Sequence record: OR437326.1
Source: Escherichia phage iGC_PHA_EC001
Strand: one strand, 5' to 3'
DNA length: 64,000 bases
Shown: positions 1-64,000 of the stretch, one piece after another
Position numbering within the stretch: the first letter of the stretch is position 1
Layout of the letters: each line of letters begins with the position of its first letter
Notes under the pieces: generated by a model
Database searches by the model: none
What the model saw: only the letters and a program-made list of their open reading frames with translations
Told to the model about the DNA's origin: nothing
Translations under genes and position numbers: made by a program

Positions 1-37
1 AATGTGCAAGGTAGTAATCACGGATTTCTTCAGTCAT
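1..37 (-). CDS. partial CDS, 5' end only (gene continues beyond window start)
   Basis: ATG at 35-37 on minus strand preceded by AGGAGA RBS (plus 39-50); only about 12 codons inside window. Confidence 0.3.
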   Translation of the reverse strand, partial: MTEEIRDYYLAH

Positions 38-57
38 TTTATTCTCCTAATAAGAAA

Positions 58-71
58 GGGGCCGAAGCCCC
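58..71 (-). terminator. GC-rich hairpin GGGGCCGAAGCCCC flanked by A/T runs; putative intrinsic terminator downstream of Sir2-like gene
   Basis: perfect palindromic stem with 4-nt loop followed on minus strand by T-rich tract; same hairpin recurs at 12143 and 16428. Confidence 0.5.
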
Positions 72-80
72 TTGAGTGGT

Positions 81-881
81 TTATTTGTTTAAGTGGTCTT
101 CGACCATTTTAATAAAACCTTCATTGCTGAAGGCTGTTGCAGCTTTTTCTCGGTAAACAAAAACTCCACGATCTTCATAGAGAAGTGTTTCTTCGTAATT
201 AACTCCAGGGTTAACTACAACCATTTTTGTCCCGATGTTAAGAGCAGGAAAAAGCTCCCAGTTAAAATTGATAACTTGATTAGAGCAACCCACTACAATC
301 ACCATATCTTGAGCCGTCAAGCCGTCTAAGATGTGGTACATATCGTTATACAATGGGGCAGTTTCCCCAAAGAACACTACATTAGGCTTCACATACTTGT
401 AATCATCTACATCGATAGCAGCATAGCCAACATCTTTGATGATTCTATTGTCTACGATCACTTCAGGCAGGAAGCCGTGAACATGTAGAACATCTTCATG
501 AACAACACCCGCTTGTTCCAGAAGATCATCTACGTTTGTCGTGATGTTGATAACACGATCACAGCCGTACTCTTGAAACCATTCCGCGATCTGGTAATGC
601 GCAGCGTTAGGAGTTACACTATCCATCTCTACGCGACGTTTATTGTAGAAGTCATGAGTTTTACGGTAGAGGTTGTATCCCTCTGCATCTAATCCGCCAA
701 CAGCCCCAGGAACACACTGTTCTTGTTGGTATCCAGCACGGAAGTTGAAAATGTCACACACTTCAGAAAGGTCGTATTCATCCCACAAAGCTTTGCCACT
801 TTCTGTGTCAGTGCGGAAAGTACGAACACCGCTATCGGCGCTTAAGCCAGCGCCGCTGATCACTATTAATCGTCTTGGCAT
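81..881 (-). CDS. Sir2-family NAD-dependent deacetylase/ADP-ribosyltransferase-like protein
   Basis: N-terminal GAGLSADSGVRTFR resembles Sir2 NAD-binding motif (GAGIS..SGIP.FR); RBS GAGGAGG before ATG. Confidence 0.65.
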   Translation of the reverse strand: MPRRLIVISGAGLSADSGVRTFRTDTESGKALWDEYDLSEVCDIFNFRAGYQQEQCVPGAVGGLDAEGYNLYRKTHDFYNKRRVEMDSVTPNAAHYQIAEWFQEYGCDRVINITTNVDDLLEQAGVVHEDVLHVHGFLPEVIVDNRIIKDVGYAAIDVDDYKYVKPNVVFFGETAPLYNDMYHILDGLTAQDMVIVVGCSNQVINFNWELFPALNIGTKMVVVNPGVNYEETLLYEDRGVFVYREKAATAFSNEGFIKMVEDHLNK

Positions 882-1357
882 TCTTCCTCCTCATAATCTT
901 CATCATCCAAATCGTACACTTCGTCTTGAGAATAACTCACTTCAAAGTAAATATCAAACTCTGCAAACAAACGTAGAATGTTGGACATGCTGTAATAGTT
1001 ATCATAAGCTTCCTCTGCTTCATAGTAGAGGCGTAGCAAACGTTCAGCTTCTTCGTCTTCTACCCATTTATGATCAACATAAACAGAAGCGGCATAAATA
1101 TTGTAGGCTTGTTCTCGACTATCAGCAAGATTTCGGCTTAACAGTTCAGGGAAGTCTTTACCATTTACATTTAGTCTTCCGCATAACCACAAAGCAATAT
1201 CATGCCAATCTGCATCCTCTCCGCTGAAGCAGCTTGCGACTTCGCCAAACTTGGCATCGCCTAAGTCTCCGCTAATAGTGATCATGGTTGAACTATTGTA
1301 ACCACAAGTTTCGCAATTTGAACAACTGTTGTGCACATGAATTTCTACTTGAAACAT
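866..1357 (-). CDS. hypothetical acidic Cys-containing protein
   Basis: ORF track 866-1369; start moved to internal ATG (MFQVEIHV) because first ATG lies inside the GGGAGGAAAT RBS; very acidic C-terminus (DLDDEDYEEEECQDD), CxxC pair. Confidence 0.5.
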   Translation of the reverse strand: MFQVEIHVHNSCSNCETCGYNSSTMITISGDLGDAKFGEVASCFSGEDADWHDIALWLCGRLNVNGKDFPELLSRNLADSREQAYNIYAASVYVDHKWVEDEEAERLLRLYYEAEEAYDNYYSMSNILRLFAEFDIYFEVSYSQDEVYDLDDEDYEEEECQDD

Positions 1358-1377
1358 ATTTCCTCCCATAAAAGAAA

Positions 1378-1400
1378 AGCCCCCTGAAACAGGAGGCTTT
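1378..1400 (-). terminator. putative intrinsic terminator
   Basis: minus strand GCCTCCTGTTTCAGGGGGC hairpin followed by TTTTCTTTTAT, located between convergent-ordered genes 1416-2069 and 866-1357. Confidence 0.5.
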
Positions 1401-1415
1401 GTTCAGATTCTGGCA

Positions 1416-2069
1416 CTATACCAGACTTTGTAGGTATTTGTCAAGGGCTTCTTGATCACCTTGACAAACATAGCAACGGAAGTCTTGAGCCGAAGGTTGT
1501 TTATTTTCATCCCAGTCCCAATAAACATTACCCTTATAACGTGAACCAGGAAACTCAAAAGAGGCTATATGTGTAATGTATCCTGGGCCACCAGTGAAAT
1601 CACAGAATGAGAATTGGGGGTATGCCGCCTTTACTGCCTCAATAAACCAAGCTTTACGATCTAAGGCTTCATTGATGCTATACGCATGTCTCTCCATTTC
1701 TTCCCAAGTCTTCCAGACACTTCTCTCATCAGGAGAAAAGACAAGCCATTCTGGAAGGTAGAGAGTGTCATAGTAATCATCATATTCGATCTCGGAGGCG
1801 CACGAAGCTGACTCCTCCAGTTTTGAGTAATCAAAAGCAGAATATACCCACCAACCATCTTCCAGTAAGGCTTTGATAGGGACGAAGCCTTTATCAGCAT
1901 ATTGATCGAATTGTTTGACACGGTGGCTTGTGCAGTCTTCAAACTCACATTCTAAACGATATGCACCTTTTCGACGAGCCTCAAGACCGTGTGTACTGAA
2001 AATAACAACACTTCCTTCACCATCATTACGATCTACTTGATAAGCAACTACTGGTTTTGAATTTGACAT
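1416..2069 (-). CDS. hypothetical protein
   Basis: 217-aa ORF with AAGGAGAAATA RBS. Confidence 0.55.
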   Translation of the reverse strand: MSNSKPVVAYQVDRNDGEGSVVIFSTHGLEARRKGAYRLECEFEDCTSHRVKQFDQYADKGFVPIKALLEDGWWVYSAFDYSKLEESASCASEIEYDDYYDTLYLPEWLVFSPDERSVWKTWEEMERHAYSINEALDRKAWFIEAVKAAYPQFSFCDFTGGPGYITHIASFEFPGSRYKGNVYWDWDENKQPSAQDFRCYVCQGDQEALDKYLQSLV

Positions 2070-2752
2070 TATTTCTCCTTATCTAGAAGATTGTTAGACA
2101 AAAACACGGCACGAGCAAAACCACGTGCGGTTAGGGATCTAAGTTGTTTTGTTTTTGCACTAGCTCCACCTAAGCTTTTCCAACCCCAGAAGCAGCCTAT
2201 ATGATCTACTGGTTTCTTCACTGGTTGAACAAAACCATTGCCGTGCCAAATACAAGTTTTCTTTGTATACCCATCACGGGTAGGCATTTTAGGATGAAAG
2301 CTTCCTTCCTCTTCAAACAAATACCCACCATACTCATAAGGATCAAAGTAAAAATCGGGTTTACGCCATAAGGTTGAAAGTTTACCTACTGGGTTCTCAA
2401 TCATCCAAGGAACATTATATTTGTTACCCAAAGCTTCCACTACACGAATATTAGCTAAAGCTTCATCTAATTCCTCTGTGCTACGTTCGTGTTTGCTACC
2501 ACTACCCGCTAACATAGTGCAAGGTGGAAATCCAAAAATAATATCGGGTTTAGGTATCCCATGATCTTCAGGGTTGAATGTAGAATCTATCCAGGCATTC
2601 ACATAGGTTATGTTTGGGTGCTCCATCCTAACCTCGTATTTACCGTGATCCCCTTCATCAGCGTTTACACAAAAACACTTGTGACCTGCTTCGGCATAAC
2701 GTAACACCATGATCCCAGATCCGTCAAACATAGACAAAACTGTTTTACTCAT
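2069..2752 (-). CDS. C5-cytosine methyltransferase-like protein (short, no obvious target-recognition domain)
   Basis: motif I-like FDGSG, motif IV-like GFPPC (Pro-Cys catalytic dipeptide), motif VI-like ENPVGKL; start set at MSKTVLS after GGAGGGGTA RBS (track ORF starts earlier). Confidence 0.5.
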   Translation of the reverse strand: MSKTVLSMFDGSGIMVLRYAEAGHKCFCVNADEGDHGKYEVRMEHPNITYVNAWIDSTFNPEDHGIPKPDIIFGFPPCTMLAGSGSKHERSTEELDEALANIRVVEALGNKYNVPWMIENPVGKLSTLWRKPDFYFDPYEYGGYLFEEEGSFHPKMPTRDGYTKKTCIWHGNGFVQPVKKPVDHIGCFWGWKSLGGASAKTKQLRSLTARGFARAVFLSNNLLDKEK

Positions 2753-3140
2753 TACCCCTCCATTCAAGACAAGCCATAACTTTACGCCAATCACTTTCTG
2801 TAAGAAAAATCTCGTTTGCTTTCTTCCACAAATCTAAATCGTGAAGGGTTGGAATACGATATGTTAGTTCACAGAATCTATGCTCTTCTTCTGTAATATA
2901 ACCAAAATGCAGAGCCACATCGTGAAACCAACACCAACCATGCATCTCTCGAACAACATGGTCATGCTGAGACATTGTTTTATGCCGTAAACCTAACCAA
3001 CAAGGAACAGATACTTTAGTAGTCTTTAATCTGTGATCAACAGTATTAGAGTATTCAATAATAGCTGTCAGTTTCAATCGTGCTTTTTCTAAATCCTCAT
3101 GGGTCACTTTGAAATAACTTTCTGAAAGATATCCACACAT
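2745..3140 (-). CDS. hypothetical protein
   Basis: ORF with GAAGGAGG RBS before ATG (MCGYLSES); track ORF begins at upstream TTG. Confidence 0.5.
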   Translation of the reverse strand: MCGYLSESYFKVTHEDLEKARLKLTAIIEYSNTVDHRLKTTKVSVPCWLGLRHKTMSQHDHVVREMHGWCWFHDVALHFGYITEEEHRFCELTYRIPTLHDLDLWKKANEIFLTESDWRKVMACLEWRGNE

Positions 3141-3141
3141 A

Positions 3142-4083
3142 TTAATAACCTCCTTCAAAAGGCTTAACTACATGTTGATTAGCTTTAAAACGTTCAACAT
3201 AGTCGTTTTCGCCCATGTTTTCATATAGCTTAGTAACAACATAAAAGTTTTCCCAAGCATATTCCCTAAACCAACCACTAGTGATGGATGTGCAGACTTT
3301 AGATAAAGCCATTATAAAACTTTGCTTAGGGGTTGGACCTCCGATCTCTTCACCGAAAGGAATTTGTGAACGTTCCAAAGCCAAAACACACGCTTCTTCA
3401 TAAACACCTAACAGGCGCACATGTTTTGGTTGAGCAAAAAACTTTTCTTTGCTGGTCATAACTTCACTTCCATCTTTCATATAAGATTTATATGCTGGAG
3501 CATCCATTACCGCGATTGCTTCATGGATAGAATCATGATCATAAACATACGGAACCTCATCCCCTTTAAAGAAGTCTTTACTTTTTACGTTTAAGTTCGG
3601 ATGAGAGTAAGTGTATGTTTCTTTCTCACGCAACTCATAAATACTCTTAAGATTTTCTGGGATCTTTGCACCCAGTGACCGCATGAAATGAATATCTTTC
3701 ATAGTTTTAAAGAAGTGAGGACTATCCTTTTTAAAACGATGACTCATTTTAAGAAGGTAGAGCACATCTAAAGGAGCAACAACATGTCCAGCGTAAGTTC
3801 GACGAACATCATCAGAATCTTCACAATAGCTAATCAAAGCTTCTGTGCTATCTCCTTGAGAAGCAATATCGTATTCCAAATGTGCACCAGCTATCATTTT
3901 GACATGGCCTTTGTTTCCTTTACGTTCTACAAGTTCAACAAACTCCTCTTGAGAGAACATTTTTGATAATTCTTCCCACTCTTGTTCTGTACACAGGTAA
4001 TCTAAATCTACACAAGGGCGATACAAGTCTTTTCCCATGTCCATAGCATGAATTTGCAATGCACGGCTACCAATTAACACCAT
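3142..4083 (-). CDS. hypothetical protein with possible Pol-beta-type nucleotidyltransferase fold
   Basis: N-terminal LIGSRALQIH...CVDLDYL fits hG[GS]...DxD minimal nucleotidyltransferase signature; 313 aa; GAGGAG RBS. Confidence 0.45.
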   Translation of the reverse strand: MVLIGSRALQIHAMDMGKDLYRPCVDLDYLCTEQEWEELSKMFSQEEFVELVERKGNKGHVKMIAGAHLEYDIASQGDSTEALISYCEDSDDVRRTYAGHVVAPLDVLYLLKMSHRFKKDSPHFFKTMKDIHFMRSLGAKIPENLKSIYELREKETYTYSHPNLNVKSKDFFKGDEVPYVYDHDSIHEAIAVMDAPAYKSYMKDGSEVMTSKEKFFAQPKHVRLLGVYEEACVLALERSQIPFGEEIGGPTPKQSFIMALSKVCTSITSGWFREYAWENFYVVTKLYENMGENDYVERFKANQHVVKPFEGGY

Positions 4084-4107
4084 AATATTTCTCCTCTATT
4101 GGTTGAT

Positions 4108-4142
4108 AGGTTAAGTTTATCAAGCTTCCAGATTCCTGTCAA
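4108..4142 (-). promoter_or_regulatory. putative sigma70-like promoter for leftward transcription
   Basis: minus strand TTGACA - 17 nt - TAAACT upstream of RBS of gene 3142-4083. Confidence 0.4.
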
Positions 4143-4149
4143 TAAAAAA

Positions 4150-4163
4150 CCCGCCGAAGCGGG
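4150..4163 (-). terminator. GC hairpin CCCGCCGAAGCGGG with flanking A/T runs, putative (possibly bidirectional) terminator
   Basis: palindromic stem, T-run on minus strand, A-run on plus strand. Confidence 0.5.
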
Positions 4164-4173
4164 TTATTATTTA

Positions 4174-4446
4174 CTAACACATTGAGGAAGAAGAGATCCA
4201 AACACCTCTTGTGGTTAAACCATTTTCATCCAACTCTACACCATAATCTTCACAAATGAAATCAATATAGTGATCTGCGGCTGGCGTTCCTGTAGGGTAA
4301 TAAGTTTCTCCGTTACCGTAGTCACCTATCCAAGCTTGTTCCTGAAACTGTTCACAAAGTTCTTCAATTTCCTTACGAAACTTTCTTTGTGCTTGTTCCA
4401 TCTCTTTAACTTTCTTTTTTATCAGCAGTTCGCCTTCAGACTCCAC
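4174..4446 (-). CDS. small acidic protein, paralog family member A (C-terminal W-I-SSSS-M-C)
   Basis: GTG start with AAGGAGAG RBS; C-terminus GVWISSSSMC shared with two neighbouring ORFs. Confidence 0.5.
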   Translation of the reverse strand: MESEGELLIKKKVKEMEQAQRKFRKEIEELCEQFQEQAWIGDYGNGETYYPTGTPAADHYIDFICEDYGVELDENGLTTRGVWISSSSMC

Positions 4447-4455
4447 AATCTCTCC

Positions 4456-4674
4456 TTAACAGCTACTACTGTGCCAAACGCCTTGAGAATTAACGACGAA
4501 ACCATCATCACCTTCACCATAACAAGAAGAGGATTGCCAATCTTCAAAACAGATTGCGTCATCTTCTAAACTAAGACCAAAACCAGCATCTTCAGCTTCT
4601 TTTGTAAGTTCGTCCACTAAAGCCATAATAGCTTGGGCTTTTTCAGTTAATTCTTCAACATTACGATAACTCAT
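4456..4674 (-). CDS. small acidic protein, paralog family member B (two W-x-SSS-C motifs)
   Basis: start at MSYRNVEEL after GAGGAGAAATACTA RBS; internal WQSSSC and C-terminal WHSSSC. Confidence 0.5.
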   Translation of the reverse strand: MSYRNVEELTEKAQAIMALVDELTKEAEDAGFGLSLEDDAICFEDWQSSSCYGEGDDGFVVNSQGVWHSSSC

Positions 4675-4943
4675 TAGTATTTCTCCTCTGGTTGGAAAAC
4701 GGAACGACAGGCCCACATAGAAGCTTCTTTCAACTTAGTCTTTGCTATTGAAATTTGGTCAAGGCGGGTGGATATATTGGTAGACTCTTCCAAATCTTCA
4801 CAATCATCCAGTTCAGTCCACAATTCAGACATTAGAGCATCAAAGATTAAGCCTAATCGAACTTCAGCATCTTTAATAGCATTCACTTTACCAATTTTGT
4901 CATCGGTATGCGGTTTATAACCTTTGATATCTTCGATTCCCAC
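4674..4943 (-). CDS. hypothetical protein
   Basis: ORF track 4674-4982; preferred start GTG after AGGAGGTAAA RBS, which avoids overlap with upstream gene. Confidence 0.4.
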   Translation of the reverse strand: MGIEDIKGYKPHTDDKIGKVNAIKDAEVRLGLIFDALMSELWTELDDCEDLEESTNISTRLDQISIAKTKLKEASMWACRSVFQPEEKY

Positions 4944-4954
4944 TTTACCTCCTA

Positions 4955-5152
4955 TTAACAACTTAAAGAAGATGGATGCCAATTTGTTCCAGTATTCTCA
5001 TTTTCATCTTCTGGATCATAATAACCACCCATCCCATATTCAGGGGAGAAACTGAAACCTTCACCAGTCTCGTCTGCTAACTGCTCTGCTTCCGCTAAAG
5101 CCTCATAAGCTGCTTTTACGGCTTCTTCTACTGTTTTAAACTTGGTCGTCAT
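4955..5152 (-). CDS. small acidic protein, paralog family member C (C-terminal W-H-PSSLS-C)
   Basis: RBS GGAGAGGAGAAATTTT before ATG; C-terminus NWHPSSLSC. Confidence 0.5.
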   Translation of the reverse strand: MTTKFKTVEEAVKAAYEALAEAEQLADETGEGFSFSPEYGMGGYYDPEDENENTGTNWHPSSLSC

Positions 5153-5426
5153 AAAATTTCTCCTCTCCTAAAGACATGTTGACATGAAATGCGCGGTATG
5201 TAAATTCGTTGTCCGTTGTGTTAGAATAAAACTCAAATTGAACAACACCATCTTGAGAAGACAGATACATGCCAATTTGAACTGTTCCTTCTGGTACCAG
5301 GTAAGCATACTCTGGGCGTAGTGTTACATTGTAAAAATAAAGTTCCCCAACACCCATTTCATCCCAAGCTTCCCAAGCGGTAACGAAGTTACTTTCAAAA
5401 CTTGTTACTGATCCGAACTCTGCCAT
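5136..5426 (-). CDS. hypothetical protein
   Basis: RBS GAGGAGG; 96 aa. Confidence 0.5.
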   Translation of the reverse strand: MAEFGSVTSFESNFVTAWEAWDEMGVGELYFYNVTLRPEYAYLVPEGTVQIGMYLSSQDGVVQFEFYSNTTDNEFTYRAFHVNMSLGEEKFYDDQV

Positions 5427-5917
5427 AAAACCTCCTCAATCTTGTAGTTTGACTCCATCTCCAACACATTTCCACGAACGTCTCTCCGAAGAAAGGCATA
5501 AGCTTTATTAGGTATTGTAGACTCATATTTAACCATATCTGGCACAGCAAAAGATACTACTACTCCTGCTGGGCTTCTGTCAAGAGCCTTATTAATATTT
5601 CTAAGGATATCGTTAGCCAAGATTTCTGCCAATTCTCCAAGAACGGTTTCGGTTATATCTTTATATCCCATTAAGTATTTGTTGATATCTTTCATCTCTG
5701 TATTGTTCAGAGTATAATCCAAAGGATAGAAATTCAAAGCGGAGTCACTTTTATGTGTCCACATGAAATGCACCCGATCCGAGCAGAATCGTAACCCTCT
5801 TTGAAGAATATCTTCTACAACAGGCAGAATTTCTTTTGTCACATCATTAACCATGTTGTAATCTAAGATTTCTGCCAAGTTTGTTCTTTGTTCACCACGT
5901 TTACGTTTAGGAATCAC
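5405..5917 (-). CDS. hypothetical protein
   Basis: GTG start with GAGGG RBS; 170 aa. Confidence 0.45.
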   Translation of the reverse strand: MIPKRKRGEQRTNLAEILDYNMVNDVTKEILPVVEDILQRGLRFCSDRVHFMWTHKSDSALNFYPLDYTLNNTEMKDINKYLMGYKDITETVLGELAEILANDILRNINKALDRSPAGVVVSFAVPDMVKYESTIPNKAYAFLRRDVRGNVLEMESNYKIEEVLWQSSDQ

Positions 5918-6488
5918 TTGTTATTGCCCTCATTACCAAAGGTCGTAGAAAATCGTAAATCTCTTGTTTTGTTTTCCCACGAATGTTTAAACAAGGAACA
6001 TTATTGGCTTTAGCTATCTTCCAAGCCGTAGCTGTTCCACCTTTTGCATCTCCATGTTTATCAGTATTAGCACAAGCCAACAAGAAACATGATGGAGCAG
6101 GATTCTCCAAATCTCTACCTAACACTTGATGCACATTACGTTGGTGCAATTTTCTAGCACCCTGCTTAAGCTTTTCATAGGCTGGGTGAACATCTTTGAT
6201 CCATTGCACAGAGATAGCATAGTTCATTGTATCTGGTTTTGCAAGAACAATAACATCCCCTGGAATCTGATTACCTTTGAAATTTTCCCAAGGAACATAA
6301 ATCTCCTTGTTAGTAGGATTTTCAGACTCTTGGACACCTGTTTCAAAAGCAGAATCACTACCCTCTGCCTTCCCAGACCTTAATTTAAACCCAAGGTTTG
6401 AAAGCCATTTCCCTATGCCTACCATCAAAGCCCACTCTTCTTCGGATATGTCTCTACTTCCAACTCCCGTATAGAACAGTTCTGCCAT
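5907..6488 (-). CDS. DprA/SLOG-like Rossmann-fold protein (putative nucleotide-binding)
   Basis: TGVGSRD ... SGKAEGSDSA resembles DprA/Smf motif (GSR ... SGxAxGID); start at MAELFY after GAGGTG RBS. Confidence 0.4.
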   Translation of the reverse strand: MAELFYTGVGSRDISEEEWALMVGIGKWLSNLGFKLRSGKAEGSDSAFETGVQESENPTNKEIYVPWENFKGNQIPGDVIVLAKPDTMNYAISVQWIKDVHPAYEKLKQGARKLHQRNVHQVLGRDLENPAPSCFLLACANTDKHGDAKGGTATAWKIAKANNVPCLNIRGKTKQEIYDFLRPLVMRAITSDS

Positions 6489-6495
6489 AATCACC

Positions 6496-6804
6496 TCAAC
6501 AAGTAATTTCAAAAGGTGTATACGGTTCCGTATTTCTCATGATCCAAGGACTGCTAGGATTGCTCGGATCATAAGGACCAAAAGGTTTTATGGTCGGTTG
6601 TGTTTCTTTCTTCTGAATCTCTTCAAAAATACGACGAAGTTCAGAATATTCTTGATCCACCATAAGATTCGGTGCATCTGATTCTACAGCTTGCAGGTTA
6701 TCTTCCTTAAGAACAATCTCACGAACAAGATTAACATCTTCTGTTTCTAAGATAACTTCTTTACGGATATTACCTACACTTTGAATAATTGTAATCTTAT
6801 ACAT
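6496..6804 (-). CDS. hypothetical protein
   Basis: RBS GAGGAGG; 102 aa. Confidence 0.5.
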   Translation of the reverse strand: MYKITIIQSVGNIRKEVILETEDVNLVREIVLKEDNLQAVESDAPNLMVDQEYSELRRIFEEIQKKETQPTIKPFGPYDPSNPSSPWIMRNTEPYTPFEITC

Positions 6805-7547
6805 TAATCCTCCTCAAGAGTTGAATAAAATTGAAGACCACCGTCCATATCGAAATAAGCAAATGTTAAGTTATTGTTGAACACAGATCCAGTATCCATA
6901 TAAACACGATTCGCATTGATAATAGGTGTTTTTACATAAGAGTGTCCATGAAACACATAATCCACACCCATCACAACAGGAAGTTTCATTCCCTCTTTAG
7001 CACAGTCTACCATATCTCTGTCCCACATAAGTGCTTCAGCAAAACGGTTTTCCTGTGTTTTTGTCATCTTCGAAATGTATTCTGGAATATCTGTTACAGG
7101 GAGATATTCCAAAGAAGATGGATACCCACCATGAATAAACGCAAGTTTCATGCCTCTGTAGTTAACAATGAGAACAACAGGTAAATCTTCTGTCATCATT
7201 GCTAAGGCTGTAGCTCCTTCTTCACCACATTCTTCAAAGACCGTATATCCTCCATTTTGATACCAACACTCGTAGTAGCTACGATCTCCTTCCAGCATAC
7301 CTTTAATCATCATGTCTTCATGATTACCACGAATAGCGTAGCGATTGTGTTTACGAGTAAATTCTAAAACACAACGAAAGTTTTGCTTTCCACGGTCAGT
7401 AAGATCTCCTAGAGATACAACCACATCTGTATCTCGGATACCTAACTTTGCCTTTCCTTTTTCATACAAATTATAACAACCGTGTAGATCTCCAATTATA
7501 AAAAGATCTTGATCGCTTTTAACAGTAATTTCTCTGTGTATGATCAC
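6804..7547 (-). CDS. Ser/Thr protein phosphatase (calcineurin-like metallophosphoesterase, PP-lambda type)
   Basis: motifs GDLHG, GDLTDRG, GNHE in canonical order; GTG start after GAGGAGG RBS. Confidence 0.75.
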   Translation of the reverse strand: MIIHREITVKSDQDLFIIGDLHGCYNLYEKGKAKLGIRDTDVVVSLGDLTDRGKQNFRCVLEFTRKHNRYAIRGNHEDMMIKGMLEGDRSYYECWYQNGGYTVFEECGEEGATALAMMTEDLPVVLIVNYRGMKLAFIHGGYPSSLEYLPVTDIPEYISKMTKTQENRFAEALMWDRDMVDCAKEGMKLPVVMGVDYVFHGHSYVKTPIINANRVYMDTGSVFNNNLTFAYFDMDGGLQFYSTLEED

Positions 7548-7873
7548 TTATCCTCCTCAAAATCTAAGAAAATAAAAATATTCACCTTTCCTTCAATCTC
7601 TTGTTCTAAAACAAGATCGGCAAATTCTGCATAAGCTTTCTCTTCAACTTTTTCAATATGTTCTGCGGCATCTTTAAAAGGCGTATCCCCATCCACCTTT
7701 ACTAATAAGAAAAGAGATCGCATTTCGACGTTTTTACTGTTACGAGGAAGGAAATCTACAGCTTCAACAATTCTCCAACCCAAATAGCCAGGGGTTTTAT
7801 GAATCTCCCCTAAATACTTTTCTAAGATTTTACGACCCTCGTCGATAAGGGCTTGTTCTGTAGTAATTTCCAT
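7544..7873 (-). CDS. hypothetical protein
   Basis: RBS GAGGAGGAAGGA; 109 aa. Confidence 0.5.
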   Translation of the reverse strand: MEITTEQALIDEGRKILEKYLGEIHKTPGYLGWRIVEAVDFLPRNSKNVEMRSLFLLVKVDGDTPFKDAAEHIEKVEEKAYAEFADLVLEQEIEGKVNIFIFLDFEEDK

Positions 7874-7883
7874 TCCTTCCTCC

Positions 7884-8456
7884 TCAAATTATTAACGAAA
7901 CCGCATGACTAAATCTTGGTTCAGATATAACCTCTGCTACAGTCACATATGTATCGTGCAGCCAAAAAGATTCTACTCTACAAACACAAATACCGTTGAT
8001 AATGAAATCTACACAGGCTTTATTATTTTCGCACACTTGTTGACTATAAACAACCCCTAAAGAGTCATAAAGTGATCTCACTGTTGCTACCATTTCATCT
8101 GTTTCGTCTTCCTGTGAAACAAAGAAAACGAATACAGACAAGTTATTAGCGAAAGTATTGCTATTCTCTACTTCAACCGACTTACAAGGTAAAAAGGAGT
8201 AATATTTACCGTTAGGTATCAATTTCGCCTCAACCTGGTTAAGTATGCTTTGAGATGGTTTTGTTACATAAAAAAGATTTTCTGTTGGGTTTTCAACATT
8301 GCTCCTTACTATGCAACGAGTGGGGTTCGAAGGATCAAAAACATGATCGAAATCGACACACACAGGTAAGTTAACAACTTTAAACTTTTTGCTAAGAATG
8401 CTTACTGCTGTAAAAATCAAACCAGCATTTATTTTGCCAGTGAAAGTTGAACGCAT
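7884..8456 (-). CDS. hypothetical protein
   Basis: start set at MRSTFTGK after CGAGGAG RBS; track ORF 7884-8474. Confidence 0.5.
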   Translation of the reverse strand: MRSTFTGKINAGLIFTAVSILSKKFKVVNLPVCVDFDHVFDPSNPTRCIVRSNVENPTENLFYVTKPSQSILNQVEAKLIPNGKYYSFLPCKSVEVENSNTFANNLSVFVFFVSQEDETDEMVATVRSLYDSLGVVYSQQVCENNKACVDFIINGICVCRVESFWLHDTYVTVAEVISEPRFSHAVSLII

Positions 8457-8470
8457 AACTACTCCTCGGA

Positions 8471-8665
8471 TCATTCTACCAAAGAGAATTCCGCCTCTTC
8501 CAGGTAGATTACAGACCTTGTTGCATGATATTTAACGCTCCAGAAATTACCTTCGCGCCGTAAAAGTATCTCATTCACATCAAGATTGCTTAGAAAAACC
8601 ATATAACTTAAAGCTTGTTGACGCGTTGAGAATTGTTTCTCTAAAAGTTCTTCTCCGCTCTGCAT
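8471..8665 (-). CDS. hypothetical small protein
   Basis: RBS AAGGAGGG; 64 aa. Confidence 0.4.
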   Translation of the reverse strand: MQSGEELLEKQFSTRQQALSYMVFLSNLDVNEILLRREGNFWSVKYHATRSVIYLEEAEFSLVE

Positions 8666-8682
8666 AATCCCTCCTTAAAATA

Positions 8683-8704
8683 CTCCCTCCGAAAAGGGAG
8701 TATA
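8683..8704 (-). terminator. putative intrinsic terminator/stem-loop
   Basis: inverted repeat TACTCCC ... GGGAGTA with T-run on minus strand immediately before RBS of next gene. Confidence 0.45.
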
Positions 8705-8710
8705 AGTATA

Positions 8711-8890
8711 TCACGTAGTTGTTATGTTGTCTTCTTGGATACTAGAATCCACTTCTGCAAACATATCTTCTGCACTGTAATTATTTCCAGTCCAGCGTGA
8801 TAAAAGGATAGCACCAATCTCTTTTGCATGAGATTCGGACTCCGCATAAACGTTAGTCCCAGTGTCACCTTTTTTTCTTTTCATGTGCAT
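8711..8890 (-). CDS. hypothetical small protein (59 aa, below ORF-track cutoff)
   Basis: open frame MHMKRKKGDTGTNVYAESE... found by manual translation of minus strand; no clear RBS. Confidence 0.3.
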   Translation of the reverse strand: MHMKRKKGDTGTNVYAESESHAKEIGAILLSRWTGNNYSAEDMFAEVDSSIQEDNITTT

Positions 8891-8914
8891 AAATGCAGTA
8901 ATAATTGTAAGCCA

Positions 8915-9151
8915 TTAATCTTCCCAGTCATTGCCCTCGGTAGAGTGAACTAAAGCTCGCACGATACCACCGTAATCTACTGCCTGATTTGCAGCATGTT
9001 CGGCATAAACTTCAATGGCTTTTTTGAAGAAAAGAGCAGTAGCTGCTTCAATATTATCCATTTCGCCATCTACGTCAGTAGAAAGTGAAAGGTTGAGGCT
9101 TTCATCTACTTCATCAAAATCAATAGCCACCGTCATAATTAGTTTACCCAT
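8915..9151 (-). CDS. hypothetical protein
   Basis: RBS AAGGAG; 78 aa, acidic. Confidence 0.45.
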   Translation of the reverse strand: MGKLIMTVAIDFDEVDESLNLSLSTDVDGEMDNIEAATALFFKKAIEVYAEHAANQAVDYGGIVRALVHSTEGNDWED

Positions 9152-9163
9152 AGTTCACACTCC

Positions 9164-9673
9164 TTAAACAAAATAAAATGGTTGAGAGAGGCCCAAACGA
9201 TTCTTTGGGTCGTATACATACCAAGCGTATGCTGTCTTATCTGTTCCACCTGCAACAAACGAAGGCCGTTCTGAAAGGACTATAAGGTTTGTTGGTGGAC
9301 TCTTTTGATGGAACTCTCGTCGTTTCTTTGACTCCAAGAAGCCCAACCTAAGAAGATAAATACAAACATCCGCCTCTTTTAAGCTCTTTTCCAAGAACTC
9401 CATTGCCAACTTAAATGGAGGATTTGTGATTATAATGTCGGGACGATTTTCCCATTCATGACTAAAATAATCTTTACCTTCTTCAAGTTCGCAATATTCT
9501 GAACCTTCAGGAAAATGGCGATAAATCGCTTCAGCTTCACCTCTGCAAGGTTCTGCAAAAACCCAACCTTCTTCCTTTAAATTTTTGAAATCTATAACAC
9601 TAAACAAACTATTGATTGCTTTTTGCGGTGTCGGATAATAATCGCTCGTTGGGCGATCATAATCTAATGCCAT
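9164..9673 (-). CDS. small DNA N6-adenine methyltransferase-like protein
   Basis: DYYPTP motif plus IIITNPPF (motif IV NPPF); GAGGAG RBS. Confidence 0.5.
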   Translation of the reverse strand: MALDYDRPTSDYYPTPQKAINSLFSVIDFKNLKEEGWVFAEPCRGEAEAIYRHFPEGSEYCELEEGKDYFSHEWENRPDIIITNPPFKLAMEFLEKSLKEADVCIYLLRLGFLESKKRREFHQKSPPTNLIVLSERPSFVAGGTDKTAYAWYVYDPKNRLGLSQPFYFV

Positions 9674-10091
9674 CTAAAATCTCCTCTTTTGTAATATTAT
9701 CCAACTCTTTAAAGGATGAAATCTCGTTTAATAATCCTATTTGATCAGCTTCTAGAGGATAAGTGTTTTTATCTGTTTTTCTAGACAGAATATCTTCAAC
9801 AAACTTATCAATAGCCAAAGAAGAATCATAAAATTTTAAAAGTTGGTAATCCATAGGAGATATTTTGTCATCTCTTAGAAATATTTCTAACATGTTTTCA
9901 GGAGTATCGTGGTTTAGTTTATGTTCACCAAAAATATTAACTTCGTAAACATCTTTGCCAAACCAACGTTTCTTCTTTTCAACAGTATAGGTTTTTGCCA
10001 CCAGACCATCTAAACAGTTTCTTGCCCTCTTACATGTTTGACGGTAAGAGTGGATAGCGCCTTCAACAAACTTAGCAGGAACTTGTAACAT
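9657..10091 (-). CDS. hypothetical protein
   Basis: RBS TAGGAG; 144 aa. Confidence 0.5.
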   Translation of the reverse strand: MLQVPAKFVEGAIHSYRQTCKRARNCLDGLVAKTYTVEKKKRWFGKDVYEVNIFGEHKLNHDTPENMLEIFLRDDKISPMDYQLLKFYDSSLAIDKFVEDILSRKTDKNTYPLEADQIGLLNEISSFKELDNITKEEILDGIRL

Positions 10092-10136
10092 TATTAATCT
10101 CCTATGTTTAAGAAATGCCCCCGAAGGGGCAGTTTG

Positions 10137-10829
10137 TTAAATAGCGGTTCCTTCGAAATCCGCCACATTTACGAGATTAATATTTTCAGATTTAGAAGTC
10201 AAGTTGTTTTCTGCAACAGATTTTTCTTCAGTATCCGCCTCGTTACCTGCCACGTTACGAGGTTCTTCTTCACCGTAGGGATTACCGAATTTCAAAAGAT
10301 TGATCAATTCTTCTTTGGAGAAGTTTTCTAAATCATCATCTGTTAATTCAATAATCTCGTCTTGTTCTTCAATAAATGTTTCACCACCAGAAAAAGCATC
10401 TCGCTTTTTAGCTACTTCCATAGCTTGTTCTGGTGTTGCCCCTGCATCAAGAGCAGCTAAAGCAAAATCTGACCCACTCCCTACTGCATAATATTCTTCA
10501 TCAATCGGATATGCACGTGTTGGGTTGTTACCCTCGTGCAGGAAAATACGTCCGTCTGGATGAACAACAAGTGCAATAAACTCTTCATCTTCTTTGTCTG
10601 GATCAGAGTGAATCATCAAACCAGGGACAGCATCACGTGCTGCTTCGCACTGTAGATTTTGTTCAAACCATTGAAAGAAAGAAAGCACGGAGGTCAGACG
10701 ACCAGCACCACCTACAAGGTAATCTCCAATTTTTCGGACCTTTTTGAAATTAATAGAATCTACACGTCCACCAAAAGTTACCTTACCGTCACTCAAAATC
10801 TTATTTTTGGTTGCAATAATTGTCGTCAC
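10137..10829 (-). CDS. HslV-like Ntn-hydrolase peptidase with long acidic C-terminal extension
   Basis: GTG start giving N-terminal TTIIATKNK (catalytic Thr after Met removal); FKKVRKIGDYLVGGAGRLTSVLSFFQWFEQ aligns by eye with E. coli HslV [38 protein letters not shown] RBS. Confidence 0.6.
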   Translation of the reverse strand: MTTIIATKNKILSDGKVTFGGRVDSINFKKVRKIGDYLVGGAGRLTSVLSFFQWFEQNLQCEAARDAVPGLMIHSDPDKEDEEFIALVVHPDGRIFLHEGNNPTRAYPIDEEYYAVGSGSDFALAALDAGATPEQAMEVAKKRDAFSGGETFIEEQDEIIELTDDDLENFSKEELINLLKFGNPYGEEEPRNVAGNEADTEEKSVAENNLTSKSENINLVNVADFEGTAI

Positions 10830-11329
10830 TATTCTTCCTCCTCTGTTAATGTTTTAAGAACCGCTTTCCCGCCATTCACATATTTGCAGATGTATTCTAT
10901 CGCACGTAGTGTTTCTTTGTCAACAAAAATTTGATCAGACGTTGCGAGCGGGTTATTAAGAAGATCACTGCAATCACGAACAAGCAGTGCTTTCTTATTA
11001 AACAAATTACTTAAGAACAGTAACTTCGCCTCTTCTTCTGTTATGTGCAGAAGGCTAGGATCGGAGCCAGCTATTCCTATTATACAATCAAACAAGCTTT
11101 CTTTACTATCAGAAAGTTCTTGAAAATGGTTTAAAAGCCAATCTTCTCCTAGACACCAACATTTAAACATTTCCAGTTTATCTCGGAGGGTCATATTCTC
11201 TAAAGTAAGAGCAATCTCTTTTTCAATATGGTTTACACAAATTTGACGAAATTCGTTAGGTTTTACGAGTCCCGTTTGATAGCACTCATCTATACCGCTT
11301 CTTCCGATAGCTATTGTTGCTACACCCAT
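10829..11329 (-). CDS. hypothetical protein
   Basis: RBS AAGGAGG; 166 aa. Confidence 0.5.
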   Translation of the reverse strand: MGVATIAIGRSGIDECYQTGLVKPNEFRQICVNHIEKEIALTLENMTLRDKLEMFKCWCLGEDWLLNHFQELSDSKESLFDCIIGIAGSDPSLLHITEEEAKLLFLSNLFNKKALLVRDCSDLLNNPLATSDQIFVDKETLRAIEYICKYVNGGKAVLKTLTEEEE

Positions 11330-11364
11330 CAATCCTCCTTATAAATGGCTTCCCTGCCACATTA

Positions 11365-12123
11365 TTAAATAAACACTTCAGTAATCAGTTTAGACAAACG
11401 TCCACGTTTATTATCGTCCGTTGTCAGTTCAACATATCCAATAAAATCTACAATTGGCTCACGAACACCTTCTTCATTTTCTGGATATAAAAGTTCCAGA
11501 ATTTGATGCAGACCATTGCTACGTTTTTTAATTGCATATGTCTGGCGAACATCGCCTAATACAATAACATGCGTATTAATACCTGCACGTTCAATAAGAA
11601 GTTTAAGTGTTTCTGTTGACATAAGTTGTGCTTCGTCAATAATGACGATTGTATTATCCAGGGTAGCCCCCAACAAATAGTTAGGAATATTCAATTCGAT
11701 CTTACCTGATCCAATATCGTTTTCCAATTTGTTGGCTGTCATGAATTGCTGGAAAATACGTTTTGTAGATTCATAGTGTGCTGCTAGTTTATCTGTTTTA
11801 TCCCCAGACAAGAAACCAATCTGGTCATCTCCGACTTCAGTAGGGTTCTTGATAAAAAGTAGTTTACGGAAGTCTCCTGAACGAAGCATCTGCAAAGCTT
11901 TCCATAAAGCAACAGAGGTTTTACCAGTCCCTGCCGGAGCATTTACAACAGTTAGATCATTCCAGATCATGCTTTGAACAATCTTATTTTGGTCCCCTTC
12001 AGGCATAAATTCATCTAAACGGTAATCGTCATTACCTACCGCTTTTGCTGCATAACGGCTTTCAATCTTTGCTGAATTAGCCAGTTTCTGCCGTTGTGTT
12101 TTAGCTGCGGTTTTATTTCCCAT
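11365..12123 (-). CDS. phoH: PhoH-like ATPase
   Basis: Walker A APAGTGKTSVAL and PhoH-like downstream motifs; start at MGNKTAAKT after AAAAGGAG RBS, which follows the terminator hairpin (track ORF begins earlier). Confidence 0.8.
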   Translation of the reverse strand: MGNKTAAKTQRQKLANSAKIESRYAAKAVGNDDYRLDEFMPEGDQNKIVQSMIWNDLTVVNAPAGTGKTSVALWKALQMLRSGDFRKLLFIKNPTEVGDDQIGFLSGDKTDKLAAHYESTKRIFQQFMTANKLENDIGSGKIELNIPNYLLGATLDNTIVIIDEAQLMSTETLKLLIERAGINTHVIVLGDVRQTYAIKKRSNGLHQILELLYPENEEGVREPIVDFIGYVELTTDDNKRGRLSKLITEVFI

Positions 12124-12142
12124 AGTAGCACTCCTTTTAGAA

Positions 12143-12156
12143 GGGGCCGAAGCCCC
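12143..12156 (-). terminator. GGGGCCGAAGCCCC hairpin terminator (second copy)
   Basis: identical to hairpins at 58-71 and 16428-16442; flanked by A/T runs; sits between lysozyme stop and phoH RBS. Confidence 0.5.
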
Positions 12157-12160
12157 TTTA

Positions 12161-12661
12161 TTATTTGTAAGCATCTAAAGTTCCAGAAGTCAGAACTTTA
12201 ATTACTCGTTCAGCACGGTTTGGCGTCTGGCTATACCATCGGCTTTTACGCATGTTTTTACCTGCTTGAGTATAATATGCATTGCTGATTAAAGTCAAGC
12301 TATTTTGAAACCCTTCAGCACCTTTTAACCCCAACTGGAAAACCATGTTAATTATTCCCAATTTACGAGTATCACTAACCTTATCATAGATTGGTGATAA
12401 GATAGTACTGTTTTTTATGTCTCTCTTCACTTTTGCAACATCGTCAGCAAAGATTTGACGGGCTTCTTTTTCTGTGATAACTCCATTAGTCTTACGACCA
12501 AGAAGATTATCTAAGATTTGAATAGCCTTTGCTTTATCTTTTATTTTAGTCAGAAGGTGTCCTATGCCGACTGTCCAATAACCAAGATGGTCTTGATAAA
12601 CAGTAAGCTTCAGTCCTTCATCGACTCGTAGCATATCAAACTCATCTACTACTTTAGCCAT
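12161..12661 (-). CDS. T4-type lysozyme (endolysin, glycoside hydrolase family 24)
   Basis: near-colinear similarity to T4 lysozyme: MLRVDEGLKLTVYQDHLGYWTVGIGHLLTK and C-terminal KSRWYSQTPNRAERVIKVLTSGTLDAYK. Confidence 0.85.
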   Translation of the reverse strand: MAKVVDEFDMLRVDEGLKLTVYQDHLGYWTVGIGHLLTKIKDKAKAIQILDNLLGRKTNGVITEKEARQIFADDVAKVKRDIKNSTILSPIYDKVSDTRKLGIINMVFQLGLKGAEGFQNSLTLISNAYYTQAGKNMRKSRWYSQTPNRAERVIKVLTSGTLDAYK

Positions 12662-12668
12662 TTACTTC

Positions 12669-12818
12669 CTATTCGTCGTCTCCTACTCCGTGATCCAACT
12701 CGTTAAACAACAGATGTTCTGGAGAAGTTTCACGTTTTGGTTTCGTTTTCTTTATGTTGGACTTCAGCTCATTTGCCAAAGCACGAGAAAAGATCTTACG
12801 TTTCTGTTTACTTTTCAT
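12669..12818 (-). CDS. hypothetical small basic protein (49 aa, below ORF-track cutoff)
   Basis: manual translation MKSKQKRKIFSRALANELKS...; RBS GGAGTAACAATT. Confidence 0.35.
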   Translation of the reverse strand: MKSKQKRKIFSRALANELKSNIKKTKPKRETSPEHLLFNELDHGVGDDE

Positions 12819-12823
12819 AATTG

Positions 12824-13084
12824 TTACTCCGCAATTTGAGCCATGAGATCACGCAGTTCGGTAAAACCGCCTACGTATGTTACCTCCCCGTTCACTTCAG
12901 ACAGAATTTGTGGAAATGTGCGTGGAGGAACTCCGGTAAGATCAACAACTGTTTTAGTCATTGATTCTAAATCATAGTCTTGATCAAGACTTAAATATTC
13001 AAACTGTTTATTGCGCATGGTTAATAGTTGTTTTGACATTTCGCAAAATTGACAGTTAGGTTTACCAAAAATTACAAATTCCAT
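12824..13084 (-). CDS. glutaredoxin/NrdH-like thiol-disulfide oxidoreductase
   Basis: N-terminal FGKPNCQFC CxxC active-site motif in an 86-aa protein; RBS AAGGAGAGG; start overlaps rmlD stop. Confidence 0.6.
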   Translation of the reverse strand: MEFVIFGKPNCQFCEMSKQLLTMRNKQFEYLSLDQDYDLESMTKTVVDLTGVPPRTFPQILSEVNGEVTYVGGFTELRDLMAQIAE

Positions 13085-13926
13085 TACCTCTCCTTATTAA
13101 GTAATACTGCTAAAGACTGTTCAATACCTTTATTTAAATCTGATTTTGTAAGATAGTGACTGGTTACTAGTTGTGACTTCACCGGACGTGCTGCTGGAGC
13201 ATTATAGGTTGAAGCTGATACCGCCGATATCTTAACAGGTTCTGGCATCTGTGTCAAGATCTTTTCCGCAAACTCCGCCCAAGAAATAAGATGGCTTCCT
13301 GCAAAATGGTAAGTCTTAACAGACCTTGACCAACCTGTTTTTAATACTTCAAAAATAGCTTCTGCTAAATCTGGAGCATATGTTGGACAAGAGAACTGAT
13401 CAGCAACAATAATAAAATCACGTTGTCCATCATTATAGCGAGACAACATGGTTTTTAGAAAGTTATTTCCAAATTCGCTATATACCGAGGCTGTTCGAAT
13501 AATATATGTATTTGGGTTAACTCCTCGCACCATTTTTTCACCAAGTTCTTTCGTATACCCATAATTGTTTATTGGGTTAGGTGTAGTATCTTCAAAAATA
13601 GGATGAGAATAATTAAAAATATAATCTGTAGAAATATGCACAAAATCAATTTTAAGTTTGCTGCACACTGCCGCAATATTTGCAGGTCCATACGCATTAA
13701 CAGCCAAAGCAGTAGCAAAATCATGTTCTGCTTTATCTACAGCCGTATAAGCGGCGCAATTAATAACCCCATCTACATAATCTTCAAGAATAGCGTTTCG
13801 CACAGCTTCAAAATTTGTAATATCTACACGTTCTTTAGGATAAGTTAAAGATACATTTGAAGGAGCCACTTTACGTAAAGCTTGTCCCAGTTGTCCATTA
13901 CCGCCCAATACCAGATATGTTAGCAT
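13084..13926 (-). CDS. rmlD: dTDP-4-dehydrorhamnose reductase (RmlD-like)
   Basis: Rossmann LGGNGQLG; INCAAYTAVDKAE and HISTDYIF match RmlD signature blocks; 280 aa. Confidence 0.8.
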   Translation of the reverse strand: MLTYLVLGGNGQLGQALRKVAPSNVSLTYPKERVDITNFEAVRNAILEDYVDGVINCAAYTAVDKAEHDFATALAVNAYGPANIAAVCSKLKIDFVHISTDYIFNYSHPIFEDTTPNPINNYGYTKELGEKMVRGVNPNTYIIRTASVYSEFGNNFLKTMLSRYNDGQRDFIIVADQFSCPTYAPDLAEAIFEVLKTGWSRSVKTYHFAGSHLISWAEFAEKILTQMPEPVKISAVSASTYNAPAARPVKSQLVTSHYLTKSDLNKGIEQSLAVLLNKER

Positions 13927-14486
13927 ACACCCTCGCTACGTAACTGTTGAAAAGATTTAGCCATTGCATCTTTTGTTGATAAGATAGGTTTAAAACCTTC
14001 GTCAAAAATCATATCGAAGCCCCAATCGATCCCTATGTCAGGATCATCCCAACGTAAACTTTGTTCACTAGAAGGGTCGTATGGAGTTGTGCATTTGTAT
14101 TCAAAGATCGCATCCATACTCAAAACTATAAAACCATGTGCCAAACCAGGAGGAAGCCAAAACTGCGTATGGTGTCGTGCACGAAGAACAACACCGTCCC
14201 AAGCACCGTAAGTTGGACTATCTTTACGTAAATCTACAGCGAAATCCAATACTTCCCCACTTACACAACGAACAAGCTTACCTTGCGGATTATTTGTTTG
14301 AAAGTGCATTCCTCGCAAAACACCGAAGTTTGATTTAGACATATTATCTTGAACGAAAGTTTGTTTACCAATGATATCTTCGTATTTTTGTTCATTGTAT
14401 GTTTCTAAAAAGAAACCACGATCATCTTTATAAACGTCTGGTTTGATAATTACCGCACCTTCAATTTTTGTTTTTTCTACTTTCAT
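13920..14486 (-). CDS. rmlC: dTDP-4-dehydrorhamnose 3,5-epimerase (RmlC-like)
   Basis: DDRGFFLETYN, GVLRGMHFQ, KLVRCVSGEVLDFAVDLRKDSPTYG, PPGLAHGFIVLS align by eye with RmlC/RfbC along whole length. Confidence 0.85.
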   Translation of the reverse strand: MKVEKTKIEGAVIIKPDVYKDDRGFFLETYNEQKYEDIIGKQTFVQDNMSKSNFGVLRGMHFQTNNPQGKLVRCVSGEVLDFAVDLRKDSPTYGAWDGVVLRARHHTQFWLPPGLAHGFIVLSMDAIFEYKCTTPYDPSSEQSLRWDDPDIGIDWGFDMIFDEGFKPILSTKDAMAKSFQQLRSEGVC

Positions 14487-14495
14487 TTTCTCTCC

Positions 14496-14822
14496 TTACC
14501 AGACATGTTGAGAAATAATAGTTTCCGTTTTAATGTTATATTTTTCAAGTAGCTCTGCATAGGCTTCTTTTGCATTCTCATTTACTTGCTCAAGATCTAC
14601 AGCTACGCTTCCTTCTCCGCCTTCTAAATAAATACCATATATGCAATAAGACTCATCAGCATCGTAGAAAGGAGAGATGCGACTTAAGTCAAGACCTTCT
14701 TGTAAGAACCAGTTAAAATCTCCGTCAAATTCTTCTTCAATTCTAGGGTCTTCTCCTACAGCCTCTTCCCATTTATTAAAAGGTGCACCCTGTAACATAC
14801 GCCATTCGATATCAATACCCAT
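14496..14822 (-). CDS. hypothetical protein
   Basis: 108-aa ORF in operon-like arrangement. Confidence 0.5.
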   Translation of the reverse strand: MGIDIEWRMLQGAPFNKWEEAVGEDPRIEEEFDGDFNWFLQEGLDLSRISPFYDADESYCIYGIYLEGGEGSVAVDLEQVNENAKEAYAELLEKYNIKTETIISQHVW

Positions 14823-14976
14823 TTTTCATCTCCTCCTCTTCTTGAACAGCTTTAATAATTGCTTCATAAATATCGTAAGCAATGCCTCCACAGCATCTAG
14901 CTTCGAAAGCTATTGCTTCTGCAATGTGATCTGTTAATTCTCGTGGAATACGGACATACTCTTTTTCATTCTCCAT
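14812..14976 (-). CDS. hypothetical small protein
   Basis: start at ATG (MENEKEY) after GAGGTGG RBS; track ORF uses upstream TTG. Confidence 0.35.
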   Translation of the reverse strand: MENEKEYVRIPRELTDHIAEAIAFEARCCGGIAYDIYEAIIKAVQEEEEMKNGY

Positions 14977-15112
14977 CTTCCACCTCTTCTTTTTCAAAGA
15001 CTACTACTCGTCCCTCACCATGACAATTCAGGCAAGGAAATGTTACCATAATTTCCACTTCCATCTGTCCAGTCCCACCGCACACAGGACAAAAAATAAG
15101 TTTTTCAGCCAT
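14966..15112 (-). CDS. small zinc-ribbon protein (48 aa)
   Basis: manual translation MAEKLIFCPVCGGTGQ...CLNCHGEG with two CxxC pairs; RBS GGAGGAATAAT. Confidence 0.35.
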   Translation of the reverse strand: MAEKLIFCPVCGGTGQMEVEIMVTFPCLNCHGEGRVVVFEKEEVEDGE

Positions 15113-15321
15113 TATTCCTCCTTAATTATTTCAAACTTGGCAACACCATTTACAATAATATGACCACAAGACATAACTCCTAGCCAAGGATCGCCGTTTT
15201 TCTTCAGGCGTTTACCGAATACATCACAAAAACCATTCTTCATTTCGGAGGCTTCATAAGAAGCCCCTTTGTCAAAAACGTCTTTGAATGTGTCGATTAT
15301 ACCAACACATCTCAAAATCAT
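15112..15321 (-). CDS. hypothetical protein
   Basis: 69-aa ORF immediately downstream of nrdB. Confidence 0.4.
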   Translation of the reverse strand: MILRCVGIIDTFKDVFDKGASYEASEMKNGFCDVFGKRLKKNGDPWLGVMSCGHIIVNGVAKFEIIKEE

Positions 15322-16406
15322 TAGAAGTCAAGCTCCTCATCATCAGAGAGATCTTTGTTAGCTGAATTCAATTTGTAATTAGTTAACTGAATCTCTTGGG
15401 CTGCTGACTGAATCAAATCAGGATTCAACCATTTTTCCATCCAAGCTAAAGGACTATGTTTAGGTGCTTTAAACTTGGCTTTCATTTTCAATCGACGATA
15501 AATAGGAGCAGCATTGAAATAAACCCACTGTTTAGACAATTCGGCGTTAAGACCTACAATAAAACGACCTTCACTAAACAGGTAGTCACACCACTGTTCC
15601 TCTTGTTCAACAACAGTGTCGAGGATCAAAGTCAACTCTTCAATATTATCTTCGTAAATTTTACGCCAAATTGGGTCATGCATCAATGCATCAATTACAG
15701 CATAATCCATCTTAACATGCAAGATTTCATCTAGCATAATTTTCTGGATCAGTTTACAAGCCCCAACAAACAGTTGTTGTTCTGCCATAGCAAAAGTAGC
15801 AGAGAAGGAAGATATAAACTGAATACCTTCTAATCCAATCAGGGCTACCATCCCTTTAAGAATCAGCAATCGAAGTTCATCGTTAGCTTCAATCAATCCT
15901 AGAGCATACTTATGACCAGCTTCTTCCAACTGACCCATGATATCAGCAATGATACCCATACGATTGAAAATTTTATCATTAATCATAATCTGATTGATGA
16001 CTTCAATTGGATCTGGAGTACATTGACGGATTATTTCAGAATACGTTAACGCATGGAGAACTTCCATTTCACTCTGCTTCATCATCATAGCACAGGCTTC
16101 ATTGTTACTCAAGAATGGAGAGAACAAAGTGATGATTGATTTTGCAAGAGAATCATTTTCCCATTGGAACGATAAGTTTTTAATCATAACATCATAGTTG
16201 TTTTTAGAACAAGCTACGAAATCTTTACGTGTCTGATCCAGATTAACTTCGTTTTCATCCCAATCTTGTGCTTTTTGAAGTTTGTAGAGTTTGTGCATTT
16301 CTGGATAAGTTACGTTAACAGAATCAAAGATCCCTAATTGCTCCCCCAAAAATACTGGATATTTTCCTGTTTTGTAAACTTCATTGTGTAAATTAATTGC
16401 TGCCAT
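15321..16406 (-). CDS. nrdB: ribonucleotide reductase class Ia small (beta) subunit
   Basis: 361 aa with ferritin-like RNR small-subunit architecture; adjacent to nrdA; RBS GAGGAGAA. Confidence 0.8.
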   Translation of the reverse strand: MAAINLHNEVYKTGKYPVFLGEQLGIFDSVNVTYPEMHKLYKLQKAQDWDENEVNLDQTRKDFVACSKNNYDVMIKNLSFQWENDSLAKSIITLFSPFLSNNEACAMMMKQSEMEVLHALTYSEIIRQCTPDPIEVINQIMINDKIFNRMGIIADIMGQLEEAGHKYALGLIEANDELRLLILKGMVALIGLEGIQFISSFSATFAMAEQQLFVGACKLIQKIMLDEILHVKMDYAVIDALMHDPIWRKIYEDNIEELTLILDTVVEQEEQWCDYLFSEGRFIVGLNAELSKQWVYFNAAPIYRRLKMKAKFKAPKHSPLAWMEKWLNPDLIQSAAQEIQLTNYKLNSANKDLSDDEELDF

Positions 16407-16427
16407 TTAAAATTCTCCTCAATAAAA

Positions 16428-16442
16428 GGGGGCCGAAGCCCC
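16428..16442 (-). terminator. GGGGGCCGAAGCCCC hairpin terminator (third copy)
   Basis: same palindrome as at 58 and 12143, followed on minus strand by TTTTATT and the nrdB RBS. Confidence 0.5.
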
Positions 16443-16449
16443 TTTATAT

Positions 16450-17106
16450 TTAGCCTCGAAATACTGTTTTTGTTTCCGCCAGGTGCCAATAGAAATCAGC
16501 TTTGTTTACAAGAGTGTTGTACACCTCTGGATAAAAATGTTCTTCCTCTTTGTAACGATCTGCTGTTTCCCTGATTGACTTAGCTTTATCCTTTAGCCAA
16601 GCGAAGTGTGCCTCTTCCTCTGTAGAGAAGTAGCCTAAATGCTTTCCTTTACTCCCAGAAGCTTTGGCATAAATCTTACCATCTTTCCTAACATGTGCTC
16701 CTAGTAAGTATTTTCTTTCATACCTCTTAGCATAACTTAAGAGTGTATTTATATAAGGAGGAACAAACCTACAATATTCAGGACAATAAACAGTATTTCC
16801 TTCAAGAACAAGATCTTTATCTAAAACAAAGCCTTCCACATTGTGTTCTTGATACCAGTTATCAAAGTTTGAAAAGGTGAACCAAGCATCACACACAGTA
16901 ACATCTTTATAACCTGGTCTAATGTTTTCCATACGATATGCACGATTAAACATGCCTTTCCAAGCTGCATAGGAAGGGTCTATGAATGTATTAACCCTTT
17001 TCCCATTGATAACACCACCTTCCCACAATCTACGTTCAACATCCACAATCAAGGGGATTTCTCCCCTCTCTGTGAGAACGGTAACTTTACGTTTACCCTT
17101 CTTCAT
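16450..17106 (-). CDS. putative free-standing homing endonuclease (AP2-like DNA-binding domain)
   Basis: sits between nrdA and nrdB, a classic homing-endonuclease site in phages; C-terminal GKHLGYFSTEEEAHFAW resembles AP2 domains of phage HNH/AP2 endonucleases; catalytic motif not confidently seen. Confidence 0.45.
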   Translation of the reverse strand: MKKGKRKVTVLTERGEIPLIVDVERRLWEGGVINGKRVNTFIDPSYAAWKGMFNRAYRMENIRPGYKDVTVCDAWFTFSNFDNWYQEHNVEGFVLDKDLVLEGNTVYCPEYCRFVPPYINTLLSYAKRYERKYLLGAHVRKDGKIYAKASGSKGKHLGYFSTEEEAHFAWLKDKAKSIRETADRYKEEEHFYPEVYNTLVNKADFYWHLAETKTVFRG

Positions 17107-17117
17107 CTGTTCTCCTA

Positions 17118-19361
17118 CTACATTTTACAGGCACTACACCCTTCGTCTTCAGAATCTTCTTGTGCTAAAGAATCTGCTGATTTTGTTCTACTGTTAAGGT
17201 AATACAATGACTTACCACCCAGTCTAGCAAAGTTCAAAATAAATTTCATCTCTTCTTTAACTGATAAACGTCCCCCTACCAATTTAGAATAATCTAGCCA
17301 AGAATCACAAGAAATTCCTTGGTCCGTAAACTTGGTAAAGATACCATACATTTCTGCAAGATCTTTAGCCGGAGTATCCCAGGCAGACTGGTAAAACATT
17401 TTCAGTTTTTCGTAGTCTGGAACAATAAATAATACACTACCTTTCTGACTTTGTTTATACATAATAGTATCACGAACAGGATACAGAGAGTTAGTAGTAT
17501 TGCTTACCAAACTGCTGGACTCATTAGGTGCAATAGCAGCCAAGACACTGTTACGGATACCACCTTGTTCAATGATTTCAGCACGTAAGCCTTCCCAGTC
17601 CATTTTAAGATCAAAATTACCGATACTATCTACTGTTTTAGCATAAGTGTCAATTGGTAGCCAACCTTGAGGCCATTTGGTCTTATCGATCCATTCTGCA
17701 TTACCTTTTTCCTTAGCCAGACGCAGAGAGGCTTTTGCCAACCAAAAGTAATGACGTTCTGCAAGTTCATGCATTAATTTTTTAGCATAAGCATCTGAAT
17801 AATTTACAAAATTACTTGCCAAGTAATGCGCTAAGTTTGTAATGCCTACACCAATAGATCTACGTGCTTTAGCAGTTATTTCGTTATGTTTAAATGGATA
17901 ATCCATTGTTTCAATAACGTTGTCAATTGTCAATACAGTGTAATATGCAACATCCTCATATTCTTCAGGTAAGACACGACCAGCAACAATAGAAGATAAG
18001 AAGCATAAAGCCAATTCTTGATCTTCTGTATTCTCACCAGTAAAGAGATCCGGCATACTGTGGAAAGCTTTAGTTGGTAAGAAGATCTCTTGACACAGGT
18101 TTGATTGATACACCGTATCCAGGAAAGGTGTATGGTTGTTAACGTTGTCAGCAAAGAACATGTAAATACGTCCTGTTTCTGCACGTTGAACAATAATCTC
18201 TGTCAGAAGATCACGAGCCTTAACAAATTTTTTCTTAATGCGACGACGGCTTACTTTGTCATAAACTGCATCAAACTCTTCTTCACTTTTATACAAAGCT
18301 TCATAAAGTTCAGGAGCATCATCACAACTAACTAACATCCAATCTTCGTTTTTTGCTGCTCGACGCAAGAACGAACGGTTAACAACAATAGAATAATCTA
18401 GTTTGTCTACTCGTTTATCTATAGGTGTTGTTGGATTCTTCAGTCGAATTAGATCGTCGAAGTCTGGTTCAAGTATGGTAAAGGTAACTGTAGCACTACC
18501 TCCACGACTTGCTTGCTTCGAAGCTCCAACACTATCTTCCATCCATTTCAGATACGGAAGAAGACCACCATGAATAATACGATTATTCTTAACACCTTGA
18601 CCTGTGGCACGAGTTTGAAGATTAACACCAATACCTGCGTTATTCAACGTATACTCATGAGCTAAGTAATTAGCAATGGCTAAAGATTCTGCCGTATCGT
18701 CTGCACGGAATAAGCAACAAGACGCACTTCCTTTGATTGGAGTTCGTAGAGTTGTCAGATACGGCGATGGCAGATTAATCTTAAGATCGCTAACATAAGT
18801 ATAAAGTTTTTTAATATCTTCTATACGGCGTTCTTTTGGTTGGATCTCCATAACCTTCATTGCGATACCAATGAAAAGAAACTGTGGAGACTCATGCACC
18901 ACATCGTTTACTGCATCTCGAATAAGATATTTATCTACCATCTGACGTAAAACAGAATAACCATAAGTTAGATTTTTATTATGCTTTACAATCTTACCGA
19001 TTTCTTTGATCTCTTCATCAGTATAATCCATTTTATCCCAATGTCCACGTTCTACCATATCATGATAAAAGGTATTCAGTGAAGGGATACTGTGGTATCC
19101 CCCATGAGCCTGTTTGTAAATCATACCCAGAAGAAGTCTTCCTGCCATATCACTGTAAGCTTGTGTTTTCTTGTCAATACACGCTGCAATCATTGCTTTA
19201 TGCAGATCACGTGTAGACACACCGTCATAACACCGCTTCACAGCTTCTAATTCAATTTCAGACCAGTTTAGTTTACCTGCTGCAAATTCAGACCACTTGC
19301 GAAGTTTTTCTGGATTAAACTCCTCTGTCTTACCGTTAGATTTAGTTACAAAACGAATCAA
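17118..19361 (-). CDS. nrdA: ribonucleotide reductase class Ia large (alpha) subunit
   Basis: 747 aa; N-terminal ATP-cone-like region, conserved Cys-containing blocks and C-terminal Cys pair (CSACKM); TTG start after GGGAGGAG RBS. Confidence 0.9.
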   Translation of the reverse strand: MIRFVTKSNGKTEEFNPEKLRKWSEFAAGKLNWSEIELEAVKRCYDGVSTRDLHKAMIAACIDKKTQAYSDMAGRLLLGMIYKQAHGGYHSIPSLNTFYHDMVERGHWDKMDYTDEEIKEIGKIVKHNKNLTYGYSVLRQMVDKYLIRDAVNDVVHESPQFLFIGIAMKVMEIQPKERRIEDIKKLYTYVSDLKINLPSPYLTTLRTPIKGSASCCLFRADDTAESLAIANYLAHEYTLNNAGIGVNLQTRATGQGVKNNRIIHGGLLPYLKWMEDSVGASKQASRGGSATVTFTILEPDFDDLIRLKNPTTPIDKRVDKLDYSIVVNRSFLRRAAKNEDWMLVSCDDAPELYEALYKSEEEFDAVYDKVSRRRIKKKFVKARDLLTEIIVQRAETGRIYMFFADNVNNHTPFLDTVYQSNLCQEIFLPTKAFHSMPDLFTGENTEDQELALCFLSSIVAGRVLPEEYEDVAYYTVLTIDNVIETMDYPFKHNEITAKARRSIGVGITNLAHYLASNFVNYSDAYAKKLMHELAERHYFWLAKASLRLAKEKGNAEWIDKTKWPQGWLPIDTYAKTVDSIGNFDLKMDWEGLRAEIIEQGGIRNSVLAAIAPNESSSLVSNTTNSLYPVRDTIMYKQSQKGSVLFIVPDYEKLKMFYQSAWDTPAKDLAEMYGIFTKFTDQGISCDSWLDYSKLVGGRLSVKEEMKFILNFARLGGKSLYYLNSRTKSADSLAQEDSEDEGCSACKM

Positions 19362-19377
19362 CTTCTCCTCCCTATTA

Positions 19378-19632
19378 TTAATGCATATTCAAAACATCTA
19401 CATCATAACCGAACTTCATTTCATTAAAAAGTCCATTAGCATATAGAAAACCTTCAAAATGAGTTATGTCATCAAACCCTTTTGCTTTTGCTCGACGGTC
19501 TGCTTCTTGTCTTTTAGGAGATAAACGTTTTGAAGTGTCTAGAATTACAGTTACATTACAACCAACAGTTTCATCAAAATAGACTTCGATTTCACAGCCT
19601 TCATATTTATTATCAGTCATTGTCCCTCTCAT
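19378..19632 (-). CDS. hypothetical protein
   Basis: 84-aa ORF. Confidence 0.45.
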   Translation of the reverse strand: MRGTMTDNKYEGCEIEVYFDETVGCNVTVILDTSKRLSPKRQEADRRAKAKGFDDITHFEGFLYANGLFNEMKFGYDVDVLNMH

Positions 19633-20040
19633 TGATTAGTATCATCTGCTTTCGCAGGATCATAAGAGTTACCGAAATCATCCATCTTAATATGTGACGC
19701 ACCCCAACCTGTAAATTCTTCATCACCAAAATGAAAAATATCATTTTCTTGATAGATTCGTTTAAAACCACAATTAGGTGAAACAGGGAAAGTGAAAAGC
19801 GTTGTATTTGCAAACACTACCCGCTTATCGTTATTGCTTCGGATATTCACATTACGCTCAACAGAATAATGTGAATCTTCAGCCATACCCAGCATTACAA
19901 GCGACGCTCTAATAACAGCATTTTGTTTCTCGTGTGGGATATTGCCATTGTGTTTATTTGATTCTAGTTTCCAGATAGGGGTAGACATTACAGTAGACAT
20001 GCTTACGGTAGCCCAAGTTGTAGTATTTACTAATGACATA
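19629..20040 (-). CDS. hypothetical protein
   Basis: start set at MSLVN after GAAGGAGAAAAT RBS; the track's upstream ATG would translate through a GC hairpin. Confidence 0.45.
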
Positions 20041-20056
20041 TTTTCTCCTTCGTTTT

Positions 20057-20080
20057 GAATGGGAGGACTCACCTCCTCCC
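20057..20080 (-). other. perfect inverted repeat GGGAGGA(GG/..)TCCTCCC, stem-loop between ThyX-like gene and next gene
   Basis: plus 20057-20080 gggaggactcacctcctccc; no strong T-run, so regulatory or processing hairpin rather than canonical terminator. Confidence 0.4.
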
Positions 20081-20137
20081 AGTATTGTGCTATATTATAC
20101 TAAAACTAATACTAAAGTCAATAACTATTTAAACAGA

Positions 20138-21136
20138 TCACCATTTAGTATGATTTGTTAAAAGTTGACGATGTTGAATCCAGCCTTTGAAATTGCCAGA
20201 CCAAAACTTACCATTACGATCTACATGGGTAATACCTGGTTCCCAAGAGTTAAAATCCCAAGGAGCATTGATAAACAAATCTTCAAAACAGTTCTCTCCA
20301 TATTGTTCGCATGTTTCTTGCATTGGAGTGGCTTGATGTTCAAACGGAGAAGCATGAACCTTGCGCCCAGTCAGCAAGCGACCATAGATATCTAAAGCTT
20401 TATCTTTAGTTGCATTTAAACGACGATAGCTAACCTGTGCACAACACGAAGCTGAAATAGCTTTGGCTTCTTCCAAAGTAAGCACAACGACTTCTCCAGA
20501 TTCATCTTGAACGTAGTATCCACCAAAAACAAAATGATCGTCACCTTCTGTGCCAATAGTATCATAGAAATGGTCTACATAAGGTGTGTGCCATTGCCCT
20601 GGTTTCAGCACTTCTGGTGTAGATCCTTCATACTCTTTGTGCATCTCTTTAGCCAAAGCTTCGATAGTAGGATCGGCTTCTTTGTCATCACGTAGCCACC
20701 AGAAATTTTCATATTCTGTTGCTGTCAGAACTGTTTTAATTCGTTGGAAAGGTTCCAGAAGACGGTTTGCAACTTGTTTATGGTACCCTGCCAAAGAGAA
20801 TTCTTCTGCAAAACGTGCTGCACTAAGCGCGGCAAGATCCCACCACTCTTGAGCAGTATAACCTGCATCAATAAGAGCGTCATGATCAACACCTTTATCC
20901 TGCATACCAGGCTGGTTAGCCCCAAAACGATAAGGACGAGCAGGTTGATTTCGCACCATTTCAATCAGTGTTTTAACAGGTATAGCACGGCTAGAAGCAG
21001 CATTACGACTGAACAGGCGGTGAGTCATCAATTCTGAATGAATAATACGTGGATATTCTAGTTCAAAAGTTACAATCTCTTTTCCGTCTTCAGTGATGGA
21101 ATGCGCAATAATACTAGCCGAAATCTGTTTTGTCAT
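20138..21136 (-). CDS. thyX: flavin-dependent thymidylate synthase-like protein (ThyX family, variant motif)
   Basis: THRLFSRNAASSR resembles ThyX RHR-x7-S-x-R motif (first Arg replaced by Thr); HASPFEHQ resembles HAQWE block; 332 aa, longer than typical ThyX. Confidence 0.6.
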   Translation of the reverse strand: MTKQISASIIAHSITEDGKEIVTFELEYPRIIHSELMTHRLFSRNAASSRAIPVKTLIEMVRNQPARPYRFGANQPGMQDKGVDHDALIDAGYTAQEWWDLAALSAARFAEEFSLAGYHKQVANRLLEPFQRIKTVLTATEYENFWWLRDDKEADPTIEALAKEMHKEYEGSTPEVLKPGQWHTPYVDHFYDTIGTEGDDHFVFGGYYVQDESGEVVVLTLEEAKAISASCCAQVSYRRLNATKDKALDIYGRLLTGRKVHASPFEHQATPMQETCEQYGENCFEDLFINAPWDFNSWEPGITHVDRNGKFWSGNFKGWIQHRQLLTNHTKW

Positions 21137-21145
21137 TTTTTATCC

Positions 21146-21754
21146 TTAGTTTTTAAAATTGTTCAAAGTGTTAAAAACATCCAAACATGTTAGCCACTGA
21201 TCTTCTAAACCTGTGATCACAACATTTGGTTTTTTCTTTAGTTCTTCTAGATGGTTATCTTTATAAGGCGTATTAAAATATATTTTAACCACTTCATCTG
21301 GAAAATATAGTAGGTTATCAGCCCTGTCATCTATTGCTATATCACAAGGCAATAAGTATTTTTCTTTCGTAGCAAAAAAGCCGTTACCAGATCCTTTGCT
21401 AAAATCAATCGTATCTAATGTTCTTAAAACATGCTTATGTTTAGAACTTAAGTGACCACCTTTTGTCACACTTGCGATCAAAAGATTGCTACCTTTCCTT
21501 GAAACATACTTTAAGAAATCTGGCATACCTGGAACAAAACCCATTGTATCATAGAGATGAGGATTATCCAGAAATCCGTAAGGATCTATATTGAACTCCT
21601 CCCTGAAACCAGGAAAGTAGTTGGTAAGATCATAGTCTGCATTTTTTGTGAATGTGTCTATCTTAACACCAAGTCCACTAATCTTATTCAACCATTCTAA
21701 CCAAGCAACATCTAATGGAGCCACAACTAAATCCCAATCACATACTATCTGCAT
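21146..21754 (-). CDS. HAD-superfamily 5'(3')-deoxyribonucleotidase-like protein
   Basis: N-terminal MQIVCDWDLVV fits HAD motif I DxDxV; size and context with nucleotide metabolism genes. Confidence 0.55.
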   Translation of the reverse strand: MQIVCDWDLVVAPLDVAWLEWLNKISGLGVKIDTFTKNADYDLTNYFPGFREEFNIDPYGFLDNPHLYDTMGFVPGMPDFLKYVSRKGSNLLIASVTKGGHLSSKHKHVLRTLDTIDFSKGSGNGFFATKEKYLLPCDIAIDDRADNLLYFPDEVVKIYFNTPYKDNHLEELKKKPNVVITGLEDQWLTCLDVFNTLNNFKN

Positions 21755-21790
21755 AAAACCTCCTCTCTCTTTTAGTATAGTTATCTTATA

Positions 21791-22366
21791 CTAACTTTCA
21801 ATTTCCTGCAATAGGATTTTGACTATTTGTTTACGGCGTTTTGCTACTGTGCTTTCAGGTTCTATTTTACGCTTCTTCAGCCACGCTTTATCTTTCTTAG
21901 CTCTACACAAAGCTATCGCTTCTTTTTCAGCTTTTGCTTCTTCAAAAGATATGCCTTGCTTGTCTGCATAAGCAAGAATAGAGTTGCACAATTTACAAAC
22001 CATTCGCAAATCTTCTTCTTTCACATAGATCAAACGGAAAACAAAAAGGGGAATATCCTCAAAACATTGAAGTTGTTTTGCTGCGTGAATATGATCCACT
22101 TGGAAGTCTTTCATTCCTCCTCTGTGTCCACATATTTCGCACTCACAATTCCAAACTTGTTTTGGTTTTCCAGTTTTCTTGTCTATCATCACATTGCCGT
22201 CTTTATCTACACGATCAACTTTAAAACGCCTTGCATTGATAACCTTAATTTTATTAGGGTGTCTCATCCATGCTTTTCTAAAACATCCCCTAAGATAAGT
22301 ATAAAATTCAGCTTGTGTTTTCCAGGGTGTTCCTTCACCCCACATTATTTTTGGTTCACCTGCCAA
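21791..22366 (-). CDS. HNH homing endonuclease
   Basis: CECEICGHRG ... FQVDHIH ... CKLCNS HNH/zinc motif; probable TTG start after GGTGAG RBS. Confidence 0.7.
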   Translation of the reverse strand: MAGEPKIMWGEGTPWKTQAEFYTYLRGCFRKAWMRHPNKIKVINARRFKVDRVDKDGNVMIDKKTGKPKQVWNCECEICGHRGGMKDFQVDHIHAAKQLQCFEDIPLFVFRLIYVKEEDLRMVCKLCNSILAYADKQGISFEEAKAEKEAIALCRAKKDKAWLKKRKIEPESTVAKRRKQIVKILLQEIES

Positions 22367-22410
22367 TATTGCTCACCTTTTTAGCTGTATATTCCCCTGG
22401 TGGGATATTG

Positions 22411-22443
22411 TGTTTAAAAAACAAAAGGCGGTCTAACCCCGCC
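22411..22443 (-). terminator. intrinsic terminator
   Basis: minus strand GGCGGGGTTAGACCGCC hairpin followed by TTTTGTTTTTT. Confidence 0.6.
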
Positions 22444-22533
22444 TTGCACATTGTTTCTGGAATAGTCAAAGTTAGTAAAAGTTTATCACCTTTTCGGTTG
22501 AATATTTTATAAACTTCTCCTGCTCCATATTGT

Positions 22534-22935
22534 TTAGTATTGCTCGCCACTAATACGTTCCTTAAGTTGTTTAATAGCTTCGATTGCATCTACATAAGAA
22601 GAGTTATACATGTGTTTCAGTGCTACTCGTATTAAAGGATCTTTTGTGAAGAAATCAATAAGAAGCATAGCTTGATCATGTTTAGCTGCATTTGTCATAG
22701 ATGGATAATTTTCACGAACCATATACGTGTTATTTTGCATAAGGGTTCTTTCTAGTTCAATACAATGAATAGCTTTATCTAGGTTAATCTGACGTTCACC
22801 TTTAATACGTGTTGCATATTTTGCCAATTTGCAAAAACAAGGTGTGCCACCAACCAAATAAGCTAGTTCAATAGGTTGCATTGCCATTTTTGTGTAGTGA
22901 TCACCGTCAACCTGATTATCAAAAGCATTAGACAT
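22534..22935 (-). CDS. hypothetical protein
   Basis: 133-aa ORF containing GDHYTKMAMQPIELAYL; family assignment not attempted. Confidence 0.45.
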   Translation of the reverse strand: MSNAFDNQVDGDHYTKMAMQPIELAYLVGGTPCFCKLAKYATRIKGERQINLDKAIHCIELERTLMQNNTYMVRENYPSMTNAAKHDQAMLLIDFFTKDPLIRVALKHMYNSSYVDAIEAIKQLKERISGEQY

Positions 22936-23191
22936 AATTTTCCTCCTGAATTCCTACTGCGCCTTCTTCTGGGTAGTCTGTATAATAAGCTACCCTACCT
23001 TGATAGATAACATCACCATCATCATTGTAGATTGCTGTATCTTCTTGAATTGTTATTTCAACATCAAGTAAATCTGGGTCTTTCTCGATGGTATAGTTCA
23101 AACCTAACATTTCAAACAGTTCGAAAATTTCGTTACCTGTTAATGTAATGCTCATATTTCCTCCTTTTATTGTGGTTAGCAGAGTATACAC
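22928..23191 (-). CDS. hypothetical protein
   Basis: 87-aa ORF, acidic. Confidence 0.45.
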   Translation of the reverse strand: MYTLLTTIKGGNMSITLTGNEIFELFEMLGLNYTIEKDPDLLDVEITIQEDTAIYNDDGDVIYQGRVAYYTDYPEEGAVGIQEENYV

Positions 23192-23241
23192 TAATATAAA
23201 ATTTTTGTCAATAAAAAAGGGAGCAATAAGCTCCCTGATTA

Positions 23242-24201
23242 TTAGATTCCAATAATAGTTGCTGCTCGTTTATCTTTGGATCTGGTGTTTGCTCTACTAC
23301 GTGACAAACCTCCACAAGATTCACAACGAATGATATCGAAAGAACTTACCGCAGTGTGGTATTGCTTACCAGTAACAACGTGAACATGATCACTGCCGCA
23401 ACGAGAACAACGGACTTTCTCATCTGGGTAATAAGCGGATAAGTTAGGATGCTGTGGAATCCACGGAAGGATTTTCATATACAAATCACGGAGTGAAACA
23501 ACATCGCCATCATTGTAAATCTGCATACGTTCAAAAGCATCACGATCACCTTCACAACATGCTTTCCATAAAGGGAACCCCTCGTTATCCAGTTTTTCAC
23601 TTTCTGTTTCGAAATATGCTCCCATTTCTTTAAGGGAGTTGGAAGGAAGTGCAAATTGTTTCTTAGCTGCCTTCAATGTATCAACAACTACATAATTAGA
23701 AGGAGGAGCCATATCGTGATATGCAAATCGTTGGTTAATGTATGCACGGTCAAACTTATACCCGTTGTGTGCCACAACTACATCTGCCTCGTTCAGAAGG
23801 TTCCAAAGATCTTGGCAAAGCTCCCAATCATCTGTATGATCAATATCAAAAAGAGGATAAGAAGACAAGTTCTTACCTTCTACTTCACCTGTATACAAAT
23901 CAGCAGAAGAGTAAGATAACAAATAACCCCTACGAATTACCTGGTCTGGAGAAATGAAGGCTTTGAATCGACGGAAAGTATATGCAATCTCTGGTGCAGT
24001 TTCAACATCAATAATTTTAATAACTGGTTGTTTCTTTTTAACTGGCTCTTGTTTACTTGCACCGAAACGTGCAAGGAAATCATTTACTGTGCTTTTTCTT
24101 GTTGGACTACCTAAAACAATTGCTGCAATATTACGAGAAGACATACCCTCTGCACTCATACTAAGGATATCTGCTTTCTGCTCTTCTGTTAATCTGCTCA
24201 C
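23242..24201 (-). CDS. DnaQ-like (DEDD) 3'-5' exonuclease with N-terminal HTH and C-terminal Cys-rich zinc-binding region
   Basis: Exo I IIDVETAP, Exo II HNGYKFD, Exo III YNDGD; C-terminal CSRCGS...CESCGG; GTG start after AGGAGG RBS. Confidence 0.55.
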   Translation of the reverse strand: MSRLTEEQKADILSMSAEGMSSRNIAAIVLGSPTRKSTVNDFLARFGASKQEPVKKKQPVIKIIDVETAPEIAYTFRRFKAFISPDQVIRRGYLLSYSSADLYTGEVEGKNLSSYPLFDIDHTDDWELCQDLWNLLNEADVVVAHNGYKFDRAYINQRFAYHDMAPPSNYVVVDTLKAAKKQFALPSNSLKEMGAYFETESEKLDNEGFPLWKACCEGDRDAFERMQIYNDGDVVSLRDLYMKILPWIPQHPNLSAYYPDEKVRCSRCGSDHVHVVTGKQYHTAVSSFDIIRCESCGGLSRSRANTRSKDKRAATIIGI

Positions 24202-25316
24202 TCTGCCTCCTGTTGTGAGATGTATGACTGAAGCATACTCTCAAATGTTGTATCGTCATTATCCCAGCGTTTCATGTATACCAACTGGAAAATTGTTTCT
24301 ATCCATTCATCTGTTGTCATATGGACTTCTTCTCCATCCCAAGAAGTAAAATTAACACCATCTGGGAACCATGAGTAGTAAGTATCTTTAACTGTTTGGA
24401 AAAGTTCTGCTTGAGTTTTACAAGCTGAAAGAAGATTAAAACAAGTAATATCTCCGAACTTAATATCAAAATCTTGATAAGGTCGGATACTATCTGTTTT
24501 ATCCCCCATTAGCATCTGATATGCTAACCAGTAACTGCCCCAACCTTTAACTTCTTTCTTTTTACCTTTATCTACGATCCATATATCGCCAATAGACTCG
24601 TCAATAAGAATTATATCTGGATTTTTAAATACTCCATCCTCTTTGTAGAAATTAAAAAGGATACTAGGAGTATGTAAACTATCTTTATCTATAGACACTA
24701 CGATATAAGAAAATTTACCCGTCCTTTTATAATCTTTATAACCTTGGAAACCATACTTCTCTAACTCATCATCAGCTTCTATTACAGTAACAACATCACC
24801 ATTGTGGAACTCCACAAGATAATCTTTGGTTTCTGAAAGCTGAAGTGGTTTGATATCTAATCGTTCAGATTTATATTCTACAGGCATTTTGAAGGCGTGT
24901 CTGAAAGTTTTTCCTACGCCAATAACTCCGCAATATTTTTCTAAACGTAGATGTTTTAGAATACCTAAGACTTTTGTTTTAGCTGCTTGGAAGGTGTGTC
25001 CGATATCTTCTGGCGGGTATTGCTTATCAATGATTTCGAACTCTTCCTTTGTGAAGGGACGTTTGTTTTTGGAGGCTCTTTCTGCATTTGTATCTCCTAG
25101 CCAACCTCCAATTTTAGTCTTGCTTTTACCCCAAAACTCTGTCTTATTTTTAAATTCCTTTTGAGCACCTGAAGGGATGTGCTTCGCAATGATTGTTCTT
25201 TTCTCTAACGCAGATGCTGCTTGGAAAGCGATCTGATCATAATCAATTGCAGCTATTGTTTCTTCGTTGACATATAAATGAAGATCTTCAGGTTTAATTA
25301 AAATATAACCGCTAAT
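24198..25316 (-). CDS. FEN-family 5'-3' exonuclease / flap endonuclease (T4 RNase H, T5 D15-like); start codon unresolved
   Basis: EADD, DESIGD and LMGDKTDSIRPY blocks match FEN signature; reading frame is open for 147 codons upstream of first ATG (24887) with no ATG/GTG/TTG; candidate ATT start at 25314-25316 after GGGGGA. Confidence 0.5.
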   Translation of the reverse strand: MSGYILIKPEDLHLYVNEETIAAIDYDQIAFQAASALEKRTIIAKHIPSGAQKEFKNKTEFWGKSKTKIGGWLGDTNAERASKNKRPFTKEEFEIIDKQYPPEDIGHTFQAAKTKVLGILKHLRLEKYCGVIGVGKTFRHAFKMPVEYKSERLDIKPLQLSETKDYLVEFHNGDVVTVIEADDELEKYGFQGYKDYKRTGKFSYIVVSIDKDSLHTPSILFNFYKEDGVFKNPDIILIDESIGDIWIVDKGKKKEVKGWGSYWLAYQMLMGDKTDSIRPYQDFDIKFGDITCFNLLSACKTQAELFQTVKDTYYSWFPDGVNFTSWDGEEVHMTTDEWIETIFQLVYMKRWDNDDTTFESMLQSYISQQEAE

Positions 25317-25328
25317 ATTTCCCCCTAA

Positions 25329-25538
25329 TTATTCATCGTCATCCTCTGTTGAGAATGTTTTAGTATACGGACATTGACGACTTTTCGGGATTGCTATAAC
25401 TTCATCTTGGTTAGCGTTAGAATAGTAGCAATATTTTGTGTTGCCATTAACTTCAGAATCAGACAAGATTAAAGTAATTTGACCTGCTGCTACTGTGAAA
25501 CTAAAAGCTAAAAGAACGACTGTCAGAATCTTTTTCAT
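25329..25538 (-). CDS. small secreted/periplasmic protein with N-terminal signal peptide
   Basis: MKKILTVVLLAFSFTVAAGQ signal-like N-terminus, acidic C-terminus; RBS AGGAGGCG. Confidence 0.5.
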   Translation of the reverse strand: MKKILTVVLLAFSFTVAAGQITLILSDSEVNGNTKYCYYSNANQDEVIAIPKSRQCPYTKTFSTEDDDE

Positions 25539-25548
25539 AACGCCTCCT

Positions 25549-25577
25549 AAAAAGCCTACCTCATTAAGTAGGTAGGC
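25549..25577 (-). terminator. intrinsic terminator
   Basis: inverted repeat GCCTACC ... GGTAGGC followed on minus strand by TTTTT directly before RBS of 25329-25538. Confidence 0.55.
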
Positions 25578-25610
25578 ATAATATCATAACTAATCCCGCA
25601 AGTCAAGAAC

Positions 25611-26489
25611 TTATTTAAGGATTGTTGCTTTGGTTAAATCTTCCATCAGACCTCGAATCTCATTGAAGCACAGAAGGACCGAAGCTTCAATACTACCTTC
25701 TTCGTCTGCAAAATATTTCGGAAAACGTAGTTTAGAAAGTTTAAACTCTTTATCCACTACAAAATCTACAACACCGTCATATTCAAGACCGATTGCAACA
25801 ACATCTTTACCATCTTCTTTTAGTTCGACAGCTTTAGACTCGTATAGGGATTCTTTACTCCAAACAACAACGCCCTCGCTATCCTCCATTTTGATATAAT
25901 TTCCGAGAGTAATACGATCTGCTTCGTGATTCTCCAGCAATTCACCAAAACCTTTTACAATAGCTTCTTCATGCACACTAAAACCTACCGAAGGGAAAGT
26001 CCCCAGAACGGAACGGAGGAAAGAAGTAATCTCTTCTGCAACCTTTTTACTTCCATTAAGAACATAAAGAAGATTCGTAGTTTTATCCAAGACAACATAG
26101 TTAAAGAAATCTTCAGGTTCTGTTTCAGGCAATAGTGCAAATTCAATATCTTCCTTCATTGCTTTGACTACTTCTTTATCGACATAAAACTCTTTACCTT
26201 CGCTCTCCATGTCCTGACGCATTTCTTCTAGCCGTTCATTCAGAATACGTTTAACTTTCTTTTTATCTACCTTCTTCACAGATTGACCTACATTAAGCAG
26301 TTCAAGATCTGAGAACTCTTTTACAAATTTAGAGTCATCTTCGAAACGAACAAGACCGATAGTGTGTGACTGGGAGCCTTCTGCTGTTACAAATTCCAGA
26401 GGAATATCTGTAATGCTGTTAAGGGATGCTACAGAAGCATTGTCACCAACAACCATAGGCAGAGCGGATTTAAAAGATTTTACAAACAT
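25611..26489 (-). CDS. RdgC-like recombination-associated protein
   Basis: YVLNGSKKVAEEITSFLRSVLGTFPSVGFSV resembles RdgC block [37 protein letters not shown]; about 290 aa as RdgC. Confidence 0.5.
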   Translation of the reverse strand: MFVKSFKSALPMVVGDNASVASLNSITDIPLEFVTAEGSQSHTIGLVRFEDDSKFVKEFSDLELLNVGQSVKKVDKKKVKRILNERLEEMRQDMESEGKEFYVDKEVVKAMKEDIEFALLPETEPEDFFNYVVLDKTTNLLYVLNGSKKVAEEITSFLRSVLGTFPSVGFSVHEEAIVKGFGELLENHEADRITLGNYIKMEDSEGVVVWSKESLYESKAVELKEDGKDVVAIGLEYDGVVDFVVDKEFKLSKLRFPKYFADEEGSIEASVLLCFNEIRGLMEDLTKATILK

Positions 26490-26545
26490 GTTTCCTCCTA
26501 TTTAATACATCTCACATTACCGCCCGTAAAGGGCGGCTTACAACA

Positions 26546-27271
26546 TTACTTGTTAATAATACCTGCAATATTAGGTTTGACAAAGGTCGATGGTTTCATG
26601 ATCTTACCTTTATCATCAAAGAACACATACACTTTCTGTTTTTCATTATAAACAGCATGAACACCAGTGTATGCCCCTTCTGGACGATTGGCATTTCGTT
26701 CTTCAATTGCAGCGCATTCTTGTGCAATGGCTGAATCGATATCAGAAGTTTTCCAAGTTTTCAGCAACTGTTGTTTAGTTGGATACTTAGAATCATTACT
26801 TTTCAATACCTCTTTAATAACTTTCTTTTCTGGATATTTTGAACGGATTAGAGTGTCACGAGACATACGCATAATACCAGCAGCCATTAGTGCCATTTGA
26901 ACTGGCTCTGTAAATGTTTGTTCCAAAGCATCAAAATCAGTATACACAGTTGGAGTAAAAACATCGCCTACAGCATAGTCCAAGAAATTCATCGTATGTT
27001 CTTCACCAAAGAACATGTAAGTCAGATAACTGGATACTACAAAAATATCCGCCGCTGCATCCAAGAGTTCTACATGATCGTTTACTTTCGCGGCTGTTTC
27101 ATACTCTTTAAGCTCTTCACGAACGAACCCGATTTGGGACATAAATAACTCTTGAGTGAATTCAGGTTGTTCACCACCTCGTGCTTTGGCATTCCAATCA
27201 ATTACGTGCTTTGCTGCATTTTTGAAAAATTCAGTATCGAATTTAATATCTTTAAAAAAATTCTCGATCAT
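26546..27271 (-). CDS. hypothetical protein, possible MazG-like all-alpha NTP pyrophosphohydrolase domain
   Basis: REELKEYETAAKVNDHVELLDAAADIFVV has MazG-like E..E...E/D spacing; weak. Confidence 0.4.
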   Translation of the reverse strand: MIENFFKDIKFDTEFFKNAAKHVIDWNAKARGGEQPEFTQELFMSQIGFVREELKEYETAAKVNDHVELLDAAADIFVVSSYLTYMFFGEEHTMNFLDYAVGDVFTPTVYTDFDALEQTFTEPVQMALMAAGIMRMSRDTLIRSKYPEKKVIKEVLKSNDSKYPTKQQLLKTWKTSDIDSAIAQECAAIEERNANRPEGAYTGVHAVYNEKQKVYVFFDDKGKIMKPSTFVKPNIAGIINK

Positions 27272-27280
27272 TATAACTCC

Positions 27281-27463
27281 TTATTTAAAATAGCTTTCTA
27301 GAAAGTTGCTAATATTTACTACAGTCTCACCCATGTAAATTCCTGCGAAACCGAAAACAAGCATACGTGGAATATTGAAATACCATTTATCTGCCGGAAA
27401 AGATGCCAGAATTACAATAGCAATTGCTATCAACATCATAAGAATTGTTGCTAAAATTATCAT
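27281..27463 (-). CDS. small membrane protein
   Basis: start at MIILATILMMLIAIAIVILASF (hydrophobic helix) after CTGGAGG RBS. Confidence 0.4.
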   Translation of the reverse strand: MIILATILMMLIAIAIVILASFPADKWYFNIPRMLVFGFAGIYMGETVVNISNFLESYFK

Positions 27464-27516
27464 AAAAATGCCTCCAGGTATTTTGCACAATGATAAGCTA
27501 AGAACATTTTTCCTCC

Positions 27517-28632
27517 TTATTCTGCTGGTTCCCAAGTGTCTGGGATCATTTCTCGAATACGAACACCAACAGGTTTTGTTGGAATACCTTCATCTGAAAA
27601 TTCTTCATACTCTATTTCAACGAACTGATTAATCAAGGTAGAAGCATTCTCTGCTTTACGATAATTGATAGTCTCATGAGCATCTTTACGCATTAAGAAT
27701 TCGACTACTTTACCATTTTCCATCTCACCTGTCAACACTCCATCGCCATTTTTATCACTTTTTGAATTTGTTACTTTAACTTCAAGGGTGTGGCGAGGCT
27801 TACGTTTAATAACGTCATAAGAACGTTTATCAAATTCGTAAACTCCGTGAGCATTACGATATACTACACCTTCAGCTTTCTCAAGTAAAGCTTTTTCATA
27901 GAAAGCATCAAACTGTTCTTGGTTTTCAATATACTCTGTATGAACTACGCAAATAAGCTCGTCAAGACCATAATCTTCAACTACTGCCTTAAGAGCAGCA
28001 AGAACATCAACACGTTTTTCAAACGGTAGATCTGGAACTGGAATATCATATACGTAATAATTCAGCAAAGGTGTATTTGCATTATGCTTCTTCCAGGCAC
28101 TGTTAATTTGTTGCAGACTAAGGACACCTAACCCAGCAAACACTTCACCATCAAGAGGATGACCAACAACTTCACTAATAAAGTTTGGAATACCTTTCCA
28201 ATGAGGTGGCAGGTTATACACTTCCCCAGCTTTTGATAAACACTCCCCTTTCATATTAATCATAGAACGTAACCCGTTCAGTTTGTATTGTGCATAACCA
28301 GGGAACACAACCCTTTCAGGATAATCTTTATAATCCTGGCATTTCATTGGTGTAGAAGGAACATGGTTTTCAGCTTCTTCTTTTGTTTTATAATAGCCAT
28401 TCTTTAACTGTTTTGTCCATTTTGCAAAAGCTTCAAGTTCAGCTTGCTCTTCCGGTGTTGTTTCATTGGAACGACCAATGTTTTTTGCTTCTGCTGTATA
28501 AGATTTTTCTGTGATTTTTCCACCTACCCTTCCATGAGCTACAGTAACAACTGCACCATCTGTATACACTGTCCACTGTTTAAGTTTTCCTTTTGAATCT
28601 TTACCATACAGCGTTTGATTTGTTTGTTGCAT
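27517..28632 (-). CDS. ATP-dependent polynucleotide ligase (DNA ligase-like, nucleotidyltransferase superfamily)
   Basis: motif I variant YKLNGLR (KxDG with Asn), motif V-like EGVVYRN and KRKP; start at MQQTNQ after GGGAGGA RBS. Confidence 0.6.
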   Translation of the reverse strand: MQQTNQTLYGKDSKGKLKQWTVYTDGAVVTVAHGRVGGKITEKSYTAEAKNIGRSNETTPEEQAELEAFAKWTKQLKNGYYKTKEEAENHVPSTPMKCQDYKDYPERVVFPGYAQYKLNGLRSMINMKGECLSKAGEVYNLPPHWKGIPNFISEVVGHPLDGEVFAGLGVLSLQQINSAWKKHNANTPLLNYYVYDIPVPDLPFEKRVDVLAALKAVVEDYGLDELICVVHTEYIENQEQFDAFYEKALLEKAEGVVYRNAHGVYEFDKRSYDVIKRKPRHTLEVKVTNSKSDKNGDGVLTGEMENGKVVEFLMRKDAHETINYRKAENASTLINQFVEIEYEEFSDEGIPTKPVGVRIREMIPDTWEPAE

Positions 28633-28853
28633 TAGTCCTCCCATTTAAAAACTGAAATTTTCAATCTGTTACACACTTCATCCAAATCTGCGTCGAGTAA
28701 CGTTGTAGATGTTGCCAACATATAATCAATGCTTGTGAAACCTTGCCCTTTGGCATAGTCAAGCATATCTTCATACATATCTTCAAGATCACCGTCATCA
28801 AAAGTAGCTAGAAAATCCTCGTCCCCGCTACGAACATAAAATGCAGTACTCAT
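28632..28853 (-). CDS. hypothetical protein
   Basis: 73-aa acidic ORF; stop overlaps ligase start (TAATG). Confidence 0.4.
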   Translation of the reverse strand: MSTAFYVRSGDEDFLATFDDGDLEDMYEDMLDYAKGQGFTSIDYMLATSTTLLDADLDEVCNRLKISVFKWED

Positions 28854-29041
28854 TCATCTTCATCCCAAGATTCAAAAGCACAACAATCATCGGTTTCTAT
28901 AATACCGACACGTCCACAGGTATTGCAAGTGATTTTATCCCCGTAGAATAAATAATTTTTATCACCCTCTGTGTTTACAGTTATGTCATTACTACCACAA
29001 GGGCAAGTCAGCCAACCAACAACAACGATATCTTTTTTCAT
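28850..29041 (-). CDS. small Cys-rich zinc-ribbon-like protein
   Basis: CPCGS...CNTCGR...CC; RBS AAGGAGGG. Confidence 0.4.
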   Translation of the reverse strand: MKKDIVVVGWLTCPCGSNDITVNTEGDKNYLFYGDKITCNTCGRVGIIETDDCCAFESWDEDE

Positions 29042-29050
29042 AATCCCTCC

Positions 29051-29377
29051 TTAAGCATTCAGTTCGTTGTTGAGTTCGTAAATCTCTTCTTGAAGAGAAT
29101 CGATCTCTTCCTCCAAACGGGAGATCTCTTCTTTTAGATATACCATTTCAGATTCTTTCTCTTCTAACTCATTTTCAAATTTTACTTTATTCGCCTCATT
29201 TTCATAATGGAGTTCAGCATAATCATCGCGCATTTGTTCAATAAGATGAATCAGAGACAAGATGTAATTATCTCCCGTTTCATCACGCCACTCTTCACCG
29301 TGGCGGAGAATGGTAATTCGTCCAGTATCTTCATCTAAAATTGTCTCATATTTACGATCATCTGTATAAATCTGCAT
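29051..29377 (-). CDS. hypothetical coiled-coil protein
   Basis: heptad-like EISRLEEEIDSLQEEIYELNNEL; RBS AAGGAGAAATA. Confidence 0.45.
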   Translation of the reverse strand: MQIYTDDRKYETILDEDTGRITILRHGEEWRDETGDNYILSLIHLIEQMRDDYAELHYENEANKVKFENELEEKESEMVYLKEEISRLEEEIDSLQEEIYELNNELNA

Positions 29378-29386
29378 TATTTCTCC

Positions 29387-29791
29387 TTATTGAAGTTTAA
29401 GTGAACCACGAAGACGCTTCTCTTGCTGATCACGAATATATTGTGGAACCTCGTGAATTGAATCATTACAGTGCCTATTTTCAACAACTAAAGAGATAAC
29501 TTGATAACCAAACTCTTCAGCAAGAGCTAGATAAGGTTTAAGTTCTTTCTCTGTGGTTGAAGTGTTAGAAACAATAATCTTGTTAAGATTAGATGCCATA
29601 GCATCACGAACAATACTCTGACACCATGCGTGTGCTTTACCTACATTTTCTGGCTTCCAATCGTAAACACCACTTTCTGTGTAATGATATTGATCTGCCT
29701 CACAGATAGGCCAATAACCTTCAGAAATAATTTCTGCTACCGTAGATTTACCAGCACCTGAAACGCCACGTAAAATGATAAGTTGTTTCAT
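29387..29791 (-). CDS. P-loop polynucleotide 5'-kinase-like protein (T4 Pnk kinase-domain-like)
   Basis: Walker A LRGVSGAGKST; overall resemblance to N-terminal kinase domain of T4 Pnk; directly downstream of RNA ligase gene. Confidence 0.55.
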   Translation of the reverse strand: MKQLIILRGVSGAGKSTVAEIISEGYWPICEADQYHYTESGVYDWKPENVGKAHAWCQSIVRDAMASNLNKIIVSNTSTTEKELKPYLALAEEFGYQVISLVVENRHCNDSIHEVPQYIRDQQEKRLRGSLKLQ

Positions 29792-30724
29792 TTATCCTCC
29801 AAAGAAGTTTTCGATTTTTTCACGTCGCTCTTGCTGATTTAAAGCAGCCCATTGAGTCTTCGTAAAATTATTTCGAATCCATTCTAACAAAGCGTAATAT
29901 TCTTCGTCAACAATTTGTTTGGCATTTTTTGGATTATCCCAAATCAGATCCCACTTTTTATCTCCACCGCGCATAAGAAACTTCTTAGTAAGATAGTATG
30001 GTGACTTAATCTTTAAGAGTAAGTTAAACGGATAGTTTGTTTCACGAACTACAAACCCTTCGTGTTTACAATGTTTAGACATTTCAACAACATCTGAAAA
30101 CTTAACCATTGGATGAACTTCAGGACGCTTAAATTTGGTGACAGAAGCAATTCCATCAAGAGCACCTTCAGGTAACATAAAACTTGTCCCATCAGGGTTT
30201 TGAATTCTGGCACCAATTAAGTATGCACCTGGTTCTTCTTCGACAATATGCGGATCAGAAGGATCACAGATTTCAAAAAGGAAAGTTGCTTTTGCACTCT
30301 CTGTCCATTTGATGAAGTGTTCTATGTCATCACACTCTGAAACAATACGATTCTTTGCAATACTTGCAAAATCTGATTCAAGGCTTCCTGTTGTCGATAC
30401 AATAAGTTGACCTTTATATACACCTACAGAGGCCATAAAACCATTTACTTTACGAACCACATCTACAAATTCATCCGCTGGTAGATCTGTGCCATTCTCA
30501 AAACGATTAAAAATCTTAGTGAAAGGCCAAATAACAACATTGTCATCAGCATCAACAACGATTCCGCGACATTCTAGAAGACGAGAATCAATGTTCCATA
30601 GGTTATCCCAGAAAACTTTGTTCTTATACTTAAGAACAGATAGACCAGAATATTCTCCTTCTTTATATGTTTTCTTATGAACTAAACCTTTTTCAACCAA
30701 ATCGTCGCAATTAAATTTAGTCAC
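29792..30724 (-). CDS. RNA ligase (T4 Rnl1/RnlA-like)
   Basis: LLECRGIVVD (T4 Rnl1 LPDALECRGIMFE), nucleotidyl-lysine motif RKVNGFM (T4 KEDGSL), STTGS (T4 SKGS); GTG start after AAAGGAGAG RBS. Confidence 0.65.
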   Translation of the reverse strand: MTKFNCDDLVEKGLVHKKTYKEGEYSGLSVLKYKNKVFWDNLWNIDSRLLECRGIVVDADDNVVIWPFTKIFNRFENGTDLPADEFVDVVRKVNGFMASVGVYKGQLIVSTTGSLESDFASIAKNRIVSECDDIEHFIKWTESAKATFLFEICDPSDPHIVEEEPGAYLIGARIQNPDGTSFMLPEGALDGIASVTKFKRPEVHPMVKFSDVVEMSKHCKHEGFVVRETNYPFNLLLKIKSPYYLTKKFLMRGGDKKWDLIWDNPKNAKQIVDEEYYALLEWIRNNFTKTQWAALNQQERREKIENFFGG

Positions 30725-30725
30725 A

Positions 30726-31277
30726 TTACTCTCCTTTGATTATTTTGTGATGGTCTACAGTTACGATATCTCGTTTACTCATCATAGAAATTATCTCATC
30801 AAAATGTAAGATTTTTCCGTGTGCATCCCAACCCACATCTAACATTTTACCATAAGCTTCATCAGGGAAAGATCCGTGGGAATGCCCGTGTAGCATGATT
30901 GATCCACGACCTTGTTTATTCCAGGAGGCTATAGGGTAATGGCTTAAGACGAAGAACAGCTTCTGATATTTCACTTCGTCATAATACACCACTTCTCCAT
31001 ACTCTGCAAGCACTTCTCGGTGTTTGCTGTAATCATGGTTCCCAACACAATAAGTGATATCCCCTTGGAGGCGGGAAGCAATCTTACGGGTATCTTCTTC
31101 AGTCCCGAAACAGAAGTCACCCAAATGCCACATCTTGACACCTGGACTCGTAGCGCATTTATTCCATGCTTCGATCAGTGCTTCTGTCATGTGGTCCATA
31201 TCTTCCCACGGTCGATATTCAGGAGCAAACTCTCGTATACGTTTGTGCATAAAATGCAAATCACTTGTAATAAACAT
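30726..31277 (-). CDS. calcineurin-like metallophosphoesterase (putative RNA-end phosphatase/phosphodiesterase)
   Basis: motifs SDLHF, GDF, GNHD, HGHSH in order; operon-like with RNA ligase and kinase. Confidence 0.65.
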   Translation of the reverse strand: MFITSDLHFMHKRIREFAPEYRPWEDMDHMTEALIEAWNKCATSPGVKMWHLGDFCFGTEEDTRKIASRLQGDITYCVGNHDYSKHREVLAEYGEVVYYDEVKYQKLFFVLSHYPIASWNKQGRGSIMLHGHSHGSFPDEAYGKMLDVGWDAHGKILHFDEIISMMSKRDIVTVDHHKIIKGE

Positions 31278-31633
31278 TAGTATAATCCCTCGCTAAATAG
31301 GTCACGATCATGACCATTACGTTCGTAGTCAATCTGGTCTGCGTGTTTTGCAATAATGTATGCATCTTCACGACTCCACCAATTGTAGTATTGATCAATA
31401 AAACCTTGATTGTTTGGAAGACAATGCACTTTATCAAGCACACCTGCTTCTTTCAATACATTCAATTGTGCAGATAATACAGGATTTGCATGTCGAACAC
31501 AAGGAATAATTAACTCTTCACCATTATTCAAAATATACTTATTTGCAGCACAGACGATAACACGTTGCGCATAATGACCCTCACCCATCCAGGTAAGAGG
31601 TTGGTAACAAATGTTGTTTTCAATACCACTCAT
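31277..31633 (-). CDS. hypothetical protein
   Basis: 118-aa ORF, RBS GAGAGGAGG. Confidence 0.5.
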   Translation of the reverse strand: MSGIENNICYQPLTWMGEGHYAQRVIVCAANKYILNNGEELIIPCVRHANPVLSAQLNVLKEAGVLDKVHCLPNNQGFIDQYYNWWSREDAYIIAKHADQIDYERNGHDRDLFSEGLY

Positions 31634-31639
31634 TGTTTC

Positions 31640-31783
31640 CTAATCCTCCTCTCTTAAGTTATCCTCGAAAAAACTAGTATCTGGAAGTAAAAGATCATTA
31701 CTTGTGTCGGGCCAATCCTCTTCTTCTCGGTAGATAAAGTAACCTTCGTCCTCTTCTTGTTCCGACCAAACCGAATGATGCAT
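31640..31783 (-). CDS. hypothetical small acidic protein (47 aa, below ORF-track cutoff)
   Basis: manual translation MHHSVWSEQEEDEGYFIYREEEDWPD...; RBS TAAGGAGAGAAC. Confidence 0.35.
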   Translation of the reverse strand: MHHSVWSEQEEDEGYFIYREEEDWPDTSNDLLLPDTSFFEDNLREED

Positions 31784-31792
31784 GTTCTCTCC

Positions 31793-32149
31793 TTAATAGT
31801 GCACACGAATCATTTTAATACCATAACGCAGCATGGATTCTTTTGCAAGCATGAATTTATCCCCAGCAGCGGGATTAGAAGTATGCACGAAAATGGTAGG
31901 TGAACCAAAGCAAGGTTTACCAAACGCCAGAAGTTCTTCCAGGCACAGGAAAACATCATACCCATCTTGGTCAGAATCTTCACCCAAATCGTTGTCAAAA
32001 TGCCACTCGTCTACAAAACGATAACCCTTCTGCACATCATTCATGTAGCGAGAGGCAAGAAGTTCCTGTGATGTTTTAAACCAGATTGCATCTGGACAAC
32101 CATAATCTTTTGGATCACGTAAATCATCAAGCCAAATAATAGTACCCAT
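31793..32149 (-). CDS. hypothetical protein
   Basis: 118-aa ORF. Confidence 0.5.
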   Translation of the reverse strand: MGTIIWLDDLRDPKDYGCPDAIWFKTSQELLASRYMNDVQKGYRFVDEWHFDNDLGEDSDQDGYDVFLCLEELLAFGKPCFGSPTIFVHTSNPAAGDKFMLAKESMLRYGIKMIRVHY

Positions 32150-32159
32150 ATAACCTCCT

Positions 32160-32630
32160 CTAAGCTGGCATGATTAAAAAAGAACTCTCCACTTCAAAAT
32201 GCCAATCATCTACAAGCCCTGATTCCCAATCCTTCTCTTCATGGAAAGAGCAAATCCAACGGTACATACCTGGCGGTGTATTCTCAACATCTTCTGGCAA
32301 CCCGTAATCTAAAGCTGTCAAACCGTTCTCTGTAAAACTAGGATGGAGATTAGGAGCTTTCAATACAGAAACCCTGCCTCCAACATCTACAGCCACAATC
32401 CACTCTGTCATGTATGGGCTGTCATATTGAGGTTCATCAGAACCTACCTCAACAGCCTCTGTGCGTAAGATGATAATAGCCTGCTCTGTGATTGGGGCTT
32501 TGACAATATACCCGTGATCCTCAAAAAGATCGATAACCTCGAACTCATCGCCGTTTTCGACACCATAACTCTTATTCAAAGAGATAAACTTCGGGTTATC
32601 ATCGTAAGCTTTAGTTACTTTAATTCTCAT
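32160..32630 (-). CDS. hypothetical protein
   Basis: 156-aa ORF. Confidence 0.5.
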   Translation of the reverse strand: MRIKVTKAYDDNPKFISLNKSYGVENGDEFEVIDLFEDHGYIVKAPITEQAIIILRTEAVEVGSDEPQYDSPYMTEWIVAVDVGGRVSVLKAPNLHPSFTENGLTALDYGLPEDVENTPPGMYRWICSFHEEKDWESGLVDDWHFEVESSFLIMPA

Positions 32631-32851
32631 TTTTCCTCCTTCACTTTAACCTCAAATTCTACAGGCTTACCCTCAATGTAAAAACACTGATACTCTGCCT
32701 TATCATCCTCATCACGAGGCCAAGTTACCAAGGAGTTATAGCAATCTTCTGGTGCTTTGAAGATGGTTTTAGTCTCCACAGTAACATTCCCATTAAGTGT
32801 TGCCAATACCACCCACCCAGCTACAGGGATCATAGTGCCTCCACTTTCCAC
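32627..32851 (-). CDS. hypothetical protein
   Basis: 74-aa ORF with overlapping start/stop. Confidence 0.4.
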   Translation of the reverse strand: MESGGTMIPVAGWVVLATLNGNVTVETKTIFKAPEDCYNSLVTWPRDEDDKAEYQCFYIEGKPVEFEVKVKEEK

Positions 32852-33012
32852 GTTTTACCCTTATCAACCAAGGTCTTTGCTACAGCATACTCCTTCCCAT
32901 TAACAAGGAAATAATAAACGATAAAAGATTTCCCGATTGTTACTGTCTTAGTAACCTCTACACGTTTAACACCTTGCATGTATTTTGCCTTACCGGAATA
33001 GAGTAAAATCAT
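32830..33012 (-). CDS. hypothetical protein
   Basis: 60-aa ORF. Confidence 0.35.
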   Translation of the reverse strand: MILLYSGKAKYMQGVKRVEVTKTVTIGKSFIVYYFLVNGKEYAVAKTLVDKGKTWKVEAL

Positions 33013-33290
33013 TTTGCATTCCTCTTGTTGTTGATAACATCCATAGCAGTATATGGTTTATTAGTGCCATGATACTCCAGAATCATTGGAGAGCCTTCTT
33101 GCACTACTTCAAAGATACCATAAACAGAACTTTCAGCAAATACCATTTGCTTCGTGCCTTCATCGTTTACAACGAGAGAAAACTTCTTGCCTGTCCCGTT
33201 GAGGATCTCGTATTTCTTGCCAGCAGTGAATAATCCAGAGTACCACTCATTATCTGTTGCTTTTACACACTTCAGGAAAGTCTTGATCAT
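33009..33290 (-). CDS. hypothetical protein
   Basis: 93-aa ORF. Confidence 0.45.
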   Translation of the reverse strand: MIKTFLKCVKATDNEWYSGLFTAGKKYEILNGTGKKFSLVVNDEGTKQMVFAESSVYGIFEVVQEGSPMILEYHGTNKPYTAMDVINNKRNAK

Positions 33291-33640
33291 TTCTTTTTGC
33301 TCCTCTTTTTAGATTTCTCATACAAACCTAACACAGCCGCTTCTTTTGCACAAGTAGGAACTGAAGTCATCCCTCTTCTTTTTGCTTCTGGTAGTTGCAA
33401 AGTCCATATTCCCCACCAATAAATTTGGTCTGCCGTGAGTGGTTCAGCCATTGGATCTGCCTCCTGCTCCTCAAGACGTTGCAACGCTTCTTCAATCTTC
33501 TCGATTGGTGTGTCAAAGACGAATGCCTCCGTATCAAATTTATCTTTCTTAGGAACTGATTTGGCTACTTTGAGAACCTCGTTTTTCGGTTTCTTAGTAA
33601 CGTTCTTTGGCTTTGATAACTTCTTCGGTGTTTTCGCCAC
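33287..33640 (-). CDS. lysine-rich basic protein (possible nucleic-acid-binding)
   Basis: N-terminal AKTPKKLSKPKNVTKKPKNEVLKVAKSVPKK and C-terminal KSKKRSKKK. Confidence 0.45.
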   Translation of the reverse strand: MAKTPKKLSKPKNVTKKPKNEVLKVAKSVPKKDKFDTEAFVFDTPIEKIEEALQRLEEQEADPMAEPLTADQIYWWGIWTLQLPEAKRRGMTSVPTCAKEAAVLGLYEKSKKRSKKK

Positions 33641-33833
33641 TTACTACCTCCATACGATCTAAAAAGTCATTCACAAATCTCCAGTAACGTTGACCTGTTC
33701 TAAGATCTTCATAGATAACCACAGGATCAAACACTTTAGATATTCCGGCAGGTTTTGGAAATTCCACTACCGTATATAAACCACCTTTTGCTACACAAGA
33801 ATAGGTTACGCCTGTAATTGGATAGTTGCTCAT
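33594..33833 (-). CDS. hypothetical protein
   Basis: 79-aa ORF. Confidence 0.4.
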   Translation of the reverse strand: MSNYPITGVTYSCVAKGGLYTVVEFPKPAGISKVFDPVVIYEDLRTGQRYWRFVNDFLDRMEVVSGENTEEVIKAKERY

Positions 33834-34024
33834 TTCTTTACGTACTCCATGATTGGGGTATGGTCGCCAGTAAGCGTAACACGGCTGTAGGACACATCTT
33901 GTGTCCTCAGTGTATCAATCCACTCTAAGAAGTGTTCTTTCGCTTCTGTGTAGTTCTGTGTGCCTTTAACAACGTGTATACCATCTAGAGTTACACGGAA
34001 TACCATTTGAATAACGTCTTTCAT
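33830..34024 (-). CDS. hypothetical protein
   Basis: 64-aa ORF. Confidence 0.4.
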   Translation of the reverse strand: MKDVIQMVFRVTLDGIHVVKGTQNYTEAKEHFLEWIDTLRTQDVSYSRVTLTGDHTPIMEYVKK

Positions 34025-34137
34025 TTCTTACCTCCTTTGTTGTCAAAATAACTTACCAGAACATCGTGAACCACACACATGGCAAAAATCAGAACAATTG
34101 TTGTCAGGACCGGATTCTCACTAATTAGTGCTATCAT
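34021..34137 (-). CDS. small hydrophobic (membrane) protein
   Basis: start at MIALISENPVLTTIVLIFAMCVV after GGAGGTGG RBS; track ORF begins earlier. Confidence 0.35.
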   Translation of the reverse strand: MIALISENPVLTTIVLIFAMCVVHDVLVSYFDNKGGKK

Positions 34138-34444
34138 CTTTAACCACCTCCAATTGCCTTTCGAGTTTGACTTTGTTTGAGAACTGATAATGACACAACT
34201 TACATTGCATGTCAACAATCTGATCGTGATTTAACCCTACAATTTTAACTTCCTTTGCACCATCCCATTCCAAATACTCAAAGCCATCCAAATGAGTACT
34301 CTTGTCCAACAAAAATGCTATCTGCTGCCATTCGATCTGAATGTCATTTAAATGATATGCTGCACAGAAGATATCCTCGTAGTAAAAGACGATCATTGTC
34401 ATTGCTTCGTCCAGCACAACTACCTCTTGTCTTGTAAATCTCAT
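34121..34444 (-). CDS. hypothetical protein (first gene of leftward block)
   Basis: RBS TAGGAGG; 107 aa. Confidence 0.5.
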   Translation of the reverse strand: MRFTRQEVVVLDEAMTMIVFYYEDIFCAAYHLNDIQIEWQQIAFLLDKSTHLDGFEYLEWDGAKEVKIVGLNHDQIVDMQCKLCHYQFSNKVKLERQLEVVKDDSTN

Positions 34445-34687
34445 TCTAGCCTCCTAAACGCGTCTCTGACGCACTTTTTATATATAAGATGATAAATCAC
34501 CTTACCTAGTAAGTGAACTTGCTCTACGAGCCTCTTATGAAGCTTATGTTATAGGCTATACTATTGCTACCTGTTTAAGCAAGGTTTTTGCACACAGAAA
34601 ATAATTTTAATAAAACTCTTGACTTTTGTGTTCGAAGTATGCTACCCTAGAAATCTATTAACGAGCGCAGCGAGTTAAGGTTTTAGG

Positions 34688-34905
34688 TTGTTGATGTAGT
34701 ACTCTGTACTCAAGTACTGTACTCCGTACTAGATTAATAATTATTAAATATTAATAATAAATAATTATTAGATCTAACAAACAGGTACAGTGTATCAGAA
34801 CTGGTACGTACAGATCAACTTCTATCAATTAAAAATAAAATAATAAATTATTATAAATAATACTTGATCTATAGATCAGTATGAAGTACAGTACGGAACA
34901 TCTTA
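34688..34905. repeat. strand-switch region with clustered GTAC(T) repeats, AT-rich palindromes (TAATAATTATTA x2) and GATCTATAGATC palindrome
   Basis: five GTACT within 34697-34730 (gtagtactctgtactcaagtactgtactccgtact), further GTAC copies at about 34784-34815 and 34884-34895; no ORFs; lies between divergent gene blocks. Confidence 0.6.
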
Positions 34906-34923
34906 ACAAGATGGAGGTGTGCA

Positions 34924-35109
34924 ATGATTAGCGAGAATCCGTGCAAATGGCATCATGTACCTATTAAAGATTGTATGTCTTGTAATCCACGTTCTATTTA
35001 TAACATTGCATCTTATGACGATGACATTGTGTTAGACGATGATGAAGGCTGGGAGGATTTAGATTGGACTGGTTATGAAACCAAAAAGGATAAAATTATT
35101 CCTAGTTGA
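34924..35109 (+). CDS. hypothetical small Cys-containing protein
   Basis: RBS GGAGGTGTGCA; 61 aa. Confidence 0.4.
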   Translation: MISENPCKWHHVPIKDCMSCNPRSIYNIASYDDDIVLDDDEGWEDLDWTGYETKKDKIIPS

Positions 35110-35146
35110 CTTAAGATATCCTTCGTGCTAAACTAGAAGTGAGGAG

Positions 35147-35398
35147 ATGCCGATCACTCCCCATTTGGGGTTCGAAGGATATATGCAAAATAGTTTTTAT
35201 TTTAGGTGCCGTGCTTGTAATAGGCATTTGACAAACCACTCCAGACGTGATAAAAATGGAGTCATCAAGGAATCAGACCTCTGTTCTATTTGCACAGGTT
35301 TGGCTTTTGATGATAGTCTCGAAAGGGTTTATCAGCATCAATGTATAACAGACGTTCTCGTGTCAAACTTGGTAGAGGACGAACAACTAACAGATTAG
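35147..35398 (+). CDS. hypothetical small zinc-finger-like protein
   Basis: CRACNRH ... CSICTG Cys pairs; RBS GAGGAG. Confidence 0.4.
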   Translation: MPITPHLGFEGYMQNSFYFRCRACNRHLTNHSRRDKNGVIKESDLCSICTGLAFDDSLERVYQHQCITDVLVSNLVEDEQLTD

Positions 35399-35406
35399 GA
35401 GGAACA

Positions 35407-35655
35407 ATGTCTCTATTAGAAAAACACGTGTTTGAAGATGGTAACGGCAATGCAGTTTTTCTTTTCCATCCAGAAAAATACACATCTGAAAACAATGGTA
35501 CAACTTCTATTGTAATCACTAAAGATGTTAAAGTTATTGATTTCTTGGCTCTGATGCGAGAGATGGATCTTGAAATTAACACTTTTAACGCAGAAGCTTT
35601 GGTTGTTGCTCTTCTGGAAAAGAAAGATAGTGAAGAAGTAGCAGAATATGCTTAA
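35407..35655 (+). CDS. hypothetical protein
   Basis: start at MSLLEKHVF after AGGAGGAACA RBS (track ORF 35341-35655). Confidence 0.4.
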   Translation: MSLLEKHVFEDGNGNAVFLFHPEKYTSENNGTTSIVITKDVKVIDFLALMREMDLEINTFNAEALVVALLEKKDSEEVAEYA

Positions 35656-35662
35656 ATAACTA

Positions 35663-35693
35663 TTGACAAACGTATCCTTCATATGTTAGGATA
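35663..35693 (+). promoter_or_regulatory. sigma70-like promoter (AACTATTGACAA family, copy 1)
   Basis: TTGACA at 35663-35668, TAGGAT 18 nt downstream; same -35 context repeated at 36250 and 37212. Confidence 0.45.
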
Positions 35694-35901
35694 CGTTCAT
35701 CAAGTGTGGTAACAGGGTCGTTGACTTTTGTTAAGAGGGGCTTGCACTGCGGTAGTGTTAGAGACTACTTCTTCAGAGGTTAGCTACCAAAGAGGAAAAG
35801 GAATAGTCTCGGCTCAAGAACTTTTACGCTGAAAGTTGGGCTTGGTCTTAGAGAATGTAGCGGTTCTCTACAATCGTCAGCGTCTCTGTTACCACATTTA
35901 T

Positions 35902-35976
35902 GGCCCTGTAGCTCAATGGGAGAGCTGTCGGCTCATAACCGATAGGTAGCTGGATCGAAACCAGCCAGGGCCACCA
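35902..35976 (+). tRNA. tRNA-Met (anticodon CAT; could alternatively be Ile2/lysidine)
   Basis: acceptor GGCCCTG/CAGGGCC, D-arm TAGCTCAATGGGAGAGC, anticodon loop CTCATAA, T-arm GCTGGATCGAAACCAGC, encoded CCA. Confidence 0.7.
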
Positions 35977-35978
35977 AA

Positions 35979-36053
35979 GTCTTTATGGTGTAATGGATAG
36001 CACAGGAGTCTTCTAAACTCTTAGTCAAGGTTCGATTCCTTGTAAAGACACCA
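35979..36053 (+). tRNA. tRNA-Arg (anticodon TCT)
   Basis: acceptor GTCTTTA/TAAAGAC, anticodon loop CTTCTAA, T-arm CAAGGTTCGATTCCTTG, CCA encoded. Confidence 0.7.
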
Positions 36054-36249
36054 GAACATTTTAACATGAATTAGCTCAAGTGATTTGAACCCACTACTGA
36101 TCATGGTGGCAGAGAATGAGGCAAGTATGTCAGACATTATAAACAAAGGCCACGGTTATATTAGAAGACATAAATGCTCGAAGAGCACCGTTCGTGGAGA
36201 ACGGGGGTTGGTGGAGTCACCATTCATGGTAAAATGTTTTAAAAAACTA

Positions 36250-36280
36250 TTGACAACAAACATTATTTTATGTTAGATTA
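36250..36280 (+). promoter_or_regulatory. sigma70-like promoter (AACTATTGACAA family, copy 2)
   Basis: TTGACA at 36250-36255, TAGATT 18 nt downstream, immediately upstream of tRNA-Ser. Confidence 0.45.
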
Positions 36281-36287
36281 TAAGTAT

Positions 36288-36378
36288 GGAAGGGCAAATC
36301 GATGTGGCGACGAAAACGGTCTTGAAAACCGCCGAGCTTGAAAGAGCCTTGGGAGTTCGACTCTCCCTCCTTCCGCCA
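36288..36378 (+). tRNA. tRNA-Ser (anticodon TGA), type II with long variable arm
   Basis: acceptor GGAAGGG/TCCTTCC, anticodon arm CGGTCTTGAAAACCG, T-arm GGGAGTTCGACTCTCCC, CCA. Confidence 0.65.
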
Positions 36379-36383
36379 GATTA

Positions 36384-36469
36384 GGTAGATTGGTGAAATG
36401 GTAGCCACGACAGTTTGCTAAACTGTAGTCGGAAACGGCGTGTAGGTTCGAGTCCTACATCTACCGCCA
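36384..36469 (+). tRNA. tRNA-Ser (anticodon GCT), type II
   Basis: acceptor GGTAGAT/ATCTACC, anticodon arm ACAGTTTGCTAAACTGT, T-arm GTAGGTTCGAGTCCTAC, CCA. Confidence 0.65.
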
Positions 36470-36599
36470 AGTTCTTTTTAATGTAGCTTACTTTAGCAGA
36501 GTAAATCTTCGGCAAGTGGCGGTAACCACTTTACCGATACCTCATAGTTAGTGGTCTGAACACTGGCTATTTTAAAAAGAATTTAAATATTAGTATTTA

Positions 36600-36687
36600 G
36601 GTGAGTTAATTCCGTAGGGGTAGCGGGGCAGACTGTAAATCTGTTATCATTGCGATTCGGGTGGTTCGACTCCATCACTCACCACCA
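36600..36687 (+). tRNA. tRNA-Tyr (anticodon GTA), type II
   Basis: acceptor GGTGAGT/ACTCACC, anticodon arm GCAGACTGTAAATCTGT (near identical to E. coli tRNA-Tyr), T-arm GGTGGTTCGACTCCATC, CCA. Confidence 0.65.
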
Positions 36688-36693
36688 AATTAA

Positions 36694-36779
36694 GATGAGT
36701 TGGCTGAATGGTTTAAGCGGCGGACTGTTAATCCGTGTTCGAAAGAACAATATAGGTTCGAATCCTATACTCATCGCCA
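36694..36779 (+). tRNA. tRNA with anticodon GTT (Asn by anticodon) but atypical long variable arm
   Basis: acceptor GATGAGT/ACTCATC, anticodon stem-loop GCGGA-CTGTTAA-TCCGT at positions 27-43, extra hairpin GTTCGAAAGAAC, T-arm ATAGGTTCGAATCCTAT, CCA. Confidence 0.45.
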
Positions 36780-36786
36780 GAATTAT

Positions 36787-36862
36787 GGACTTGTAGAGTT
36801 AAGGTAAACCCCAGTAGCCAAGAGGCTTCTGGAATTGCAGGTATCGAATCCTGCCGAGTCCC
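36787..36862 (+). ncRNA. tRNA-like element without canonical anticodon arm (possible pseudo-tRNA or small RNA)
   Basis: acceptor pairing GGACTTG/CGAGTCC and T-arm-like GCAGGTATCGAATCCTGC, but central region folds as CCAG-T-AGCC-AAGA-GGCT-T-CTGG hairpin. Confidence 0.3.
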
Positions 36863-36868
36863 AGCTTT

Positions 36869-36943
36869 GCTCCTATAGTATAATGGCTATTACAACGGTT
36901 TTGTAATCCGTGGATCTCTGTTCGATTCAGAGTGGGAGCACCA
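36869..36943 (+). tRNA. tRNA-Thr (anticodon TGT)
   Basis: acceptor GCTCCTA/TGGGAGC, anticodon loop TTTGTAA, T-arm CTCTGTTCGATTCAGAG, CCA. Confidence 0.7.
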
Positions 36944-37211
36944 ACACAACATTAAGGGCACTGTGATTGATCGTCGTATCCTGTGCACAAGGTCTGTTCG
37001 AAAGACAGTGTTCTTAGTATTGTGTTGATCACAAAAAGAGTCACCTGAAACTTGACCGGAGTAGGGTTGGATGGGGTAAAGAAGAAGCGGATTCTCCCAT
37101 CGACGTGATAGTTTTCCAGTGTTGCAAGCGACACCCAGGAGGTTAATCACAACCGAACGTAGGGCTAGTCACCCAAAGGGATACTCGTCACTGTCCCACT
37201 CAATAAAACTA

Positions 37212-37242
37212 TTGACAACCAATAGTAAAATGTAGTATAGTA
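37212..37242 (+). promoter_or_regulatory. sigma70-like promoter (AACTATTGACAA family, copy 3)
   Basis: TTGACA at 37212-37217, TATAGT 18 nt downstream, upstream of tRNA-Gly. Confidence 0.45.
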
Positions 37243-37252
37243 AATATGTAGG

Positions 37253-37326
37253 GCGTTCTTGGTGTAGCGGTAGCATTCCGTCCTTCCAAGTCGGCGGCAC
37301 GAGTTCGATCCTCGTAGAACGCTCCA
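37253..37326 (+). tRNA. tRNA-Gly (anticodon TCC)
   Basis: acceptor GCGTTCT/AGAACGC, anticodon loop CTTCCAA, T-arm ACGAGTTCGATCCTCGT, CCA. Confidence 0.65.
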
Positions 37327-37424
37327 AATTATTTAATAAAGGGTTGCCAGAAAACTTTCTCTTTTACTCATGGTTTTCTCCTTCTCTCACACTTCTTCTG
37401 GTTGCCCTTCATTAAATGATTTAT

Positions 37425-37500
37425 TGGTTTGTAGTGTAGTCAGGTAGCACACGACACTTTGACTGTCGTAGGTTTGGTTCAAATCCAGACAGACCAGCCA
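37425..37500 (+). tRNA. tRNA-Gln (anticodon TTG)
   Basis: acceptor TGGTTTG/CAGACCA, anticodon arm CGACACTTTGACTGTCG, T-arm TTTGGTTCAAATCCAGA, CCA. Confidence 0.7.
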
Positions 37501-37505
37501 TATAA

Positions 37506-37582
37506 CGGAATTTAGCTCAGTTTGGTAGAGCATACGCTTTGGGAGCGTAGGGTCGCAGGTTCGAATCCTGCAATTCCGACCA
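37506..37582 (+). tRNA. tRNA-Pro (anticodon TGG)
   Basis: acceptor CGGAATT/AATTCCG, D-arm GCTCAGTTTGGTAGAGC, anticodon arm TACGCTTTGGGAGCGTA, T-arm GCAGGTTCGAATCCTGC, CCA. Confidence 0.75.
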
Positions 37583-37588
37583 ATTTAA

Positions 37589-37662
37589 TGTTTCGTAGTT
37601 CAATGGTAGAACCCACGACTGATAATCGTGAGATACAAGTTCGATTCTTGTCGAAACAACCA
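37589..37662 (+). tRNA. tRNA-Ile (anticodon GAT)
   Basis: acceptor TGTTTCG/CGAAACA, anticodon arm CACGACTGATAATCGTG, T-arm ACAAGTTCGATTCTTGT, CCA. Confidence 0.75.
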
Positions 37663-37664
37663 GT

Positions 37665-37734
37665 TTCCCGTTAGACTTACAGGATAAGAGTTCCACAACT
37701 TATTGTGATGCTGGTTCGAATCCAGCACGGGATA
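37665..37734 (+). ncRNA. tRNA-like element, anticodon not assignable
   Basis: acceptor TTCCCGT/ACGGGAT (1:72 mismatch) and canonical T-arm GCTGGTTCGAATCCAGC, but no 5-bp/7-nt anticodon stem-loop could be folded (CACAA-CTTA-TTGTG tetraloop hairpin instead); no encoded CCA. Confidence 0.3.
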
Positions 37735-37740
37735 CCTAAT

Positions 37741-37819
37741 AGCGGGATAGAGGAGTCTGGTCGTCCTCGCCAGTTTCATATGCTGGAGATCATCGGTTCA
37801 AATCCGATTCCCGCCTCCA
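37741..37819 (+). tRNA. tRNA-Met-like (anticodon CAT) with unpaired 1:72 and TTCAAAT T-loop (possible initiator-type)
   Basis: acceptor AGCGGGA/TCCCGCC (A1 x C72), anticodon arm CCAGT-TTCATAT-GCTGG, T-arm ATCGGTTCAAATCCGAT, CCA. Confidence 0.5.
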
Positions 37820-37934
37820 AATATCGCTTGCCAGCGGTATCTTTGAAGACCTTGCCTGGTTCCTTCTAAGATGGAGGGGTGCGACTCCTTAACGCACAAT
37901 TATAATAAAGCATTTCAAATTAACAGTGTTTATT

Positions 37935-37957
37935 AGCCTCCTTATTGGAGGCTTTTT
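37935..37957 (+). terminator. rho-independent terminator at end of tRNA cluster
   Basis: AGCCTCC TTATT GGAGGCT hairpin followed by TTTTT. Confidence 0.7.
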
Positions 37958-37976
37958 GCTATCTATTGAATAAAAC

Positions 37977-38005
37977 TTGACTTATTATTTTTTATATGTT
38001 AAGAT
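37977..38005 (+). promoter_or_regulatory. sigma70-like promoter
   Basis: TTGACT - 17 nt - TAAGAT, upstream of RBS AGGAGG of gene 38027. Confidence 0.45.
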
Positions 38006-38026
38006 AAAGTTTAGGAGGATTTTATT

Positions 38027-38323
38027 ATGCCTAAACTAAAACGTGGTCGTGGAAGACCAACAGCCGAAATGCAACAGATTTACGCAATGGATGCGGCGCA
38101 AGCAAGTGTAAAAGAATTATTTGCAGAGCATTATTTAGAAGCTATGCGGTATATTGTTGAACTTGTTAATGATAAGGATGCAGCAAAACCTCTCCGCTTC
38201 CAAGCAGCTAAAGCTATTAAAGAGCAAGTAGAAGAATGGTTAGAAGAACATTATGAAGCTATGGAAGAAGAAACCCCTGCCGTGCAGAATACAGATGACG
38301 TTCCTAAAAAGATCGTAATCTAA
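38027..38323 (+). CDS. hypothetical protein (possible DNA-binding protein / small terminase subunit candidate)
   Basis: 98 aa, basic N-terminus MPKLKRGRGRPT, acidic C-terminus; first gene of rightward module; function is inference. Confidence 0.45.
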   Translation: MPKLKRGRGRPTAEMQQIYAMDAAQASVKELFAEHYLEAMRYIVELVNDKDAAKPLRFQAAKAIKEQVEEWLEEHYEAMEEETPAVQNTDDVPKKIVI

Positions 38324-38338
38324 TCCCTCTCCTCTCTT

Positions 38339-38405
38339 GGGGCTTTGCCCCTCCTCCTTGTTATTTTTAACACCCCTCTCCGAAAGGTTAGGGGCTTTTT
38401 TATTT
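38339..38405 (+). terminator. tandem GC hairpins with T-runs (terminator region)
   Basis: GGGGCTTTGCCCC at 38339-38351 and CCCCTCTCCGAAAGGTTAGGGG followed by CTTTTTTATTTTT. Confidence 0.6.
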
Positions 38406-38412
38406 TTAATGC

Positions 38413-38442
38413 TTGCAATTATATATCATTTTGTGATAAGAT
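38413..38442 (+). promoter_or_regulatory. sigma70-like promoter
   Basis: TTGCAA - 18 nt - TAAGAT. Confidence 0.4.
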
Positions 38443-38463
38443 CAGATATGAGGAGGATAAAAT

Positions 38464-38619
38464 ATGCGCAATTTTGTAGTTAAAAATGATTTTAACCGTT
38501 CTTCTTATCATAAAGATAAAAAGAATGATTACACACGGGCTTGGAACTTGGAGGAAGAACTTTATGATGACAGAGAAGACTTGGGAAGAGATCCTAGCGG
38601 AGGCTCAACCAATGGAAGT
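38464..38619 (+). CDS. hypothetical small protein (51 aa)
   Basis: strong RBS GAGGAGGATAAAAT before ATG; overlapping alternative small ORFs (38486-38701 in track; 38564-38701 with RBS GGAGGAAG) make this region ambiguous. Confidence 0.35.
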
Positions 38620-38684
38620 GAAGAAGATAGTTAACAACACCCCTTCTCTTCCTAAAATAAAATTTTATGAGGAAGTAGAAGATA

Positions 38685-39077
38685 ATGAATCTAAAGACTA
38701 AAACTGTATTGAGTTTTGTTTTAATTGTTGTTCTTATTCTTGCCGGAATGTTTGCTTATAACAAGATACGTGAGTCTGGCTACAAAGATGGTGTTGCCTA
38801 TCAAACGCAAGTATATCAAACAGCCCAAGCAAAAGCAAAACAAGATTTTGATGTTCTTCAAAAAAGAGCAGATGAAGAAAGAGCATTATTAAATACTCAA
38901 ATAAACAACTTGTCTAAAAACAATGCACAATTAAAAGCAGATTTAGAGAAGAAGAAACAAACGATCAATGAGGATACAACGAATTATGCAAAAACTAATT
39001 CTGGCAGTATGTCTTGCTTTGCCCCTAATGATGACGGGTTGTTCATCATCAACAAAAGTTTCCCCAGTTCTTATTGA
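38685..39077 (+). CDS. i-spanin (Rz-like inner-membrane spanin)
   Basis: N-terminal TM helix VLSFVLIVVLILAGMFAY, then coiled-coil-rich periplasmic domain; o-spanin gene is embedded in its 3' end in another frame. Confidence 0.55.
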   Translation: MNLKTKTVLSFVLIVVLILAGMFAYNKIRESGYKDGVAYQTQVYQTAQAKAKQDFDVLQKRADEERALLNTQINNLSKNNAQLKADLEKKKQTINEDTTNYAKTNSGSMSCFAPNDDGLFIINKSFPSSY

Positions 39078-39312
39078 TGAGTGTAAGGCTGTAGCCATAG
39101 AAAAGGTTAAAGGTCCAGATTCGGACTTGATGGATAAAGTATCGACACCTGTGCCATACACTAAAAATCAAATTGCAAAAGGGGTTAGTAGATCTGAAGT
39201 TGTTAACAACCAAACTCAAAACAATGCTCTTTGGGAGCAAGATAGACGAAAGGTTCTAGGTTTACAAACATATATTAAAACACTGCAAGAAAAAGGTATT
39301 ATTGCTGAATAA
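38986..39312 (+). CDS. o-spanin (Rz1-like outer-membrane lipoprotein), overlapping i-spanin
   Basis: start set at MQKLILAVCLALPLMMTGCSSS (signal peptide plus lipobox-like MTGC); track ORF 38968-39312; classic overlapping spanin architecture. Confidence 0.55.
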   Translation: MQKLILAVCLALPLMMTGCSSSTKVSPVLIDECKAVAIEKVKGPDSDLMDKVSTPVPYTKNQIAKGVSRSEVVNNQTQNNALWEQDRRKVLGLQTYIKTLQEKGIIAE

Positions 39313-39321
39313 GGAGGGAAT

Positions 39322-41397
39322 GTGGCAAAGAAAAAGGCAGCAGGTAGTTTAGCTGGAGTAGATATTGAAGTAAAGGCTCAACCAGGTAAACAGACTCTTG
39401 CAATGGATTTAATGCCAGAAGTTATGATTTATGGTGGTGCCGCTGGATGTGTTTCTGCTGAAACGGAATATCTTACAAAAGATGGTTGGAGGCAGATTAG
39501 TGAATATTCGGGAGAGGATATTTACCAATACAATCCTAAGAATAAGCGTTTAGAATTGGTAACACCTTATTTTGTAGAATACGATTTAAATGGAGATAAC
39601 CTATACAGAATAACAAATGGTGTAGGATTATTCCAAGAACTTAGTATGGAACACCGTTTTGTATTCTATAAGAAAAAGAAATCAAAGAAACATTTCGAGA
39701 TTCTTGTAGGAGATCTTATTGCATTACAGCAAATAGGAAAACCCCTGCAAGGTTATGTAGAAAATCCATTCGGTAAACGTGTTCCTTTTAACATACCTGG
39801 TAAAAAGAGCACTTACTTAAAAATACACGAGGTTATTTCAACAGATGATAAGAAATATTGTTTTGAGACTCCAAGCAGCTATATTGTCTTTAGACGTGGC
39901 GATCACTGCTTCGTTACTGGGAATAGCGGCAAGTCTCGTCTGCTATTGCTGAAAGCTTTAAAATACGCCTACAAAGACCCTTTGTTTGGTGGAATACTTT
40001 TCCGTAAGAACACCACTGCTCACCGTAAACCAGGTGGTCTGTTTACAGAAGCAAAACGTTTGTATCTTCCTTTACAACCACACGTAAAAGAAAGTACAAT
40101 GGATATCATTTTTGAAGCCACTGGTGGTGGAACCCTCAAATTTGACCATTTGGAAAATGATAACGTAACAGCAGAAACAAACCATCAGGGTACACAGTAT
40201 TCAATGGTAGGTTTTGACGAGTTAACCCACTTCACACAATATGAAATGCTCTATCTTCTGGGACGTATGCGTTCAGAGTCAGAAACAAGTTTCATGTTGT
40301 GCACATGTAACCCTGACGCAGATAGTTGGGTTTTGAATTGGGTGTTACCTTATCTTGATGAGGGTGGTTATCCTAGAGAAGATATGTGTGGTAAACAAAA
40401 ATATTTCATCATTGTTAACGATGAACCTGTTTTTGCTGACACACCTGAAGAACTGAAAGAAAAATATCCAGAAAACTGTTTCATGGAAAACCCTAATACA
40501 GGGGAGACAGTTGTTATTGAACCACAAACTTTCGTATTTATTGGTGGGACAATATTTGATAACCCAGAACTCATTAGGCTTAACCCTAATTACTTAGCAC
40601 AGCTTAAATCACAAACAGCTATCAAAAGAGCACAGCTTCTGGACGGTTGTTGGTTTGCACGTATCCAGAAAGAATCTTTCTTTCAACGTGAATGGTTACA
40701 TAAAATATCTTATAAAGATGTTCCTAACAATCTTAAACTAATGCGAGCATGGGATAAAGCTGTTTCAGTTCCTACAGAAACTTACCGTTATCCAGACTAT
40801 ACAACATCTGTCAAAATGGGTAAAGATCAAGATGGTAATATCTACATCTTTGGCGACTATGATTATGATGCTGTGGATGAGAAAAGTAAAATTTTCGGAA
40901 GGTTTCGAAGACTACCTGGGGAAAGGGATAACCTGATTCTAAATCAATGTAAGATTGATGGACCAGAAGTTACAGTAGTGCTTCCTAAAGACCCATCTGG
41001 TGCTGGGACAATAGAATACACAGAGTCTGCAAAGAAACTTATTCTAGAAGGTTTTGTTGTTAAACCAGATGCTATGCCAGGTAACAAGAAAAAGCTTCAG
41101 CGTTTTATGCCTTTTAGTAGTGCGTGTCAAAACGGTTTTGTTTATATTGTTGAAGATTCTTTCCCTAATGTGGAAACTTTAACCCACTTTTATAAAGAAT
41201 TGGAATCTTTCAATGGTGAAAGATCTACAGCCACTATTAAAGATGACATTCCCGATGCTGCTGCCTCTTGTTTTAATACTCTGTCAAAAGAGAATACTTT
41301 CAAAGCAGTAGCTATCCCTACAACAACAAATGCTCCTACAGGATACAGTAGAATGAACAGCGGATTTCACCAACCGTATAGTGTCCGTAAAAGATAA
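39322..41397 (+). CDS. terL: terminase large subunit, interrupted by a mini-intein in the Walker A motif
   Basis: Walker A GGAAG/SGKS split by the insertion; Walker B MVGFDELTHF; C-terminal nuclease-type acidic motifs LPKDPSGAG and IKDDIPDAAA; 691 aa. Confidence 0.8.
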   Translation: MAKKKAAGSLAGVDIEVKAQPGKQTLAMDLMPEVMIYGGAAGCVSAETEYLTKDGWRQISEYSGEDIYQYNPKNKRLELVTPYFVEYDLNGDNLYRITNGVGLFQELSMEHRFVFYKKKKSKKHFEILVGDLIALQQIGKPLQGYVENPFGKRVPFNIPGKKSTYLKIHEVISTDDKKYCFETPSSYIVFRRGDHCFVTGNSGKSRLLLLKALKYAYKDPLFGGILFRKNTTAHRKPGGLFTEAKRLYLPLQPHVKESTMDIIFEATGGGTLKFDHLENDNVTAETNHQGTQYSMVGFDELTHFTQYEMLYLLGRMRSESETSFMLCTCNPDADSWVLNWVLPYLDEGGYPREDMCGKQKYFIIVNDEPVFADTPEELKEKYPENCFMENPNTGETVVIEPQTFVFIGGTIFDNPELIRLNPNYLAQLKSQTAIKRAQLLDGCWFARIQKESFFQREWLHKISYKDVPNNLKLMRAWDKAVSVPTETYRYPDYTTSVKMGKDQDGNIYIFGDYDYDAVDEKSKIFGRFRRLPGERDNLILNQCKIDGPEVTVVLPKDPSGAGTIEYTESAKKLILEGFVVKPDAMPGNKKKLQRFMPFSSACQNGFVYIVEDSFPNVETLTHFYKELESFNGERSTATIKDDIPDAAASCFNTLSKENTFKAVAIPTTTNAPTGYSRMNSGFHQPYSVRKR
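39448..39924 (+). mobile_element. mini-intein (about 159 aa, Hint domain only) inserted in terL P-loop
   Basis: begins with Cys (CVSAETEY) right after GGAAG; ends ...HCFVTGN followed by +1 Ser (SGKS); excision reconstitutes GGAAGSGKS; TxxH-like block SMEHRF; no endonuclease-sized insert. Confidence 0.65.
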
Positions 41398-41400
41398 TTG

Positions 41401-41429
41401 TTGACAAAAGTCACTTTAAAGTGTATTAT
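41401..41429 (+). promoter_or_regulatory. sigma70-like promoter
   Basis: TTGACA - 17 nt - TATTAT upstream of portal gene. Confidence 0.5.
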
Positions 41430-41498
41430 AACTAGATAGGTGAGGTTGTATATAATACAGCCTTGCCTTAACGATTTTATACCTGACTGGAGGAACAA

Positions 41499-43064
41499 GT
41501 GTCAACAGGAAAAAGAACGTACACTAAAAAGTCAGAATACTGGGACAAAGGTGCTGCAAATAAAGCTGCTCTCTCTCCAACAAAAGAGGCAGAGAAAGAG
41601 AAAACGTTACTCCTGTCACCTGAAATAGGAACGATCGGATTAAACTCAATCAAAGCATTTACGAATTTCATGCAACCTTATGAGACTCGTTTCCCAGAAT
41701 GTATTCGCACTTTTAAAGAGATGGGTGAAGACCCTGATGTAGCTACTGCTCTTGACGCTACATATATCTTTGTAGATAGAGCATTCTTTGATTTCAAGAT
41801 AAAATACAATGTAAACTCGGCAAAGTCAAGAAAAGCTGCTAAGTTTATTGATTACATGTTACGCAATATGCAAGCCCCTCTACGTCAATATGTTAGATCA
41901 CTTTTGACATATAAGCAATATGGTTTTGCATTTGCAGAGAAAGTTTATGAGTTGGATGAAGATCCTAAAAGTCCTTACTTTGGGTATTGGCGATTAACCA
42001 AACTGGCTTTTAGACCACAAGACACTCTTCACATGGCTCAACCTTTTACATATTCGGCAGACGGACGTTCTATTCTATCTGTTAACCAGAATATCACCAA
42101 TACGATGTTAGCTCCAGGCAATACAACTTTAGAAACTGGTATTAAAGAAATTCCTTTCAGTAAAGTTTTATTTGTTGGTAGCAACATTACAGAGAATAAC
42201 CCACTAGGAGTTAGTCCGCTTTTAGCTGTATATCGTAGCTGGCGTGAAAAATCTCTTATTCAGGAATTTGAGGTTATTGGGGTATCTAAAGATTTAGGTG
42301 GTATGCCAGTTCTTAAGGTTCCAAGTGACATTCTAAACAGGGCATCTTTAGATCCTGCTGGGGATGAAGCACAATCTCTTCGAGTTCTCCAAGCCAACAT
42401 CGCTAACCTGCACTCTGGTGAGCAAGCCTACATGGTATTGCCTTCAGACGTTTATGAAGGCACAGTGATGCGTCAATACGATCTTGTATTCCAAGGTGTT
42501 GATGGCACGGGTAAACAGTTTGACACTCAAGCACTAATCAAACAACGCAAGCTAGATATTTATAACCGCTTTGGTGCGGGTGTGTTGATTATGGGTGATG
42601 GTGATGCAGGAAGTTTTGCGCTTTCTGACAACAAACAAACACTATTGTCTCATTTTATTGAGCGAGATGTAGATATTGTTGTAGAAGCTATAAACTCTCA
42701 ACTGATCCCTCAAACACTACGACTAAACAATATCTTCCTTTCTGATGAAGATATGCCTAAGTTTGTCAGTGGTGAAATGGGTGATCCTGATATTGAAGTA
42801 AATGCTAAAGCTATTCAGCAGTTGGTAGCCTCTGGTGCAATACCTTTAACCCCAGAAGTTATTAACGAGTTCCTTGAAAAAATTGGTTTTGAATATCGCA
42901 TCCCTGACGATATTGTTGCCAATAAAGAGAAATTCTTTGAATTCATGGATAACTATATGCCTGACAAAACTTCACGATCAGGAGATGGTTTAGCTACAGC
43001 GGGAACTGGAACATCTGATACTGTTTCTGCTTTAGATCCTTCAGCACAAAACCTGTCGAATTAA
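41499..43064 (+). CDS. portal protein
   Basis: 521 aa directly downstream of terL; GTG start after GGAGGAACAA RBS; size and position typical of portal. Confidence 0.7.
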   Translation: MSTGKRTYTKKSEYWDKGAANKAALSPTKEAEKEKTLLLSPEIGTIGLNSIKAFTNFMQPYETRFPECIRTFKEMGEDPDVATALDATYIFVDRAFFDFKIKYNVNSAKSRKAAKFIDYMLRNMQAPLRQYVRSLLTYKQYGFAFAEKVYELDEDPKSPYFGYWRLTKLAFRPQDTLHMAQPFTYSADGRSILSVNQNITNTMLAPGNTTLETGIKEIPFSKVLFVGSNITENNPLGVSPLLAVYRSWREKSLIQEFEVIGVSKDLGGMPVLKVPSDILNRASLDPAGDEAQSLRVLQANIANLHSGEQAYMVLPSDVYEGTVMRQYDLVFQGVDGTGKQFDTQALIKQRKLDIYNRFGAGVLIMGDGDAGSFALSDNKQTLLSHFIERDVDIVVEAINSQLIPQTLRLNNIFLSDEDMPKFVSGEMGDPDIEVNAKAIQQLVASGAIPLTPEVINEFLEKIGFEYRIPDDIVANKEKFFEFMDNYMPDKTSRSGDGLATAGTGTSDTVSALDPSAQNLSN

Positions 43065-43091
43065 AAATATTTAATATTTTTTAATTTTTCT

Positions 43092-43120
43092 ATTGACAAA
43101 ACAACAAATATCCTGTAGAC
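43092..43120 (+). promoter_or_regulatory. sigma70-like promoter
   Basis: TTGACA - 17 nt - TAGACT. Confidence 0.5.
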
Positions 43121-43157
43121 TAAGATTTATGGGATATCTGTTTTTAAGAGGTTTCAA

Positions 43158-43637
43158 ATGGAACTCAATAAAGATACACTGTGGGAACTCTTCAAAACCT
43201 TCGCTGGTTTTAAAGAGAATTCTGAATCCCAACAAGATTCTATACCATCTCAAAAACCTGAAACTCTAGTCAAACAAAATAAATTTGATGAAGAAAAGAT
43301 GCAGGTTATTGAGGTCTTGTATTGTCCACCTGAAGAAGACGATCTCCACGGAGAGCGCATGTCTGATTTGGAAATCAGGAAGATGGTTGACAACTTCAAT
43401 GAGAATATTACCAACATTAGTGGTAATCTTGGTCACATGAAGAACACCGATAAGTTTTCTCCAATTAAAGCTTGGGTAAATGAAGTCGATTGTTACATTG
43501 GTGACGAACTCGTTGTGGAAGGAACTCCCCTCGTTAAAATCCAATTCAACGACCCTGAATTATATCAAGCTCGTAAAGACGGCGTTCTTAAAGGTTTGAG
43601 TATAGGCGCAATGGGCGTTAAAGTCAAGAAGGACTAA
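43158..43637 (+). CDS. head morphogenesis protein (function uncertain; possible prohead protease/processing factor)
   Basis: 159 aa between portal and scaffold genes; RBS AAGAGG. Confidence 0.4.
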   Translation: MELNKDTLWELFKTFAGFKENSESQQDSIPSQKPETLVKQNKFDEEKMQVIEVLYCPPEEDDLHGERMSDLEIRKMVDNFNENITNISGNLGHMKNTDKFSPIKAWVNEVDCYIGDELVVEGTPLVKIQFNDPELYQARKDGVLKGLSIGAMGVKVKKD

Positions 43638-43639
43638 TC

Positions 43640-44755
43640 GTGGCAAATACATATTTAACTAATGTAGACTTTTCTGGAAAAGCTACGGAAGAGTCACTAG
43701 GTGCTCATATTGCTTACACTTTTGATTTTCAAGGTGGAGCGGCATCTGGTTATAATACCCCCCTTTTATTTAAGTCAGACGGATCTCCAGACATAACTTT
43801 TGAAAAGTTAGAAGCTCTCACTAAAATGGGAGAAGATGTTACAGAGTTACGTAAAAGCTATATTCAACAAGTGATGGATCGCATTTCTGAAAAAGTGCGT
43901 GAAAAATTTGAAGCTGGTTGGGATTGGGTTTACGTTATTGATGCTGACTTCGATGCGAACGTTGCAATTTTCTGTTCAGATAACGGTATGTTCTCTGTTG
44001 GCTTTAAAGTTGACGGACTGAATGTTGAAGTTGAAGAGGTTGCTAAACCTGTTGTTCGTGTTACTGATTATCAAGTTGTTGATGGTGATGTAATGATCTC
44101 CATTGATTTCTTTGAGGACGTTTTAGACGATGCTTTGAGTAATCTCGTTAAGAGTTCCTTGAAACAAAGTCAAGTTAAAGATTATTTAGTGAAAGCTCAC
44201 GCTAAAGCTAATACAAACTCTGTGGATGCAGAGGCTAACCCCGCAGGTGATAAATCTGCAAACACAACTGGAATCAATAAAGGAGAAACCCCTTTGGAAA
44301 ATATCAACAAAGAAGAATTCCTGAAATCTGCTGAATTCCAAGAACTGATGAAAGCACAGATCGCTGAAGCTGTAGAAAAAGCAGCCGCAGATGCACGTGC
44401 AGCCGCAGAACTTGAAGCACAGGAAAAAATCGCTAAGGCAGAACAGGAAGCAGAAGAACTTCGTAAAGCTGAACAAGCTCGTATCGAAGAAGAATATACA
44501 ACTGTTGTTAAATCCTATTCTTTCGTAGAAGAAGACAAAGTTGAAGCTCTCGTTAAATATCTGGTAGACAATAAAGATATCGCTGAAACTATCGTCAAAG
44601 CATTCGAAAAAGCACGTGCAGAAGTGGACGCAGTTAAGAAAGAATTTGGAACAGAACGTGGTGTTGACGTGATCAATACTCAACCTGTAGCTAAATCTTC
44701 TTCTGAACTGATTAGTCAGAAAGCTGCTGAACTTAAAAAAGCCCAGAAACAATAA
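43640..44755 (+). CDS. scaffolding protein
   Basis: position before decoration and capsid genes; C-terminal Ala/Glu/Lys-rich coiled coil (AAELEAQEKIAKAEQEAEELRKAEQ); GTG start. Confidence 0.55.
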   Translation: MANTYLTNVDFSGKATEESLGAHIAYTFDFQGGAASGYNTPLLFKSDGSPDITFEKLEALTKMGEDVTELRKSYIQQVMDRISEKVREKFEAGWDWVYVIDADFDANVAIFCSDNGMFSVGFKVDGLNVEVEEVAKPVVRVTDYQVVDGDVMISIDFFEDVLDDALSNLVKSSLKQSQVKDYLVKAHAKANTNSVDAEANPAGDKSANTTGINKGETPLENINKEEFLKSAEFQELMKAQIAEAVEKAAADARAAAELEAQEKIAKAEQEAEELRKAEQARIEEEYTTVVKSYSFVEEDKVEALVKYLVDNKDIAETIVKAFEKARAEVDAVKKEFGTERGVDVINTQPVAKSSSELISQKAAELKKAQKQ

Positions 44756-44774
44756 TCTTAGGAGATTAAATTAA

Positions 44775-45173
44775 ATGGCTAAAGGAATTACTTTATCTAA
44801 CTCTCGCCAGGAATTCGGACACCTGGTTCTGGGTGGAGTGTTTAGCTCTGACCTTGGACACTGTGTACGTGAAGTTAACCTGGTTAAAACAGCAACCATG
44901 AAAATTGGTTCTATCCTGAAAGCTGACAACACTGAAGCTGCTAAAGCTGAAGCTGCCGATGCTGCTAAAGTTCTGATTTGGACTGATGCTCTGTTCGGTA
45001 TTGACGATGTAGCAGTAGGTGATACTTTCACCGCAGTTGTTGGCGTACGTGATCTTACTCTGAACCGCTTTGCAGTATACTACAAAGATGGCTCCCTGGT
45101 AGATGACGCTGGCGTAGCAGCACTGGAAACACATGATCTGAAACTGACCGAAAAAGTCGTTTTCACTTCTTAA
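44775..45173 (+). CDS. head decoration protein (lambda gpD-like position)
   Basis: 132 aa immediately upstream of major capsid gene; strong RBS TAGGAGATTAAA. Confidence 0.5.
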   Translation: MAKGITLSNSRQEFGHLVLGGVFSSDLGHCVREVNLVKTATMKIGSILKADNTEAAKAEAADAAKVLIWTDALFGIDDVAVGDTFTAVVGVRDLTLNRFAVYYKDGSLVDDAGVAALETHDLKLTEKVVFTS

Positions 45174-45194
45174 TTTTAATAGGAGATTAATATA

Positions 45195-46196
45195 ATGCCA
45201 GCAGTAATTTTAGATCAGGTTGTAGATTTCAGCCCTATGATCGAACTTCAGGATTCCCCTGATACACTGATTGCCAGCCTGAATCTGTTCAGTGTTGACT
45301 ATCATTCAACTACCGCTATTGAAATCGGTAAAGAAAAAGCTGAAGATGCTCTGATCTCCGCTCGTGAGCGTGGTGGTGAGCGTAACTTCCTGACCATGAA
45401 AAATACAGAACTGAAAGCGTTCCGCATTCCGTTCTTCCCTCTGGATAAAAACATCAAAGCTCAAGATATTCAATCTTTCCGTAGCTTTGCAATGGCAGGA
45501 ATCAATGACTCTCTGCGCACAGACGCTGAAGTTGTTAACCGCTATATGTCCCAGATTCTGCGTGACGTAGCAAAAACCAAAGAGAAAATCTTTGCAGAAG
45601 CAGTTATGGGTCGTGCCTATAACGGCGTAGGTGGTGCAGCTAACTCTGCATACAACTGGTATACCGAATGGGGTGCTACCCAGAAATCTGTTGCTGTAGA
45701 CTTTGCTTCTACCACTGTTTCTCCAGCAGCCACTATCGAACAAGAAGCTCGTGCTTACATCATCGATACTAAACAAGATGGCTCTACCGCTACCCGTATC
45801 GTAGCTCTGTGTTCTCGTGAGTTTTTCGCATCTCTGGTTAACTCTCCATTTGTTCGCCAGGCATATCAGTATTTCCAGGGAACTCCTAACCTTCTGCGTG
45901 ACCGCCTTAGCGGTAACATGGATGTTCAGGTGTTCGAATGGAACGGTGTAACTTACATTGAAGATATCCACGGTAACATCCCTGCTGGTGAAGCATATGT
46001 TCTGCCTATGGGTATCGAAGGTATGTTCCAGGCGCACTACGCTCCTGCGGATACTCCAGAACTGGCTAACACCCAGGCTCGTGAACTGTATACCTTCATG
46101 ATCAGCCAGCACCGCACTATTCAGCTTCAGTCTGAATTCTCGCTGCTCGCAGTTAACACCCGTCCAGAACTGGTAGTTAAACTGACTACGGCTTAA
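45195..46196 (+). CDS. major capsid protein (lambda gpE-like family)
   Basis: 333 aa; LANTQARELYTFMISQH resembles lambda E LGNTQARGLRTYGCIQD; strong RBS; followed by terminator. Confidence 0.75.
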   Translation: MPAVILDQVVDFSPMIELQDSPDTLIASLNLFSVDYHSTTAIEIGKEKAEDALISARERGGERNFLTMKNTELKAFRIPFFPLDKNIKAQDIQSFRSFAMAGINDSLRTDAEVVNRYMSQILRDVAKTKEKIFAEAVMGRAYNGVGGAANSAYNWYTEWGATQKSVAVDFASTTVSPAATIEQEARAYIIDTKQDGSTATRIVALCSREFFASLVNSPFVRQAYQYFQGTPNLLRDRLSGNMDVQVFEWNGVTYIEDIHGNIPAGEAYVLPMGIEGMFQAHYAPADTPELANTQARELYTFMISQHRTIQLQSEFSLLAVNTRPELVVKLTTA

Positions 46197-46216
46197 TAGA
46201 ACTCTGTTAATATTAG

Positions 46217-46248
46217 AGGCTCGTCCGTGATGGGCGAGCCTTTTCTGT
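46217..46248 (+). terminator. rho-independent terminator after capsid gene
   Basis: AGGCTCGTCC GTGATG GGCGAGCC hairpin followed by TTTTCTGTTT. Confidence 0.65.
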
Positions 46249-46280
46249 TTACAATAAGAGTTTACAACGAGGAGATTGAT

Positions 46281-46625
46281 ATGTCAAACCCAGAATTGAA
46301 ACGTTACTTTAGTTATCACGAAATGATTCGTGATTTCGAATCGCTTTCACCACTGATCGATGCTGATAAAACATTAGTATCTGCGCCACCAATGTCTTTC
46401 TATCTGAAAGATGGTCGTATTGCATTAGGTGGAAACTTCATTCACTTCCTCACGCGTTTGAGAGAAGAAACAGGTATTCTTGTGCATCCTTTTGCAAGTG
46501 AAGAACACATGGGTTACTATCTTGTAAGTTACGAAGACTATTCACCTGTAAAAATCAAAGAAGAAGTTTTAAAAGTAGAAGCGGTAGACACTCCAGCTAA
46601 AAAACGTTCCCTTCGTAAAAAATAA
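46281..46625 (+). CDS. hypothetical protein
   Basis: start at MSNPELKRYF after GAGGAG RBS (track ORF starts inside terminator). Confidence 0.45.
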   Translation: MSNPELKRYFSYHEMIRDFESLSPLIDADKTLVSAPPMSFYLKDGRIALGGNFIHFLTRLREETGILVHPFASEEHMGYYLVSYEDYSPVKIKEEVLKVEAVDTPAKKRSLRKK

Positions 46626-46634
46626 GGTGGGCTT

Positions 46635-47183
46635 ATGCTGAATGCGGTAGAGTTGGCACCACTGATCCGAATTCTTGTTTATAACCCTTCTCAAGAAGTA
46701 TTGCCAGATGCAATGCTGATTCAGATCATCCAAACTTGGATTGATATTATAGGGAATGAAGATAAGGATAAGTGTGCAGTATTGTGGAACAGCTTGATTT
46801 CTGTTTTAGAGTATCTATGGAACAACGATGTTCTTAACAACAGTACTCAAACAGGAGGAGCTATGTCCCGCAGAGAAAAGATGGGTGAAGTCGAAGTTGA
46901 AGTTAAATTTAACAACGGTCAAGTAACTTATAAGTCTCCGTGGGAAGATATTTATCATAACTATTTAAATGGTCTTATGGTCATTCCTGGGTGCACGGCA
47001 GGACGAGGAGCAACCAGTAAAGTTCTTATTGGCGGTGTGGATGCTCGTGAGATTGATCGAGTAAACAGCGATCCTAACTCTGTGAATGGTCTTGGTAATG
47101 TTGCAAGTGTTGATCGTAATACACGCAACGTTAATTATTTGCGAAATTACGGACCTGTTTCTTTTTATCGTAGGGACAAATAA
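46635..47183 (+). CDS. putative head-tail joining/completion protein
   Basis: position between capsid and tail genes; 182 aa; function by synteny only. Confidence 0.4.
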   Translation: MLNAVELAPLIRILVYNPSQEVLPDAMLIQIIQTWIDIIGNEDKDKCAVLWNSLISVLEYLWNNDVLNNSTQTGGAMSRREKMGEVEVEVKFNNGQVTYKSPWEDIYHNYLNGLMVIPGCTAGRGATSKVLIGGVDAREIDRVNSDPNSVNGLGNVASVDRNTRNVNYLRNYGPVSFYRRDK

Positions 47184-47671
47184 TGGAAAGTGAGATCTTA
47201 CCAGGTGATGATACAGATTGGGAAACCATTATCAAAAAGATGATGGACCTTGAACAAGTTCAAATCGAAGCTGGTTTTTTAACAAACAAAAGGCATCCTG
47301 AATCAGATCTCACTATTCCTGCAATAGCAGCTATTCAACAATATGGTAATGAAACAAATAACATACCTGCTCGCCCTTTTATAACAGATGGTGCTGTTAT
47401 CTCACAGAACAATATCGCTAAAAAGATGAAGCAGGTGTTTGCAAATTACTTACTGAATAATGTCGGGTTAGCTGTTTTTGAGCCTATAGCGAGAGCCTCT
47501 AGAGAAGGAATAGCTCAAGCGATTGCAATGCAACGTTATCGTCCTTTATCTCCTGTGACAATTAAGATACGACAAGATAAAGGCAACTATTCTAATCATA
47601 TCTTAATAGATACGGCACACATGATAAATGCAATCGAAACAAAAATCACAAAAAGCAAGTCTAAAAAATAA
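47183..47671 (+). CDS. putative head-tail joining/tail completion protein
   Basis: 162 aa; synteny only. Confidence 0.4.
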   Translation: MESEILPGDDTDWETIIKKMMDLEQVQIEAGFLTNKRHPESDLTIPAIAAIQQYGNETNNIPARPFITDGAVISQNNIAKKMKQVFANYLLNNVGLAVFEPIARASREGIAQAIAMQRYRPLSPVTIKIRQDKGNYSNHILIDTAHMINAIETKITKSKSKK

Positions 47672-47672
47672 C

Positions 47673-47701
47673 TTGCATAAACTTTGTTTTTGATGTATAC
47701 T
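47673..47701 (+). promoter_or_regulatory. sigma70-like promoter
   Basis: TTGCAT - 17 nt - TATACT followed by AAGGAG RBS. Confidence 0.45.
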
Positions 47702-47726
47702 AAAAAGGAGATACAAGTGTTACTAG

Positions 47727-48133
47727 ATCAATTTACTCTCCTTGATCTAACTGAATACCAAGGTCGTAGACGAGTCTACAAAGAGGCCGTTGGTTCAGTT
47801 ATTGCTAACTTAGAAAGTAGTGTAGAATATGAACCATTTACTATTGAAGCGGCAAGCTTACAACCGATATCTGGTAAAACACTGAATGCACTACCCGAAG
47901 GTTACAGATCTAAGGCTCAATATAGTTTCTGGACTAAAACAGAAATGAAGGGGTTACAACAAGGAACAGAACAGTTATCAGATCAAATATTGATAGATGG
48001 TAAATGGTATTCTGTTTATTCCCTTAAAGATTGGACCAGAACATCTTTCTTAGTCCATCATCACTGTGTTGCAATATTAGACGATCAAAACAACTCCTGG
48101 TCTTATGGAACAGAAGGAGGAAACTTTGGCTAA
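47727..48133 (+). CDS. hypothetical structural protein
   Basis: GTG start after AAAAGGAGATACAA; track ORF 47684-48133 would begin inside the promoter -10. Confidence 0.45.
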
Positions 48134-48764
48134 TATTTACCAACAAATAGAAGCATACGAAAATGCCATCTACTTAAATATAGGTGGCTTCCTTCAAGAA
48201 TTAGTGGGGTTGCCAGTCTATGTTATGGATAAGCCATTCATTAAACCGGATACTCCTTACCTAGCACTACGTATTATCACTTCCAGCGATTCTGGAGGTT
48301 GGTCTTACCGAAGCTCTATTCAAAATGATATGTATTCCTACGAGATGGATAATACCTACGAGATTGAACTTGTAGCCTATCGTGGAAGACCTACCACTTT
48401 GATGAGCTATGTTCTGGCTGCTCTCCGTGGTGCAGAGGAATTAAAATACAAACATCTCTATTCTAAAGGTCTTGGTTTTTTAGGAGCCTCCAATATAGCT
48501 CAAGCCAATACAATTGTAGACGGAGATAAGACTGAATTAAGAGCGCGTATGGTTATGACGTTCAACACTCGTATGAGTATTGAAGATATTGCTACTACAC
48601 CAATAGAAGCAATCAACATGCACATCCGTTCATTCAGAGATAGTTACAATGATCCTATCCCTTTAGATTTAATTCTAAACAGGGTTTATGCAATTACTTT
48701 GGTTCCAGGCGAATACTCGTCAGTCAATCAAAATGGATCATTATTTAACAACCCTACCGAATAA
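48105..48764 (+). CDS. hypothetical structural protein (start ambiguous: ATG 48105 or TTG 48126 after AAGGAGG)
   Basis: 219-aa ORF overlapping upstream gene. Confidence 0.45.
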   Translation: MEQKEETLANIYQQIEAYENAIYLNIGGFLQELVGLPVYVMDKPFIKPDTPYLALRIITSSDSGGWSYRSSIQNDMYSYEMDNTYEIELVAYRGRPTTLMSYVLAALRGAEELKYKHLYSKGLGFLGASNIAQANTIVDGDKTELRARMVMTFNTRMSIEDIATTPIEAINMHIRSFRDSYNDPIPLDLILNRVYAITLVPGEYSSVNQNGSLFNNPTE

Positions 48765-48798
48765 ACTCATTGGAATTAAGTTTCTAACAGGAGCATAA

Positions 48799-50172
48799 AT
48801 GGCAACTTTTCGTGAAAAGGTAGCAACCGTAACTTTACTGTATGGTGCTACATCAATTCGTGAAACCCAGTTCGATATTCCCCTGATCCTTACAGGTCAG
48901 AACGTAACTGGCGAAGCGATTCAATATTACTCTTCTTCCGATGCACTTTTGGAAGCAGGTTATGGATTAAATGATCCAGCGTATATTATGGCAGTCAAAC
49001 TGTTTAACGGTTTGTTCCCACCAGATCAAGTCATGGTTGGTAAGCGTGAAGTTACAAACTTTACTCTAACTCCAATCGTAGAAGATAGTGCAACTTACAC
49101 AATTACCATCAAAAATGGTACCAAGAAAAAAGAATTTAAATTCATTGCTGATGACACTGCAACTGCACAAGAGATTGTAGTTGGTCTGACTGAAATGATC
49201 AATGCAGATCTTGTTTATGGCCCACTGTTTACAGTAGCTAACAACGGCGCTGCAATGACTTTCACTCCAGTAGAAGGTAAGTTTGGTTCTATTGACAGCA
49301 CAGGTTTCACTCAAGAAACTGTCTATGCTAATGCTATTACGGAAGATATCGCTGCTCTGCATGATATTGATAGTAGCTGGTTCTGGACCCTTTCAGATTC
49401 CCATGAAACAGAAGATGTTCTAGCTTTGGCTGCATGGGTAGAAGAGAATGATAAAGTTTACTTCTTCTCTAGCTCTGAACCTGGAATTAAAACGAAAGCA
49501 GAAGATAACGTTCTGGAACGACTGAATGACCTCGGTTATAATAACACTTGCTTTGCTTTGTGGATGACCGATGCAGATTCTGTATTCCCAGAAGCGGCAG
49601 TTGTTGGTGCAATCTGTTCTCGTCAACCTGGTTTAACTACTCTTCACGGTAAAACACTGGTAGGTGTAGAGATCGAGAAACTGGATCAGACTTCGGAAAA
49701 CAATATTGTTCAACAGAACGGTAACATCTATCGTAAAGAGCATGGAACTCTGTTCTATCGTGATGGATTGATGGTTAGCGGTTTCTTTGTTGACTATGTT
49801 GTTCATGCTTTGTGGTTTAAAGCTCGCACAGAAGAATCACTGTTTACACTGTTTAAACAACAGTCTATGCTGGGTGGCGGTGTTCGTGCTACTTCAAACG
49901 GTCTGGCTTTGATTCGACAAGCTGTTCTGGCTAACCCGATCCAAGTAGGTATCCTCAACGGTTCCATCGCTAATGAAGTTGTTACTTCTGAAGAGACTGG
50001 TTTGCGTGTCGATCTGAAACCTATTGTTTATATTCCTTCTCGTGCCGATATGACTGATGCGCAAATCAATGCTCGTCTGGTAGATGGGATGAAGATTGAA
50101 TATGTTTACGCTGGCTTCTTCCATTACGTTAAAGTTCAGGTCAACGTCCTGACTAACCGTACTGCAAACTAA
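48799..50172 (+). CDS. tail sheath protein
   Basis: 457 aa immediately followed by a 159-aa tube-like gene, each with its own terminator; typical sheath size and order for contractile tails. Confidence 0.7.
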   Translation: MATFREKVATVTLLYGATSIRETQFDIPLILTGQNVTGEAIQYYSSSDALLEAGYGLNDPAYIMAVKLFNGLFPPDQVMVGKREVTNFTLTPIVEDSATYTITIKNGTKKKEFKFIADDTATAQEIVVGLTEMINADLVYGPLFTVANNGAAMTFTPVEGKFGSIDSTGFTQETVYANAITEDIAALHDIDSSWFWTLSDSHETEDVLALAAWVEENDKVYFFSSSEPGIKTKAEDNVLERLNDLGYNNTCFALWMTDADSVFPEAAVVGAICSRQPGLTTLHGKTLVGVEIEKLDQTSENNIVQQNGNIYRKEHGTLFYRDGLMVSGFFVDYVVHALWFKARTEESLFTLFKQQSMLGGGVRATSNGLALIRQAVLANPIQVGILNGSIANEVVTSEETGLRVDLKPIVYIPSRADMTDAQINARLVDGMKIEYVYAGFFHYVKVQVNVLTNRTAN

Positions 50173-50173
50173 T

Positions 50174-50195
50174 ACGGCGGGGGTTAAGCCCCCGT
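50174..50195 (+). terminator. stem-loop/terminator after sheath gene
   Basis: CGGCGGGGG TTAAG CCCCCG hairpin; weak T tract. Confidence 0.45.
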
Positions 50196-50218
50196 TATCA
50201 AAATAAAGAGGATCTATA

Positions 50219-50698
50219 ATGGATAAAATGCTTACTGGCGTAATGGCCTACGACCCATCTCAAGTTATCCTTTCATTAGGTGGTTGGGAACCGTGGGGTT
50301 TTGCGGCTGATACTAAAATCGTTATTGCTAAATCTAACGATATTATCAACCCTTATGCAGGGACTGATGGCGACGTTTCACTAGCTTTGAGTCGTAACCG
50401 TTTGGGAACACTCACAATGTCTTTGCAACGCACATCTCCAGCTAACGAAGTACTTGCAACATATGCACAAACAATGTATTCTACTCGTCAAGTAGCATTC
50501 AGCGTTTACTTGGAAGACCCACGTGGCTATTACATTAGCACGATTGGATGGATTCAAAGTCAGCCTGAAGATACTATTGGCGAAATGATTACAGAGAACC
50601 AATGGGTTATTGGTCTTAAAGATGCAAGCCTTCTGCGTAATGAAGTTGGTGTAGGTTTGAGCACCCTTAACTCAATCTCTGCTCTGACAATTCAATAA
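50219..50698 (+). CDS. tail tube protein
   Basis: 159 aa, follows sheath gene; strong terminator downstream. Confidence 0.65.
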   Translation: MDKMLTGVMAYDPSQVILSLGGWEPWGFAADTKIVIAKSNDIINPYAGTDGDVSLALSRNRLGTLTMSLQRTSPANEVLATYAQTMYSTRQVAFSVYLEDPRGYYISTIGWIQSQPEDTIGEMITENQWVIGLKDASLLRNEVGVGLSTLNSISALTIQ

Positions 50699-50705
50699 TA
50701 AATAA

Positions 50706-50725
50706 AGGGCAGAAATGCCCTTTTT
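50706..50725 (+). terminator. rho-independent terminator after tube gene
   Basis: GGGCA GAAA TGCCC hairpin followed by TTTTT. Confidence 0.7.
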
Positions 50726-50743
50726 ATCATTAGAGAGGAAAAT

Positions 50744-51226
50744 ATGTCACAAGAACAAGATAACACAATTCAAAAATATGCTCGACCAGAAGAAGTAGTT
50801 GAGATTCCGTTAGATGGAAACAGATCTGTTACTTTCCGTATTATGAAGTGGAGTCCATCTAAAGTGTTTGACAGGATTCCAGAATTAGGTAGTGTTCTGG
50901 TTGTTCCTATGACTATGTATAGCACAGCAACAATGTCCGCAGACGAAGACCTTGAGTCGCGTATTGCTATGGCACTGATCCAACTTTTTGCAGGTTTGGA
51001 AGAAAAGAATTTAACTGTCTTTTTGCGTAAAATTTTAGATGAGGTTTATACTCAAGACGGTTATAACGTTGCAGAAAATTTTGATGAATTATTTATGGCT
51101 CACCCAGAACTAGTGTTAGATCTTACTGCTAAAGTTCTGGAGGTAAACTACGGCCCTTTTTTCAAACGAGGTTTCGGAAAACTGTTCACACAGCTTCAGG
51201 CGATGACGAGTTTAGCAGCAAATTAA
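50744..51226 (+). CDS. tail assembly chaperone (gpG-like, unshifted product)
   Basis: 160 aa between tube and tape-measure genes; contains slippery site near 3' end. Confidence 0.55.
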   Translation: MSQEQDNTIQKYARPEEVVEIPLDGNRSVTFRIMKWSPSKVFDRIPELGSVLVVPMTMYSTATMSADEDLESRIAMALIQLFAGLEEKNLTVFLRKILDEVYTQDGYNVAENFDELFMAHPELVLDLTAKVLEVNYGPFFKRGFGKLFTQLQAMTSLAAN

Positions 51227-51492
51227 CACCTGCGATTGAACATGCTATCGACATAGCAACGAAAACCCTTACTTTGAAGTGGTATGAGGTTATTCTTTGC
51301 AAAGTCGTTAAAGATACCTCGGAAACACTGAAAACATTGGATAACTACGGTGTAGATTATCTTTTAAAACTATATGAGTATTTAACATACGAAGAGTATG
51401 TTGAAGCCATGTATGTTAAAGACACTTCAATAAAGAGAAAACATCAAAACCAGACAAATAAAATGTCAGATTTGTTTAAGAAACTTGTTTAA
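50744..51492 (+). CDS. tail assembly chaperone frameshift fusion product (gpGT-like), via -1 shift at 51157-51163
   Basis: inference from frame continuity and conserved G/GT architecture upstream of tape-measure genes. Confidence 0.45.
51157..51163 (+). promoter_or_regulatory. candidate -1 programmed ribosomal frameshift slippery heptamer T TTT TTC
   Basis: heptamer in zero frame of 50744-51226 (cct ttt ttc); -1 frame is open from 51133 to 51492 and contains the track ORF 51274-51492. Confidence 0.5.
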
Positions 51493-51512
51493 TCCAACAC
51501 GAGGAACATACT

Positions 51513-53501
51513 TTGTTAGAAATTAACGCCTCCAGAATTAGTAACGTGGTTACGTTTAAGGTGGACAAGAACAGTCTCAAGGAAGCAAAAGATGCCGTGT
51601 TGAGTGTTCAGAAGTTTGCAAATAAAATGCAACCCACTATGAACATGACCAAGTTTAGACAACAAATGAAAGAGATTGAGCGTGAACTTAAGAAAGCTCA
51701 AACTCAAAGTCAAAAACCTATGCGAGCACCTACTCCCGCTGGAGCGGGTGCTCCTGTAGGCGGATCTGGTAGACCTAGAACTCCTAAAACCCCGCAAGGA
51801 AGAGAAGAAGAAAAAGCTCGTAAAGCTGCTGAACGCGAAGCTAAAGCAGCAGCACGTAGGGAAGATTTAGGTAATCTTCGTTTGCAGAACTTTAACTATC
51901 GAGCAAGAGCATTTAGTAAAGCTAGTCCTGGCGCTATGCAAGAAGCTAGAGACGTTATGGGTAAAGCTGTAGAGCAATACAAAAAGGGTGAAATAACTCT
52001 TCAACGTATGAACCAAGCTCTTGCTCACCAGTTGGATGCTTTACGCAGATCTCATCGTGAAAAGAATGCTGAAATAGAAGACGAGGTTCGCGGTCGTCGC
52101 CGTATTCGTAGAGAGCTAGAAGCAGAAGCTAAAATGCGTATACGTATGCGAAATCGTGAACTTAGAGATATAGAACGCAACCGTAAGCGTGAATTAGCTC
52201 AACAAAAACGTGATCGTGATCGTCGATATGGACAATTAAAAGAAGGTGCAGCAGGTCTTAATCCACGCATGATTGCATCCTCTTTGATCGGTGCTGGACT
52301 GTTTGCAGGTGGTTCTGTAGTTGGTAACACTTTGATGAATACTAACGAAAGAATTAAACTTGTAAGCCGTGGCGCTGAAAACGTTCAGACAAACGCCAAC
52401 TCTATTTTAACGATGACAGCTTGGGGTGAACAGAACGGTGTAGACTCTGCAAATATTATTAAGTCAATAGATAATATTAAAGACGTTCGTGAACGTCTTG
52501 GTAATACAGTTTTAGCCTCAAAATGGAATGAGAAAGAAGGGAAGTGGAAAGGCGGTGATAATGGCATAAATGACATTATGAACTTGTTTGGATGGAATCC
52601 AGAACAGCTTAAACCTTTACAGAACGATCCTTTAGCTTTTATTCAGGCTACTGTTAATGAGGGTGAGCGTCGAGGTATGAACTCTGCTCAAATCGGGCGA
52701 CTTCTTGAAAACCTTGGTGACGACCTTATGCACTACCAACGAATGTTTAGTAAAAACGGCGAAGGATACAATGAAACATTGAAAATGCTTCAAAGAACAG
52801 GTGCAACATTAACTCAAGAACAAATAGACGCTTCTAAAGAGTTTACTCGTTTTGCTGCAACAGTTCAACTTGTAGGTCAAGGTATGCAGAACCATTTCTT
52901 AGAAGGTTTTGTAAAAGCTTTACCTAAAGATGATTCTTGGTTGGATAACGTTAAAGTGCTAGATCAGTTTGCCAAAGATTTAGGTGAAGAACTCGGTAAG
53001 ACAACAGTTCAATTAGGAGGTTTTGCTAAAGAATTGGGAGATGGTTTCGGATCTTTTACCAATTGGCTTAAAGAAACATTCCCAGATACATTCGGAGACA
53101 ACACAGATCCTAATAAATCCCTGGCCCAAAAAGCATACGAGGCAACGCAAAGTGGAGACAGCAATCCTGTAGCAGATTGGTTGTACAATTTAACAGGTAT
53201 TGATACACAAGATATTGGTCGTATGTGGAGAGGAGAACAAACAAGGACACGTGCTTTTGGATTTGGTAATCCTCTTGAAGATTTACGTGAATCAGCCTAT
53301 ACACCTAACGTAAGTTTGGCTCGTAATCAACCTGTTGTTGAGAATACGGTAGCAATACCAAGTGATCTTATCAAAGTTACGATCAGCCCTTCTTCAGAGT
53401 TTGGAAATATTCTTGATGCAAGAATTCAAAATAGCGGAAATAGCATTTTCCAACGTTTATCTCTTTCAACTCTAAGTGGACAATCTAACACTGGTGGTTA
53501 A
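51513..53501 (+). CDS. tail tape measure protein
   Basis: 662 aa; long Arg/Glu/Lys-rich coiled-coil segment, Gly-rich hydrophobic segment (LIGAGLFAGGSVVG); position after chaperones; probable TTG start. Confidence 0.7.
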   Translation: MLEINASRISNVVTFKVDKNSLKEAKDAVLSVQKFANKMQPTMNMTKFRQQMKEIERELKKAQTQSQKPMRAPTPAGAGAPVGGSGRPRTPKTPQGREEEKARKAAEREAKAAARREDLGNLRLQNFNYRARAFSKASPGAMQEARDVMGKAVEQYKKGEITLQRMNQALAHQLDALRRSHREKNAEIEDEVRGRRRIRRELEAEAKMRIRMRNRELRDIERNRKRELAQQKRDRDRRYGQLKEGAAGLNPRMIASSLIGAGLFAGGSVVGNTLMNTNERIKLVSRGAENVQTNANSILTMTAWGEQNGVDSANIIKSIDNIKDVRERLGNTVLASKWNEKEGKWKGGDNGINDIMNLFGWNPEQLKPLQNDPLAFIQATVNEGERRGMNSAQIGRLLENLGDDLMHYQRMFSKNGEGYNETLKMLQRTGATLTQEQIDASKEFTRFAATVQLVGQGMQNHFLEGFVKALPKDDSWLDNVKVLDQFAKDLGEELGKTTVQLGGFAKELGDGFGSFTNWLKETFPDTFGDNTDPNKSLAQKAYEATQSGDSNPVADWLYNLTGIDTQDIGRMWRGEQTRTRAFGFGNPLEDLRESAYTPNVSLARNQPVVENTVAIPSDLIKVTISPSSEFGNILDARIQNSGNSIFQRLSLSTLSGQSNTGG

Positions 53502-53509
53502 TAAAATAC

Positions 53510-53530
53510 CTCGCTTCGGCGGGGTTTTTT
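53510..53530 (+). terminator. rho-independent terminator after tape-measure gene
   Basis: CTCGC TTCG GCGGG hairpin followed by GTTTTTT. Confidence 0.6.
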
Positions 53531-53558
53531 CGTTTCCCTTGACACGAAGTTTCTATAT
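53529..53558 (+). promoter_or_regulatory. sigma70-like promoter for baseplate operon
   Basis: TTGACA - 18 nt - TACAAT. Confidence 0.5.
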
Positions 53559-53568
53559 GTGTTACAAT

Positions 53569-53593
53569 AATCAATATGGGAAGATCTTGCATC
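53569..53593 (+). other. leader stem-loop between promoter and first baseplate gene
   Basis: GGAAGAT CTTGC ATCTTCC inverted repeat followed by TTTT, located in 5' UTR. Confidence 0.4.
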
Positions 53594-53627
53594 TTCCTTT
53601 TGGCATTATCATTACTACGAGGTTATC

Positions 53628-54329
53628 ATGGCAGCAATGACTCCACAACAGTCGGTGAGAGCCGTCTATAAGGCAGAACAGGAAATCAACTCTACCGAGA
53701 ATAAAAATACCTCGGCATCTACTGTAAAGGGTGATAATGGTTTCTGCATTTTAGCAAGTGTTTATAATAGTTCAAGTGATCAATACATTCAAAACTTTAA
53801 AGCAATTACTTTCGATTCAGTCCCTGAAATAGGTGTAACTCGTGAGGCAGATGTTACAAGTTTTCCAGTAGAATCAGGATCGGATGTAAGTGACCACGTT
53901 CAAATAAAAAACAACAGATTTAAACTTTCAGGTATAATTACCGAAACACCAATTCGGCTTATGCGAGATCAATTATACAGTGCAGGTGTAAATGGTGCAA
54001 GGATTTCTCAAGCAATAGAATATCTAGATCAAATATTTGAGTCAAGACAACCAATAGTTCTTTTGACAGAACACAGAACTTTTGAAAATGTTATCCTCAA
54101 AGGTTATTCGTATGATTATAAATCTGAATTTGCTATGCAATTTGATTTAGAGTTTGAACAAATCCGCCTCGTTTCTAAGGCCACTACTAACGCTATTGCT
54201 GTAAAAACAGCACCAAATAAGTCAACTGGTGGTGATGTGAAAGGTCAAGTTTCTTCGGATGGTCCTAAGTCAGATATTACAGTAAGAACTGGCAAAGCTA
54301 CTAATACCCCAACAAACAACGGAGGTTAA
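53628..54329 (+). CDS. putative baseplate/tail protein
   Basis: 233 aa, first gene after tape measure; synteny only. Confidence 0.45.
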   Translation: MAAMTPQQSVRAVYKAEQEINSTENKNTSASTVKGDNGFCILASVYNSSSDQYIQNFKAITFDSVPEIGVTREADVTSFPVESGSDVSDHVQIKNNRFKLSGIITETPIRLMRDQLYSAGVNGARISQAIEYLDQIFESRQPIVLLTEHRTFENVILKGYSYDYKSEFAMQFDLEFEQIRLVSKATTNAIAVKTAPNKSTGGDVKGQVSSDGPKSDITVRTGKATNTPTNNGG

Positions 54330-54331
54330 TA

Positions 54332-54745
54332 GTGACAACTTATTCTAAAACAACAAGGTCTACAAGTAACACTGGCTACAGTGCAGTTTATCTGGAGGAC
54401 CATTCTACTTATTTTGCATGGTACCTGAAAACTGAAGAGTATCCTGATCAAACATATACAGTTACATTGGATGGAGTTGATTATGACATTCGTTTAAGGT
54501 GGAACACTAGGGACGAGTCTTGGCAATGTCAGATTGGATTATCTGGAGATGATCCAAGTATAAGTTTCAAAGTTACAAATGGTTTAGATCTTCTTAAACC
54601 TTATAAATATCTTGAAAGTGTGCCAGATGGTCAATTGTATATAGTAGATACAGTCAAGATTAATGGTCGTCCTGGGTATACAACTACAGGTCGAGATAAA
54701 CGTTTTGTATTGGTTTATATTGATAACAAACCTAATCAGGCGTAA
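54332..54745 (+). CDS. putative baseplate/tail protein
   Basis: GTG start after GGAGGTTAATA; 137 aa. Confidence 0.45.
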   Translation: MTTYSKTTRSTSNTGYSAVYLEDHSTYFAWYLKTEEYPDQTYTVTLDGVDYDIRLRWNTRDESWQCQIGLSGDDPSISFKVTNGLDLLKPYKYLESVPDGQLYIVDTVKINGRPGYTTTGRDKRFVLVYIDNKPNQA

Positions 54746-54754
54746 GGAGATAAT

Positions 54755-55765
54755 ATGGCAGAAAGAGAGTATACAAAAGCTCCTGCCCCTAATTTAAACA
54801 GGGCATACAAATTATTAATTGGTTCTGCCACAAACACAATACAGAAGAGAACTAAGAACTCGGCATTTAAATCTACAGTAGATTTGGATACCAAGTTAGG
54901 GACAACAGAAAAATCCTCTTCTAATTTGTATTTGTTGCAAGACCATCAAATAACCTTCAGTATTAAGAAAGATAATAACAAAGATCCTAACCAAGCAGAG
55001 ATTGTAGTTTATAACCTTTCGGATGATACTGTTAACTATATAAACCGTGGTATCCGAAATAACTTGGCTGTTGCTTTAGCGGTAGGATACGAAGGTGAAG
55101 AGTTGGTTATGATCTTCAAAGGAACTATCCAGTGGGTTAGTGATACTTTTGACTCGGTAGACAGGAAAACCACTTTACACTGTTTGGATGGCGGTATTAA
55201 CATTGCAGAAGCAAGAACAAGCCGCAGTTATCCAAAAGGAACTAAAATCAAACGTGTTGTGACAGATTTGGTAAAGGATTTAGGAACTACAGAAGGTAAT
55301 ATACACGTAGATAATGATCAAACCTTATCTTCAGCAACAGCTATGTGTGGAAACACTTCACATTACCTAGAACATATTTGTAAAAGTATTGATCACAATG
55401 TGTCAATACAAGATGGGTCTGTTTATGTCACTCCTCGTTCACAAATGTCTAGTGCACGTAGCGCCTATATTAGCCCTGAAACTGGTCTGATAGGAAGTCC
55501 AGAACCATTCCACAACGATATAAAACCTACTAAAAAAGTTACCAAATCCTCTAAGAAGGCAAAGAAACCTACAGATGGTGTTAAATTCAAATGCCAAATG
55601 AATGGTGCAATATTACCAGAAAAAACAATCTGGTTAAAAAGCCGAGATTATGATGGTCCATTTAAAGTAGTTTCTGTTTCTCACAACGGAGATAAAGAAG
55701 GTAAAGAGTGGGTTACTGAAGTGGAATGTGTATCCGTGTCTGAAATAATGACTAAGGAGAAATAA
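54755..55765 (+). CDS. putative baseplate hub protein
   Basis: 336 aa upstream of spike-like gene; synteny only. Confidence 0.45.
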   Translation: MAEREYTKAPAPNLNRAYKLLIGSATNTIQKRTKNSAFKSTVDLDTKLGTTEKSSSNLYLLQDHQITFSIKKDNNKDPNQAEIVVYNLSDDTVNYINRGIRNNLAVALAVGYEGEELVMIFKGTIQWVSDTFDSVDRKTTLHCLDGGINIAEARTSRSYPKGTKIKRVVTDLVKDLGTTEGNIHVDNDQTLSSATAMCGNTSHYLEHICKSIDHNVSIQDGSVYVTPRSQMSSARSAYISPETGLIGSPEPFHNDIKPTKKVTKSSKKAKKPTDGVKFKCQMNGAILPEKTIWLKSRDYDGPFKVVSVSHNGDKEGKEWVTEVECVSVSEIMTKEK

Positions 55766-56499
55766 TGGATGCATTGAATTTTGTCACAGCAATGCGTGGC
55801 TTAATGACAGAACAATTAGCAGAAGTCCATACAGCCTTGCCAGTCCGTGTGACTGGCGTTAATTATGGTGCTAAAACTGTCACCTTAGAATCTATTGTTA
55901 AAAACACACGATCTAGTGAAGATGAAATAGATTATCCTACTTTTGAAGATGTTCCTTTTATGGTTAATGGTGGTGGGACAGGAAGAATCTCATTCCCTAT
56001 TAAAGCTGGCGATTTAGGAACTGTTATATTTTCTGAAAGAGATCCTTCTAATGCACTGCAAACTAGTGGAGAAACCTCTTCATCATCCACTTTTATGCAG
56101 CCTTGTGGATTATACCCTATTTGTTTTATTCCCAAAATAGCTACAGGAACAGATTCAACAGAAGCTGTAGATTCTGAAAAGGTAGTTATTTCTAATAACA
56201 AAAACACGTACGCTTCTTTCGACCCTACAGGTAATATTTCAATATGGAATAGTCAAGGGATGAAAATAGATATTACTACCTCTGGTATTACTATTACAGA
56301 TGGCACAGGGACTTTGGATCTAAAAGGTGGTAATTTAACTTTCAAAGGCGGCGTGGCAGATATCAATGGTCTTAAAATAGATCAGAACGGTTTGATGACA
56401 GATGGTAATGGCATCGGATTCCATACTCACACGCACACGGTTCGTAACATTCAGAGCGGTAGCTCAAGTGCCGAGTCCTTAAAACCAACAGGAGCCTAA
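55765..56499 (+). CDS. putative baseplate spike (gpV/gp5-like) with C-terminal HTHTHT motif
   Basis: C-terminal GIGFHTHTHTV resembles metal-binding HxH repeats at spike tips; precedes gpW/gp25-like gene. Confidence 0.5.
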   Translation: MDALNFVTAMRGLMTEQLAEVHTALPVRVTGVNYGAKTVTLESIVKNTRSSEDEIDYPTFEDVPFMVNGGGTGRISFPIKAGDLGTVIFSERDPSNALQTSGETSSSSTFMQPCGLYPICFIPKIATGTDSTEAVDSEKVVISNNKNTYASFDPTGNISIWNSQGMKIDITTSGITITDGTGTLDLKGGNLTFKGGVADINGLKIDQNGLMTDGNGIGFHTHTHTVRNIQSGSSSAESLKPTGA

Positions 56500-56500
56500 C

Positions 56501-57127
56501 ATGGGAATCCCTTTTGACTTAAAACTTGGACCAAACAACGACCTCATCATGGATGATGGGGATTTGGTCCTCACTACAACCAGAACAGAAATTGCAGCAC
56601 AAACTCTTGGGATAACTCTGAACACGTATCGTGGGGAGTGGTTTTTAAATACTAACTTCGGTGTTCCTTACTTACAAGAGATTATTGGTGTTGCCAGAAA
56701 GAAAGATATTGTAGACAGAATATTTTTAGCAGAGATTGCCAAAAACGTTTACATAGATACAATAAACAGTTATAAATCTGCTTATGACATGGACCAACGT
56801 TATTATTCAATGACAGTTATGGTCACAGTTGGAGCAGATACAGTAACATCTATATTCAATACTCAACCTTCTGAAGAGTTTATTTACCCTGAAGCTGGTG
56901 AAGACAATGCAGCGATCATTTGTGAAGCTTACAGTATTGTTGAGAATTCGAATAGACTTTATCGCTTTATCAACTTTGTTGGTTTGCCACGTGATACCTA
57001 CTCTACTTGGTGGAATGAATGGTCTACAGAGTCAGCAGTGGAAAGAATCATGGTTAACGAAAAAGGTGATGCATTAGCTACAAACAATGACTTCGGTATA
57101 ACAGCTATGACAGGAGTAGAAGAGTAA
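56501..57127 (+). CDS. baseplate wedge protein (GPW/gp25-like)
   Basis: N-terminal MGIPFDLKLGPNNDLIMDDGDLVLTTTRTEIAAQTLGITLNTYRGEWFLNTNFGVPY matches GPW/gp25 pattern. Confidence 0.55.
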   Translation: MGIPFDLKLGPNNDLIMDDGDLVLTTTRTEIAAQTLGITLNTYRGEWFLNTNFGVPYLQEIIGVARKKDIVDRIFLAEIAKNVYIDTINSYKSAYDMDQRYYSMTVMVTVGADTVTSIFNTQPSEEFIYPEAGEDNAAIICEAYSIVENSNRLYRFINFVGLPRDTYSTWWNEWSTESAVERIMVNEKGDALATNNDFGITAMTGVEE

Positions 57128-57600
57128 TGGCAGATTTAACTACGATCAAAATTTCTGATCTTACACAAACAACCTCTGTGTCTGATACAGATTTCTTTGT
57201 AACAGATCAGGCTGGAATAACAAAGAAAACTTCTTTGAAAGTGCTGTTGAGTGGTGCAGGGGTAACTAGAAACCGTCTGAATGCACGGGGAACAGTAACT
57301 AGCACCTTGGCATTAGATATTAGTTCAGCAGAATATTTTTCTGCAACTTTATCTTCTGCAACGTGCACAATTAGTTTTACTAATATTCCAGTAGCAACAA
57401 ATGCAGTTTTAAACTTTACTTTAGCTTTGCGTCAAGGAAGTGGTGCAAATAAAGTCGTATGGCCTTCTTCTGTAAAATGGAGTTTTGGTCGTTCCCCAGT
57501 TTTGAGTTATCGTCAAGGTGCAACAGACACTTTTGAGTTTATCAGTTATGATAATGGAGCAACTTGGACAGGTAGCTTAGTTTTAGCAGGAGTTATTTAA
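57127..57600 (+). CDS. putative baseplate/tail protein
   Basis: 157 aa, ATGA start/stop overlaps with neighbours. Confidence 0.45.
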   Translation: MADLTTIKISDLTQTTSVSDTDFFVTDQAGITKKTSLKVLLSGAGVTRNRLNARGTVTSTLALDISSAEYFSATLSSATCTISFTNIPVATNAVLNFTLALRQGSGANKVVWPSSVKWSFGRSPVLSYRQGATDTFEFISYDNGATWTGSLVLAGVI

Positions 57601-60476
57601 TGTCAAGAGTTAAGCACAATATTGACAACACGTTTCAGTTGATTGAAGGGTTGGTTCAGTTTTTGGAAAGAAATACTGGGCTTACCATAGATCCTACGGT
57701 TCAGCATTACATTATCAACCCACAAAACGTATTGGCGAACAACAGACACTTTATTAACTGGACAGCGCAGGAAGGGCAACCAAACGGTGACGCTACTACC
57801 GAAGGTCAATCTGTGCTTATCACTGGTTTTGCTTATGCATATTTGGCTACAGGGGATAAAAAATATCTTGAATCTGCCGAGAAGTATTGGCAAGCCTATA
57901 TAGATCACTTCTTCGGGGGCCAACCTATTCCTGATCCTCCAGCTAAATATCGTCCCAACTGGATCATCAATGGTAAAGAACCACGTTTAGCACATTACCC
58001 TCTCACAGATGATGGGTATCCTACGCACGGCGGGTTCAAAGGTAGCATGATGACTTGGATTAACGGAAGGACTGTTATTCCTAAAGGTGCGCCACATTGG
58101 GGAGAATACTTAGATAAAGCTTGGTTTGCTTTCAATGGTAATCTTGGTTGGAACTCTGTTAACGCAACAGTGTATGCAACTAACCCAGATGGTTCAACCA
58201 ACTGGAAAGAATATGGAGATCAGTGGGACGTTGAATGGATTATAGATCGTCTAGGACGTAAAGTTGATTGGGATGGTAATATTTTATCCACTGGGCATAG
58301 CTTTGCAGAATATGGAACAGTGCAACTTAAAAACGCTTCTGTGAACGGTGACTATAAATTCAACTACGCTACATGCAACCCTGTAGAACACGGTGGATAT
58401 CTGCTTAAGCGTAATGAGATGTGGCATAACCGTCCTGTAAACGTTCCGGTAGAGTTAGGTTATCAAGACAATGCTTCCGATGCTGAAACGTGGTGGTGTG
58501 ATGCAAACTACTTGATGTATCAGATCACAGGAGAGAGAAAATACTGGCTTTGCTGGCAATCTTCTTTATTGTTGTGTCAAGACTACTCAAACATCGATAT
58601 GTTTGATAAATTCTTCCGTAGATCTACGACAGCAATAATTCCTTTTACAGATGGTATCTCGTATGATTACTCATACCCATCTACAGCAATACCTAAATAT
58701 TCTCGTGACGAATTAGGATACACAGTAATTCGCCAAGATGTTTCAGCACAAACAACTCTAGAACAACAGGCAGTTTGGTTCAGAGTAGATCAGAATTCAA
58801 AACTGCGTATTGAGTTTCAAGGTGTAGATGATGCAGGGGAAGGTGTTCTTTTCCGTCCAGAGCTAGAATTAAGCAAAACTAAGAGTGAAACAGACACAGT
58901 GACATATCGTTGTGGCTTACCTCTTGGTGCAGCTAATATGACTAAGATGGATATACCTTTATCTAGTTTTATGCGCACCGAACCTCCTGGAGGTGGTGTA
59001 TATATTATTGCTGAACCCAGAATTATTGTTGACTGGGGAAGCAATACTGTGATACAATATAAATATGCAACTGGTATTGCTGGGACAAATAGTGATCAGA
59101 TAGTTTCTGCTAATATGGATTCAGATGGTGGTTTTACTGTTGGGTTTTGGTTAACACCAACTAAAACAGCCAATTTAAAATCTATTACGTATCGTTCATA
59201 CGCAGATGATTTTAACATCACTATTACGGATTCCGCAGGTTGGAGATGGTGGGCCATGTTAGAAAAAACAAATTCTGCATGGGTTACTAAAGCTTTAAGT
59301 CCTGCCGATTTCAAATTAAGTACTTGGCAACCTAATCACGAAGACACAGAGGCAAAACCTTCGTCAATAAACCTGACTGCTGTTGATCAGATCAATATTG
59401 CATTGGATTCTGAACCTGCAAATGGCTTGACAGGGGCAATCGACTTTTATTGCGTTAACGATATCCCATCTTTGTATTCTTCAGCCGCTGGCGATGATTA
59501 CACAATGTATTTCAGGGTTACAGTTTCATCTGAAAATCCTTATACAGCAAAACTTGGAGATTGTACAATACTGGACTACAAACTTGACAGTTTGAATTAT
59601 ACTCCAGGAATCATTCCATTTTCCAATATTAGTGATCCTAACACAGCATTATATGACGGTTGGCGTGGTATTCCTTACCCAGGTTATCAATACCCATCCT
59701 TATATTGTTTTAAAGGGAGAGATATTGACTGGGTTCGTATGAACAACAGTATAGACTTTTTATATGATTCACAAATGTGGTTTTATAATAAGTTTGCCCC
59801 TGTAATGCCTGGGCCAATGGCACAAGCTTATGTTTGGGATCGTTGGGATGCTCATAAATATGGAAACAAAAATGAGTTCACAATGTATCATTGGAACGAT
59901 AAAGCTTGGGATGGTTATGAAGCACGAGCATTCTTCTGTGCGTGTCATACGGTATACGAACTAAAGCGACGAGGAGCCGAAGTTCCTGAAAAACTTTTAA
60001 CAGTTTGTAAAAACTGGATCAACTACCTGAAGTGGTTCCAAGATAACAACGAAGGAAGAACACCAACAATATTTTATCCCAACGGAGAAGTGGCTGCGCC
60101 TGTAGATGACTTTACAAGTCACATGTCTGCGCTCTTTATGGCGGGATGTGCTATAATGGGGATGGCTGGATATGATTCAGAAATTCCTAACATTAAAATA
60201 GTAGCAGACCGCTGTTTTGAACTTATTCAGGAAAACTATATTGTTCTTGGTCCTAATCACGTTATGAATGGTTGTTGGAGTGCTGCTCCTAGACCAGACA
60301 GTGATAACGGAGTCTTCTTTGGCTTCCACGCTGGAGAGTTGTTACGTGGTTTTGGGTTGTATGCTTTATACAAAAAACTTAATCCCCAAAATGCATTACC
60401 TGTTTTGGATTCGAGCAATATTCCTGCACTTACTGTTTTGACAATGGCAAACATTAGTGTGGACGTTACCGAGTAA
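57600..60476 (+). CDS. large tail/baseplate structural protein (958 aa)
   Basis: long ORF in baseplate-fibre region; Trp/Tyr-rich, no motif assigned. Confidence 0.5.
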   Translation: MSRVKHNIDNTFQLIEGLVQFLERNTGLTIDPTVQHYIINPQNVLANNRHFINWTAQEGQPNGDATTEGQSVLITGFAYAYLATGDKKYLESAEKYWQAYIDHFFGGQPIPDPPAKYRPNWIINGKEPRLAHYPLTDDGYPTHGGFKGSMMTWINGRTVIPKGAPHWGEYLDKAWFAFNGNLGWNSVNATVYATNPDGSTNWKEYGDQWDVEWIIDRLGRKVDWDGNILSTGHSFAEYGTVQLKNASVNGDYKFNYATCNPVEHGGYLLKRNEMWHNRPVNVPVELGYQDNASDAETWWCDANYLMYQITGERKYWLCWQSSLLLCQDYSNIDMFDKFFRRSTTAIIPFTDGISYDYSYPSTAIPKYSRDELGYTVIRQDVSAQTTLEQQAVWFRVDQNSKLRIEFQGVDDAGEGVLFRPELELSKTKSETDTVTYRCGLPLGAANMTKMDIPLSSFMRTEPPGGGVYIIAEPRIIVDWGSNTVIQYKYATGIAGTNSDQIVSANMDSDGGFTVGFWLTPTKTANLKSITYRSYADDFNITITDSAGWRWWAMLEKTNSAWVTKALSPADFKLSTWQPNHEDTEAKPSSINLTAVDQINIALDSEPANGLTGAIDFYCVNDIPSLYSSAAGDDYTMYFRVTVSSENPYTAKLGDCTILDYKLDSLNYTPGIIPFSNISDPNTALYDGWRGIPYPGYQYPSLYCFKGRDIDWVRMNNSIDFLYDSQMWFYNKFAPVMPGPMAQAYVWDRWDAHKYGNKNEFTMYHWNDKAWDGYEARAFFCACHTVYELKRRGAEVPEKLLTVCKNWINYLKWFQDNNEGRTPTIFYPNGEVAAPVDDFTSHMSALFMAGCAIMGMAGYDSEIPNIKIVADRCFELIQENYIVLGPNHVMNGCWSAAPRPDSDNGVFFGFHAGELLRGFGLYALYKKLNPQNALPVLDSSNIPALTVLTMANISVDVTE

Positions 60477-60484
60477 GGGGTAAA

Positions 60485-62638
60485 ATGAAACAAGCTATAT
60501 TTACTGTCACGCGAGACAAGAGAGTAAATGCGAGTTCATTTAACTACACGACTGTTGACGGAACAGCAGTCGCTGGTAGAGATTATATTGCAAAATCGGG
60601 AACACTTGTGTTCCCTGATGATGCTGATTCTGCTACTATTGTGGTTGAAGTATTTGAACGACCAAAGAACTCAATAGATCTTAACTTCTCCCTCCAAGTT
60701 TCAGGGATTAGTCAAAATAACATGATGGTTGAAACAACCATCAATTGTATTATAACTACTATCCAAGAAAATACTACTCCAATAACTTGGACTACAAAAG
60801 ACGTTAAAATGTTCTCTCCTATGTATTGGACAATAGATTCTCAAGCAACGGAAAGTTGTTCTATTGTATCTCATGGAGGCTCTTTTACTGCAAGATTTGT
60901 AAACAGAACAACAGCAGGTTTGGCAGGGGTTATCTGGAGCACAGTTGACAAATATGACCATAAAGGTGTTGGGTATTTACCCCACACAGATTTAAGTTCA
61001 GAGAAACTTTGGTTTAAAATGGAAATTAGTCAAAACATGCCAGGTTTTAAAGAAGAACCTTTGGTGCCGACTTTGACTGTAACTCTCCTGGATAAAAGTG
61101 TTCATTATGTCAGTTTAGGATTCTATGCTTCAGATATTTCAGAAGATGGTAAAACAGCCACAATCAAGCTAGATTTTGGTAATATCTTTTCTGGCCCTAA
61201 TAATGATATTCCTTTGGATATGAGTGCCGTAGACAATATTTTCTTCTCTTTGATTACAGCAAGGTATGAAGAAATAGAGGAGATTGTACCTATTGATAGT
61301 CAAGAGGCTTGGTTTACTTTCACTCTTCTTGAACCTACTTCTGGTTACAGTATGATGAAAGTCAGCAACCTTGTCCAGCCTGAACATGATATTCGCATGT
61401 GCACATCTTATGATGATATGTATAACCTGACTCCAGAGAGAGTTATTTATAATACATATGCACTAGGTTATCGTGGGATGATTAACCATTATAACGGAAT
61501 GTCTCACTATTATGAGTTCTCATGGAATGGAACATCTTGGGCTTTAAATAAATCTGTTTTCCTGAATCCGGCTACAGAAGCTTGGCTTAACAGCTTCCAT
61601 TCTATAGCAAACGAGAAGGGCTACACAATAATGAACTCTTTAAGTTTTGAATTGATGAGCACAGTTTGTCCTGTAGAATGGGTCCAGCATGATTGGAACG
61701 ATGCTCTTGCAGCAACAGGGTATAAACCTCCTAGTTATGTGTTGTCTCCAACTATTGACGAAGGTATGGAATATTTGCAAAATGTTATTAATAAAATAGC
61801 ATCTATTTCGCAAGCTAATAATATTCCAGTTGTCATTCAAATTGGTGAGCCTTGGTGGTGGTATAATACAGCAAGTAAAATGCCTTGCATATATGATTAC
61901 ACTACCAAACTGGCATTCAACACAGAAACAGGTTTATTTGCACAAGATGCAGGAACAATAGATAATTATAAAACAGGAACGCCGTTTGACGAATACTATG
62001 CATTTTTGTCTCGTAAACTAGGATTAAGAGTTACAAAGTTTGCAACAGACACTAGAGCAACCTATCCAGGAGCTAAAGTAACATTGCTTCCGTTCTTACC
62101 GTCAATTATTGGCAACGGTTTGATGGAGAAAGTTAACTTTCCGTCTGATTACTACATTCCTGAAACTTTTGATTTTTACTGTTCAGAGTGTTACGACTGG
62201 CTTCTGGAAGGTAAAATGATGAAAGCATTCGATGCAATTACCATACCACATGAAAAATTAGGTTTTGAATATTCTGATATTCACTATCTTTCGGGTTTTG
62301 TTCCAGATGCTACTCTTGCACCTTTGTATGGCTTCGATCCTGAATCAAACTACCGCACGTATCTTTGGAAAATGATTATAGGTAATATAGTGTTGAACGC
62401 CAATAAGTTCAATGGGCTTACACAATATATATGGGCCTATCCTCAAATAATGCATGATTCCATCACGGTAGTTAATTCTCAATCCCAAGTTTTCTATATG
62501 GGTAATGTGCCTTTGAATTGTTATTTGCAAGATATCACTCTTAAACAAGCAAATGTTGAGATTGCTACCATAAGTGGAATTACATTAGCTACTAAATCTG
62601 GAGAAGATTTAGTAACAACACAAAAATTTTATATATAG
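60485..62638 (+). CDS. tail protein with N-terminal Calx-beta-like domain
   Basis: FNYTTVDGTAVAGRDYIAKSGTLVFPDDADSATIVVEVFE resembles Calx-beta consensus. Confidence 0.5.
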   Translation: MKQAIFTVTRDKRVNASSFNYTTVDGTAVAGRDYIAKSGTLVFPDDADSATIVVEVFERPKNSIDLNFSLQVSGISQNNMMVETTINCIITTIQENTTPITWTTKDVKMFSPMYWTIDSQATESCSIVSHGGSFTARFVNRTTAGLAGVIWSTVDKYDHKGVGYLPHTDLSSEKLWFKMEISQNMPGFKEEPLVPTLTVTLLDKSVHYVSLGFYASDISEDGKTATIKLDFGNIFSGPNNDIPLDMSAVDNIFFSLITARYEEIEEIVPIDSQEAWFTFTLLEPTSGYSMMKVSNLVQPEHDIRMCTSYDDMYNLTPERVIYNTYALGYRGMINHYNGMSHYYEFSWNGTSWALNKSVFLNPATEAWLNSFHSIANEKGYTIMNSLSFELMSTVCPVEWVQHDWNDALAATGYKPPSYVLSPTIDEGMEYLQNVINKIASISQANNIPVVIQIGEPWWWYNTASKMPCIYDYTTKLAFNTETGLFAQDAGTIDNYKTGTPFDEYYAFLSRKLGLRVTKFATDTRATYPGAKVTLLPFLPSIIGNGLMEKVNFPSDYYIPETFDFYCSECYDWLLEGKMMKAFDAITIPHEKLGFEYSDIHYLSGFVPDATLAPLYGFDPESNYRTYLWKMIIGNIVLNANKFNGLTQYIWAYPQIMHDSITVVNSQSQVFYMGNVPLNCYLQDITLKQANVEIATISGITLATKSGEDLVTTQKFYI

Positions 62639-62646
62639 GAGTAAAA

Positions 62647-64000
62647 ATGTCAACTACAATTACTAATTTACCCGAAACATCAAAAGTTAATGATTCTGAT
62701 TACCTGGTTTTAGACCAACCTGATAAGACTGTTAAAAGCACAGTTTCCAACTTTCTTACTGACACTGGGGTGGTTTTAGCCACCCAGTTGAAAGATACAG
62801 ATGGAGCAGATTTAATACAATCCTCAAATGGTAATACTGTTCAGGAAGAGTTGAATAACAATCTTCTTAATGATCGTGAACAGTGGCGTCGTAGTCTTGC
62901 CGAGGCTGGGTTAACTCTTGTTGATGGTAGTTTTGAAGAAGGGGCTACAGTGGGCAGTGTAACTGATGCTGTCTGGTACATAGCGGGTGCTCAGTGCTAC
63001 ACATGGGGGTCTGGTTTCCCTAAAGATGTACCACCTAAATCAACCCCGACATCAACCGGTGGAGTAGGTGTAGGGGCGTGGATATCAGTTGGGGATGCAT
63101 CGCTGCGCAGCCAGCTACACAGCCCATCGCTACCAGGAACATCGCTAATCAAACACTCTGACGGCAAGACTGTTCAGCAGGAACTCAACAGCATTCTTTC
63201 CGTCCATTCGCGCGTTTTCAGCGTTGATGACCCGCAGTTTGCTGGCGGTGCAAAAGGTGACAGCAACGGCACGGCAGGTAATGGTACAGACGATACGGCA
63301 GCTATTTATGCTTGCTTCCAGGCTGCAATTGCTGCTGGTGGTGGGAAGATTGTCTTCTCCCCTGGTAAGATATATCGGACGACATACACCGTCTTATACG
63401 GCAGCAACATGGTTATCGATATGCAGGGAGCGTCAATTTTCTTTGATGTCAAGCCGAATGACGGCTCTGTGTTCATGCCAGACTCCTTCCAGTCTTACAC
63501 CAAATTCACGACCGATGTGATTTTTATGAACGGCCAGATTAACGGCAGAACCGGTGCCGGTAACGGTATCGGTGCTAACCGTGCTCGCCGCCTCACATTG
63601 TTTAACATTGGTAGTAAATATCTACATTGGCACCTGTTTGACGGTGCTGGCGCACAGCAGGTTAAAATCATTAATTGCTGGTGTGAGGGGACTAACTCTA
63701 CTCCTTTCCAGGTTGATAACGCCACTTATGATAAGGCATCGTGGGGTATAGACGCATCGGGAAATGTACTTCCCATATCATTCGACGCAACAGGGGTCGG
63801 AGGATGGTCTAACTGTCGTGACGTGCTGATTATGGGATGCACTGTAAGGAATGCCCTTTATTCATGTGTGCATATTCATAATACCAATAACCAAAATATT
63901 CAGGTTATTAACTGTCATTTTGAAAATTCTAAGGCAGGTGTCTTTGCAGATAACAACGCAACATTTATAACCACTAATACATTAATTCAGGGGTGTACCT
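62647..64000 (+). CDS. tailspike/tail fibre protein with pectate-lyase-like beta-helix (partial, runs off window end)
   Basis: RBS ATAGGAGTAAAA; frame open from 62647 to window end; NGTAGNGTDDTAAIYACFQAAIAAGGGKIVF resembles pectin-lyase-fold tailspike motif. Confidence 0.6.
   Translation, partial: MSTTITNLPETSKVNDSDYLVLDQPDKTVKSTVSNFLTDTGVVLATQLKDTDGADLIQSSNGNTVQEELNNNLLNDREQWRRSLAEAGLTLVDGSFEEGATVGSVTDAVWYIAGAQCYTWGSGFPKDVPPKSTPTSTGGVGVGAWISVGDASLRSQLHSPSLPGTSLIKHSDGKTVQQELNSILSVHSRVFSVDDPQFAGGAKGDSNGTAGNGTDDTAAIYACFQAAIAAGGGKIVFSPGKIYRTTYTVLYGSNMVIDMQGASIFFDVKPNDGSVFMPDSFQSYTKFTTDVIFMNGQINGRTGAGNGIGANRARRLTLFNIGSKYLHWHLFDGAGAQQVKIINCWCEGTNSTPFQVDNATYDKASWGIDASGNVLPISFDATGVGGWSNCRDVLIMGCTVRNALYSCVHIHNTNNQNIQVINCHFENSKAGVFADNNATFITTNTLIQGCT

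What the first reader, a model, noticed from the sequence alone, without database searches (positions are those of the whole stretch)
36944..37252. Promoter-containing non-tRNA spacers inside the tRNA cluster, with a repeated AACTATTGACAA promoter and recurring TTCGAAAG hairpins
Spacers of about 200-300 nt (35694-35901, 36054-36287, 36470-36599, 36944-37252, 37327-37424) separate tRNA groups and carry neither a tRNA fold nor a credible ORF. Three of them contain near-identical sigma70-like promoters (AACTATTGACAA-N18-TA(G/T)A(T/G)T at 35663, 36250, 37212). Short hairpins with a TTCGAAAG loop recur (36737-36750, 36995-37008). The cluster therefore looks like several promoter-driven units that may also encode small stable RNAs, comparable to the species 1 and 2 RNAs of the T4 tRNA region.
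Basis: partly seen in the sequence, partly recalled or inferred. Interest (0 to 1): 0.45.

Follow-up and report, generated by a model that had tools for sequence, protein, structure and literature searches.

The report
Structured RNA modules between phage tRNAs
The 309-base gap between two tRNA genes of this E. coli phage holds two conserved folded RNA elements and a promoter; one element, an ~85-base hairpin, also sits next to tRNA genes in unrelated phages and phage-plasmids, and neither matches any catalogued RNA family.

Summary
The window comes from a phAPEC8-like (Phapecoctavirus) E. coli myophage.

**Observation.** The spacers and the three identical AACTATTGACAA promoters are real. The TTCGAAAG recurrence is no more than chance, and one copy lies inside a tRNA.

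**What the flagged spacer (36944-37252) contains:**
- **S4a (36942-37027):** a hairpin RNA starting at the CCA end of tRNA-Thr. Its stem is supported by compensatory changes and its 40-nt core is nearly invariant. It recurs, in the same orientation as tRNAs and promoters where these are present, in Klebsiella and E. coli siphophages and prophages and in ~107-kb E. coli phage-plasmids.
- **S4b (37039-37199):** a multi-helix RNA conserved across part of the subfamily Stephanstirmvirinae, with compensatory changes in three helices and one swappable hairpin.
- **Promoter P3 (37207-37241):** its -35 hexamer lies in a covarying inverted repeat. Transcription would start ~5 nt before tRNA-Gly.

**Other evidence.** Spacers S1 and S5 also show strong covariation. 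Nothing matches Rfam, T4 rnaC/rnaD, or any protein family.

**Interpretation.** These are most likely small structured RNAs, co-transcribed with the tRNAs and released by tRNA processing. This is like the T4 species 1/2 RNAs in kind, without homology. Expression, stability and function are untested.

The parts
36869..36943 (+). tRNA-Thr(UGU). Its 3' CCA abuts S4a, and its last two bases belong to the outer stem of S4a.
   Evidence: ARAGORN and Rfam, 59.5 bits. The same junction (GCACCA followed by ACACAACA) is seen in the SSU5-like phage-plasmid L288 and, as GCACCAATACAAC, in the L294-type SSU5-like contigs.
36942..37027 (+). S4a, an ~85-nt hairpin RNA module.
- Outer stem: 36942-36949 pairs with 37020-37027.
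- Main stem: 36951-36964 pairs with 37005-37018.
- Conserved core: 36965-37004 (GAUUGAUCGUCGUAUCCU[GUGCAC]AAGGUCUGUUCGAAAG).
- Apical 3-bp stem: 36980-36982 pairs with 36990-36992.
- 7-nt loop: 36983-36989, containing the palindrome GUGCAC.
   Evidence: - Fold z-score -2.6.
- 87.3% of stem cells pair, against 35-55% when partners are slid. Nine pairs change on both sides, against 1-4 when slid, and 0 of 500 shuffles reach this.
- Covariance model: 84.2 bits, E=1e-19 on the + strand; reverse-strand scores of family members are only 14-23 bits.
- Homologues in unrelated phages, prophages and phage-plasmids.
37039..37199 (+). S4b, an ~160-nt multi-helix RNA module.
- Helix 37070-37075 / 37096-37101, capped by hairpin 37080-37083 / 37092-37095 with a GAAGCGGA loop.
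- Variable hairpin 37105-37150, swapped between alleles.
- Conserved single strand ACCGAACGUAG, 37152-37162.
- Hairpin 37162-37164 / 37172-37174 with loop CUAGUCA.
- Hairpin 37178-37183 / 37192-37197 with loop CUCGUCAC.
   Evidence: - Syntenic (between tRNA-Thr and tRNA-Gly) and conserved in Klebsiella phage phi1_175008, Citrobacter phage Tr1 and metagenomic relatives L162, L164 and L258.
- 97.8% of cells pair, against 35-57% when slid. Six pairs change on both sides, against 0-2 when slid.
- No Rfam match in any allele.
- Thermodynamic z-scores of its parts are not significant, so the evidence is comparative only.
37207..37241 (+). Promoter P3. AACTATTGACAA box, -35 TTGACA at 37212-37217, 18-nt spacer, -10 TATAGT at 37236-37241. 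The -35 lies inside the inverted repeat ACTATTG (37208-37214) / CAATAGT (37220-37226).
   Evidence: - Scan match 11 of 12.
- Exact 12-mer present three times.
- The -35, the -10 region and the inverted repeat are kept in relatives, with different stem sequences in the repeat.
- tRNA-Gly starts at 37253.
37253..37326 (+). tRNA-Gly(UCC), the first gene of the P3 unit.
35663..35692 (+). Promoter P1 (TTGACA, 18-nt spacer, TG-TAGGAT), with the same AACTATTGACAA box at 35658.
35702..35899 (+). S1, a ~195-nt structured RNA closed by a 16-bp stem that begins about where P1 transcription should start.
   Evidence: - z-score -5.45.
- Compared with the 80%-identical phiWec179 allele: 44 variable columns, 8 compensatory pairs, 3 one-sided changes, 0 broken pairs.
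- 99-100% identical in 61 records.
36054..36243 (+). S2, a ~190-nt structured spacer closed by a 17-bp stem, ending just before promoter P2.
   Evidence: z-score -3.76. Little variation is available: 1 compensatory pair, 4 one-sided changes, 1 broken pair.
36250..36279 (+). Promoter P2 (TTGACA, 18-nt spacer, TG-TAGATT), with the same box at 36245. It ends 8 nt before the Ser(UGA)-type tRNA at 36288.
36470..36599 (+). S3, a 130-nt spacer with an 11-bp closing stem.
   Evidence: z-score -3.27. Only a weak partial match in Tr1. This is the least supported module.
37327..37424 (+). S5, a 98-nt hairpin with a long stem and a CU-rich ~33-nt loop that is invariant across relatives. The loop's complement reads GAAGGAGAAAACCAUGAG, an ideal ribosome-binding site plus AUG.
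   Evidence: - z-score -5.16.
- 26 predicted pairs, 10 of them with compensatory changes, in 7 diverged phages.
- The hairpin is found only in Stephanstirmvirinae.
37820..37960 (+). S6, the 3' trailer of the cluster, ending in an intrinsic terminator (stem 37935-37953 followed by a T run).
   Evidence: 80-87% identical in L001 and L002.

Best explanation
**What it is.** The spacer 36944-37252 encodes two separate, selected, structured non-coding RNA modules (S4a and S4b), followed by a sigma70-type early promoter (P3).

**How it is probably made (inferred).**
- S4a and S4b form the 3' part of a polycistronic precursor that starts at P2 (36250). The order is tRNA-Ser, tRNA-Ser, S3, tRNA-Tyr, tRNA(GUU), a tRNA-like element, tRNA-Thr, S4a, S4b.
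- There is no terminator before 37935, so read-through into the P3 unit is likely.
- Host tRNA-processing enzymes set the modules free as by-products of tRNA maturation. These are RNase E or exonucleases just after each CCA, and RNase P at each tRNA 5' end.
- The modules' 5' and 3' ends are paired in long closing stems, which should make them stable small RNAs.
- The same design holds for S1, S2, S5 and probably S3.

**What it probably does (inferred, low certainty).** The modules most likely act in trans on host or phage translation or tRNA-related machinery rather than as mere spacers. Three observations point that way:
- The loops and cores are conserved far more strictly than the stems.
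- S4a travels between unrelated phages, usually alongside tRNAs and in some phages with tmRNA-like pieces.
- The S5 loop is a perfect antisense of an ideal ribosome-binding site.

**Shown versus inferred.** Shown: sequence conservation, strand-specific base-pair covariation, synteny, and promoter sequence and position. Inferred: transcription, processing, stability and function.
For: **S4a**
- Its stems are kept through compensatory changes across four sequence types from different phage groups.
- The model scores 84-110 bits on the tRNA strand against 14-23 bits on the other strand. This argues for RNA rather than double-stranded DNA.
- Its ends coincide with tRNA ends. It follows the CCA of tRNA-Thr directly in the window and in the L294-type SSU5-like contigs; in L288 another scaffold hairpin lies between tRNA-Thr and the S4a-like copy. 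It runs straight into tRNA-Arg(UCU) in prophage contigs.

**S4b**
- It stays between tRNA-Thr and tRNA-Gly in diverged relatives.
- Six pairs change on both sides, and 97.8% of cells pair.
- One hairpin is replaced by unrelated hairpins in different alleles while the flanks are kept.

**Other spacers**
- S5 has 10 compensatory pairs around an invariant loop.
- S1 has 8 compensatory pairs and none broken.
- Fold z-scores run from -3.3 to -5.5 for S1, S2, S3 and S5.

**Promoters**
- The exact 12-mer occurs three times, each copy with a good -10 hexamer ending 9-11 nt before the next RNA's 5' end.
- P3 is conserved in relatives.

**No coding signal**.

**Processing model.** It follows the published E. 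coli pathway: RNase E cuts 1-3 nt after CCA, and RNase P cuts at 5' ends (PMC2190699 abstract).

**Precedent.** T4 rnaC and rnaD are annotated small stable RNAs lying beside tRNA-Arg.
Against: - No RNA-seq, Northern or 5'-end data exist for any Phapecoctavirus; the literature search found only genome reports.
- S4 as a whole is not unusually stable (z-score -1.2), and the S4b parts have z-scores near 0.
- Covariation rests on few independent lineages: 9-12 sequences in about 4-6 types. The shuffle control is not a probability.
- S4b is dispensable. Justusliebigvirus-type relatives carry an ORF in its place. In Tr1 and L162 it lies directly upstream of that ORF, so it may have begun as a 5' leader.
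- S4a is absent from phi1_175008 and Tr1, which have another hairpin or nothing at that position.
- No target or partner has been identified for any module.
Confidence: 0.6

Rival explanations
1. The modules are cis-acting processing or insulator elements only. The folded spacers keep neighbouring tRNAs from misfolding, present double-stranded or defined sites to RNase III, E or P, and are degraded after cleavage. There is no trans-acting product.
For: - Every spacer pairs its own 5' and 3' ends in a long stem, as in the processing stems of rRNA operons (own knowledge).
- Module ends coincide with tRNA ends.
- S4b and S4a are each missing in some relatives without loss of the flanking tRNAs.
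Against: - A spacer role needs only a stem. Here the unpaired cores are the most conserved parts: the S4a 40-nt core is nearly invariant between AT-rich myophages and GC-rich Klebsiella prophages, and the S5 33-nt loop is invariant.
- Many tRNAs in the same cluster sit 2-8 nt apart with no such spacer.
Confidence: 0.2
2. S4a (and similar hairpins) is a DNA-level element. It would be a small mobile inverted-repeat element (MITE-, REP- or PATE-like) or a palindromic protein-binding site that has spread among phage genomes, not an RNA gene.
For: - It is a long inverted repeat present in unrelated phages, prophages and phage-plasmids with different flanks.
- Nearly identical copies occur in many Klebsiella-type prophage contigs.
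- The apical hexamers GTGCAC, GGGCCC and GCGCGC are DNA palindromes.
- The tRNA cluster is an insertion hot spot: an HNH endonuclease, an XRE-like gene and an extra ORF are seen there.
Against: - It is single-copy in every genome seen, whereas mobile repeats are normally multi-copy.
- Where tRNAs or a promoter are present, it lies on the same strand as them.
- The stems contain G-U pairs, so the model scores 60-90 bits lower on the opposite strand.
- No target-site duplications or transposase were noticed, but this was not searched systematically.
Confidence: 0.08
3. The spacers are decayed remnants of tRNA or tmRNA genes, that is pseudogenes left after a larger ancestral tRNA set shrank.
For: - Relatives carry up to 19 tRNAs against 12 here.
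- Two gaps do hold degenerate tRNA-like cloverleaves.
- In three other phage groups S4a-type hairpins lie in arrays that begin with tmRNA-like tag reading frames.
Against: - S4b, S5 and S6 occupy the same positions in the 17-19-tRNA relatives, so they do not replace lost tRNAs.
- There is no tRNA or tmRNA signal in S4 at E<=5.
- Pseudogenes would not keep pairs through compensatory changes.
Confidence: 0.07
4. The spacer encodes small proteins, for example the 86-codon or 60-codon minus-strand ORFs in S4, or a 12-codon minus-strand ORF behind the perfect ribosome-binding site in S5.
For: - Stop-free stretches of 64-76 codons exist on the minus strand in several alleles.
- Some GenBank records annotate hypothetical proteins there.
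- The minus strand of S5 reads AAGGAG, 6 nt, then ATG.
Against: - No Pfam or PHROG match.
- The frames and sequences are not conserved between diverged alleles, and the swapped hairpin changes length by non-multiples of three.
- The S5 mini-ORF changes frame and length among relatives after about 5 codons.
- The ORFs would be antisense to a tRNA operon, and no promoter for them was found.
Confidence: 0.03

Closest known systems
Phage T4 species 1 and species 2 RNAs (rnaC 139 nt, rnaD 119 nt)
   Same: - Both are small structured RNAs encoded inside a phage tRNA cluster, next to tRNA genes and on the same strand, with no known function.
- rnaC is also strongly folded (z-score -4.6).
- T4 likewise has a homing-endonuclease gene (segB) inside the cluster, as the relative nepoznato does here.
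   Different: - There is no sequence similarity; only T-arm words match true tRNAs.
- rnaC carries a tRNA-type T arm and acceptor-like stem, which S4a, S4b and S5 lack.
- The window has at least six such modules and internal promoters.
- S4a is shared with unrelated phages.
Bacterial and phage Y RNA-like RNAs (YrlA, Rfam RF02553)
   Same: Both are non-coding RNAs with paired 5' and 3' ends that lie near tRNA-like modules. The relative phi1_175008 gives two sub-threshold YrlA matches in the noncoding region upstream of its first tRNA (36 and 34 bits against a gathering score of 69).
   Different: No YrlA match falls in any window spacer; the only hit, at 24 bits, covers true tRNAs. Whether a Ro/Rsr partner is present was not examined.
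tmRNA and phage tmRNA genes (mycobacteriophage Bxz1 group, Bacillus phage G; PMC4131195)
   Same: In SCNJ1-C, Bas77 and SSU5-like phage-plasmids the S4a-type hairpin lies in a promoter-led noncoding array. Each array begins with a tag-like reading frame (ANEDRFLMAA*, ANDDVVLMAA*, ANEEVYLAVA*) and gives weak tmRNA matches.
   Different: The window has no tag frame and no tmRNA match. ARAGORN calls no tmRNA in L003 or L004, so even there it is at most tmRNA-like. S4a itself has no counterpart in the Rfam tmRNA models.
Kissing-loop dimerisation hairpins such as the HIV-1 DIS (own knowledge; a functional analogy only)
   Same: Both are short hairpins whose loop carries a 6-nt self-complementary sequence. 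The variants seen here (GUGCAC, GCGCGC, GGGCCC) keep self-complementarity through paired changes at positions 2 and 5. GUGCAC and GCGCGC are also the two common DIS palindromes (own knowledge).
   Different: - There is no relatedness.
- The loop here is 7 nt on a 3-bp stem inside a larger conserved internal loop.
- One lineage has the non-palindromic GUGCCC.
- Dimerisation is untested.
Polycistronic bacterial tRNA operons processed by RNase E and RNase P (PMC2190699)
   Same: The layout is tRNAs in a row, with promoters a few nt upstream of a mature 5' end and a single terminator at the end. The inferred release mechanism is the one described in that paper's abstract.
   Different: Host operons have short unstructured spacers. 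Here spacers of 100-300 nt carry conserved folded modules, and the cluster has three identical internal promoters.

Membership tests
T4-type small stable RNAs of phage tRNA clusters (rnaC/rnaD) | Encoded within a phage tRNA gene cluster, on the same strand as the tRNAs | tested here: met
   S4a and S4b lie between tRNA-Thr and tRNA-Gly on the + strand. T4 rnaC and rnaD lie next to tRNA-Arg.
T4-type small stable RNAs of phage tRNA clusters (rnaC/rnaD) | Sequence or structure homology to rnaC or rnaD | tested here: not met
   A sensitive blastn of rnaC and rnaD against 35600-38000 gives only chance or T-arm words (E>=0.3).
T4-type small stable RNAs of phage tRNA clusters (rnaC/rnaD) | Accumulates as a discrete stable RNA processed from the tRNA precursor | not testable with these tools
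   No transcript data. The literature search found only genome reports.
tRNA (RF00005) / tRNA pseudogene | Cloverleaf with acceptor, D, anticodon and T arms | tested here: not met
   There is no ARAGORN or Rfam tRNA hit in 36944-37252, even at E<=5.
tmRNA | tRNA-like domain plus a tag reading frame | tested here: not met
   There is no tmRNA call or Rfam tmRNA hit in the window cluster. tmRNA-like tag frames occur only in other phages that share S4a.
Y RNA-like (YrlA, RF02553) | Match to the YrlA covariance model at the gathering score | tested here: not met
   The only hit is 24 bits, over true tRNAs at 37527-37646 (gathering score 69).
Any Rfam 15 family | Covariance-model match in S4a or S4b, in the window or in diverged homologues | tested here: not met
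   Searches give no match over S4a or S4b in the window or in L001, L002, L003, L004, L162, L164 or L288.
Sigma70-type promoter | -35 and -10 hexamers at 16-18 nt spacing, correctly placed upstream of a transcribed gene | tested here: met
   - TTGACA, 18-nt spacer, TATAGT (11/12) at 37212-37241, 11 nt before tRNA-Gly.
- P1 and P2 score 10/12 with TG extensions.
- The exact 12-mer occurs three times.
- Conserved in relatives.
- Actual transcription starts were not tested.
Structured non-coding RNA (general criterion) | Base pairs maintained by compensatory substitutions, strand-specific | tested here: met
   - S4a: 9 pairs changed on both sides against 1-4 when slid.
- S4b: 6 pairs against 0-2.
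- Strand asymmetry of 60-90 bits for S4a.
Mobile inverted-repeat DNA element (MITE/REP-like) | Multiple copies per genome, in both orientations, with target-site duplications | tested here: not met
   - One place per record in nearly all cases.
- One full-scoring copy per locus.
- Same strand as the tRNAs or promoter wherever these were present.
- Target-site duplications were not searched systematically.
Kissing-loop (self-dimerising) hairpin | Self-complementary loop sequence kept by covariation | tested here: inconclusive
   Three of the four observed loop hexamers are palindromes, in five stem contexts. One lineage has GUGCCC. My own rough combinatorial estimate for 3 of 4 by chance is about 0.03.

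The most novel reading that the evidence does not exclude
S4a belongs to an unrecognised class of portable RNA cassettes in enterobacterial phages.

- A common hairpin scaffold (closing stem CACAAC.../...GUUGUG) carries swappable apical 'cargo'. It is inserted next to tRNA genes so that host tRNA-processing enzymes cut it out.
- The most widespread cargo, the S4a core, would act through a self-complementary kissing loop (GUGCAC, GCGCGC or GGGCCC). It would dimerise, or pair with a sister module, to form a particle that binds or decoys a host factor of translation, trans-translation or tRNA surveillance.
- Together with S4b, S5 (an anti-ribosome-binding-site loop) and the tmRNA-like pieces seen in other phages, this would mean phage tRNA clusters are multi-RNA host-takeover or counter-defence operons rather than codon-supply loci.
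Probability: 0.15. Interest if true: 0.8.

Novelty: new variant of a known kind. Interest (0 to 1): 0.55.

Why it matters
Phage tRNA clusters are usually annotated as lists of tRNAs, and the DNA between them is ignored. In 70 or more sequenced Phapecoctavirus genomes these spacers are unannotated or carry spurious 'hypothetical proteins'.

The spacers hold at least four RNA families under structural selection. One of them (S4a) is exchanged among myophages, siphophages, prophages and phage-plasmids. This gives concrete candidates for new phage small RNAs, none of which is in Rfam.

It also revives a 50-year-old open question: what are the non-tRNA stable RNAs of phage tRNA regions, such as T4 species 1 and 2, for? 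The question becomes directly testable in easily handled E. coli phages.

The practical gains are better annotation and defined elements to delete or mutate when studying phage tRNAs and tRNA-targeting defence systems.

Tried and rejected
- **Rfam.** Gathering search on the whole window, then E<=5 on 34400-38500, then E<=0.5-1 on homologous loci. Nothing covers S4a, S4b, S1, S2, S3 or S5.
- **tRNA or tmRNA in the spacer.** None found.
- **Protein coding.** No Pfam or PHROG hits and no conserved frame.
- **Homology to T4 rnaC/rnaD.** None.
- **TTCGAAAG as a repeat family.** Not above chance.
- **A target for the S5 loop.**
  - None in the window.
  - No second site in most Phapecoctavirus genomes.
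  - A 22/23 match to the start of a small prophage gene in ~10% of E. coli genomes is not significant (E=0.5).
  - Exact matches in other viral contigs are ordinary gene starts on the other strand, with no hairpin.
- **Wasted scans.** The patterns used for the genome contigs and metagenome-contig scans were too loose and returned mostly chance hits in GC-rich genomes. Only L252 and L258 were real.
- **Inner pairings of the S4a core.** RNAalifold proposes them, but they never vary, and one is broken in the SSU5-like variant. They are therefore neither supported nor refuted.
- **Long-range or pseudoknot pairings in S4b** (UGAC with the GUCA loops). All positions are invariant, so there is no information.
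- **Literature.** Searches for phage tRNA-cluster small RNAs, phage tmRNA-like RNAs and Phapecoctavirus transcriptomics found nothing that describes these elements.
Full report
**Source and setting**

The region 35600-38000 is 96-98% identical to some 70 phAPEC8-like E. coli myophages (genus Phapecoctavirus, subfamily Stephanstirmvirinae). On the + strand lies a tRNA cluster.
- ARAGORN tRNAs between 35902 and 37819.
- Rfam adds a Tyr-type tRNA at 36600-36684 and a sub-threshold type-II tRNA at 36288-36374. tRNAscan-based annotation in relatives labels these Tyr-GTA and Ser-TGA.
- Two further gaps, 36780-36868 and 37663-37740, fold as cloverleaf-like elements. They have acceptor and T arms but no 7-nt anticodon loop.

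**Check of the observation**

*Promoters.*
- The 12-mer AACTATTGACAA is present exactly at 35658, 36245 and 37207. A fourth site elsewhere has one mismatch. That is 4 sites against 0.8 expected, with no shuffle reaching 4.
- Each copy is followed after 18 nt by a -10 hexamer: TAGGAT and TAGATT, both with an upstream TG, and TATAGT, which gives an 11/12 match.
- The -10 hexamers end 9-11 nt before S1's closing stem, tRNA-Ser(UGA) and tRNA-Gly respectively. This is what one expects if they drive these RNAs.
- The generic promoter scan is not enriched overall (9 sites against 9.8 expected). The case rests on the exact repeat, its placement and its conservation.
- P3's -35 and -10 regions are kept in distant relatives. 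The -35 sits in an inverted repeat whose arms differ in sequence but stay complementary in at least five versions.

*TTCGAAAG.* The motif is not a meaningful repeat. There are 3 copies against 2.7 expected. One is the variable arm of the tRNA with anticodon GTT. The other lies in the S4a core.

*ORFs.* The ORFs in the spacers are short, have no Pfam or PHROG match, and do not keep a frame among alleles.

**Anatomy of the flagged spacer**

It has three parts.

*S4a (36942-37027).*
- It is a hairpin that begins with the last two bases of the tRNA-Thr CCA.
- It has an 8-bp outer stem, a 14-bp main stem, and a 40-nt core, GAUUGAUCGUCGUAUCCU[GUGCAC]AAGGUCUGUUCGAAAG.
- The core contains a 3-bp apical stem and a 7-nt loop (coordinates read).

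*S4b (37039-37199).*
- It is a multi-helix element with conserved single strands (ACUUGACCGGAGUAGG and ACCGAACGUAG).
- One helix is capped by a hairpin with a GA(N)CGG-type loop.
- A central hairpin is variable.
- Two small 3' hairpins have loops CUAGUCA and CUCGUCAC.

*Promoter P3 (37207-37241).*

**S4a is a family shared by unrelated phages**

BLAST of the spacer unexpectedly hit Klebsiella siphophage vB_KpnS_SCNJ1-C and E. coli phages Bas77, Bas79 and Bas81, with the match confined to S4a.
- A pattern scan for the core found 28 IMG/VR contigs, and a looser scan found 56. Most are 30-50 kb prophage-like contigs, plus ~100-114 kb contigs.
- In complete E. coli genomes the element is found in 118 places. 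Of these, 107 are on plasmids; the ones listed are ~94-113 kb, and the one examined is SSU5-like.
- Every copy whose flanks I examined lies in a noncoding stretch. It is on the same strand as a nearby promoter or tRNAs where these are present.
  - In SCNJ1-C it lies 120 nt upstream of tRNA-Arg and tRNA-Met.
  - In several prophage contigs it runs directly into tRNA-Arg(UCU).
  - In the SSU5-like plasmids it sits in an array Asn-(Tyr)-Thr-[S4a]-Ser. In the L294-type contigs it starts right at the tRNA-Thr CCA, as in the window. In L288 tRNA-Thr ends in the junction CACCA|ACACAAC, but another scaffold hairpin separates it from the S4a-like copy.
- On a 12-sequence alignment of the four sequence types, 87.3% of stem cells pair against 35-55% with slid partners. 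Nine pairs changed on both sides against 1-4 when slid, and 0 of 500 shuffles reach this.
- A covariance model scores the window copy at 84 bits (E about 1e-19). All family members score 84-110 bits on the tRNA strand but only 14-23 bits on the opposite strand. This points to RNA rather than a DNA palindrome.
- The core is almost invariant between AT-rich and GC-rich genomes.
- The loop hexamer occurs as GUGCAC, GGGCCC and GCGCGC. Each is self-complementary, and they appear in five different stem contexts. One lineage has GUGCCC. This suggests, but does not prove, loop-loop pairing.
- The same scaffold stem carries other apical sequences:
  - L288 2361-2449 and Bas77 ~1654-1743, both weak model hits;
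  - a window-like metagenomic contig, which has such an extra module between tRNA-Thr and S4a;
  - phi1_175008, L164 and L258, which have a different hairpin at the S4a position.

**S4b is a lineage-specific structured RNA**

- It is found only in Stephanstirmvirinae: Phapecoctavirus, Klebsiella phage phi1_175008, Citrobacter phage Tr1, and contigs L162, L164 and L258. It always lies between tRNA-Thr and tRNA-Gly.
- Within the genus the spacer is the variable spot of an otherwise 97-100% identical region: 83-86% identity over the whole spacer and 74-77% over S4b alone. This is because the central hairpin exists in at least three unrelated versions, each still a hairpin.
- On nine alleles, 97.8% of cells pair in the four well-aligned helices, against 35-57% when slid. 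Six pairs changed on both sides, against 0-2 when slid.
- A fifth helix (GAUGG(G)/(C)CCAUC, or GAUUGG/CCAAUC, or GGUUGG/CCAACC) also co-varies by eye, but an indel misaligns it.
- Thermodynamic z-scores of S4b pieces are unremarkable.
- S4b is absent from Justusliebigvirus-type relatives, which carry a ~107-codon ORF there. Tr1 and L162 have S4b followed directly by that ORF. S4b may therefore once have served as a leader, but it persists without the ORF in Phapecoctavirus.

**The other spacers behave the same way**

- **S5 (37327-37424):** 26 predicted pairs, 10 of them compensated, surround an invariant 33-nt CU-rich loop in seven diverged phages. The loop's complement is GAAGGAGAAAACCAUGAG, an ideal ribosome-binding site plus start codon. 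No convincing target was found.
- **S1:** z-score -5.45. It keeps all 66 predicted pairs against an 80%-identical allele, with 8 compensatory changes.
- **S2 and S3:** both fold well (z-scores -3.8 and -3.3), but little variation is available.
- **S6:** conserved, and it ends in the only terminator of the cluster.

**How it most likely works**

- Three identical early-type promoters divide the cluster into units: S1-Met-Arg-S2, then Ser-Ser-S3-Tyr-tRNA(GUU)-tRNA-like-Thr-S4a-S4b, then Gly-S5-Gln-Pro-Ile-tRNA-like-Met-S6. Read-through is possible up to the terminator at 37935.
- By the established E. coli pathway, RNase E cuts just after CCA and RNase P cuts at tRNA 5' ends (PMC2190699). The modules would be released automatically, with their paired ends protecting them. 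This step is inferred.
- The cores and loops are conserved more strictly than the stems. Together with the portability of S4a, this argues for trans-acting products. What they bind is unknown.

**Comparison with known systems**

- The nearest known kind is the pair of T4 small stable RNAs rnaC and rnaD beside tRNA-Arg. There is no sequence similarity, and rnaC is tRNA-like whereas S4a and S4b are not.
- No Rfam family matches.
- YrlA-like and tmRNA-like signals occur only in relatives or in other S4a-bearing phages, and below threshold.
- The open-access literature on these phages consists of genome reports that list only tRNAs.

**Verdict**

The interpretation that extra small RNAs sit in a multi-promoter tRNA cluster is supported by comparative evidence but lacks expression data.

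The elements are new RNA families of a known general kind. One of them (S4a) has an unexpectedly wide, cassette-like distribution and a possibly self-pairing loop. Interest is moderate (0.55).

Noticed in passing
L003 ~1380-1415; L004 ~1370-1405; L288 1520-1552 (loci outside the window): The noncoding arrays that carry S4a-type hairpins begin, right after a promoter, with tmRNA-like tag reading frames. This is seen in Klebsiella phage SCNJ1-C (ANEDRFLMAA*), E. coli phage Bas77 (ANDDVVLMAA*) and SSU5-like E. coli phage-plasmids (ANEEVYLAVA*). Rfam tmRNA hits are sub-threshold, and ARAGORN calls no tmRNA in L003 or L004. Such phages are not in the 2014 list of phage tmRNAs (PMC4131195).
   Followed up: partly
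window 36694-36779: The tRNA called Asn (anticodon GTT) is 86 nt long. It has a long variable arm (GTGTTCGAAAGAACA) and G73, which is a Ser/Leu/Tyr-type body carrying an Asn anticodon. Relatives keep this form at 85-86 nt, whereas the SSU5-like tRNA-Asn is a normal 75 nt. Which amino acid it accepts is an open question.
   Followed up: no
window 36787-36865 and 37663-37738: Two tRNA-like cloverleaves have 7-bp acceptor stems and T arms (UAUCGAAU and UUCGAAU loops) but no 7-nt anticodon loop. ARAGORN and Rfam do not call them. They resemble T4 rnaC in kind.
   Followed up: partly
window 37327-37424 (S5): This hairpin has an invariant CU-rich loop that is the exact antisense of an ideal ribosome-binding site plus AUG. 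A 22/23 match to the start of a 56-codon prophage gene occurs in about 10% of E. coli genomes. That match is not statistically significant (E=0.5).
   Followed up: partly
window 37208-37226 (also 35670-35697 and 36258-36273): Inverted repeats overlap the three promoters. The P3 repeat includes the -35 hexamer and co-varies among relatives. Read on the minus strand, it is a hairpin followed by a U run, so it could act as an antisense terminator.
   Followed up: partly
window 34690-34910: An AT-rich block of palindromes (for example 34735-34770) is flanked by GTAC-rich short repeats. It lies between divergent gene groups, just upstream of the first promoter of this region. It may be a replication origin or a regulatory region.
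   Followed up: no
L002 2578-2904; L162 ~295-620; L165 2241-2565; L345 2070-2393; L040 2604-2945; L039 2126-2644: The tRNA cluster is an insertion hot spot in relatives.
- A ~107-codon ORF lies between tRNA-Thr and tRNA-Gly in Tr1, L162 and Justusliebigvirus-type phages.
- An XRE/antidote-like gene lies there in ZCKP1.
- An HNH endonuclease lies between tRNA-Gly and tRNA-Pro in nepoznato.
   Followed up: no
L001 906-1021 and 1056-1158: Klebsiella phage phi1_175008 has two sub-threshold Y RNA-like (YrlA) matches, at 36 and 34 bits, in the 700-nt noncoding stretch upstream of its first tRNA. The window's S1 and S2 occupy the equivalent position but give no such match.
   Followed up: no

Follow-up and report, generated by a model that had tools for sequence, protein, structure and literature searches.

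The region immediately upstream of the large terminase gene in this phage very probably encodes a two-component spanin whose genes are arranged in the overlapped architecture. It lies within a 64,000-nt stretch of DNA, referred to below as the window, which comes from a Phapecoctavirus, a phAPEC8-like E. coli myophage of the subfamily Stephanstirmvirinae. Across the whole of bases 37900-41400, the window shows 99.7% identity to Mt1B1_P17, nieznany, ESCO37 and other phages. Two adjacent genes make up the pair, one for a putative inner-membrane component (i-spanin) and one, beginning inside the first and read in the +1 frame, for a putative outer-membrane lipoprotein (o-spanin). The predicted features of the pair are as follows.

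38685..39077, plus strand: i-spanin gene, 130 aa (ORF; phrog_4297 match)
38703..38759, plus strand: i-spanin transmembrane helix codons, aa 7-25, TVLSFVLIVVLILAGMFAY (Kyte-Doolittle)
38986..39312, plus strand: o-spanin gene, +1 frame, 108-aa precursor and 90-aa mature lipoprotein (ORF; phrog_1267 match)
38986..39042, plus strand: signal peptidase II signal with lipobox M-T-G-C, Cys19 codon at 39040-39042 (pattern and hydropathy)
38986..39077, plus strand: dual-coding overlap, with i-spanin aa 101-130 and stop in frame 0 and the o-spanin signal peptide and 12 mature residues in +1

Predicted properties of the two proteins

The i-spanin has a sole strongly hydrophobic segment, N-terminal and covering aa 7-25 (Kyte-Doolittle 19-residue maximum mean 2.57), and its periplasmic domain is mostly helical. 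In a single-sequence AlphaFold2 model (mean pLDDT 82.8), residues 3-104 form one unbroken helix, with pLDDT above 90 over approximately aa 11-100 and low confidence in the tail, aa 105-130. A coiled coil is predicted at aa 42-106 of the phAPEC8 i-spanin, which is one residue away from that of the window (PMC6139136). The protein is thus predicted to be a type II inner-membrane protein with an N-terminal transmembrane domain, a periplasmic helix of about 80 residues and a conserved, non-helical 26-residue tail, the tail being the part encoded within the overlap. It has a single Cys, C111.

The o-spanin, read from ATG 38986, opens MQKLILAVCLALPLMMTGC. Its precursor N-terminus consists of a short basic N-region and a hydrophobic core followed by the lipobox, MQKLILAVCLALPLMMTG/CSS, and was judged to be a lipoprotein signal by pattern and hydropathy. 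Position +2 is occupied by Ser and not by Asp, so the product would lack an inner-membrane retention signal and be destined for the outer membrane. The lipobox shows a minor deviation from the consensus [LVI][ASTVI][GAS]C in that position -3 is Met instead of L, V or I; relatives have I or V there. Mature o-spanin is 90 aa long with only 4 Pro, has one further Cys beyond the lipobox (C33, mature residue 15) and ends in a conserved C-terminal region, which has been predicted to be helical (Kongari et al., PMC6139136).

As a chance control, a strict lipoprotein-signal pattern was run against 940 candidate starts in six frames of the 64-kb window and against 20 shuffles. Two loci among the 940 candidate starts in the window matched, the o-spanin being one; the other, at 23954-24349 on the plus strand, runs antisense to a pair of long ORFs on the minus strand. 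The twenty shuffled windows gave 0-1 matches each.

Two in-frame start codons are available to the o-spanin. Sequence comparison favors ATG 38986, because in alignments it coincides with the initial Met of the o-spanins of phi92, FKP3, Tr1 and phiWec179 and because it is preceded by GAGGA at 38970-38974, at a rather long spacing of 11 nt. Initiation at the upstream ATG 38968 would give a 114-aa precursor (ORF 38968-39312) and leave the mature product unchanged; the equivalent of this ATG, with a 110-nt overlap, was the start chosen by Kongari et al. (PMC6139136).

Assignment of the pair as a spanin

Both proteins are matched over nearly their whole length by profiles named 'Rz-like spanin': phrog_4297 matches the i-spanin with an E-value of 4.9e-35 over residues 1-128 of 130, and phrog_1267 matches the o-spanin with an E-value of 1.3e-20 over residues 1-107 of 108. 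Full-length similarity to the SpaninDB 'phi92' families was found as well. No Pfam family scored above threshold for either protein, and a search for Pfam Rz/Rz1 gave no match even at E-values up to 0.1, the only hits being sub-threshold coiled-coil matches. The P2 LysB model TIGR03495 (NCBIfam, as annotated in phage SKA64) gave 16.7 bits and an E-value of 0.0068, below its cutoff of 92.75. Because neither the Pfam thresholds nor that of TIGR03495 were reached, the functional class rests on the PHROG profiles, topology and architecture. Each protein has exactly one periplasmic Cys, C111 in the i-spanin and C33 in the o-spanin, and the aligned columns are invariant across relatives; at least one periplasmic Cys for intermolecular disulfides is present in 507 of 528 spanin pairs (Kongari 2018). 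All the properties of a two-component spanin, as set out in Summer 2007 and Kongari 2018, that can be looked for in a sequence were found in this pair, and this is its predicted functional class.

The pair is not new to the literature. In Table S1 of Kongari et al. 2018 (PMC6139136), phAPEC8_00145/gp121 and phAPEC8_00146 are entered as an overlapped ("ovl") OIS/OOS pair, and SpaninDB, from the same study, places phi92 and phAPEC8 together in one i-spanin family and one o-spanin family. The window o-spanin is identical in amino acid sequence to phAPEC8_00146 (PMC6139136 sequence), and the window i-spanin differs from phAPEC8_00145 by one residue, T46 here and A in phAPEC8. The spanin pair, its family, its architecture, its place beside the terminase gene and the absence of a recognizable holin are already on record. 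A tblastn search found the pair in approximately 135 phage records, belonging to Phapecoctavirus, phi92-like Justusliebigvirus and some Klebsiella, Citrobacter, Serratia and Pseudomonas phages, and i-spanin and o-spanin labels appear in the annotation of the relatives BASEL Bas61, SF1-1 and BME3. Our literature search found no experimental reports on the phi92/phAPEC8 spanin family with respect to complementation of lambda Rz/Rz1, lipidation or lysis phenotype.

By analogy with lambda Rz/Rz1 and T4 PseT.3/PseT.2, a mechanism can be proposed for the pair. The N-terminal helix of the i-spanin would anchor the protein in the inner membrane, with its helix of about 80 residues projecting into the periplasm, while the o-spanin would carry a lipid at Cys19 and end up in the inner leaflet of the outer membrane. 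The two proteins may bind each other through their C-terminal regions, giving a complex that spans the periplasm through the peptidoglycan, and disulfide bonds may lock the homodimers. Once the peptidoglycan had been removed by endolysin, the complex would collapse and the inner and outer membranes would fuse, releasing the progeny.

Besides the family models that fell short of their cutoffs, it speaks against a spanin that the pair adjoins no endolysin or holin and that position -3 of the lipobox is Met. A membrane protein and a lipoprotein might instead form a couple with a role other than lysis, such as superinfection exclusion, receptor masking of the Cor/Llp type or a packaging-associated envelope function, which would agree with a location beside the terminase gene and outside any lysis cassette; the spanin assignment of the phi92/phAPEC8 family, moreover, is itself one made from sequence. 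We consider such a role very improbable, however, since the locus carries the exact signature of a spanin, namely a type II transmembrane domain with a long helix, an overlapping +1 gene for an outer-membrane lipoprotein and conserved periplasmic Cys residues. Its products match spanin families at the profile level and include a motif common to rV5 o-spanins, and the annotation of the near-identical complete genome of Mt1B1_P17 contains no further spanin candidate. A position beside the terminase gene is also no obstacle to a spanin, as spanins are described there for rV5, PVP-SE1, CB7 and podoviruses such as SP6.

The spanin assignment agrees with the first-pass annotation. That annotation had described a 130-residue protein with an N-terminal transmembrane helix and a coiled-coil periplasmic region, and in another frame at its 3' end a lipoprotein-like ORF. 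The hydropathy maximum, the AlphaFold2 helix and the coiled coil of the phAPEC8 homologue bear out the first description, and the +1 frame, the lipobox with Cys19 and the Ser at +2 bear out the second. A lipobox and a transmembrane helix, on whose presence it had made the reading depend, were looked for and both are there. Its naming of the two products as i-spanin and o-spanin is upheld by topology, PHROG homology, conservation, dual coding and the phAPEC8 entry in SpaninDB.

Dual coding and overlapped architecture

To the window we compared the loci of phi92, Pseudomonas PsgM04F, Klebsiella FKP3 and FBKp34, Citrobacter Tr1 and phiWec179, giving seven sequences in all. All six diverged relatives retain the N-terminal hydrophobic segment of the i-spanin (Kyte-Doolittle 1.84-2.76) and a +1-frame overlap of 92-110 nt. 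The lipobox of their o-spanins is MTGC, ITGC or VSGC, and the residue at +2 is S, A, T or N and never D.

Five of the six relatives are 80-88% identical to the window in DNA sequence within the overlap, compared to 43-65% in the i-spanin-only part and 63-69% in the o-spanin-only part. Third codon positions follow the same pattern. Across the seven sequences, none of 71 third positions is invariant in the i-only periplasmic region and only 4/79 are invariant in the o-only region, where positions 1 and 2 of the o frame are invariant at 25-30/78. Within the overlap, 13/31 third positions are invariant in the i frame and 7/30 in the o frame. The raised identity and the lost wobble relaxation in the overlap show that both frames are constrained in the shared 92 nt, which is the pattern expected of a dual-coding signature.

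These comparisons also bear on whether the lipoprotein is made at all. Several GenBank records omit the lipoprotein ORF or give a truncated version starting from MMTGC, and GAGGA stands rather far from ATG 38986, as would suit an ORF that is fortuitous or untranslated, with the 130-aa membrane protein as the only real product. That reading is hardly credible, since the ORF is intact and has a lipobox in all of the diverged relatives, wobble outside the overlap follows the o frame, the ORF matches phrog_1267, and the o-spanin is more conserved than the i-spanin (67% versus 51% identity to the phi92 pair). Missed and mis-started o-spanins are a known gene-caller artifact, with 196 missing and 64 given wrong starts among 528 pairs (PMC6139136).

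Counted from ATG 38986 the o-spanin ORF shares 92 nt with the i-spanin gene, and counted from 38968 it shares 110 nt; in either case it continues past the i-spanin stop at 39077 to its own stop at 39312. Under the definitions in PMC6139136 the gene architecture is overlapped, in the +1 frame. An embedded, lambda Rz/Rz1-type pair, as the first-pass annotation had it, has in its favor that the lipoprotein ORF starts within the i-spanin gene in another frame, but it has practically no chance of being correct and is ruled out by the coordinates, as the o-spanin ORF is not wholly contained in the i-spanin ORF and ends 235 nt beyond it, the published class is 'ovl' and Pfam Rz/Rz1 is not matched.

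The biological weight of the pair is small, as it is a catalogued family member whose architecture and genomic position were both known. In practice it is of use for annotation: the o-spanin has been left out of many GenBank records of these E. coli phages, which are therapeutic candidates, and in other records its start is placed at MMTGC, with loss of the signal peptide. In one rV5-like record, the o-spanin is labeled as a terminase fragment.

Genomic context of the spanin genes

The spanin genes are flanked by the following features.

35902-37819: cluster of ten tRNA genes
37935-37967: predicted terminator
38027-38323: 98-aa ORF, function unassigned, phrog_3330
38373..38404, plus strand: predicted intrinsic terminator closing the unit of the 98-aa ORF, upstream of the spanin/TerL unit (from sequence)
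38464..38634, plus strand: conserved 56-aa ORF, phrog_15229, no transmembrane domain, first gene of the predicted spanin/TerL unit (syntenic in relatives)
39322..41397, plus strand: large terminase (TerL), GTG start, 9 nt after the o-spanin stop (phrog_979, 1.4e-216; PF03237, 5e-17)

The 56-aa ORF, the spanin genes and TerL make up a small predicted unit that heads the packaging and head genes, and TerL is probably co-transcribed with the spanins. Predicted terminators flank the unit, sigma-70-like promoter matches lie ahead of it, and a further sigma-70-like match, TTGACA-17-TATTAT at 41401-41429, lies before the portal gene; the consensus promoter and terminator scans gave results close to shuffle expectation. 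In MZ726793, a rho-independent terminator is annotated at the equivalent of 38373..38404 and another terminator after TerL. The literature searches, which were made for other terms, turned up no passage on the timing of spanin transcription.

The order of tRNA genes, ORFs of about 98 and 56 aa, i-spanin and o-spanin, TerL and portal is kept in phi92, PsgM04F, FKP3, Tr1 and phiWec179, and in FBKp34 the spanins and TerL are separated by a tRNA cluster. In the rV5-like phage ime, an i-spanin and a separated o-spanin gene directly precede TerL. Placement of the spanins directly upstream of TerL is documented, and it is conserved in phi92-like and rV5-like phages.

Two further readings in this region were discarded or found no match. 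An 'RpoS' label on the 98-aa ORF was rejected, its NCBIfam score of 15.5 bits being under the cutoff of 378.7. An intein-like insertion in TerL gave negative results in sequence searches of Pfam and PDB, and a single-sequence AlphaFold2 model had a pLDDT of 37.7. A direct alignment with the TerL of an rV5-like phage was informative on the insertion, and a tblastn search with a spliced extein as query gave no information across the junction.

Endolysin and holin candidates

The following genes of the window were considered as lysis partners of the spanin pair.

12161..12661, minus strand: T4-type lysozyme, 166 aa, no signal or transmembrane domain (PF00959, 5e-11)
27281-27463, minus strand: small membrane protein, 60 aa, phrog_19851, with two hydrophobic segments, one found by a numerical screen and one by eye

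The lysozyme is a full-length homologue of T4 lysozyme, matching PDB T4 lysozyme chains at approximately 1e-48 (residues 7-166 against 3-162), and its Glu15, Asp24 and Thr30 are what we take to be the counterparts of the T4 catalytic residues. Its gene is located between PhoH-like and glutaredoxin genes in a nucleotide-metabolism/replication block, on the opposite strand to the spanins and 26 kb away from them, and a homologue is annotated as 'endolysin' in BASEL phage Bas61. This lysozyme is probably the soluble endolysin partner of the spanins.

A second muralytic candidate of this phage type, proposed from sequence, is a SleB-like hydrolase. The protein is encoded outside the window in the near-identical Mt1B1_P17, where its gene adjoins glycosyltransferase genes, and it has a Hydrolase_2 domain (PF07486, 1.9e-17), similarity to SleB in the PDB (3.6e-7) and a signal- or SAR-like N terminus, MLIKNFVTVALLSLTAFTFTPVVAKA/EA.

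No holin is annotated in Mt1B1_P17 or Bas61. We screened all ORFs of the window and of Mt1B1_P17 by hydropathy and compared the best small-membrane-protein candidates with PHROG and Pfam; the candidates fell only in PHROGs of 'unknown function', none adjoined a lysis gene and none belonged to a known holin family. Besides the protein at 27281-27463, the holin candidates include homologues of Mt1B1_P17 gp082 and the ORFs at 18476-18664 and 135272-135481. That the holin cannot be recognized by homology in such phages has also been reported by others. Three further possibilities were rejected: a 49-aa ORF beside the lysozyme gene, which is highly basic and has no transmembrane domain; a 'hol-like chemotaxis' protein at 29051-29377 on the minus strand, which is coiled-coil and was not flagged by the transmembrane screen of the window; and three small ORFs after the SleB-like gene, which were not flagged by the transmembrane screen of the genome.

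The layout of lysis genes given in the first-pass annotation can largely be kept. It had placed the spanins next to the terminase gene, where TerL indeed begins at 39322, and had noted a T4-type lysozyme about 26 kb away on the opposite strand, which the PF00959 and PDB matches support. Its use of the lysozyme as the endolysin is right in that the protein is a real homologue but incomplete, as the SleB-like protein of Mt1B1_P17, which lies outside the stretch that this annotation covered, makes it not the sole muralytic candidate. The statement that no holin was identified stands as far as known holin families are concerned, but several small proteins with two transmembrane domains exist, such as that at 27281-27463 on the minus strand. 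Its suggestion that lysis functions may be split between early and late transcription units is neither supported nor contradicted by the sequence.

Dispersed lysis genes together with spanins beside the terminase gene are not unusual, and are documented for rV5, PVP-SE1, CB7, T4-like phages and some podoviruses. Lysis genes are unclustered in T4-like genomes (Kongari et al., PMC6139136), and in CB7, rV5 and PVP-SE1, as in some podoviruses, the spanin genes adjoin that of the large terminase, at a distance from the endolysin gene (Buttimer et al., PMC7344957). Given the link between the spanins and the terminase unit and the absence of a recognizable holin, it can be asked whether phages of the rV5/phi92/phAPEC8 supergroup time lysis without a canonical holin-endolysin-spanin cassette, spanin supply being coupled to the expression of packaging genes; we regard this as unlikely. 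Such a route might use a new type of holin, for example the conserved 60-aa protein with two transmembrane domains at 27281-27463 on the minus strand, or it might be independent of a holin and proceed via the signal-bearing SleB-like hydrolase of relatives. The identity of the holin in rV5-, phi92- and phAPEC8-like phages is a question acknowledged in the literature, to which the spanin locus gives no answer.

Comparison with known spanin systems

Lambda Rz/Rz1, the embedded prototype, resembles the window pair in functional class, predicted topology and the periplasmic Cys for homodimer disulfides. It differs in being embedded where the pair described here is overlapped, and the window proteins have no Pfam match. 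The modeled i-spanin is a continuous helix with a tail, whereas lambda Rz has two helices with a hinge, and the o-spanin, with its 90 aa and 4 Pro, is unlike lambda Rz1, a 40-aa proline-rich peptide. In size and in its predicted C-terminal helix, the window o-spanin is closer to T4 PseT.2 than to lambda Rz1.

T7 genes 18.5/18.7 are flanked by the terminase genes 18 and 19 and are far from gene 3.5, which encodes the lysozyme; this is an embedded pair whose terminase-side location is like that of the window pair. P2 LysB/LysC, the prototype of the overlapped class, has the same arrangement as the pair in the window, with an o-spanin gene that begins inside the i-spanin gene, is read in the +1 frame and runs on past the i-spanin stop, and the predicted topology is alike. 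There is no significant sequence relationship between the two pairs, TIGR03495 being below cutoff. LysB/LysC belong to a lysis cassette that also includes holin and endolysin genes, whereas the window pair is outside any lysis cassette.

Unlike the overlapped pair described here, those of the rV5 type are classed as 'separated' and overlap by 4 nt. The C-terminal motif DRxK..LQxYIxTL is common to the window o-spanin and the rV5-family o-spanin (pairwise E-value 3e-5), and similarity between the two is confined to this 29-residue motif. The spanin genes of rV5, PVP-SE1 and CB7 are directly beside the large terminase gene and far from the endolysin gene, as in the window. Closest of all are the phi92 and phAPEC8 pairs, which have the overlapped architecture and the position upstream of TerL seen in the window and differ from the window pair in nothing substantive.

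An interruption in the large terminase gene

The large terminase subunit (TerL; window 39322-41397, + strand) encoded just downstream of the spanin genes carries a 159-residue insertion (Cys43 to Asn201; window 39448-39924, + strand) that falls exactly within the Walker A loop. The sequence around it reads YGGAAG/CVSAETEY...FVTGN/SGKSRLLL, with slashes marking its ends, whereas in the 515-residue TerL of the rV5-like phage ime the same stretch is uninterrupted, GGAAGSGKSFLL. The TerL of the diverged relative phi92 has the same insertion. Its ends are intein-like in that the first residue is Cys, the last is Asn and the next is Ser. Because Pfam and PDB sequence searches with the insertion returned no match, and because its single-sequence AF2 model (pLDDT 37.7) was too low in confidence to use, it is solely these boundaries that suggest a candidate mini-intein.

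In Klebsiella phage FKP3 (locus 2839-5327), the TerL gene 3’ of the spanin genes is annotated as two coding sequences with an HNH endonuclease gene in between. This arrangement suggests an intron-type interruption, distinct from the insertion in the window's TerL. The TerL of phage LL12 is also disrupted by an intron, according to a published report.

Annotation of the o-spanin gene in public records

The o-spanin gene (window 38986-39312) is annotated inconsistently across public records. It is not annotated in NC_052662, and in OM386659, MZ726793 and OM362897 the start is placed at MMTGC (window 39028), with the result that the signal peptide is lost. The BASEL record MZ501063 truncates the protein at the equivalent position, as back-calculated from the phi92 ORF, and in the Vequintavirus ime the o-spanin carries the label “putative large terminase subunit”.

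The only further window ORF with a lipoprotein-signal pattern (MKALNRRKVYAISGAVSTSIILITGC...) lies at 23954-24349 on the + strand. Since two long ORFs (23242-24201 and 24198-24887) run antisense to it on the minus strand, it is probably a chance ORF.

Muralytic enzymes, a holin-like protein and neighbouring genes

Besides the T4-type lysozyme gene (12161-12661, - strand), three loci stand out, the last of them as its neighbour:

43823-44344 of Mt1B1_P17, outside the window: SleB-like Hydrolase_2 protein of 173 residues whose N terminus resembles a signal or SAR sequence
27281-27463, - strand: 60-residue protein with two hydrophobic segments (MIILATILMMLIAIAIVILASF...MLVFGFAGIYMG); phrog_19851, function unknown
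13084-14486, - strand: dTDP-4-dehydrorhamnose reductase-like and 3,5-epimerase-like genes, adjoining the glutaredoxin and lysozyme genes

Among PDB entries the lysozyme matched 7rgr best, “Artificial protein L056” (E 1e-71), residues 1-71 of which are identical to the natural phage enzyme. The SleB-like protein is a second muralytic candidate, encoded by genomes near-identical to the window; in Mt1B1_P17 its gene adjoins glycosyltransferase genes. Its presence matters for deciding which of the two enzymes acts as the endolysin, and whether these phages need a canonical holin at all.

The 60-residue protein, which is 62-65% identical across phi92-like phages and whose gene is flanked by DNA ligase and pyrophosphohydrolase genes, has a class II holin-like topology, which is its sole link to lysis. 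At the position equivalent to 13084-14486, the BASEL relative Bas61 has a complete dTDP-rhamnose pathway (4/4 genes).

The region upstream of the spanin and TerL genes

Two features lie 5’ of the spanin/TerL unit:

35902-37819, + strand: ten tRNA genes (Met, Arg, Ser, Asn, Thr, Gly, Gln, Pro, Ile, Met)
38027-38323, + strand: ORF of 98 residues, its N terminus basic (MPKLKRGRGRPT...) and the remainder acidic and helical

The tRNA cluster is directly 5’ of the packaging/spanin region, and a terminator-like hairpin (37935-37953) comes after it. The 98-residue ORF stands alone between two predicted terminators, just 5’ of the spanin/TerL unit. The label “RNA polymerase sigma factor RpoS” given to this ORF in phage SKA64 was rejected, as it scored 15.5 bits against a cutoff of 378.7. 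The placement of the ORF with respect to the spanin genes and TerL may recall that of gene 18 of T7, the small terminase.

What the first reader, a model, noticed from the sequence alone, without database searches (positions are those of the whole stretch)
50744..51492. Candidate -1 programmed frameshift (T TTT TTC) joining two tail-chaperone ORFs
Near the end of the 160-codon chaperone ORF the zero-frame codons cct-ttt-ttc form the heptamer T TTT TTC (51157-51163). The -1 frame is open from 51133 through 51492 and contains the downstream 72-codon ORF. This is the conserved G/GT arrangement upstream of tape-measure genes. Here the shift would produce a fusion of about 250 residues.
Basis: partly seen in the sequence, partly recalled or inferred. 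Interest (0 to 1): 0.45.

Follow-up and report, generated by a model that had tools for sequence, protein, structure and literature searches.

The report
Tail-chaperone G/GT -1 frameshift site
This is the usual phage trick of making a short and a long tail-assembly chaperone from one gene by letting a few ribosomes slip back one base; it is well supported by comparison with relatives but missing from every public annotation of this phage group that I examined.

Summary
The window is a phAPEC8-like coliphage (Phapecoctavirus, Stephanstirmvirinae). Between the tail-tube gene and the tape-measure gene lies a 160-codon tail assembly chaperone gene (50744-51226, Pfam Phage_TAC_15). It carries T TTT TTC in frame at 51157-51163, and a second in-frame heptamer, C CCT TTT (51154-51160), overlaps it. 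The -1 frame is open from 51133 to 51492, and a shift gives a 249-residue fusion.

Site and layout are kept in 16 distinct relatives, down to about 30% chaperone identity, including rV5-like Vequintavirinae. There the codon before the site encodes Cys instead of Pro but keeps its third-base T. Synonymous variability falls from 0.44 to 0.11 at the site. The -1 frame evolves as a protein (pS 0.5-0.8, pN 0.06-0.4) upstream of any possible start codon in three relatives.

I found no conserved downstream RNA structure. A Shine-Dalgarno-like GGAGGT lies 12 nt upstream. None of the 16 records read annotates a join, and no fused protein of about 250 aa turned up. A December 2025 paper proposes the same recoding in sister families. 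Verdict: a new member of a known kind, of low to moderate interest.

The parts
48799..50172 (+). Tail sheath gene (context)
   Evidence: phrog_205 tail sheath at E = 2.9e-100 and Pfam DUF3383. RefSeq calls the ESCO13 orthologue 'tail sheath'.
50219..50698 (+). Tail tube / virion structural protein gene (context; presumed partner of the T domain)
   Evidence: phrog_280 at E = 4.1e-35 and Pfam KPP10_Orf10. Annotated as a putative tail tube protein in phage SKA64.
50704..50723 (+). Terminator-like hairpin followed by a T run, between the tube gene and the chaperone gene
   Evidence: Consensus scan: 8-pair stem, 4-nt loop, then TTATCATT. Its function was not tested.
50744..51226 (+). Tail assembly chaperone gene 'G' (TAC-N), 160 codons, zero frame
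   Evidence: Pfam PF21822 Phage_TAC_15 at E = 1.3e-23 and phrog_3840 at E = 2.8e-55. The AF2 model matches phage tail/tape-measure chaperones in BFVD. A GAGAGGA ribosome-binding site sits at 50733-50739.
51139..51144 (+). Shine-Dalgarno-like GGAGGT, 12 nt upstream of T TTT TTC and 9 nt upstream of C CCT TTT; candidate 5' stimulator
   Evidence: Read from the sequence. The Glu codon here is GAG in 14 of 15 distinct relatives that have Glu at this position, although GAG makes up only 27% of Glu codons in the window. The dip in synonymous variability starts about 30 nt upstream of the site. The spacing falls in the 9-14 nt range reported for -1 stimulators (PMC5009743). Its function is an inference.
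51154..51163 (+). Slip site C CCT TTT TTC: two overlapping in-frame heptamers, C CCT TTT (51154-51160) and T TTT TTC (51157-51163)
   Evidence: The frame was checked. The site is invariant in 11 distinct Stephanstirmvirinae sequences, and T TTT TTC is also kept in 5 Vequintavirinae. Both motifs belong to the class H_HH.U_UU.Y, listed among the most efficient in E. coli (PMC4066793).
51163..51226 (+). Dual-coding overlap: G C-terminus in the zero frame and the start of the GT linker (QTRFRKT...) in the -1 frame
   Evidence: GGTTTCGG (G-F-G in one frame, R-F-R in the other) is conserved in both frames. Variation here is highest at zero-frame third positions.
51163..51492 (+). -1 frame segment 'T': 109 codons plus stop, containing the listed 72-codon TTG ORF 51274-51492
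   Evidence: It matches phrog_16039 at E = 9.9e-45 and phrog_10409, the rV5-type T ORF, at E = 2.4e-9. pS far exceeds pN both upstream and downstream of the TTG.
51513..53501 (+). Tape measure protein gene (TTG start; context)
   Evidence: phrog_16051 tail length tape measure protein, 1243 bits; RefSeq annotation of ESCO13.

Best explanation
The locus encodes two tail assembly chaperones from one start codon.

Most ribosomes read 50744-51226 and release the 160-residue chaperone G (also called TAC-N). A minority slip back one base on C CCU UUU UUC (51154-51163), with tRNA-Phe, and possibly tRNA-Pro, re-pairing in the -1 frame. These ribosomes continue from 51163 to 51492 and make a 249-residue fusion GT (TAC-NC) with the junction ...VNYGPFF|QTRFRK.... 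Both heptamers give the same protein.

By analogy with lambda gpG/gpGT, the shared G part would coat the tape measure protein encoded at 51513-53501. The T part would recruit the tail tube protein encoded at 50219-50698. The fixed slip frequency would set the G:GT ratio. Neither protein is expected in the virion.

The slip seems to rely on the slippery run itself. A Shine-Dalgarno-like GGAGGT 12 nt upstream may help. No downstream RNA structure appears to be involved.

Shown here: the anatomy, the family assignment, and the conservation and coding signatures. Inferred: that slippage actually occurs, its frequency, the role of the SD-like element, and the binding partners.
For: 1. Anatomy. The heptamer is in frame, the -1 ORF is open from 51133 to 51492, and the fusion is 249 aa.

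2. Family. The gene is Pfam Phage_TAC_15 at E = 1.3e-23 and phrog_3840. It lies between sheath and tube genes on one side and the tape measure gene on the other. The AF2 model matches phage tail or tape-measure chaperones, including that of Citrobacter phage Moogle.

3. Conservation within the subfamily. CCCTTTTTTCAA plus a 102-114 codon -1 ORF is present in all 22 related loci, down to 32% G identity.

4. Conservation beyond it. T TTT TTC with the same AACTAYGGC context and a 118-128 codon -1 ORF is found in rV5, PVP-SE1, phiTE, FENT2 and UPEC06. There the preceding codon is TGT (Cys) rather than CCT (Pro), so the amino acid changed but the third-base T stayed. Likewise the codon before that is GGC, GCC or TCC: always a third-base C.

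5. Synonymous constraint. Pairwise synonymous difference falls from a gene-wide 0.44 to 0.11 in the windows covering 51140-51163.

6. Coding signal in the -1 frame. Codons 21-57, which lie after the G stop, have pS 0.53-0.80 against pN 0.06-0.40. In L014, L018 and L022 the first ATG/GTG/TTG in that frame is at codon 58-66, inside the conserved T domain.

7. No independent start signal. There is no SD before the TTG at 51274 (upstream sequence GCAACGAAAACCCTTACT). Annotators chose inconsistent starts, including ATT, or left the ORF out altogether.

8. Why the last base is C. Changing it to T would create TAA in the -1 frame, which explains its invariance.

9. Literature. U_UU.U_UU.C and C_CC.U_UU.U are among the efficient E. 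coli -1 motifs (PMC4066793). G/GT frameshifting is widespread in long-tailed phages (PMC5009743). The same recoding at GTTTTT has been proposed for the related Vandenendeviridae and Andersonviridae (PMC12846349).
Against: No experimental product is known.

No significant or conserved downstream stem-loop or pseudoknot was found. The z-scores were -0.30 and -0.77, RNAalifold predicted zero pairs over 10 sequences, and there was no Rfam match. The efficiency may therefore be low. This is, however, also the case for lambda G/GT.

A run of six T could in principle produce the same product through RNA polymerase slippage.

Much of the local nucleotide conservation downstream of the site can be explained by dual coding.

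The relatives compared share ancestry, so counts of sequences overstate the number of independent observations.
Confidence: 0.85

Rival explanations
1. The GT fusion is made, but by transcriptional slippage. RNA polymerase adds one extra U on the T6 run (51157-51162), and ordinary translation of that minority of mRNAs gives the same 249-residue protein.
For: The site is a homopolymeric T6, and a U7 transcript encodes exactly ...GPFFQTR.... The conserved third-base T of the preceding codon also lengthens the run from 5 to 6, so that observation fits both mechanisms. No 3' RNA structure of the kind that usually accompanies ribosomal -1 sites was found.
Against: The bacterial transcriptional slippage described in the review occurs on runs of about 9 A or T (PMC5009743). 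Here the run is exactly six in all 16 distinct relatives. The run sits in the canonical X XXY YYZ register, and the motif is a measured ribosomal -1 site in E. coli (PMC4066793). The conserved C CC upstream and the SD-like element at the right spacing for a -1 ribosomal stimulator have no role in polymerase slippage.
Confidence: 0.08
2. There is no recoding. The downstream ORF is a separate small gene, started at TTG 51274 or at ATT 51235 by reinitiation after the G stop, and the heptamer is merely how Pro-Phe-Phe happens to be encoded.
For: Public records annotate two separate genes. PHROGs holds the downstream ORF as its own family, phrog_16039. In-frame heptamers are common, 68 in the window. 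Pro-Phe-Phe is conserved as protein within the subfamily.
Against: In three relatives the -1 frame has no ATG/GTG/TTG until codon 58-66, inside the conserved T domain. pS far exceeds pN upstream of the TTG. There is no SD before the TTG. The codon equivalent to the ATT is ATA, GTT or CTT in relatives. The -1 frame is open across the 21-26 codon overlap in every relative, although only 6% of such stretches are open by chance. Synonymous sites are frozen at the heptamer. The third-base T is kept across a Pro-to-Cys change.
Confidence: 0.03
3. The downstream frame is not expressed at all. It would be a non-coding spacer between the chaperone gene and the tape measure gene that happens to be open.
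For: Several records leave a 286-nt unannotated gap here.
Against: There is a clear codon-position pattern, with pS 0.66-0.96 against pN 0.07-0.39 over T codons 37-90. The protein motifs (W-Y/W-D, SET..SLD.Y..DYL) are conserved across two subfamilies. The segment also matches PHROG families.
Confidence: 0.01

Closest known systems
Phage lambda gpG/gpGT tail assembly chaperones (-1 frameshift at G GGA AAG; Levin et al. 1993; Xu et al. 2004, 2013, 2014, as summarised in PMC5009743)
   Same: Two overlapping ORFs lie between the major tail/tube gene and the tape measure gene. [quoted passage not shown] I found no conserved 3' RNA stimulator at the site in this window.
   Different: The slippery sequence is different (C CCU UUU UUC, decoded by tRNA-Phe and tRNA-Pro, rather than tRNA-Lys). 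The chaperone belongs to a different sequence family (Phage_TAC_15). The host phage is a 150-kb contractile-tailed virus. There is a candidate 5' SD-like element. Here the slip site lies 23 codons before the G stop.
Proposed TAC-N/TAC-NC -1 frameshift at GTTTTT in Vandenendeviridae (Pakpunavirus, phage Adele) and Andersonviridae (Mooglevirus) (PMC12846349, December 2025)
   Same: The virion module is evolutionarily related (sheath and tube families DUF3383 and KPP10_Orf10). A poly-T slip motif lies near the 3' end of TAC-N. The downstream 'hypothetical protein' is really the C-terminal part of the long isoform. The -1 frame is uninterrupted in all relatives. The evidence is comparative only.
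   Different: That paper's frameshift analysis covered Vandenendeviridae and Andersonviridae, not Stephanstirmvirinae or Vequintavirinae. Here the motif is fully resolved as T TTT TTC, in Stephanstirmvirinae with an extra overlapping C CCT TTT, and it is supported by synonymous-site and pS/pN measurements.
Phage T7 gene 10A/10B and the U_UU.U_UU.C sites of IS elements
   Same: Poly-U -1 slip sites decoded by tRNA-Phe in E. coli (PMC4066793, PMC12846349, PMC5009743).
   Different: The genes and biological purpose differ. The review reports that T7 gene 10 uses a distant 3' element; nothing comparable was found here.
T4-like phage tail assembly chaperones (Vladimirov, Gautam and Davidson 2022, as described in PMC10885494)
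   Same: Short and long chaperone isoforms in a contractile-tailed phage.
   Different: As described there, some T4-like phages carry a short gene and a separate fused long gene, without frameshifting. Here no fused gene of about 250 aa was found among the 41 homologues.

Membership tests
G/GT-type tail assembly chaperone pair with programmed frameshift (Xu et al. 2004 class) | Two overlapping ORFs located between the major tail/tube gene and the tape measure gene | tested here: met
   Gene order is sheath 48799-50172, tube 50219-50698, G 50744-51226, T frame to 51492, tape measure 51513-53501.
G/GT-type tail assembly chaperone pair with programmed frameshift (Xu et al. 2004 class) | [quoted passage not shown] | tested here: met
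   T TTT TTC at 51157-51163 and C CCT TTT at 51154-51160 are both in frame, 23-24 codons before the G stop. The -1 frame opens at 51133.
G/GT-type tail assembly chaperone pair with programmed frameshift (Xu et al. 2004 class) | The slip site and two-frame layout are conserved among diverged relatives | tested here: met
   They are present in 16 distinct sequences from Stephanstirmvirinae and Vequintavirinae, and synonymous variability dips to 0.11 at the site.
G/GT-type tail assembly chaperone pair with programmed frameshift (Xu et al. 2004 class) | The downstream frame lacks its own translation start and is coding right from the shift site | tested here: met
   Three relatives have no ATG/GTG/TTG before codon 58-66. 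There is no SD before the TTG at 51274. pS exceeds pN upstream of the candidate starts. The four codons between the G stop and the ATT at 51235 are too few to test on their own.
G/GT-type tail assembly chaperone pair with programmed frameshift (Xu et al. 2004 class) | The fusion protein is actually produced at a low, fixed ratio to the short form | not testable with these tools
   This needs a reporter assay, western blot or mass spectrometry of infected cells.
G/GT-type tail assembly chaperone pair with programmed frameshift (Xu et al. 2004 class) | The G part binds the tape measure protein, the T part binds the tail tube protein, and both are absent from virions | not testable with these tools
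   Inferred from lambda (PMC5009743).
Pfam PF21822 Phage_TAC_15 / phrog_3840 (tail assembly chaperone) | Sequence match above the curated threshold | tested here: met
   84.3 bits against a cut-off of 22, E = 1.3e-23, profile positions 3-125 of 127. phrog_3840 at E = 2.8e-55.
Pfam PF21822 Phage_TAC_15 / phrog_3840 (tail assembly chaperone) | Fold similar to a solved tail assembly chaperone structure | tested here: inconclusive
   There is no PDB sequence hit and no PDB fold hit with E below 0.7. The model has a mean pLDDT of 73.6. Against predicted viral structures it matches Erwinia phage Hena1 (2.9e-7), a Rheinheimera phage 'tail assembly chaperone' (3.8e-6) and the Moogle 'tape measure chaperone' (0.026, probability 0.99).
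Structured -1 PRF signal (slip site plus 3' stem-loop or pseudoknot, as in dnaX or IS911) | A conserved, stable RNA structure 5-9 nt downstream of the heptamer | tested here: not met
   MFE z-scores were -0.30 and -0.77. RNAalifold on 10 relatives predicted no pairs. There was no Rfam match.
SD-stimulated -1 PRF (dnaX or IS type 5' stimulator) | An SD-like sequence 9-14 nt upstream of the shift site, conserved beyond what the protein needs | tested here: inconclusive
   GGAGGT at 51139-51144 lies 12 nt upstream of the heptamer. AGGT is kept in 13 of 16 distinct sequences and weakened in three: AGAT in L007 and L027, AAGT in L028. Synonymous constraint extends about 30 nt upstream. No functional test was possible.

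The most novel reading that the evidence does not exclude
The slip site may be more than a plain heptamer. In that reading it is a three-codon decamer, C CCU UUU UUC, which lets the E-, P- and A-site tRNAs all re-pair in the -1 frame. It would be driven by a 5' Shine-Dalgarno-like element instead of any 3' structure. Its T TTT TTC core would be one orthologous nucleotide site, frozen since before Stephanstirmvirinae and Vequintavirinae diverged, and probably also Andersonviridae and Vandenendeviridae, while the surrounding proteins drifted to about 30% identity. That would make it one of the most deeply conserved recoding sites in phages and a natural model for structure-independent -1 frameshifting in E. 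coli.
Probability: 0.25. Interest if true: 0.4.

Novelty: new member of a known kind. Interest (0 to 1): 0.25.

Why it matters
**Annotation.** At least 135 deposited genomes in the phage collection match this locus. In every record I read, the T segment is an orphan 'hypothetical protein' with an arbitrary start (TTG, ATT and others) or is missing. A single joined CDS for a 249-residue long chaperone isoform would correct this.

**Biology.** The result extends the G/GT rule to two further subfamilies of large contractile-tailed phages that are being developed for therapy. It also shows that the same T TTT TTC site is shared with rV5-like phages.

**Mechanism.** A poly-U site with no detectable 3' structure and a possible 5' SD-like element is a convenient natural test case. 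The concept itself is textbook, so a specialist would not be surprised.

Tried and rejected
- **Downstream RNA stimulator.** Single-sequence folds of 51164-51260 and 51130-51330 were no more stable than shuffles. RNAalifold on 10 relatives gave no pairs. An Rfam E-value scan gave only two sub-threshold sRNA hits, both outside the site. I rejected a structured signal.
- **Fused homologues.** I searched 5.8 billion proteins with the 249-aa fusion. All 41 hits were chaperones of about 160 aa, none fused.
- **Solved structures.** phmmer of the fusion against PDB found nothing. Foldseek of the G model against PDB found nothing below E = 0.7.
- **Annotated joins.** None was found in the 16 records inspected.
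- **Primary paper on T4-like chaperones.** Vladimirov et al. 2022 is not held in the library, so I used second-hand descriptions.
- **A second candidate site.** The only other long -1 extension in the window is T TTT TTA at 32181-32175 on the minus strand, 44 codons. It is an off-frame read across the next gene, which has its own strong ribosome-binding site, so I dismissed it as chance.

Full report
**What the window is.** The region is 99.5-99.9% identical to phAPEC8-like coliphages such as ESCO13, vB_EcoM-P3322 and tuntematon (genus Phapecoctavirus, subfamily Stephanstirmvirinae). These are myoviruses of about 150 kb. The local gene order on the + strand is:
- tail sheath, 48799-50172 (phrog_205, DUF3383);
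- tail tube / virion structural protein, 50219-50698 (phrog_280, KPP10_Orf10);
- the 160-codon ORF 50744-51226;
- a short ORF ending at 51492;
- the tape measure gene, 51513-53501 (phrog_16051).

**Check of the observation.**
- Bases 51157-51163 are TTTTTTC, and 51157 is a codon third position, so the zero frame reads CC-T TTT TTC.
- The -1 frame has its last upstream stop at 51130-51132, is open from 51133, and ends at the TAA at 51490-51492. It contains the TTG ORF 51274-51492.
- A -1 shift gives 140 + 109 = 249 residues with the junction ...VLEVNYGPFF|QTRFRKTV....
- One addition: the preceding GG-C CCT TTT is itself an in-frame X XXY YYZ heptamer. The site is therefore the decamer C CCT TTT TTC. 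A slip on either heptamer gives the same protein.

**Is it more than chance?**
- A heptamer alone is not. A crude set of 70 ORFs in the window has 68 in-frame heptamers in 17,214 codons.
- Only the pair in this gene opens a -1 extension of more than 100 codons, running 266 nt beyond the zero-frame stop.
- The runner-up, T TTT TTA at 32181-32175 on the minus strand, has 44 codons. It is an off-frame read of the next gene, which has its own GAGGAGG ribosome-binding site.
- A -1 frame stretch of 21 codons, the length of the overlap, is open in only 6% of positions.

**Identity of the upstream ORF.** It matches Pfam PF21822 Phage_TAC_15 (84.3 bits against a cut-off of 22, E = 1.3e-23) and phrog_3840 'tail assembly chaperone' (E = 2.8e-55). 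An AlphaFold2 model built from 18 homologues is of moderate quality, with mean pLDDT 73.6. It has no PDB counterpart. Against predicted viral structures it matches Erwinia phage Hena1, a Rheinheimera phage 'tail assembly chaperone' and the 'tape measure chaperone' of Citrobacter phage Moogle. The -1 segment matches phrog_16039, and more weakly phrog_10409. The latter is the family given to the equivalent ORF of the rV5-like phage FENT2.

**Comparative evidence within the subfamily.**
- I collected relatives from the annotated phage collection and from IMG/VR.
- In all 22 related loci the string CCCTTTTTTCAA is present in the same frame and is followed by a -1 ORF of 102-114 codons. These loci give 11 distinct sequences besides the window's own and reach down to 32% chaperone identity.
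- One distant Klebsiella phage, KP13-16, matched the query at the DNA level only across 51128-51183, which is the slip-site region.

**Comparative evidence beyond the subfamily.**
- A tblastn search showed that the chaperone family extends to Vequintavirinae.
- In rV5, PVP-SE1, phiTE, FENT2 and UPEC06 the same AAC TAY GGC xxT TTT TTC context is kept, with -1 ORFs of 118-128 codons and a recognisably homologous T domain.
- There the codon before the run is TGT (Cys) rather than CCT (Pro). The amino acid changed but the third-base T, the X of the heptamer, did not.
- Likewise the codon before that is GGC, GCC or TCC (Gly, Ala or Ser), always ending in C.
- The final C of the heptamer is explained by the -1 frame: a T there would create TAA.

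**Selection signatures.**
- Among 12 distinct Stephanstirmvirinae sequences, the fraction of same-amino-acid codon pairs that differ averages 0.44 over the gene. It stays between 0.26 and 0.64 everywhere except around the site.
- It falls to 0.11 in the windows covering 51140-51163. It begins to drop about 30 nt upstream and recovers by about 51190.
- In the overlap (51163-51226) variation is highest at zero-frame third positions, so the G C-terminus dominates there. The -1 reading there is a partly low-complexity linker after a conserved Q-x-R-F-R.
- After the G stop, the -1 frame shows a clean coding pattern. For codons 21-57, pS is 0.53-0.80 and pN 0.06-0.40. This is the same as for codons 37-90.

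**No independent start.**
- In L014, L018 and L022 the first ATG/GTG/TTG in the -1 frame after the slip site is at codon 58, 63 and 66. That is inside the conserved W..D..L....SET..SLD.Y..DYL core, so those residues cannot be reached by ordinary initiation.
- In the window the 18 nt before the TTG at 51274 contain no Shine-Dalgarno sequence. The chaperone gene, by contrast, has GAGAGGA and the tape measure gene has GAGGAA.
- Annotators have disagreed accordingly. Choices include an ATT start in RefSeq ESCO13, various internal starts, and no gene at all in tuntematon and SKA64.
- None of the records inspected has a joined CDS. A search of 5.8 billion proteins with the fusion returned only chaperones of about 160 aa.

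**Stimulatory elements.**
- There is no significant or conserved 3' structure and no Rfam family.
- Upstream, GGAGGT (51139-51144) lies 12 nt before T TTT TTC and 9 nt before C CCT TTT. This is inside the 9-14 nt range given for SD-like stimulators of -1 shifts (PMC5009743).
- The Glu codon that forms it is GAG in 14 of the 15 distinct sequences with Glu at this position, although GAG is only 27% of Glu codons in the window. The element is weakened in three relatives.
- The synonymous constraint upstream of the site lies where the -1 frame is closed, so dual coding cannot explain it. I treat the SD-like element as a plausible but untested stimulator.

**Mechanism.** The best explanation is a programmed -1 ribosomal frameshift that yields G (160 aa) and GT (249 aa). 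Sharma et al. list H_HH.U_UU.Y heptamers among the most efficient in E. coli. That class includes both U_UU.U_UU.C and C_CC.U_UU.U. Each of the two shifts at more than 0.1% without any stimulator and is under-represented in E. coli genes (PMC4066793). By analogy with lambda, G and the G part of GT would bind the tape measure protein and the T part would recruit the tube protein (PMC5009743). These roles are inferred.

**Rivals.**
- Transcriptional slippage on the T6 run would give the same protein and cannot be excluded from sequence alone. However, the slippage described for bacteria uses runs of about nine, and the run here is never longer than six. The register, the upstream CCC and the SD-like element all point to the ribosome. 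I give it about 0.08.
- Independent initiation of the T ORF (about 0.03) and a non-coding spacer (about 0.01) are contradicted.

**Relation to what is known.**
- G/GT frameshifting is a classic, widely conserved feature of long-tailed phages (Levin 1993; Xu 2004; reviewed in PMC5009743).
- A paper from December 2025 argues, on similar comparative grounds, for a -1 frameshift at an invariant GTTTTT in the chaperone genes of Vandenendeviridae and Andersonviridae. It names Stephanstirmvirinae and Vequintavirinae as relatives of those families but did not analyse their chaperone loci (PMC12846349).
- Literature searches found no description of this frameshift in phAPEC8-like phages.

**Verdict.** The finding is real and correctly interpreted. 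It is an unannotated member of a well-known kind of recoding. Its value lies mainly in annotation and in extending one shared T TTT TTC site across several families of large myoviruses. Interest is about 0.25.

Noticed in passing
window 50704-50723 (+ strand), followed by a T run to about 50727: A terminator-like hairpin (AAAGGGCA GAAA TGCCCTTT, then TTATC) sits in the 45-nt gap between the tail tube gene and the chaperone gene. It could lower expression of the chaperone and tape measure genes relative to the sheath and tube genes. rV5 and phiTE instead have annotated terminators after the T ORF.
   Followed up: partly
window 51125-51156: Synonymous variability is already depressed about 30 nt upstream of the slip site, where the -1 frame is closed, so dual coding cannot explain it. 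The stretch includes the SD-like GGAGGT, an invariant AAC (Asn) and a nearly invariant GGC (Gly), although GGC makes up only 12% of Gly codons in the window.
   Followed up: partly
window 51170-51177 (GGTTTCGG): This octamer just downstream of the slip site is invariant in 11 of 12 Stephanstirmvirinae sequences and nearly so in Vequintavirinae. It encodes G-F-G in the zero frame and R-F-R in the -1 frame. Dual coding probably explains it, but a role in the shift was not excluded.
   Followed up: partly
L001 4036-4293 (NC_047770.1 ESCO13), equivalent to window 51235-51492: RefSeq annotates the downstream ORF with an ATT start. Other records use different starts or omit the gene, for example tuntematon and SKA64, which leave a 286-nt gap. 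This inconsistency is what one expects when a frameshifted C-terminal segment is treated as a separate gene.
   Followed up: yes
phage collection hits H11, H64, H83, H103: Records named as Acinetobacter (vB_AbaM_ABPW7, 99.5% identical), Campylobacter (C3, A141) and Pseudomonas (PsgM04F) phages carry this enterobacterial phage module. The host labels look doubtful, through contamination or mis-assignment.
   Followed up: no
window 51513 (TTG start of the tape measure gene): The tape measure gene appears to start at TTG, preceded by GAGGAA. The TTG and its context are kept in the six Stephanstirmvirinae relatives whose aligned segment reaches it; the KP13-16 segment ends before this point.
   Followed up: no
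window 32175-32181 (minus strand), ORF 32160-32630: An in-frame T TTT TTA lies 7 codons before the stop, with a 44-codon -1 extension. The extension is not in the frame of the next gene (ATG at 32149, with its own GAGGAGG ribosome-binding site), so I judged it to be chance.
   Followed up: yes
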